Virus record (IMG/VR): IMGVR_UViG_3300021255_000111
Strand: one strand, 5' to 3'
DNA from: an uncultured virus (IMG/VR IMGVR_UViG_3300021255_000111)
Lineage: Duplodnaviria; Heunggongvirae; Uroviricota; Caudoviricetes
DNA length: 20,000 bases
This document shows positions 1 through 20,000 of the stretch, piece by piece. The notes below the pieces were generated by a model that was not told where the DNA came from, did not search any database, and saw only the letters and a program-made list of their open reading frames with translations. Each line of letters starts with the position of its first letter. The first letter of the stretch is position 1. The position numbers were made by a program, and so were the translations under genes.

Positions 1-40
1 TTTAATCTGAGGGTCACAGGTTCGAATCCTGTTCAAGGCA
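1..40 (+). tRNA. 3' part of a tRNA, probably tRNA-Lys(TTT); cut by the window start
   Basis: Parses as TTT-AA (anticodon plus positions 37-38), TCTGA (3' anticodon stem), GGGTC (variable loop), ACAGG-TTCGAAT-CCTGT (perfect T arm, 16-32), TCAAGGC (3' acceptor strand) and discriminator A at 40. No encoded CCA. The 5' half is missing, so the anticodon register is inferred. Confidence 0.8.
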
Positions 41-62
41 CACAAATCAAAATTGTCGCAGT

Positions 63-776
63 ATGGATGATAGCATAAAGATAGTACAAGATATTGCCGA
101 TACCATCTTAGACCGCCCTAAAGGCTTCTCAGTGGGTCATCGGCATTTCTATTTATGGCCAGTCACTCTTGGCAAGATGTTCCTCACCCAGAGAATAGTG
201 GAGCAGTTGGAGATAAACGCCCAGAACCTAAAGTTGAACCCCTACGTTGAGGCCCTTCGTCTTGTAGAGACCAAGAAGGATGACTGTTGCCTGCTTCTCG
301 CCTACCATACGCTAAAGACAAAGAAGGAGGTCAACAATACCACCACAGTCAAGGCAAGAACGAACATTCTGGCAAAGGAACTCGGTAATGATGACATCGC
401 CACACTGCTCATCCTCTGTCTGACATGGGATAAGACAGCAACCTTCATGCACCATACCAAGATTGACAAGGAACTGGAACGCATGAAGGAGGTCAGCAAG
501 TGCAAGAAGAATAAGAACACCTTCCAGTTCGGAGGCGTGTCAATATACGGCTCCATCATAGACCAAGCATGTGAACGCTACGGATGGACCTTCGATTACG
601 TGGTATGGGAAATATCATTCATGAACCTGCAACTCATGTTGAAGGACAGCATCAAGTCAGTATATCTGACGGACGAAGAGGCCAAGAAGTGCCACGTGCC
701 GATAGACGGACGCTCCGTTGACGGCAATGACGCAGAACTGATGAAGCAGGTTATCAGCGAAGGCAACTGGGACTAA
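63..776 (+). CDS. Phage protein, putative tail assembly chaperone
   Basis: 237-aa ORF directly upstream of the tape measure gene. The C-terminal motif IIDQACERYGWTFDYVVWEISFMNLQLML resembles pre-tape-measure proteins of Bacteroidetes phages. Function is inferred from position. Confidence 0.6.
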   Translation: MDDSIKIVQDIADTILDRPKGFSVGHRHFYLWPVTLGKMFLTQRIVEQLEINAQNLKLNPYVEALRLVETKKDDCCLLLAYHTLKTKKEVNNTTTVKARTNILAKELGNDDIATLLILCLTWDKTATFMHHTKIDKELERMKEVSKCKKNKNTFQFGGVSIYGSIIDQACERYGWTFDYVVWEISFMNLQLMLKDSIKSVYLTDEEAKKCHVPIDGRSVDGNDAELMKQVISEGNWD

Positions 777-890
777 CAGCCACGCCACACACAAGAAAAG
801 GCATCATCGCACAAGAAAGACATGAATAGGTGGGGGGATTGCCGTGTGACAAAGATGACACGAAAAAAAAGACGTGCGTGTGCGTGATGA

Positions 891-1007
891 TTCTCAGCGT
901 TTCAGAGCCGCCTCCCTTGCAACTTATCCATCCCAGAGGTAAAAGCGTCACAGCGAGGCTGCAATGAAGTTCAAACGGAAAGCAACGAATAACAATATAA
1001 CATCATA
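891..1007 (+). repeat. Copy 1 of a degenerate intergenic leader element
   Basis: Shares collinear blocks TTCTCAGCGT, CCCTTrCAACT(T)ATCCATCC(C)AGAGG(A)TAAAA, CACAGCG, GAAGT and ATAACATCATA with 6109-6220. Confidence 0.8.
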
Positions 1008-1012
1008 TATCA

Positions 1013-4000
1013 ATGGCAGGAATAAAATTCGACATTACTGGTGATAACAGGAACGTTCTGCAGTCCTTCAATGAGGTGCAGAGCGGTGTAAAGCAGATGC
1101 AGCGGCAGGTTGAGGATAGCGGTGCGAGCATAGAGGATATGTTCAAGCGTATCGGTGCTGTTGCAGGCCTCACCTTTGCAGGAGTAAGTGCAAAGGAATT
1201 TGTTAGGAATGTGATGAATGTCCGAGGTGAGTTCCAGAAGTTGGAAGTAGCCTTCACCACCATGCTCCAGTCAGAGGAAAAGGCTGCATCGTTGATGAAC
1301 CAGTTAGTAAAGACTGCCGCCATCACTCCCTTTGACTTGAAAGGTGTGGCAGACGGAGCGAAGCAACTCCTTGCCTATGGTATTGCAGCCGATGAGGTGA
1401 ATGAAACTCTTGTTCACCTTGGAGATATTGCCGCAGGTCTCTCCATCCCACTTGGTGACCTTGTGTATCTGTATGGTACCACGATGGTGCAGGGTAGAAT
1501 GTTTACGAATGACTTGCGTCAGTTCCAAGGTCGAGGTATTCCCATCGCTGAAGAGTTGGCCAAGCAGTTCGGTGTTGCCAAGGATAAGGTTGGTGAACTG
1601 GTCACTGCAGGAAAGGTTGGTGCAGAGCAAGTCAAGAAGGCCCTCATGGATATGTCTTCCGAGGGAGGCAAGTTCGGTGGCCTTATGGAAGAGCAGGCTA
1701 AAACCATCAACGGCCAGATAAGTAATATCGAAGATGCCATAGATGTGATGTTCAACAATATCGGTAAGCAGAATGAGGGTATCATCAACACTGCCCTCTC
1801 TGGCGTATCGACACTGATAGAGAACTATGAAGCTGTCGGCAAGGCTATTGCCAGTGCCGTAGCTGTCTATGGTGTGTATAAGGCAGCGATAATGACCGTT
1901 ACCGCCATGCAGGCACTACAGACTGCCGGTGTTGGTGCTCTTACTGTCGCAGAGACAGCCCACTATGGATGGATAGTGCTCGTTGAGAAAGCCCAGAAAC
2001 TCTTGAATGCTACCATGCTGTCGAATCCGTATGTTCTTGTAGCAACAGCCATCGCAGGTGTTGTCGCTATCATGATGAACATGAAGTCTCAGCAGGATTT
2101 GATAAACGAGGCCGAGGAAGAGTACAACCGCAAGAAGGAAGAGGCTATTGCCAAGGAGGAAGAGCACAAGCGTAAGATTGAGGAACTGCTGTCTGTCGCA
2201 GGTGATGAGCAACTGTCAACAGAGAACAGAAGGCTTGCCCTCGTTCGTCTTGAAATGCAATACCCTTCCATCTTCAAGAAGTATGATACCGAGGCAGAGA
2301 AACTGAAACATATTCTCGACATCAAGAACCAGATTGCCGAGATTGACGGAAAGAACTCTGTCAAGAATAAGAGCAATGAACTTGATAGCGTCAATGCCAG
2401 AATCAAGGAGTTGCAGGCTATTCGTGTCAACCGTTTCCTGTCTGAGCACGGAGGCTATGTCACCTCTGGACGTAACAGGACTGACAAGGAGAATGCTGAA
2501 CTGACAGCCCTTCTTAGGAAGCGTGGTGAACTCCAGAACTCCATCAGTAAGGAGCAAGGTCAGTCCTACCTCGCCAACCTCACTGGAATCAGCAACGATG
2601 ACCTCCAGAAGCAGATAAACGAGCGCAGGAACCTCCTTGCTAAGATGCAGACAACCGAGAAGAAGTATGGCCGTGTTCAAGCAGGTGGAGCGAAGGGAAC
2701 GTATTCAGCTAATGAGTTGCAAGGTCAGTTGCAGATTCTCGAAGCAGAGCAGAACAAGCGTAATGAGGCCAAGTACACCCCTGCACAGCAAAAGGCAATG
2801 GCCAAGAAGGCTCTTGATGAGGCTAAGAAAGCCCTTGCTGACTTTGATAACTCCACAACCAAGTACACCACAGCCGAGGCAGAGGAAGCACGTAAGAAAC
2901 TTACCGATGCCGTCTCTGAGGCTGAGAAAGAATATAAGAAGTTCGGTGGCAAGACAGGTGGCAAGAAAACCGACCCTGCAAAGACATTTAAGCAGGAACA
3001 GCGGTATACCGATCTTGAAGCAGAACTTGAAAGGAAGGCCAGTCGTGATGCCATCGACCTTGAACACTCCACAAGGCAGGCCGAGATAGACGCTATGGAG
3101 GAAGGTTCCAAGAAAACCATCGCTCAGATACGTCTTGACTATGACAGGCGCAAGGAAGAGATTGACAGGGGCTATGAGGACTTGCGTATCAGAAAGATTG
3201 AGGATGCCAAGAAACTCTGGGAAGCCAATCCTGCCAACAAGGATAAGGCGTTTGACGAAACCACCGTTGACACCTCCTACACCGATGCAGAGCGTAAGAA
3301 CTACGAGGCTCTGCTAAAGGCCAACGAGACAGAACTGGCTCGCAGTCTGAAAGCCAAGACTGATATGGAGATACAGGCCATCCGTGACTACTTGAAGGAG
3401 TATGGCACCTATCAACAGCAGAAACTCGCCATCGCACAGGAGTATGCCGATAAGATTGCCAAAGCCCAGAGGGAAGGAAACACTACCGAGGTAAATCGGC
3501 TTCGTGCAGAACAGAGGGTAACTGAGGGTGATGCCAAGGCCAGAGAACTGGCAGGAGGCATTGATTTCAGTGCCGTCCTCACCAACGTAGGCAGTGTTGC
3601 CAAGGCCCTTGCTGAAGAGACCTACAAGCGAGTACAGGAATACAAGGGTACTGATGAATACAAGAACAGCAGTGCCGAGAGCAAGAAAGCCATATCCGAC
3701 CTGGAGGCACGTCTTATCGAGAACGGTGGCGCAGGTTCAGCCTCTCCACTCAGTGCAAAGACATGGGATGATGTCACCAAGGCCGCAGAGCGTTATGACA
3801 AGGCTCTGAAAGACCTGCAGGCAAGGACAATGGAGCACTCCCTTGCTGTTGAGGCTCGTAAGCAGGCCGAGGAACAGTTGGCTCTCACCGTAGAGGGAAC
3901 GGAAGAGCACCTTGACGCTCTCAATGCTGTCGCAGAGGCTATCAAGGAAGAGAATGCCACTGGCGATGCACAACAGCAGGCACAGGGTAATGTGCAGGCT

Positions 4001-5572
4001 GCAGGACAGGACGTACAAAACGCTTCCAACAGAGCCGCCAAGGGCTTGCAGGACTTCGAGAAGGTTCTTGGAAACATCACCTCTGGAACACTCTCTGGAT
4101 TCGCCAATGGTGTTGCAGGAATTATCAGTTCTCTGGCAGGAAAGACGGAGAAAGCCGCAGACGGCCTTGTAGGAGCCATCGGAGGAAAGGCAGGTGGCCT
4201 TATCGGTGCCATTCTGCAAATCATAGATGCACTTGGTGATGACCCTGCAGGATTCATCAGCAACATTCTTGACAAGGTAGCGGACACTATTGATGCGATT
4301 CTCAGTCAACTCCTTACTGATATAGTACCTGCCGTCTTGGAGGGTGTTGGAAAAATCCTCACTTCCATCCTTGATGGTGTGGCCAACATGGTTACGTTCG
4401 GTCTCGCAGGAGATATATTCGGTGGTCTCTTCGGAGGTGGTGGCCATGAGGAAGAGTACAAGAAGGATCTGGAGGACTGGAAATCGAAGATTGAGGCGAA
4501 CACGTATGCCGTTGAGCAGCTGACCAAGAAGATGACCGATAAGACCAAATCGCCATCCGATGCGGCCAGAGAACGTGATGCCGCCCTCTCCGCTCTGCAA
4601 GGACAGATAGCATCGAACAGAGGTTCTGCAGACTTGATAGCAGGAGATTCGGATAAGGGCTATCACTCTTGGTACTACAAGCGAAATGATTCCGGCTTCG
4701 ACTATAACCGCTTCAATAGTGTCCTGGCACAGCACGGCTCGAATACAAGGGTTGGCAATGCGCAGGGTGTCATGGGGCTGTCTGCACAGGATATTCAAAT
4801 CCTTCGCACTTATGCAGGACAGGCATGGGCAGACTACTTCGGTGACGTTGACAGCGAGCGCAATCCTAACGAGATAAAGCAATATCTGGAGGCTATCGGT
4901 GATTTGGCAGAGAAGGATAAGGAAATCATTTCCGAGTTCTATGCCACTCTGACGAACATGACTTTTGAAGACTTGCGTAGCAACTTCAAGAGTAAGATGA
5001 TGGATATGAAGAGTGATGCCAAGACGTTCACTGATGACTTCGCAGAAATGATGACCAGTTCTCTGATGGATTCCATGATGTCAACATCTGGACTGAATGA
5101 GGCTATCAGACAATGGCAGATAAAGTGGGGTAAGGCCCTTGAAGATGATAACAAACTCAGCGACCAAGAACTGGAAGAGTTGCAGAGGGAGTACAATGAC
5201 CTTGTTCAACGCAGTCTGGAGGTTCGTGATGAAGCCGCCAAGATTACAGGCTATACCGATAAGTACGAGCAGGAAGCATCCTCCAAGGGATTCCAAGCCA
5301 TGGGACAGGATTTGGGTGCAGAACTAAACGGACGCTTCACTGCCGTCCAGATAGCAGGAGAGAACATCAGTGCTCAGATGCTTGTTGTCGTTGCCACCCT
5401 CAACAGTATCGCATCCTTCAACCAGTCATCGAACACCGCTGTCATAGAGATTCGTGACATGCTCATCTTCACCAACTCGTATCTGGAGGACGTGGTAAGA
5501 TATGCCAAGTTGCTCTACAGCGACTTTGGCGAGAAACTGGATGATATAGTAAACAACACCAAAAAGTTATAA
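1013..5572 (+). CDS. Phage tail tape measure protein
   Basis: 1519 aa. The N-terminus has the tape-measure domain pattern (FQKLEVAFTTML...AAITPFDL..VADGAKQLLAYG...LGDIAAG...DLRQFQGRGIPI.EELA). The rest is long Ala/Glu/Lys-rich coiled coil with Gly/hydrophobic segments. Confidence 0.93.
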   Translation: MAGIKFDITGDNRNVLQSFNEVQSGVKQMQRQVEDSGASIEDMFKRIGAVAGLTFAGVSAKEFVRNVMNVRGEFQKLEVAFTTMLQSEEKAASLMNQLVKTAAITPFDLKGVADGAKQLLAYGIAADEVNETLVHLGDIAAGLSIPLGDLVYLYGTTMVQGRMFTNDLRQFQGRGIPIAEELAKQFGVAKDKVGELVTAGKVGAEQVKKALMDMSSEGGKFGGLMEEQAKTINGQISNIEDAIDVMFNNIGKQNEGIINTALSGVSTLIENYEAVGKAIASAVAVYGVYKAAIMTVTAMQALQTAGVGALTVAETAHYGWIVLVEKAQKLLNATMLSNPYVLVATAIAGVVAIMMNMKSQQDLINEAEEEYNRKKEEAIAKEEEHKRKIEELLSVAGDEQLSTENRRLALVRLEMQYPSIFKKYDTEAEKLKHILDIKNQIAEIDGKNSVKNKSNELDSVNARIKELQAIRVNRFLSEHGGYVTSGRNRTDKENAELTALLRKRGELQNSISKEQGQSYLANLTGISNDDLQKQINERRNLLAKMQTTEKKYGRVQAGGAKGTYSANELQGQLQILEAEQNKRNEAKYTPAQQKAMAKKALDEAKKALADFDNSTTKYTTAEAEEARKKLTDAVSEAEKEYKKFGGKTGGKKTDPAKTFKQEQRYTDLEAELERKASRDAIDLEHSTRQAEIDAMEEGSKKTIAQIRLDYDRRKEEIDRGYEDLRIRKIEDAKKLWEANPANKDKAFDETTVDTSYTDAERKNYEALLKANETELARSLKAKTDMEIQAIRDYLKEYGTYQQQKLAIAQEYADKIAKAQREGNTTEVNRLRAEQRVTEGDAKARELAGGIDFSAVLTNVGSVAKALAEETYKRVQEYKGTDEYKNSSAESKKAISDLEARLIENGGAGSASPLSAKTWDDVTKAAERYDKALKDLQARTMEHSLAVEARKQAEEQLALTVEGTEEHLDALNAVAEAIKEENATGDAQQQAQGNVQAAGQDVQNASNRAAKGLQDFEKVLGNITSGTLSGFANGVAGIISSLAGKTEKAADGLVGAIGGKAGGLIGAILQIIDALGDDPAGFISNILDKVADTIDAILSQLLTDIVPAVLEGVGKILTSILDGVANMVTFGLAGDIFGGLFGGGGHEEEYKKDLEDWKSKIEANTYAVEQLTKKMTDKTKSPSDAARERDAALSALQGQIASNRGSADLIAGDSDKGYHSWYYKRNDSGFDYNRFNSVLAQHGSNTRVGNAQGVMGLSAQDIQILRTYAGQAWADYFGDVDSERNPNEIKQYLEAIGDLAEKDKEIISEFYATLTNMTFEDLRSNFKSKMMDMKSDAKTFTDDFAEMMTSSLMDSMMSTSGLNEAIRQWQIKWGKALEDDNKLSDQELEELQREYNDLVQRSLEVRDEAAKITGYTDKYEQEASSKGFQAMGQDLGAELNGRFTAVQIAGENISAQMLVVVATLNSIASFNQSSNTAVIEIRDMLIFTNSYLEDVVRYAKLLYSDFGEKLDDIVNNTKKL

Positions 5573-5575
5573 GAT

Positions 5576-6103
5576 ATGGACGAGTTCAGAAAGGAAATAG
5601 ATGGAATACTCAAGCACCATCCAGAGACCTATTGTACCAAGGTAGCAGGCATGGTACGTGACGATAATGTCAGCACGATAGACTTCTTGAAGTTTGTCGG
5701 CATTGGCACCAATCTCATGCTGTGGGTATGGGGAAAGGGAAGCCTGCCAACCTCCATCTACAAGAAGTACAGGGATTTGGTCGCAGAGAGCGGAGTAAGG
5801 CTTTTCTTCAATGAAGTGCCTGCTGACAGTCTGCCTACTGATATTGTTCTTGTTGAGGATGTCAACGGTCTTGACTTCACAGGAACACAGTGTAAGGTTG
5901 TCGCAAGGAACGCCACTGTTATTGTTGAGAACAACCACGTCTGGGGCTATGCGAAATCAACAGTCATTGGCACAGGAGCGTGTGACGCTATCATTGACGA
6001 TGAAAGTCACTTTGTCGGCAAGTCTGACAAGTGCGGCTGTGAGACCTTCGACAGAGCGACATTCTCTGGAAAAGGCTATCATCTACACACGAACAGAAAA
6101 TAA
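5576..6103 (+). CDS. Hypothetical phage protein
   Basis: 175-aa ORF starting 3 nt after the tape measure stop (TAA-GAT-ATG). The C-terminal half has short beta-strand-like repeats. Confidence 0.7.
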   Translation: MDEFRKEIDGILKHHPETYCTKVAGMVRDDNVSTIDFLKFVGIGTNLMLWVWGKGSLPTSIYKKYRDLVAESGVRLFFNEVPADSLPTDIVLVEDVNGLDFTGTQCKVVARNATVIVENNHVWGYAKSTVIGTGACDAIIDDESHFVGKSDKCGCETFDRATFSGKGYHLHTNRK

Positions 6104-6108
6104 CCGGT

Positions 6109-6220
6109 TTCTCAGCGTCTTTCGCTGTTGCGCCCTTACAACTATCCATCCAGAGGATAAAACGATCGCACAGCGGACGCTACGAAGTCCTACGAAGATT
6201 CTAAGAAACATAACATCATA
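6109..6220 (+). repeat. Copy 2 of the degenerate intergenic leader element; forms a long hairpin
   Basis: Collinear with 891-1007. Internal pairing AGCGTC/GACGCT, CGCTG/CAGCG, TGCG/CGCA and an inner TATCC/GGATA stem. Confidence 0.8.
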
Positions 6221-6225
6221 CAACT

Positions 6226-6648
6226 ATGCAAGGAGAGTTGATTATCAATGGCCATGATGTCTATACGGACTATGGCATCAGCATGACACAGCATGGATTG
6301 TCTGCCTTGATGACACCTGCACCGATGAAATCCTTCATCGAGAGCAAGAGCCGTCAGCAACACGGCAAGCGATTCGTGAACAAAGACCCTCGGAAGGATT
6401 CGAGAGAACTGACGCTACCCATCCATCTGACCGCACGTAACAGAAGCCAGTTCTTTGACAGATACTCGCGTTTCTGCGAAGAGATACTGGCAACAGGCTA
6501 TCTGGAAATACGCACCATGTATCAGCCTACAGTCCTGTACCGTTGCCTGTACACATCATGCTCGCAGTTCACGGAGTTTATCACGGAGTATGCCAGTTTC
6601 TCATTGAAGTTGACGGAGCCAGACCCTACGAATAGGGCCATCGAATAA
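6226..6648 (+). CDS. Phage tail protein, putative distal-tail (Dit)-like
   Basis: 140 aa, lying between the tape measure and the large tail protein. Pattern LIING.D...YGI...L.TPAP.K....R...G......R.LTL resembles Bacteroidetes phage Dit-like proteins. Confidence 0.6.
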   Translation: MQGELIINGHDVYTDYGISMTQHGLSALMTPAPMKSFIESKSRQQHGKRFVNKDPRKDSRELTLPIHLTARNRSQFFDRYSRFCEEILATGYLEIRTMYQPTVLYRCLYTSCSQFTEFITEYASFSLKLTEPDPTNRAIE

Positions 6649-6666
6649 TAAATTCCGTTAATTCTA

Positions 6667-6697
6667 TTTGTTATTCAAATAGTTTTTGGTATCTTTG
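6667..6697 (+). promoter_or_regulatory. Bacteroidetes primary-sigma promoter (-33 TTTG, -7 TATCTTTG) overlapped by a palindrome
   Basis: TTTG at 6667-6670, a 19-nt spacer, then TATCTTTG at 6690-6697, matching the TTTG-N19-21-TAnnTTTG consensus. Inverted repeat CTATTTG-ttatt-CAAATAG at 6664-6682. Confidence 0.7.
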
Positions 6698-6713
6698 TCC
6701 CAAGTTTTGCAAG

Positions 6714-9524
6714 ATGATACAGGTAAAGAGACTAAGCGGTGAGACGCTCATCACTCTGGATGCAGTACCAGAGGGCGCATTGGTTCACAGGGAACTGATG
6801 GCAGACCACTATGTGAAGTTGCCATTCGACCTTGATGAGCCTGTGTACCTTCGCCTTGGTGACTATATAGAACTGCCAGACTTCGGCCACTTTGAACTCA
6901 TCTTTCCTTACGCTCCCAAGTTTGACGTGAACACAGGAGCGTATAAGTACGACCTCCAGTTGGATGCGTACTATATGAAATGGAAGAATAAGAAGTGCCG
7001 TTATATCCCAACTGCATCTGCCAGTGAGACCTCGTTTCATCTGACGGCCACTGTTGCTACCCATCTGAATGTCATCGTCAATGGTATCAATGCCGTTGGT
7101 GACCTTGACAGCAACTTCCGCTATAACCAGACAACAAGTTTCCGTTTTGAGTTGAGGAATTTTCCTGCTGACAAGGTGGATGCCGCCAAGTACATGCAGT
7201 ATGACAATATCGACTTCATTACTGCCTTGAACAACCTCGCAGCCCTCTTCGAATGTGAATGGTGGGTAGAGGCCAACACCATCTATTTCGGCAAGTGCCA
7301 GTTGAATGGTGAGGAAGTTGAGTTTGAACTGGATCAGAACGTAGAGGAAATGACCAGTTCCGAGAGCAGTAACGAGTTCGCCACACGTATCATCGCCTTT
7401 GGCTCTACTCGCAACCTGCCATCGAACTACAGGGCGAACCAGTCAGCAGATGTTACCGTCAACGGTGTTGTTCAGAAGAGATTGATGCTCCCTGCATCCT
7501 TATGCCCAAGAGGGTACGTGCAGGATTCCACTGTTGTCAACGAGACTGAAGCTGTCGAGGCCATCGTTATTGATGAGGACATCTATCCGCACGTTGATTG
7601 TGTCGTAAGCCGTATCGAGACATACGAAAAAACCGTTGAGGATGAGGAAACAGGTGAGACAGTCACCAGAACGTTCTACCGTCTCTATGATGGCAGCGGA
7701 TTCAACTTCAGTACTGACATGATTCTGGATGGCGAGACACTGCATATCCTCTTCCAGTCTGGTGCCATGAACGGCATGGACTTCGAGTGCCACTATGACG
7801 ATACCGGGAAGTATTACGAGGTGGTGGCCAACGAGGACTATGGACGTTTCCTGCCAGACACCTCCCTGCATCCAAGCGTGAATGATAAGTTTGTCCTTCT
7901 GAACTGGGATGCCACGAAGATTGCCGAGACAGGTATCATTGATGATGCCGAGCAGGAGTTGTACAGGATGGTATGTGACAAGTTGGAGGACATGAAGATA
8001 GACCCGAACACCTATACGTGTGTCATGCGTTCTGATGAATACTCTGACATGATGGATGAGGAATCCTTCGTCAAGTACGACATCGGTCAGAGGGCAAGGC
8101 TTATCAATCCAACCTATTTCCAGTACGGACGCAGTAGCCGTATTATTGGCTATGAGATAAAACTGGATATTCCTTACGACACCCCGAAATACATTGTCGG
8201 TGAGGCTACTGCCTACTCGCACATGAAGGACATGCAGGGTCAGATTGATGCCATCACGTACAATGGTGTCAGTTACTCCGGCAACGGAAATGGTGGAGGT
8301 TCTGGTATCTACCTCATCACCTCTACAGACACTACACCGTCAAGCGACAGTAACGCCTACTCTGCCAGACGCTCTGACAGAATGTTCCTCAGACGTGACA
8401 GAGCAGATACAGCCTACGGACAGATAACACATGAACAGCGTTCTATCCACAAACAGGGAGCACAGTTCGGTGAGCAGTTTGTTCCTGGCCTTGTTGGTCG
8501 TGGTGGAGCGATAGACGGCAACGGCAACGGTGAAATGCGCTCTCTGAAACTCTGGGAATGGCTGGAAGTGCCAGAGTTGCGTTACAACCGCATCACCATC
8601 TATACAGGAATCCGATGGGACACCTTCGGAGGCGGCATCATTGAAAGCATCACTCCAGACGCACATGGTGGAGAATACGGCTCCGGCACACTGAAACTGG
8701 AGGATGGTGAGATAGGAGCCATCGCTGTAGGTGACTTGTGTATGGGTATCTGGCATGACCAGAGCGGCAATGCTGATGCGAACACCGATGACAACAGAGG
8801 TAACTTCACGTTCGCAGGCTTCAAGACTGTGTATTTCCAGATTACAGGAGTGAGCGGAGCCAACAACCAGAACTTCACATACCTTCTGAGAGGACAGTTG
8901 GAGGGAGGCAACGGCATCCATCCGTTTGTCGGCATGAGTTTCGCAGGACGTGGCAATGTCAGCAACACCCAACGTCAGGCGTTCACCTATACGACAACGG
9001 AGTATTCCTTGTCTCTCACAGGCGTTTCTACTTGGGAATTTCAGCCCCTTAACTACTATGAGATTCGAGGCCATATAGAAGGTTTCTCGATGCCTGCAGT
9101 AGATGCAAGCGGACATACCTACACCAAGGTATTCCACGGCTACGGACAGGTATTCGGCAATGCGTACATCTTCGGCCAGTTAGACACCTTTGAGCGAATA
9201 GGCTACAGAATGTCAATAGAGCAATCTCTTGGAGGCTCTTTGGCTCCTGGCGAAACGGAAGATGTGACCTGCACCATCTTCAACGGCTACGGTGTGAACG
9301 TCACAGACCAGTTCACTCACTTCTCGGTAACGAGGAACACAGGAGATGCGGCCTCTGATGCTGTGTGGAATGCACAACACCAGAGCGTCACCAATCCTTT
9401 CAGAATAAGTTTCAATGACCTCGGACTGGATGGCCTTCATAAGATTATGGCTACCTTCAACGTAGTGGCTACAGATGAGGCTACAGACAATACAGCAAAC
9501 GGACAGGCAAATTATTTCAGTTAA
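6714..9524 (+). CDS. Large phage tail/baseplate hub (Tal-like) protein
   Basis: 936 aa. Motifs ATRIIAFGSTRNLP, SRIIGYEIKLD, SDSNAYSARRS..FLRRDRADTA.G.ITH and IDGNGNGEMRSL....LEVPELRYNR resemble Bacteroidetes phage tail proteins. Located after the Dit-like gene. Confidence 0.7.
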   Translation: MIQVKRLSGETLITLDAVPEGALVHRELMADHYVKLPFDLDEPVYLRLGDYIELPDFGHFELIFPYAPKFDVNTGAYKYDLQLDAYYMKWKNKKCRYIPTASASETSFHLTATVATHLNVIVNGINAVGDLDSNFRYNQTTSFRFELRNFPADKVDAAKYMQYDNIDFITALNNLAALFECEWWVEANTIYFGKCQLNGEEVEFELDQNVEEMTSSESSNEFATRIIAFGSTRNLPSNYRANQSADVTVNGVVQKRLMLPASLCPRGYVQDSTVVNETEAVEAIVIDEDIYPHVDCVVSRIETYEKTVEDEETGETVTRTFYRLYDGSGFNFSTDMILDGETLHILFQSGAMNGMDFECHYDDTGKYYEVVANEDYGRFLPDTSLHPSVNDKFVLLNWDATKIAETGIIDDAEQELYRMVCDKLEDMKIDPNTYTCVMRSDEYSDMMDEESFVKYDIGQRARLINPTYFQYGRSSRIIGYEIKLDIPYDTPKYIVGEATAYSHMKDMQGQIDAITYNGVSYSGNGNGGGSGIYLITSTDTTPSSDSNAYSARRSDRMFLRRDRADTAYGQITHEQRSIHKQGAQFGEQFVPGLVGRGGAIDGNGNGEMRSLKLWEWLEVPELRYNRITIYTGIRWDTFGGGIIESITPDAHGGEYGSGTLKLEDGEIGAIAVGDLCMGIWHDQSGNADANTDDNRGNFTFAGFKTVYFQITGVSGANNQNFTYLLRGQLEGGNGIHPFVGMSFAGRGNVSNTQRQAFTYTTTEYSLSLTGVSTWEFQPLNYYEIRGHIEGFSMPAVDASGHTYTKVFHGYGQVFGNAYIFGQLDTFERIGYRMSIEQSLGGSLAPGETEDVTCTIFNGYGVNVTDQFTHFSVTRNTGDAASDAVWNAQHQSVTNPFRISFNDLGLDGLHKIMATFNVVATDEATDNTANGQANYFS

Positions 9525-9527
9525 GAT

Positions 9528-10784
9528 ATGAATGAGAATCAGTTTTCCTCACAGAGGACACATACCAGAGTAAAGTTTGAGCCGCTGACTACCAGTTGTC
9601 AGTTGGTGTGCATCACGCCTCAATCGCCAACCACCCAGAGCATAAACGTTCTGAGCGGTTCGCCTCAGTACGAGCCTAACAGGTCTCTGACACCTACTGT
9701 TGTTTTCCCAGATGTACGTGCCATGGACCCAGACAACATCTTTCATCACGGCCCTGCGAACGTCTATCTGTCTCTTGATTCCCTGCAATGGTTTGTCGAT
9801 GACGCTCCGATAGCGGACGTATGGACTGCCGGTACAGACTATGAGATAGACACTACAGAGGCAGACACCAGAGGCTCTTTGAAGGTCAAGAAAAACCTCC
9901 CTGCATCCAGTAAGGCAGTGCTCCGCTTCAAGGGCAGTTTCCTCGACTGGCGTACAGGAACTATCTATAATGTTGAGAGTGACGATATGGCTCTCACCTG
10001 CACAGACAAAGGCAGCGATTCTCTGTCATGCTCCGTAGACAAGCCGAATATTGAGTACGACCCATTGTTTGATGACCTGTTGCTGTATGACTACAAGGTT
10101 GCGAGAGGTATCACCGTGCAAGGCTCCAGAGCGGACTACGTCAATGGTAAGTGCTATGAGCAGAGCGTGAACGTTATCCTCGTCTCTGGTACATCGCAAC
10201 TGAACAGCCTGCCTGCAGGAATGACCATGCGTGTGGTGCGCTTCGGACAGTCAACGGCTCTCGTTCCACTGTCTGAGACCTCTCCAGAACTGATGGCCGC
10301 TACTTTCCCAACCATCAAGTTTGACATGCGAATGATTGACAAGGGAGAGTACGAGGTACAGTTTGTCAAGGACGGCAATGTTGTTGCCAAGGCCACCATC
10401 GGACTTCATACCTCCACAACCATGCCGAACTTCGGCAAGCCGTTGAGGAACGCTGACATATCACCATCCCAGAAGGCATACGTCAACAGCGTTATCCTCA
10501 ATCTGGAGGACAGGCTTGTGGAATATCCAGAGTGCTACTATCTGATAGAATGGTTCACACAGGCCAAGTATAACGATAACGGCACATGGAAGTATGCCGC
10601 TGAAAAGACATGGCAGAGAGGCGAACACCTCCTTGCCGCCATCGAAGGACTTGACATCGGCCTAACGGTCAATGACAGTTTCTTCGACCTCTGGTTTAAC
10701 GTAGATGCCCACCCTGCACGTCAACTTCTGACGAATGAGAATGGAGAGGTGCTTTCATGTAATGGCGAACCACTAATAGGATAA
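9528..10784 (+). CDS. Putative virion structural protein (tail tip/baseplate)
   Basis: 418-aa beta-rich ORF, coupled to the previous gene by TAA-GAT-ATG, within the tail module. Confidence 0.6.
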   Translation: MNENQFSSQRTHTRVKFEPLTTSCQLVCITPQSPTTQSINVLSGSPQYEPNRSLTPTVVFPDVRAMDPDNIFHHGPANVYLSLDSLQWFVDDAPIADVWTAGTDYEIDTTEADTRGSLKVKKNLPASSKAVLRFKGSFLDWRTGTIYNVESDDMALTCTDKGSDSLSCSVDKPNIEYDPLFDDLLLYDYKVARGITVQGSRADYVNGKCYEQSVNVILVSGTSQLNSLPAGMTMRVVRFGQSTALVPLSETSPELMAATFPTIKFDMRMIDKGEYEVQFVKDGNVVAKATIGLHTSTTMPNFGKPLRNADISPSQKAYVNSVILNLEDRLVEYPECYYLIEWFTQAKYNDNGTWKYAAEKTWQRGEHLLAAIEGLDIGLTVNDSFFDLWFNVDAHPARQLLTNENGEVLSCNGEPLIG

Positions 10785-10787
10785 GAT

Positions 10788-10997
10788 ATGTTGTATTCAA
10801 TTATTGATACCAAGAAAGGAGAGGCGCACGGCATCGTTCCACGCCTCCACATACTCTGCGACAAAGGAACGAAGATGATTGTCAATGAGAACGAGTTGCG
10901 TACTGTCAACCAAGATATAGATGCTGCGGCTGAAATGCTTGGCGGCACAGTGATGACAGAAGGAGAGATTATCAATGAAACAAAGAAACTGAAATAA
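10788..10997 (+). CDS. Small hypothetical phage protein
   Basis: 69 aa. Fills the gap between two genes exactly and has the same TAA-GAT-ATG start context as its neighbours. Confidence 0.65.
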   Translation: MLYSIIDTKKGEAHGIVPRLHILCDKGTKMIVNENELRTVNQDIDAAAEMLGGTVMTEGEIINETKKLK

Positions 10998-11003
10998 AAG
11001 ATT

Positions 11004-12041
11004 ATGAGTAAGACAGCAGGTGCGGCTTTCTCCGTCCGCTTCCTTCGTAACGGAGACCAAGTATATGTTACTCGTGACATTCTTCTGAGTAGCGGAGTAG
11101 GTGCCGCATTGTTCCAAGTCGTAGATCCGACAAGCGGTACAGTTGCTCCAGACTGGACGGTAGCGGCCAATCAGCCTATCATCCGTCTTGGTGTGCGCTC
11201 TTCTGCAGGTTATGATGCAGAGATAACAGGTGTGACATGGGCCTATGCAGGAACCACCCTCAACTTCACGTTGGACGGCTCTACATGGGTGACGGCTACA
11301 AACAACAGCAAGTTCCAAGCCAGAATCAATGGCCACTACTACGAACTGAAGATTGTCGGCAACCTCGCCAGTAAGACAGAGGTAGCGAACAAGCAGATTT
11401 CGTATGAGGTCAACTATATCAGCAACGCCATGACCGATAAGGTCAACGGTAGTGTTGATGTTCTTATCCAGACCTCTGGTTCTGATAGCCACATCATGCA
11501 GATAACCACGAACAGGGTTGAACTGGATATTACACACGACACGGCAACACTGACTGCCGTTGGCTACTATGGCACTGAGCCTGTCACTATCGGCTCTAAC
11601 GGCTATACCATCAAGTGGTACCAAGACGGCACAGAGATTGTCGGCCAGACATCGAACACGCTAACCGTCACAAGGGCTATGGTGGAAGGTGGCAGTATCT
11701 TCATCGCCAAACTGTTCCTCAACGGCAATGCTGTTGCACAGGACAGTCAGCGTATCAACGATATTGCCGATGAGTACCAAGTTGCCTACGCTCCCACGAG
11801 TGCAGGAAGTAACTACTGCGGCATAGGCCATAATGCCGTATATACCCTCTCAGTAACCAGAAACGGCAACCCCTTCTCTGGCTCAGTGTCATACGAGTGG
11901 CAGATACTCAACGCTGTTGGGGAGTTGAAGGGCAGTGGTACTGGCCAGACCGTCACCATCACTCCAGACCACTGCTTGGTAGGCAATGGCGAAGGTGCGT
12001 ACCATGCCGATGCTGATGTTCAAGTAACTGCAACATTCTAA
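11004..12041 (+). CDS. Putative structural protein with Ig-like beta-sandwich repeats
   Basis: 345 aa, rich in Thr/Val/Gly/Asn. Ig/PKD-like motifs YTIKWYQDG..I.G..SNTLTVT and SYEWQI.......G.G.TVTIT. Confidence 0.6.
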   Translation: MSKTAGAAFSVRFLRNGDQVYVTRDILLSSGVGAALFQVVDPTSGTVAPDWTVAANQPIIRLGVRSSAGYDAEITGVTWAYAGTTLNFTLDGSTWVTATNNSKFQARINGHYYELKIVGNLASKTEVANKQISYEVNYISNAMTDKVNGSVDVLIQTSGSDSHIMQITTNRVELDITHDTATLTAVGYYGTEPVTIGSNGYTIKWYQDGTEIVGQTSNTLTVTRAMVEGGSIFIAKLFLNGNAVAQDSQRINDIADEYQVAYAPTSAGSNYCGIGHNAVYTLSVTRNGNPFSGSVSYEWQILNAVGELKGSGTGQTVTITPDHCLVGNGEGAYHADADVQVTATF

Positions 12042-12053
12042 CCATATAAAGAT

Positions 12054-13394
12054 ATGAAAGATATTACAAATTCCCCTTTCGTACACTCAATGAGTGACAG
12101 CAACTCCATCTTTGGTAACTTTGGCGGTGCTGTTGGTCAGATGACCATCAAGGAGTTCCGTGAGCACCTCAACGACAATGATGAGGAAGTGTTGAATAAT
12201 CTGGCGTTCTACATTGATGTGAACAAGCCATCAAGCCTTGGCTCTTCGAGAGTTGACGTTGGTGGCAACCTTCACATGAGAGCACTCTGGGAGGCCTCTG
12301 CCGTCTCAGTCATCATGGATGCCAATGGTAACGCCTGCAAGTTGAAGCGTAACGACAACCGCTTCACAGAGGATGGCGTTTCCCTGCTGAACAGTGATGG
12401 CACAGTTATCTCCACCTATGCCAAGTGTGACTTCATGAAGATAGTGCCTATCACCTATGGCCGAGTACAGACAGTTACAGTAGGAGCGACCTCTGTACAG
12501 CGTTTGTGGCTCTCTCTCGTACCACTGCCTGGCGGTCACATCATTCCGCAATTGGTGGTAGGTAAGTTCAAGTGCAGCATCGTTGACGGCAAGTTACGCT
12601 CGTTGCCCGGTATGGTGACAGCTGATTCACGTACAGTACGAGGCTTTTGGGAACTGGCACAGGCACGTTCCAAGAACCACGGCTTGGCCAATCTGGATTT
12701 CCAGAACTACCTCCTGTTCCACATGATGTCGAAGTACGCTTGGAGAGACAGCCAGAACTGTAAAGGCTCTGACAACACCCTCATCTGGGGTGTAGGCCTC
12801 GATGGCACAGAGAGCCATGGTAGCGATAAGTTTGCAGACCAGAGAAATATCAAGACTGGTGCCGTGCTGTCTCTCGGTGACTATGATGGCAATGTTCCTG
12901 TTACCGACAACAACGGTGATACCGTCCATAGCGTCAATGTAGCAGGATTCGCAGACCCTTGGGGTCAGAAATGGGAAATGCGTGGCGGTCTGTGCTCTGT
13001 AGGCTTAGATGTCTATTGTTGGCGCAGTAACATCGTTCCCTCTGGTACTCCTACAGCGGACACCTTCGCAAACATCGAGCATGTTAAGCTGACACGTCCT
13101 ACAAGTGCTGTATGGGCTATGAACATTATTGCCTCAGAAGAGGGCCAAGGTGTCTATATGATTCCGAAGCAATCTATCTCTGGTATCTCTTATGGTGATA
13201 ACTTCTGGTATGCTGATGCAGGTCAGCTGTGGCTCTTTGGCGGTCTCTCGAGCATCGGTGCGTATTGCGGTCTCGCTTCTGCGACCTCGGTCCCCGCTTG
13301 GTCGTCCTCGTACTCGTACCTCTCGGCTCGCCTTGCTTACTATGGAAATATCAATTTTGTGTCTGCTCAACGGCTTGCTGAACTCGCTGCCTAA
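12054..13394 (+). CDS. DGR target protein, CLec/FGE-fold (Mtd-like), putative receptor-binding protein
   Basis: 446 aa. Contains VGKFKCS....KLRSLPG and GFADPWGQKWEMRGG (a variant of the G..N.WGN.WEW.DG CLec motif). The C-terminal VR LWLFGG...G..CGL.....AWS......SARL matches the TR. Confidence 0.9.
   Translation: MKDITNSPFVHSMSDSNSIFGNFGGAVGQMTIKEFREHLNDNDEEVLNNLAFYIDVNKPSSLGSSRVDVGGNLHMRALWEASAVSVIMDANGNACKLKRNDNRFTEDGVSLLNSDGTVISTYAKCDFMKIVPITYGRVQTVTVGATSVQRLWLSLVPLPGGHIIPQLVVGKFKCSIVDGKLRSLPGMVTADSRTVRGFWELAQARSKNHGLANLDFQNYLLFHMMSKYAWRDSQNCKGSDNTLIWGVGLDGTESHGSDKFADQRNIKTGAVLSLGDYDGNVPVTDNNGDTVHSVNVAGFADPWGQKWEMRGGLCSVGLDVYCWRSNIVPSGTPTADTFANIEHVKLTRPTSAVWAMNIIASEEGQGVYMIPKQSISGISYGDNFWYADAGQLWLFGGLSSIGAYCGLASATSVPAWSSSYSYLSARLAYYGNINFVSAQRLAELAA
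13224..13337 (+). repeat. DGR variable repeat (VR)
   Basis: 114-bp ungapped alignment to 13521-13634 (offset 297). There are 19 mismatches, each opposite an A in the TR. Covers codons 391-428 of the target. Confidence 0.97.
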
Positions 13395-13417
13395 GCAACC
13401 TGCCCCAAGCAGGTTGC
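13395..13417 (+). promoter_or_regulatory. Hairpin/cruciform downstream of VR (putative DGR target-recognition element)
   Basis: GCAACCTGC-cccaa-GCAGGTTGC, a perfect 9-bp stem with a 5-nt loop, immediately after the target stop codon. No U-tract follows. Confidence 0.7.
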
Positions 13418-13520
13418 AAGCGGACCTAAACGAAAATAAACGATAAATAGAAGGTAATCTGAAATAACATCAACAAACAAAAAACCATTCATTTCTCCGA
13501 TGGTAGGTAGACAGGTATTG

Positions 13521-13634
13521 AAGCTGTGGCTCTTTGGCGGTAACTCGAACAACGGTGCGAATTGCGGTCTCGCTTATGCGAACTCGAACAACGCTTGGTC
13601 GAACTCGAACTCGAACATCTCGGCTCGCCTAACT
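13521..13634 (+). ncRNA. DGR template repeat (TR)
   Basis: Contains 10 AAY triplets in the target frame (9 AAC, 1 AAT). All 23 invariant codons are free of adenine. Lies 213 nt upstream of the RT start. Confidence 0.95.
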
Positions 13635-13847
13635 ACGTTATGCAAGAAAACAATTAGGGTGTTAGTACTGCGTCATGGGAAAGCACCCGAGTACCTGGAG
13701 CCTCGGCAGCGTGTGCGTATGTATAGCACGTGTTTGGTCGGAACAACATTCACCTTGCGCAGTGTACGGTCAGCCGTCCTGCCCGTGGTGTTAGTAAGCC
13801 AGAAATGGATTTGAACGCTTCACATAGAAACGATAGCAAGAGACAGA

Positions 13848-15284
13848 ATGAAGAGAACTGGTTACGTATATGAGCAGATGGCCGTCTGGGAAAACATCGT
13901 TGAGGCTGAAAAGGTCTCTACCAGACGTAAGATGCGGAATCCCGGTGTGCTGCGTCATGTCGGGAACAGATGGAGTAACCTCGTTGAGATACAGCAGATG
14001 GTCTTGGAAGGCAGAATGCGCACTGATGAATATCAGCATGAGAAGCGTATCAGCGGACAGGACAAATTGCGTGACATAGCGAAGTTGCATTTCCATCCCT
14101 CCCACATCGAACACCAACTGCTGACGATGGCCGGTGACAGGAGAATTGACAGGACGTTCATACGACATACATACGCAAGTCGTAAGGGATATGGCCAGAT
14201 AGCATGTGCGTTGCAAATCAAGAAACTCACCAGAAAGTACAGGGGTGTTGTACGTTGGTACGGACAGGGTGATATTTGCAAGTATTACGATAACATTCAG
14301 CACTGCTTTATCCGAAAGGATCTGGAACGCCTGTTCAAAGACAAGAAGTTTGTTGATGCCTTCATGGAGCCGTTTGAGCGGTTCTCGAAGGATGGGAAAG
14401 GAATACCCCTCGGCATCCGTCCGAGCCAGAGCATAGGCAATCTGGAACTGTCAGAGTTCGACCACTTTATGTTGGAAGAGAACAAGGCAGAGGACTACAA
14501 GCGTTATCTTGATGATTTCCTCTTCACAGGAGCCACCAAAGGAGAGGTAAAGAGGAAGATGAAGCGTGCCGCCAAATTCCTCGCCAAACGAGGATTGAAG
14601 TTGCACGTTCCCAAGATACACCGCATCGAGGAAGGTATTGACATGATGGGCTTTGTCTACTATGGTGTCAAGAATGACATGTTCTTGCGCAAGTCAGACA
14701 AGAAGCGTTGGCTGAAGCACCGTAGCAGGGTGACCAACAAGAAGCGTATCAAAGAACTTGATGATGCCGCTTGGGGTCTTGTCAAATGGGGCAACAGCCA
14801 CTGCAAACGCCTATGGTGTAAGGTTACTGGAAATGAATTACCAAGACGCAAGGATATGGGAGTAAAGATTAACAAGACTGGCATCAAGCGTACTGAGCAT
14901 ACCGATGCCAAAGGTATTCCATTCATCGAGGAACCCAAGATAGGCATGGAAATGCTCATCAAGAACGGCAGGGCTGTGGAGTGTGACCGTTGGCTGAAAG
15001 GCATCAAGACATCGCACGGAGAAGGTCGCTATGCCCTTCGCATCCGTTTTATGGGAGAGTGGTATAAACTTATTGTCAATGCCACGGAAATAAAGAACTT
15101 CCTGGATGATATGGAGCGTAACAAGGTTTCTCGCCTTATGATAGCCTTCAAGGATGACGGCAGCAGACACTACTCCGTCAATGATGAACTGACAGAGATT
15201 CTGGAGGTCGATGGCCGCAAGGTCACTGAGCGGAACGGAAAGGCTGTCTTTGAGGACACTGGAGAAGAAGTATTATTTCAATAA
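13848..15284 (+). CDS. DGR reverse transcriptase with C-terminal extension
   Basis: 478 aa. Motifs YASRKGYG, GDICKYYDNI, GIPLGIRPSQ (DGR-type LGxxxSQ), RYLDDF (YLDD at 14505-14516), GIDMMGFV and the thumb-end WGLVKWGNS. About 142 extra residues follow. Confidence 0.95.
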   Translation: MKRTGYVYEQMAVWENIVEAEKVSTRRKMRNPGVLRHVGNRWSNLVEIQQMVLEGRMRTDEYQHEKRISGQDKLRDIAKLHFHPSHIEHQLLTMAGDRRIDRTFIRHTYASRKGYGQIACALQIKKLTRKYRGVVRWYGQGDICKYYDNIQHCFIRKDLERLFKDKKFVDAFMEPFERFSKDGKGIPLGIRPSQSIGNLELSEFDHFMLEENKAEDYKRYLDDFLFTGATKGEVKRKMKRAAKFLAKRGLKLHVPKIHRIEEGIDMMGFVYYGVKNDMFLRKSDKKRWLKHRSRVTNKKRIKELDDAAWGLVKWGNSHCKRLWCKVTGNELPRRKDMGVKINKTGIKRTEHTDAKGIPFIEEPKIGMEMLIKNGRAVECDRWLKGIKTSHGEGRYALRIRFMGEWYKLIVNATEIKNFLDDMERNKVSRLMIAFKDDGSRHYSVNDELTEILEVDGRKVTERNGKAVFEDTGEEVLFQ

Positions 15285-15304
15285 CCATCTAAACGAAATG
15301 AATT

Positions 15305-15703
15305 ATGATTACAGGTATTTTACAGAGACGTTGGCAGGTTACTCAGCCTGCGGTGTATGACAAAGAGACACGTATCGTTTGTCTTGACATCACTCCAGAG
15401 GTGCAGAAGGATGCGGACGGTAATGACCAGAACGGCTATTCCTTCATTCCTGTTGAGATTGACAGTCAGATAGACTACGGACACATCAAGTCTCAGCTGA
15501 TAGAGGCAGGCTTCGCACAGAAGGATGAGTTCGGCCTACTGATGAACACTGTCGACAACCTTGTTGAGGCTGTTGCAGGAGCAAGCAGTTGGGCCAAGTT
15601 CAAGGAAGCCCTTGACAACGATGTTATCCTCAAGTTCGGTGAGTTCTGTGCATTCAGAAACATGTGCGCAGAAGCCGCCCATGAAGTAATGACACACTAT
15701 TAA
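15305..15703 (+). CDS. Hypothetical phage protein (acidic, not Avd-like)
   Basis: 132-aa ORF between the RT and the tail fibre gene, with an A-rich leader and a helical-looking C-terminal half. Confidence 0.75.
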   Translation: MITGILQRRWQVTQPAVYDKETRIVCLDITPEVQKDADGNDQNGYSFIPVEIDSQIDYGHIKSQLIEAGFAQKDEFGLLMNTVDNLVEAVAGASSWAKFKEALDNDVILKFGEFCAFRNMCAEAAHEVMTHY

Positions 15704-15713
15704 GAATTAGGCT

Positions 15714-18700
15714 ATGAAGATAAAAGGAGCGTTCACTGTCAGATGGGCAGCGCAGGATGGTAAGGACGGAAGGTCTTACGAGAGGCGGTACTTATCCCTC
15801 TCGGCATCTACCGTGCCGTCAGCATACAACCCGAATACGAATATCTCAGTATGGTCATCGACTATCACGGCCATTGATGAGAGTAAGCGTTATCGTTTCG
15901 TCACAGAGCGTAGTTCTGCTGACGGTGGTTCATCGTGGTCGCAGTGGAGCACTCCGCAGATTGATGCGTATCTCGCTGAGAACGGAACATCTTTCGCTGT
16001 GAAAGGTGCTGCAGTAGGTGTCATAGCGTATAACGGAAGCCTCCCTGCAAGTCCAGAGGTAGGTGTTTACCTTGACCAGAGGCCAAACACCAGTGACATC
16101 AACGAGTATAACGGCTCTTCATGGTCTGGAAGCAATGTTGCCATCGGTGATGCCTATATCATGGACGGCAACCTGTTTGTCAAGTCAAGAGACGCATCCG
16201 CATCTGCCAGTGTCCTTCGTTGGAAGGATGCCGGCAGTATTCGTGGCCCGCAAGGCCCAGACGGAAAGGATGCTGTTTTCCTTGACTTGGATAACGAGAA
16301 TGACAGTATGCTGTATGATGGCACAGACAATCCCATCACCTCTCCAGTAGAAAGTCAAGCGACTATCTACAAGGGCGCAGGAACGGTGTCAAGCGGAGTT
16401 ACGTTCAGAATTATCAGCGTCAGCGGAGCCACTATGATGAATAGCGGTAATGCCACGTCTGACAGTTACTCCAGAGATGACTACCCTTCTGCCGTCTGGA
16501 TCAGTACGTCTGGCAAGGTCACTGTTAACGGACTGACATCTTCGCAGTGTGAAGTCCTTGTTGGCGGTGTCTTTAACGGAGAGTTGTACACGCAGAGGCT
16601 CACCATTAAGAAGCTGAAGGGTGTCGATAAGTACGAACTTGTCTGCACCCCTTCCGCTATCACTTACAACAGCACGACAGGCCAGAATCCGCAGCAGAAT
16701 GTGAACATCAAGGTTTACAGGACTGGGCAGGATGGCGTGAGAAGCCTTGTTCAAAGCCTCTCCACCTATGGACTGCAACTGAGATACTACTGGATAACCA
16801 ATGGTTATGACGCAGGGCCTACGAACATCACTGATGGTACTGCAGAAGGTTACTACAATGGCGGTGTAACAAAATCTGTCTATGCGAACTATTACACTGC
16901 ATACCGTTACGAGGTTCTGAACTCTGGAGGATTGATACTCGATTCCGAGACAGTCCCCATCAGTAAGGTCAGTGACGGCATCGGCACTCCTGGCGCATCG
17001 GCAAAGTCGATTTACAAGAACTCGTTCATGAAGCCCTCTACACCTACAGGCTCTTCACCTTCTGGATGGAACAACAACCATTCTGAGCAGGCTGAGATAA
17101 ATGTGCAGGCGCAGGGTGACTGGTATCTTACTGATGACGGATTCCTTACCGCACCGCTCATCGGCAATGGCCAGACAAGTGTCGAGACGCTTTCATTCAT
17201 CACCACACAGGCGAACCAGAGCGTGTTCCTCAGACTGAGGTGTAACACAAGCAGTAATGACAGGGTGTATGTCGGCAATGTCGATTCCGTTGCACCCACC
17301 ACGAACTACTACAGGGAGTTTCACGGCAGTCATCAAGACAGCGGTGATTTGTCTATTTCTGTAGCGAACGCAGGTCTGCACTTTATCAGCATCGCATACG
17401 TCCGAGGTGCTTCTGGCACATCTGAGTTTGTCAAGTTCATCTGTGGCAGTATGTATGTCTGGAAGAGTGACGCACTGACGTTCAACACGAACGGCACTGT
17501 TGCCACATGGAGTACACCTTACAAAATCTCTGGAAAGGATGCAGCCTTCACCACTGCCGTCAAGACTAACCTGTTGCTCCAGTCCAGTTTTATATCCACC
17601 AGAATGGATAAGTGGACCGAGAAGAATGGTGCTACTGCAGGAGGCATAGAAGGACGTAATTGTTATACTGGCTCTCCAGACATCACCACAGCCATGAAGG
17701 AACTGTTGAGACAGTCCATGTATGACCCAGACGGAGAGAAACGCCTGTTGGCGAATACTTGGTACACTCTTTCCTTCTGGGCAAAGGCTCCTGCGTATAT
17801 CCAAGTAAACAAGTACATAACGTCTATCAATTATGGATTCGCACAACAGATATGTTACTTCCAAGAAGGTGTTACTAATACCGTTACCTTCAACGGCTAC
17901 TGTTCCTCTGCTGCACGAAACGCAGGAAAGGAACTGAGGGTCTTTGTCTATAATGAAGATTGGTCATGGTCTGTCAGTGCCGCCATCACCTCTACTGGGG
18001 CAGCGACAAACTCTATCTCGTTCGTTGTTCCGGCCACAGGAGAGTACCGCATAGAAGCATACGTCTATAAGTCTGGAGATCATACCCCTGTAAGCGGCCA
18101 GACATGTACTCTGAACTGGTATCGTATCAACAGAGGCATGAGGATGGTGACATACCTCTATCCATCCAACAGCAACAGCCAGACGGATGACACGTGTATA
18201 GATGTTGGCGCAGGTCGTATAATAGACGGCATCCCTACAGGAAGTTCAAGTCCTACCGACAATAATGTTGAATGGCAGCTTACAGAGGAATGGACGAAGC
18301 ATACCGTTACGTTCAAGACAAGGAGTTATATCCCGAGCAAGATTCAGAGTTTCTTGGTACGTATGCACCAAGCATCTAATGGCATATCTATCTGTATGCC
18401 TAAGATAGAGCAAGGTACTGTCGCTACCGACTACTGCACAAACGATTCTGATATTGCCGATTTCGCTGCCGATGAGACAGGATTCCCTAACGATAGGAAT
18501 ATCTGGGTAGATGCTCCAGATGAGCCGTATATCTGGAATGAGGAAAGACGTGACTATATAGCCTATGAGATAAACGGAGAGTGGAAGCGTTACTTCGTCA
18601 AGTCAAAGGGCATGACCGTTCCAAACGGTGTCGCTCCATCCGCAGGAGGCAATAGTTACTGGTCTGAGGGTAGCAGGATAAACACCCTGCTTGTTAACAC

Positions 18701-19805
18701 CATCGTTGGTGCCAATGCTGAACTGAGGTTTGCAAAGACTAACAGGCTGCTCGTTGTGAAGTCTGACGGAAGCACTGTCGCTGCAGGCCTTGGAGGCGCA
18801 GAGGGTGGAGATTACGACTACCCACTATGGATTGGCGCAACGTATGGCAACAGGGAGAATGCACCGTTTAAGGTAAACCTCCTTGGCCACATGTTTGCGA
18901 CACGCGGATATATTGGTTCATGGGTCATCAAGGAACAGACATTGTATTCTCAGCTTGGTATTCTCAACGGCAAGGTGTCGGATGATTACGAGAATGAATC
19001 CTTCATACCGAACCTTACGTTGAATGCCATATCTGGAGAACTGAACGCAGGCAACATTCTTAAGATTGATGGTGCCGGAATGCGTATGTTTGATGGTAAA
19101 AGAACCTGCCTGCGTATGACAAGTAGCAGAATCTCATCACAGATAGACACCTCTCCATCTACAGGCAGCGGAACAGTCAGCGGCTCATATTCGCAGTCAC
19201 TCTATCTGCCGATCAGTACGCCTGGTTATACGAGCAGTAACACATGGGTGTACAGATTCGACCTCGGCCAGATGTACACCAACAGTACGATACGTGTTCG
19301 GAATGCGACCATCAAGTGTACGTTCCCTACAAGTGTCGGAAACTCACGCCTCTCGTACCGTGGTGGCACTGTTGCCGTCTATCTACAGGCAGGAGGTGTC
19401 AAGAAGTTCCTGCTTGCATCACAGAATATAGCGTATGGTGCGACTTCTGTTGACGTAACACTGTCTTTTGATTCGAACATCACCATTGACGGTAGTACCT
19501 ATCCAGAACAGCATTACTATATCTCTTATGAGGTGAAGGCGCAATTCAGTTCAAGCGGTGGCAGCTCTGGTTCCAGTGAGAACAAGTCAATCATTGTCTC
19601 GAACTCTCAATATAACTATTCCAGAGCAATCGAGACACTGCTGTTGTTCGGTACTAATGGCATCTTCAACCGCCAGAGTACAGACACTTATATGTGGAAC
19701 ACGGAAGAAGGATTCCTGGTTAGGAAAGGAAGTTATGCACTGCGTGTAACCAATTCTGGAATACAGAAGTCCACTGACGGAGGCAATTCATGGAGTAACC
19801 TATAA
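15714..19805 (+). CDS. Large tail fibre / host-specificity protein with a carbohydrate-binding-like domain
   Basis: 1363 aa, rich in Ser/Thr/Gly. Short collagen-like and linker motifs (DGKDG, GPQGPDGKD). CBM-like pattern NLL..S.F...YTLSFWAK...LTEEWTKHTVTFKT...ICMPKIEQGTVATDY. Also APFKVNLLG and GYIGSWVI motifs typical of fibres. Confidence 0.8.
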   Translation: MKIKGAFTVRWAAQDGKDGRSYERRYLSLSASTVPSAYNPNTNISVWSSTITAIDESKRYRFVTERSSADGGSSWSQWSTPQIDAYLAENGTSFAVKGAAVGVIAYNGSLPASPEVGVYLDQRPNTSDINEYNGSSWSGSNVAIGDAYIMDGNLFVKSRDASASASVLRWKDAGSIRGPQGPDGKDAVFLDLDNENDSMLYDGTDNPITSPVESQATIYKGAGTVSSGVTFRIISVSGATMMNSGNATSDSYSRDDYPSAVWISTSGKVTVNGLTSSQCEVLVGGVFNGELYTQRLTIKKLKGVDKYELVCTPSAITYNSTTGQNPQQNVNIKVYRTGQDGVRSLVQSLSTYGLQLRYYWITNGYDAGPTNITDGTAEGYYNGGVTKSVYANYYTAYRYEVLNSGGLILDSETVPISKVSDGIGTPGASAKSIYKNSFMKPSTPTGSSPSGWNNNHSEQAEINVQAQGDWYLTDDGFLTAPLIGNGQTSVETLSFITTQANQSVFLRLRCNTSSNDRVYVGNVDSVAPTTNYYREFHGSHQDSGDLSISVANAGLHFISIAYVRGASGTSEFVKFICGSMYVWKSDALTFNTNGTVATWSTPYKISGKDAAFTTAVKTNLLLQSSFISTRMDKWTEKNGATAGGIEGRNCYTGSPDITTAMKELLRQSMYDPDGEKRLLANTWYTLSFWAKAPAYIQVNKYITSINYGFAQQICYFQEGVTNTVTFNGYCSSAARNAGKELRVFVYNEDWSWSVSAAITSTGAATNSISFVVPATGEYRIEAYVYKSGDHTPVSGQTCTLNWYRINRGMRMVTYLYPSNSNSQTDDTCIDVGAGRIIDGIPTGSSSPTDNNVEWQLTEEWTKHTVTFKTRSYIPSKIQSFLVRMHQASNGISICMPKIEQGTVATDYCTNDSDIADFAADETGFPNDRNIWVDAPDEPYIWNEERRDYIAYEINGEWKRYFVKSKGMTVPNGVAPSAGGNSYWSEGSRINTLLVNTIVGANAELRFAKTNRLLVVKSDGSTVAAGLGGAEGGDYDYPLWIGATYGNRENAPFKVNLLGHMFATRGYIGSWVIKEQTLYSQLGILNGKVSDDYENESFIPNLTLNAISGELNAGNILKIDGAGMRMFDGKRTCLRMTSSRISSQIDTSPSTGSGTVSGSYSQSLYLPISTPGYTSSNTWVYRFDLGQMYTNSTIRVRNATIKCTFPTSVGNSRLSYRGGTVAVYLQAGGVKKFLLASQNIAYGATSVDVTLSFDSNITIDGSTYPEQHYYISYEVKAQFSSSGGSSGSSENKSIIVSNSQYNYSRAIETLLLFGTNGIFNRQSTDTYMWNTEEGFLVRKGSYALRVTNSGIQKSTDGGNSWSNL

Positions 19806-19816
19806 AAATAAATAGT

Positions 19817-20000
19817 ATGAAGATTGATTTTAGTAATGTGAAGGTCTATACCGACCTTGGGAGAGAGACAGGAACTATTCAGAATTTACGCAAGGACTTT
19901 GCGAACCTCATCTATACGGAAGGAAGAGGCATCGCATCCCACGCCCTTGCTCTGAAAATCTACAGTGGTGACAAGGACACCGAGTATAACGAAGAAGAGG
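19817..20000 (+). CDS. Hypothetical phage protein, truncated by the window end
   Basis: ATG at 19817 after an A-rich leader; open to the window edge: MKIDFSNVKVYTDLGRETGTIQNLRKDFANLIYTEGRGIASHALALKIYSGDKDTEYNEEE. Not listed in the ORF track because it has no stop codon within the window. Confidence 0.7.
   Translation, partial: MKIDFSNVKVYTDLGRETGTIQNLRKDFANLIYTEGRGIASHALALKIYSGDKDTEYNEEE

Follow-up and report, generated by a model that had tools for sequence, protein, structure and literature searches.

The only DGR that we know to have been studied biochemically requires Avd. In the BPP-1 DGR (mtd-avd-TR-brt), a tail-fibre gene carries VR at its 3′ end, and adenines are the only positions of the nearby TR at which the two repeats differ. 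TR is rich in AAY codons, which can mutate to 15 amino acids without creating stops. BPP-1 also has a GC-rich IMH with a differing IMH*, and an inverted repeat, rich in GC, which follows VR and not TR. Closer to the locus described here are the LoVEphage-type DGRs of Bacteroides and Phocaeicola phages (e.g., Phocaeicola phage PV4-TP1, PQ571302), which are its nearest annotated relatives. Hankyphage (Bacteroides phage p00, BK010646), a Mu-like transposable phage, carries VR, TR, and RT in that order, with 13/13 mismatches at A and a VR-TR offset of 370 bp; its target is reported to be very large, with VR at residues 2188-2225, and a small basic ORF may be an Avd according to its authors (PMC6199706). 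The Thermus aquaticus DGR has an avd gene and no known tail context, and its variable protein TaqVP (PDB 5VF4) has its VR at residues 341-381 (10.1101/432187). Wu et al. 2018 report from their survey that 29% of DGRs have no accessory gene, that one RT lineage is without avd, and that 34% of DGRs have GC-rich inverted repeats after the IMH (PMC5758913).

We analysed a 20,000-nucleotide stretch of an uncultured virus (IMGVR_UViG_3300021255_000111; the window). It encodes what we read, with a probability of about 0.92, as a complete, recently active, accessory-gene-free DGR in a phage tail module (Table 1). The sequence-only reading had called the element an intact DGR, and every defining part is indeed present: an RT of the DGR clade, a VR/TR pair with A-only mismatches, a VR in the 3′ end of a gene, and an IMH/IMH* pair. 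Target, TR, and RT follow one another on one strand.

Table 1. Features of the cassette and of the surrounding tail module, in coordinates of the window.
Feature	Position	Strand	Remarks
Tape measure	1013-5572	+	Pfam TMP_3 E 1e-24; PHROG 9959
Dit-like gene	6226-6648	+	PHROG 6305/33
Tal-like gene	6714-9524	+	PHROG 38044 with Prophage_tail (weak)
DGR target gene, tail-fibre-like variable protein	12054-13394	+	446 aa; N-terminal part family-specific; TaqVP-like from about residue 160
VR	13224-13337	+	Gapless alignment to TR; residues 391-428 of the target ORF
VR diversified core	13245-13322	+	12 codons, residues 398-423
IMH-like 3′ end of VR	13321-13337	+	GC-rich 13-mer at 13321-13333, then TGCT (TR: AACT)
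GC-rich inverted repeat	13395-13417	+	9-bp stem and 5-nt loop; directly 3′ of the target stop codon, 57 nt from VR
TR, non-coding	13521-13634	+	Mutagenic core 13542-13619 with 22 adenines; IMH* 13618-13634
Structured spacer RNA, TR to RT start	13635-13847	+	Analogue of Sp in the DGR RNA of BPP-1
Spacer helices	13657-13662/13683-13688; 13668-13670/13676-13678; 13754-13758/13836-13840; 13786-13791/13817-13822; 13799-13801/13806-13808	+	Consensus fold
DGR RT core (fingers, palm, thumb)	13848-14852	+	Residues 1-335; RVT_1 E 4e-11
RT C-terminal domain	14853-15284	+	Residues 336-478, pI 6.4; absent from the Bordetella RT
Acidic ORF	15305-15703	+	132 aa, pI 4.55; not Avd-like
ORF with adhesin-like domain	15714-19805	+	1363 aa; residues 789-937 resemble lactococcal 'major tail protein extension'

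The BPP-1 features listed above recur in the window cassette. Unlike BPP-1, the cassette has no avd, its TR comes directly after the target, its inverted repeat is set apart from VR, and its RT is only about 20% identical and is longer (478 aa vs 328), with an extra folded C-terminal domain. PV4-TP1 has the same gene order and its own VR/TR pair (287 bp apart, 16 A and one T mismatches), its TR is visibly similar, and no avd is annotated; it differs in an RT that is about 30% identical and annotated in three pieces, and it has no nucleotide-level match to the window. Over residues 1-419, a stretch that takes in part of the C-terminal extension, the Hankyphage RT is 28% identical.

VR and TR align over 114 bp without gaps, and all 19 mismatches are at adenines of TR (26 in the TR copy), reproducing the original observation; the chance that 19 mismatches would all fall on 26 A among 114 positions is 3.2e-16. 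Every one of the codon changes noted at that time (AAC to CTC, AGC, ATC, ACC, GTC, CCC, TCC, and TAC) is present. Mutagenesis can account for the 16 in the diversified core, where 16/16 mismatches are at one of the 22 adenines in 78 nt (p 4e-12), and does not account for the other three. Across 121 family proteins, L427 and A428 do not vary and Q391 varies little if at all, so the mismatches at 13224, 13334, and 13335 are fixed differences at the boundary or between IMH and IMH*. In the frame of the target ORF, TR contains 10 AAY codons (nine AAC and one AAT). The sequence-only reading derived 15^10 (about 5.8e11) variants from them; the ten codons are there, and the total is too low, as TAT and ATC are two further mutable TR codons that bring the repertoire to 15^10 x 4 x 4 = 9.2e12 peptides, without stop codons.

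The GC-rich TCTCGGCTCGCCT is common to both repeats (13321-13333 and 13618-13630). The repeats part company 3′ of it, as the first inspection had found, and the change from TGC in VR to AAC in TR is the same in 7/7 genomes aligned. We infer that the 13-mer with TGCT/AACT may function as the IMH/IMH* pair. No further VR-like copy was found on either strand of the window. An ORF that runs across TR (13500-13814) is a mechanical ORF and matches PHROG 5302 only via the repeat.

The placement in a tail module, also proposed at the outset, agrees with the tape measure, Dit-like, and Tal-like genes upstream. A PHROG search matches the target to 5302 'tail protein' (E 1.3e-15); over its full length, the target also resembles gp23 'tail protein' of the LoVEphage-type PV4-TP1 (31% identity, E 1e-51). 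A profile of 62 diverse target relatives matches TaqVP (PDB 5vf4, E 5.6e-13). One part of this match spans the main body of its C-type-lectin domain (chain residues 64-266); in a second part, the window VR aligns to TaqVP residues 342-383, which is the VR of that protein; TaqVP lacks the ~160-aa N-terminal region of the target. The VR residues are probably on a C-type-lectin ligand-binding surface, with both fold and exposure deduced from that one profile match. Neither FGE-sulfatase nor Mtd Pfam families were found among the 62 target relatives. The structural model of the target has a mean pLDDT of 56 (<50 at residues 362-430), and a fold search gave nothing at E<=0.001.

By analogy, the target may be a tail-tip adhesin used in host-range switching. 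It is also conceivable, and we think rather unlikely, that the DGR is real and that its target is not a receptor-binding protein. The target would then be a decoration, glycan-binding, other surface or accessory, or intracellular protein, and diversification would not be for host range. Such a role would suit a protein that no Pfam family or solved structure matches directly over its whole length and whose names, 'tail protein' and 'tail collar fiber', come from annotators, and the larger adhesin-like ORF just downstream (1363 aa) could be the main fibre. The gene is nevertheless part of one co-oriented block after the tape measure, Dit-like, and Tal-like genes, and PV4-TP1 has the same synteny. 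TaqVP-like variable proteins of Bacteroides prophages are described as likely tail-fibre receptor binders (10.1101/2024.11.15.621889), and tail-targeting DGRs are reported in 12/28 Bacteroidota prophage species (PMC12629997). These points favor a receptor-binding target.

As the best explanation, the phage that carries the element is a siphophage resembling LoVEphage, with gut or rumen Bacteroidales as hosts. The window lineage was found in animal gut and sheep gut samples, and RT relatives occur in Prevotella, Rikenellaceae, Bacteroidaceae, and Porphyromonadaceae genomes. No nucleotide-level match was found in the phage collection searched. Downstream of the RT, no similarity was found to the ORFs at that place in PV4-TP1 or Hankyphage.

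Variation outside TR-adenine sites had been named beforehand as evidence that would count against a DGR. Among related genomes and in one sample, as seen in contigs, variation is confined to TR-adenine sites and TR is constant. Six viral contigs are related to the window (RT 70-95% identical), and their TRs are 100, 100, 99.1, 93.8, 93.8, and 93.8% identical to that of the window; elsewhere the same contigs diverge, with identities of 69.5-97.4% in the 5′ part of the target gene, 67-95% in the RT gene, and 80-86% in VR. When 446 columns are ranked by their variability in 121 family proteins, the top 11 are all VR codons with a TR A at position 1 or 2, and mean entropy is 2.72 bits in the 14 A-codons vs 0.48 in the 24 other VR codons. 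A VR/TR pair is found upstream of the RT in 39/39 examinable related loci (41 were found and two were left out as too short upstream). The mismatches are A-only in 16 of the 39 loci, include one to three others in 21, and include many others in two, as scored by a repeat finder that gives non-A mismatches -3 and so favors A-only stretches.

The comparisons of sequencing runs were made on assembled contigs, not raw reads. In one run (X1), 13216-13342 is the only place where the contig graph forks, giving two alleles of 127 nt on identical flanks. One allele has a depth of 9.9 and 0 differences, the other a depth of 3.22 and 9 differences, and the flanks have depths of 13.6-15.3; among the differences listed for the second allele, 5/5 are TR-A sites. 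Of the differences listed for runs X2, X6, and X15, 13 lie inside 13224-13337, with 12 of these at TR-A sites, and none of those listed lies in TR.

We regard as very unlikely the possibility that the element is a fossil whose retrohoming has ceased, with VR differences left over from old diversification and passed on by descent. Non-adenine VR/TR mismatches of the kind expected in decaying copies do occur in related loci (three in L002, two in L004, and 10-12 in L032 and L046), and our evidence for activity comes from contigs and related genomes rather than direct turnover. The window pair, in contrast, has 0 non-A mismatches, and its RT ORF is intact, with catalytic motifs and a dN/dS of 0.14-0.20, indicating purifying selection. 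A relative (L001) has 97.4% identity to the window over the remainder of the target gene; in VR it differs from the window at 16/112 positions, 16/16 of them TR-A sites, and its TR is identical. The pair of VR alleles that one sample holds on identical flanks also points to recent activity of the window DGR.

The RT (478 aa, 13848-15284) has a catalytic YLDD at Y220-D223 and LGIRPSQ at L188-Q194, so the intact YLDD and LGxxxSQ seen earlier are borne out in the translation. Its best PDB sequence match is 8ub7_A (phmmer E 4.4e-16, residues 4-323; group II maturase 1.7e-7), which is also its best fold match (Foldseek E 3.4e-18, TMt 0.89). A VIA superposition on 8ub7 gives Z 32.5 and rmsd 2.1 A, with 320/328 residues aligned; the best non-DGR chain, a group II intron RT, gives 23.9. 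We take 8ub7 to be the Bordetella phage bRT; its PDB title says only DGR reverse transcriptase. In the phmmer alignment, R75 and L188 of the window RT align with bRT R74 and I181, so that Arg and Ile/Leu are found at these positions in both enzymes. The two bRT positions are reported to promote adenine mutagenesis (PMC7826257). The RT thus groups with a DGR RT and not with group II intron or retron RTs, the kinship named in advance as a second way to refute the DGR. Three NCBIfam candidates were rejected: group II RT/maturase (TIGR04416, 58 bits vs cut-off 300), Drt3a (37 bits vs 200), and Retron St85 (20 bits vs 235). An RT of a group II intron, retron, or defence system beside an unrelated duplication can be set aside, since sub-threshold matches of this kind and an RVT_1 core common to all prokaryotic RTs are outweighed by the 8ub7 match in both sequence and fold, the SQ motif, the lack of any intron or retron RNA family in 13300-13900, and A-only mismatches that ordinary duplication does not yield (p 3e-16).

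Avd (23S_rRNA_IVP Pfam family) was found in 0/12 ORFs scanned in the window, and PF05635 gave a hit at E<=1 in 0/5 related phage records, three of them 96-100% complete, compared with 3/14 genomes in a control search. The VR-TR and TR-RT gaps (126 and 213 nt) are too short and leave no room for a gene. Architecture B (avd-TR-RT, BPP-1-type) requires the avd that was not found in the window or the five related phage records. Pfam, PHROGs, and NCBIfam searches found no DGR accessory family; no MSL or CH1 model was evident in those libraries. By its TR-RT core, adjacent target, and lack of avd, the cassette classifies as Architecture A1, a class defined as also having no HRDC, MSL, or CH1 gene. 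It fits the descriptions given by Wu et al. 2018 of accessory-gene-free DGRs, of RTs that lack avd, of RTs with C-terminal extensions, and of GC-rich inverted repeats after the IMH; weak MutS_I likeness is reported there for three extensions (PMC5758913) and was not found in that of the window RT. A very divergent Avd could still be present. The missing avd and the extra RT domain were not remarked in the sequence-only reading.

The C-terminal domain of the RT is modelled with pLDDT of about 83-93 from residue 361 to the end, is kept in full-length relatives, and has a dN/dS of about 0.17. Pfam and PDB sequence searches with it gave no match. The spacer RNA is 82-98% identical in nucleotide sequence among relatives. 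Its consensus fold (21 loci) has compensatory changes in 15/28 pairs and 94.9% of cells paired; 0/500 shuffles were as good, and slid controls gave 34-43%. No Rfam family was found at E<=1 in 13300-13900. A sigma-70-type scan found no promoter for the TR RNA; such sites are not those used by Bacteroidales. The inverted repeat after the target (-11.2 kcal/mol, z -4.25, 0/200 shuffles as good) is a candidate target-recognition hairpin or cruciform. Loci L002 and L003 have GC hairpins of different sequence at the same place. No such hairpin follows TR. No T-run terminator was found at the repeat, which, at its distance from VR rather than adjoining it, could simply end the transcript.

We propose that the RT would bind a transcript spanning TR and the structured spacer and would copy TR to cDNA, placing a random base across from each of the 22 core adenines; the pattern of A specificity is observed, and the enzymology is modelled on that of the Bordetella phage. 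The cDNA would replace VR at the 3′ end of the target gene, with the 3′ limit of replacement set by the GC-rich IMH, perhaps aided by the inverted repeat. This would re-draw 12 codons of a TaqVP-like, probably C-type-lectin, surface, giving up to about 9e12 peptides. The likeliest effect would be a change in the host surface structure bound by the tail fibre. Since no Avd was found, priming and mutagenesis would have to proceed without it. Tentatively, and with more doubt than confidence, we suggest that, in this widespread DGR lineage of Bacteroidales phages, the RT C-terminal domain (~143 aa) takes the place of the Avd pentamer of the Bordetella phage and, with the 213-nt spacer RNA, holds and positions the TR RNA for self-priming and adenine-specific misincorporation. 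If true, mutagenic retrohoming would here take a route that needs one protein and no Avd.

DGRs of this kind are already well known, and tail-targeting DGRs are reported to be common in Bacteroidota phages (PMC12629997). The window adds a new relative of the Bacteroides LoVEphage without the usual helper gene, and with it the range of LoVEphage-type tail-fibre DGRs reaches past Bacteroides phages of the human gut. For annotation, its DGR is clean and intact, appears to be active, and belongs to a lineage without a nucleotide match in the phage collection searched. The cassette is compact, with one protein, one structured RNA, and no Avd, and 39 related loci underpin the RNA covariation. It is a candidate minimal system that may serve studies of Avd-free retrohoming and engineered targeted diversification in Bacteroidales.

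We predict that the virus carries a functional and recently active diversity-generating retroelement (DGR), with a probability of about 0.92. The variable repeat (VR) is an in-frame part of the target gene's 3′ end and aligns without gaps over 114 bp with the template repeat (TR). Compared base by base, all 19 mismatches fall where the downstream copy has an A, as the sequence-only reading had claimed; the TR contains 26 A among its 114 bases, and the random chance of all 19 mismatches landing on A is 3.2e-16. The AAC codon changes listed in that reading are all present, and the two copies share the GC-rich TCTCGGCTCGCCT and diverge past it, in the style of an IMH/IMH* pair (the 3′ ends of VR and TR). 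No third copy of the repeat occurs on either strand of the window. Read in the frame of the target gene, the TR has 10 AAY codons. The earlier count of these codons was right, and the repertoire of 15^10 drawn from it covered the AAY codons only; the total is a larger 15^10 x 4 x 4 = 9.2e12 peptides.

Features of the cassette and its surroundings, with nucleotide identity to the window in six related viral contigs
Feature	Position	Strand	Description	Identity in six relatives (%)
Tape measure protein	1013-5572	+	TMP_3, E 1e-24	
Dit-like protein	6226-6648	+		
Tal-like protein	6714-9524	+		
ORF directly upstream of target	11004-12041	+	345 aa	
Target gene	12054-13394	+	446 aa	69.5-97.4 (5′ part)
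VR	13224-13337			80-86
Inverted repeat	13395-13417		directly 3′ of target stop codon	
ORF spanning the TR	13500-13814	+	104 aa	
TR	13521-13634			100, 100, 99.1, 93.8, 93.8, 93.8
Spacer 3′ of TR	13635-13847		213 nt	82-98
Reverse transcriptase (RT) gene	13848-15284	+	478 aa	67-95
orf132	15305-15703		132 aa, acidic; downstream of RT	
1363-aa ORF	15714-19805	+	no PHROG or Pfam family	

Column entropy was calculated for an alignment of the target with its best 120 relatives (65-93% identity), taken from 732 proteins at E<=0.001 among 8000 candidates scored. Among the 446 columns, variability is highest in 11, residues 398, 400, 401, 404, 411, 413, 414, 418, 420, 422, and 423, and each of these has a TR codon whose first or second base is A. 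Residue 409 (TAT in the TR) is 17th in rank. This alignment shows L427 and A428 as invariant and Q391 as nearly so, which makes the mismatches at 13224, 13334, and 13335 fixed edge differences; the latter two constitute the IMH-versus-IMH* difference and are identical in 7 of 7 aligned genomes. Based on these sequence comparisons, 16 mismatches are products of mutagenesis, inside a 78-nt core with 22 TR adenines. The ORF spanning the TR extends into the spacer. Its match to PHROG 5302 ‘tail protein’ (E 8e-8) is confined to 41 residues that repeat the VR, and automated gene calling may report a spurious small tail protein here.

The six related viral contigs encode RTs 70-95% identical to the window RT, each with the same VR/TR pair. 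In the closest relative (L001), the rest of the target gene is 97.4% identical and the VR only 85.8%. Of 112 VR positions, 16 differ between L001 and the window; all 16 are TR-adenine sites, and the two TRs are the same. A scan by RT alignment recovered 41 loci, including the same six contigs and two loci with too little upstream DNA. A VR/TR pair was found upstream of the RT in all 39 loci with enough upstream DNA, with a spacing of 245-553 bp. Mismatches are restricted to A in 16 of these loci, include 1-3 others in 21, and include 10-12 others in two (L032 and L046), counts from a segment finder that penalises non-A mismatches and is therefore biased toward A-only stretches.

In some relatives (L002:4387-4498, L004:4354-4466, also L010, L013, L020, L024, and others) 1-3 VR/TR mismatches lie at TR thymines; those in L002 and L004 are all T in the TR and G in the VR. 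Several loci at 48-50% RT identity have one G-site mismatch in common. Non-adenine mismatches could be low-level errors, or could reflect drift of the TR since the last homing. The two exceptional loci (VR 1769-1892, TR 2095-2218) have only 9 A mismatches, with the others at T, G, and C, and their TRs contain 17-20 adenines compared with about 34 in neighbours. These may be decaying cassettes, or donor and recipient may have been assigned wrongly.

Public sequencing runs, compared as assembled contigs, contain further versions of the locus, which is present in animal-gut and sheep-gut samples. In one run (X1), possibly the source sample, contigs are continuous on both sides and split exactly at 13216-13342 into two 127-nt alleles, one at depth 9.9 with 0 differences from the window and one at depth 3.22 with 9 differences (flanks are at depth 13.6-15.3). 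Among the differences of the minor allele that were listed (5/9), at 13252, 13264, 13284, 13306, and 13312, all are at TR-adenine sites. Three runs from other studies (X2, X6, and X15) each have the whole 3.2 kb in one contig, with 66-126 differences. Among the differences listed (40/268), 12 of the 13 inside 13224-13337 are at TR-adenine sites (the exception is 13337) and 0 are inside the TR. Polymorphism of the VR restricted to adenine positions, with an invariant TR, was the pattern that the sequence-only reading had proposed to look for, and it is seen in the contig data among the differences listed. As for RNA libraries, the locus is one contig in X15 and 46% of sampled words were found in another run, X16; neither can serve as evidence of transcription. 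Several long contigs in X1, X2, X6, and X15 match only the TR/VR stretch (13523-13630), with 5-15 differences, and continue into unrelated sequence on both sides, so the same communities hold other DGR cassettes on a very similar repeat scaffold.

The RT contains intact LGIRPSQ (residues 188-194) and YLDD (220-223) motifs, located in the translation as the sequence-only reading had described them. Pfam assigns it to the generic RVT_1 family only. A group II intron or retron RT in this position would argue against a DGR. The NCBIfam group II, Drt, and retron models match far under their cut-offs, and group II maturase is a weaker sequence match among solved structures (E 1.7e-7) than the best, 8ub7_A (328 aa; E 4.4e-16, query residues 4-323), titled ‘Diversity-generating retroelement (DGR) ribonucleoprotein reverse transcriptase’. 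An AlphaFold model of the RT from 49 sequences (mean pLDDT 85) matches 8ub7 in Foldseek (E 3.4e-18, TMt 0.89) and in VIA-align (Z 32.5, rmsd 2.1 Å, 320/328 residues aligned), both over residues 1-340 only of the whole model. The next chain in VIA-align is a group II intron RT (Z 23.9). As 8ub7 is the best match by both sequence and fold, the question is answered in favour of a DGR RT. In the sequence alignment to 8ub7_A, R75 and L188 align with R74 and I181 of bRT, which are described as promoters of adenine mutagenesis (PMC7826257). A dN/dS of 0.14-0.20 versus L001 and L002 shows purifying selection on the gene.

The RT extends 143 residues past the thumb, and the model has a pLDDT of about 83-93 from residue 361 on. 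This C-terminal domain has a conserved length across the family and is under purifying selection. Single-sequence searches of Pfam and PDB, and a 19-sequence profile against PDB, returned chance-level matches only, and scores in the ESM Atlas are <=0.80, to unnamed viral clusters. A likeness to MutS domain I, suggested by a short motif and a remark of Wu et al., was dropped, its support being nil. Between the window (13848-15284) and L001:3806-5239, dS is 0.015 for residues 1-335 of the RT and 0.51 for the C-terminal domain. Between the two, the RT gene is mosaic, and the jump in dS places a recombination breakpoint near 14850, at the domain boundary.

The cassette is without avd. The Avd Pfam family matched 0 of 12 ORFs scanned in the window, and a gene would not fit in the non-coding gaps (126 and 213 nt). 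Searches for PF05635 at E<=1 matched 0 of 5 related phage records, of which three are 96-100% complete; as a control, the same search matched 3 of 14 genomes. We rejected orf132 as an accessory factor: it is acidic (pI 4.55; a pI of about 9.5 is reported for Avd proteins, PMC5758913), is unrelated to the post-RT ORFs of the phages PV4-TP1 and Hankyphage, and matches nothing in PHROGs below E 0.17. We hypothesize that the C-terminal extension of the RT is a candidate replacement for Avd.

The spacer between TR and RT is conserved above the level of the flanking genes. Across 21 loci (RTs 45-77% identical to the window RT) it has a consensus fold of 28 pairs, with compensatory changes in 15 and pairing in 94.9% of cells. 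This level is reached by 0 of 500 column shuffles, and pairing falls to 34-43% when partners are slid. An Rfam scan of 13300-13900 at E<=1 found no family. By analogy, we read the spacer as a putative counterpart of the Sp part of the Bordetella DGR RNA. The Bordetella Sp supplies the priming site.

The inverted repeat is a perfect, GC-rich 9 bp with a 5-nt loop (-11.2 kcal/mol, z -4.25), and L002 and L003 have GC-rich hairpins of other sequences in the same position. No comparable hairpin follows the TR. Scans of 13300-13900 found no T-run terminator and no sigma-70 promoter, a promoter class that does not cover those of Bacteroidales. In 34% of DGRs, and in that of Bordetella, the IMH is reported to be followed by a GC-rich inverted repeat (PMC5758913). 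The repeat here fits that of Bordetella but is 57 nt from the VR; it may be its counterpart, or may just as well mark a transcript end.

The tape measure, Dit-like, and Tal-like genes are upstream on the same strand, in agreement with the earlier placement of the DGR in a tail module. Matches to the target include PHROG 5302 ‘tail protein’ (E 1.3e-15) and, over the full length of the target, gp23 of the LoVEphage-like Phocaeicola phage PV4-TP1 (31% identity, E 1e-51), which is annotated ‘tail protein’ and has the same gene order. Its neighbours in the ESM Atlas include clusters named ‘tail collar fiber protein’. The target has no Pfam family match, 1 of 62 diverse relatives matched Pfam (a PTR repeat), a phmmer search of PDB gave a chance match only, and a PDB search with a profile of 121 close relatives gave nothing. 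The structure model, from an alignment (121 sequences, 65-93% identity) that is too shallow, is poor (mean pLDDT 56, <50 across the VR), and its Foldseek matches are therefore meaningless. A profile of the 62 diverse relatives (23-59% identity) matched 5vf4_A in PDB (E 5.6e-13) in two stretches, chain residues 64-266 and, for the window VR region, residues 342-383. This is TaqVP, the variable protein of a Thermus aquaticus DGR; its fold is described as an FGE-type C-type lectin, and its VR spans residues 341-381 (10.1101/432187). A C-type-lectin fold in the target is thus supported by homology, not by the model. A preprint on Bacteroides DGRs reports a prophage variable-protein group most similar to TaqVP and suggests that these are receptor-binding parts of tail fibres (10.1101/2024.11.15.621889). 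Given its position and this analogy, the target is likely the receptor-binding protein.

The ORF directly upstream of the target weakly matches a Hoc-like Ig-type head decoration family (E 0.002, residues 182-225) and may encode a tail protein that carries an Ig-like decoration domain. On the other side of the cassette, the 1363-aa ORF shows 33-35% identity over residues 789-937 to domains named ‘major tail protein extension’ in Lactococcus and Lactobacillus phages. It probably encodes a large tail or fibre protein that bears an adhesin and adjoins the DGR, and so structural genes probably flank the cassette on both sides.

A megablast search of 12054-15284 against the phage collection gave no match. 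The nearest annotated phages by RT are of the LoVEphage type (about 30% identity) and Hankyphage (28%), Bacteroides or Phocaeicola phages in which DGRs have been described (PMC8525569, PMC6199706, PMC12629997). Genomes of Prevotella, Rikenellaceae, Bacteroidaceae, and Porphyromonadaceae also encode relatives of the RT that include the C-terminal extension, and one relative (L051) is found in the genome of a Prevotella sp. isolate. A VR/TR pair is likewise present in PV4-TP1, with a spacing of 287 bp and mismatches at 16 A and 1 T. In PV4-TP1 (L008:4878-6421 = PQ571302 23164-24707) and the LoVEphage records, tblastn recovers the region matching the RT in three pieces, and the annotation there gives a short RT and two hypothetical proteins; the gene is either frameshifted or miscalled. 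The PV4-TP1 VR still differs from its TR almost only at adenines.

The window cassette has the same working logic as the Bordetella phage DGR, but differs from the Bordetella-type architecture in its lack of avd; it has the general features of a DGR and corresponds to architecture A1, the accessory-free type. Since DGRs that target tails have been reported for 12 of 28 Bacteroidota prophage species (PMC12629997), the cassette is a new divergent example and not a new kind. An Avd-less RT and a C-terminal extension are both on record in general terms. The minimal Avd-less design, together with a covarying RNA, is the single aspect worth following.
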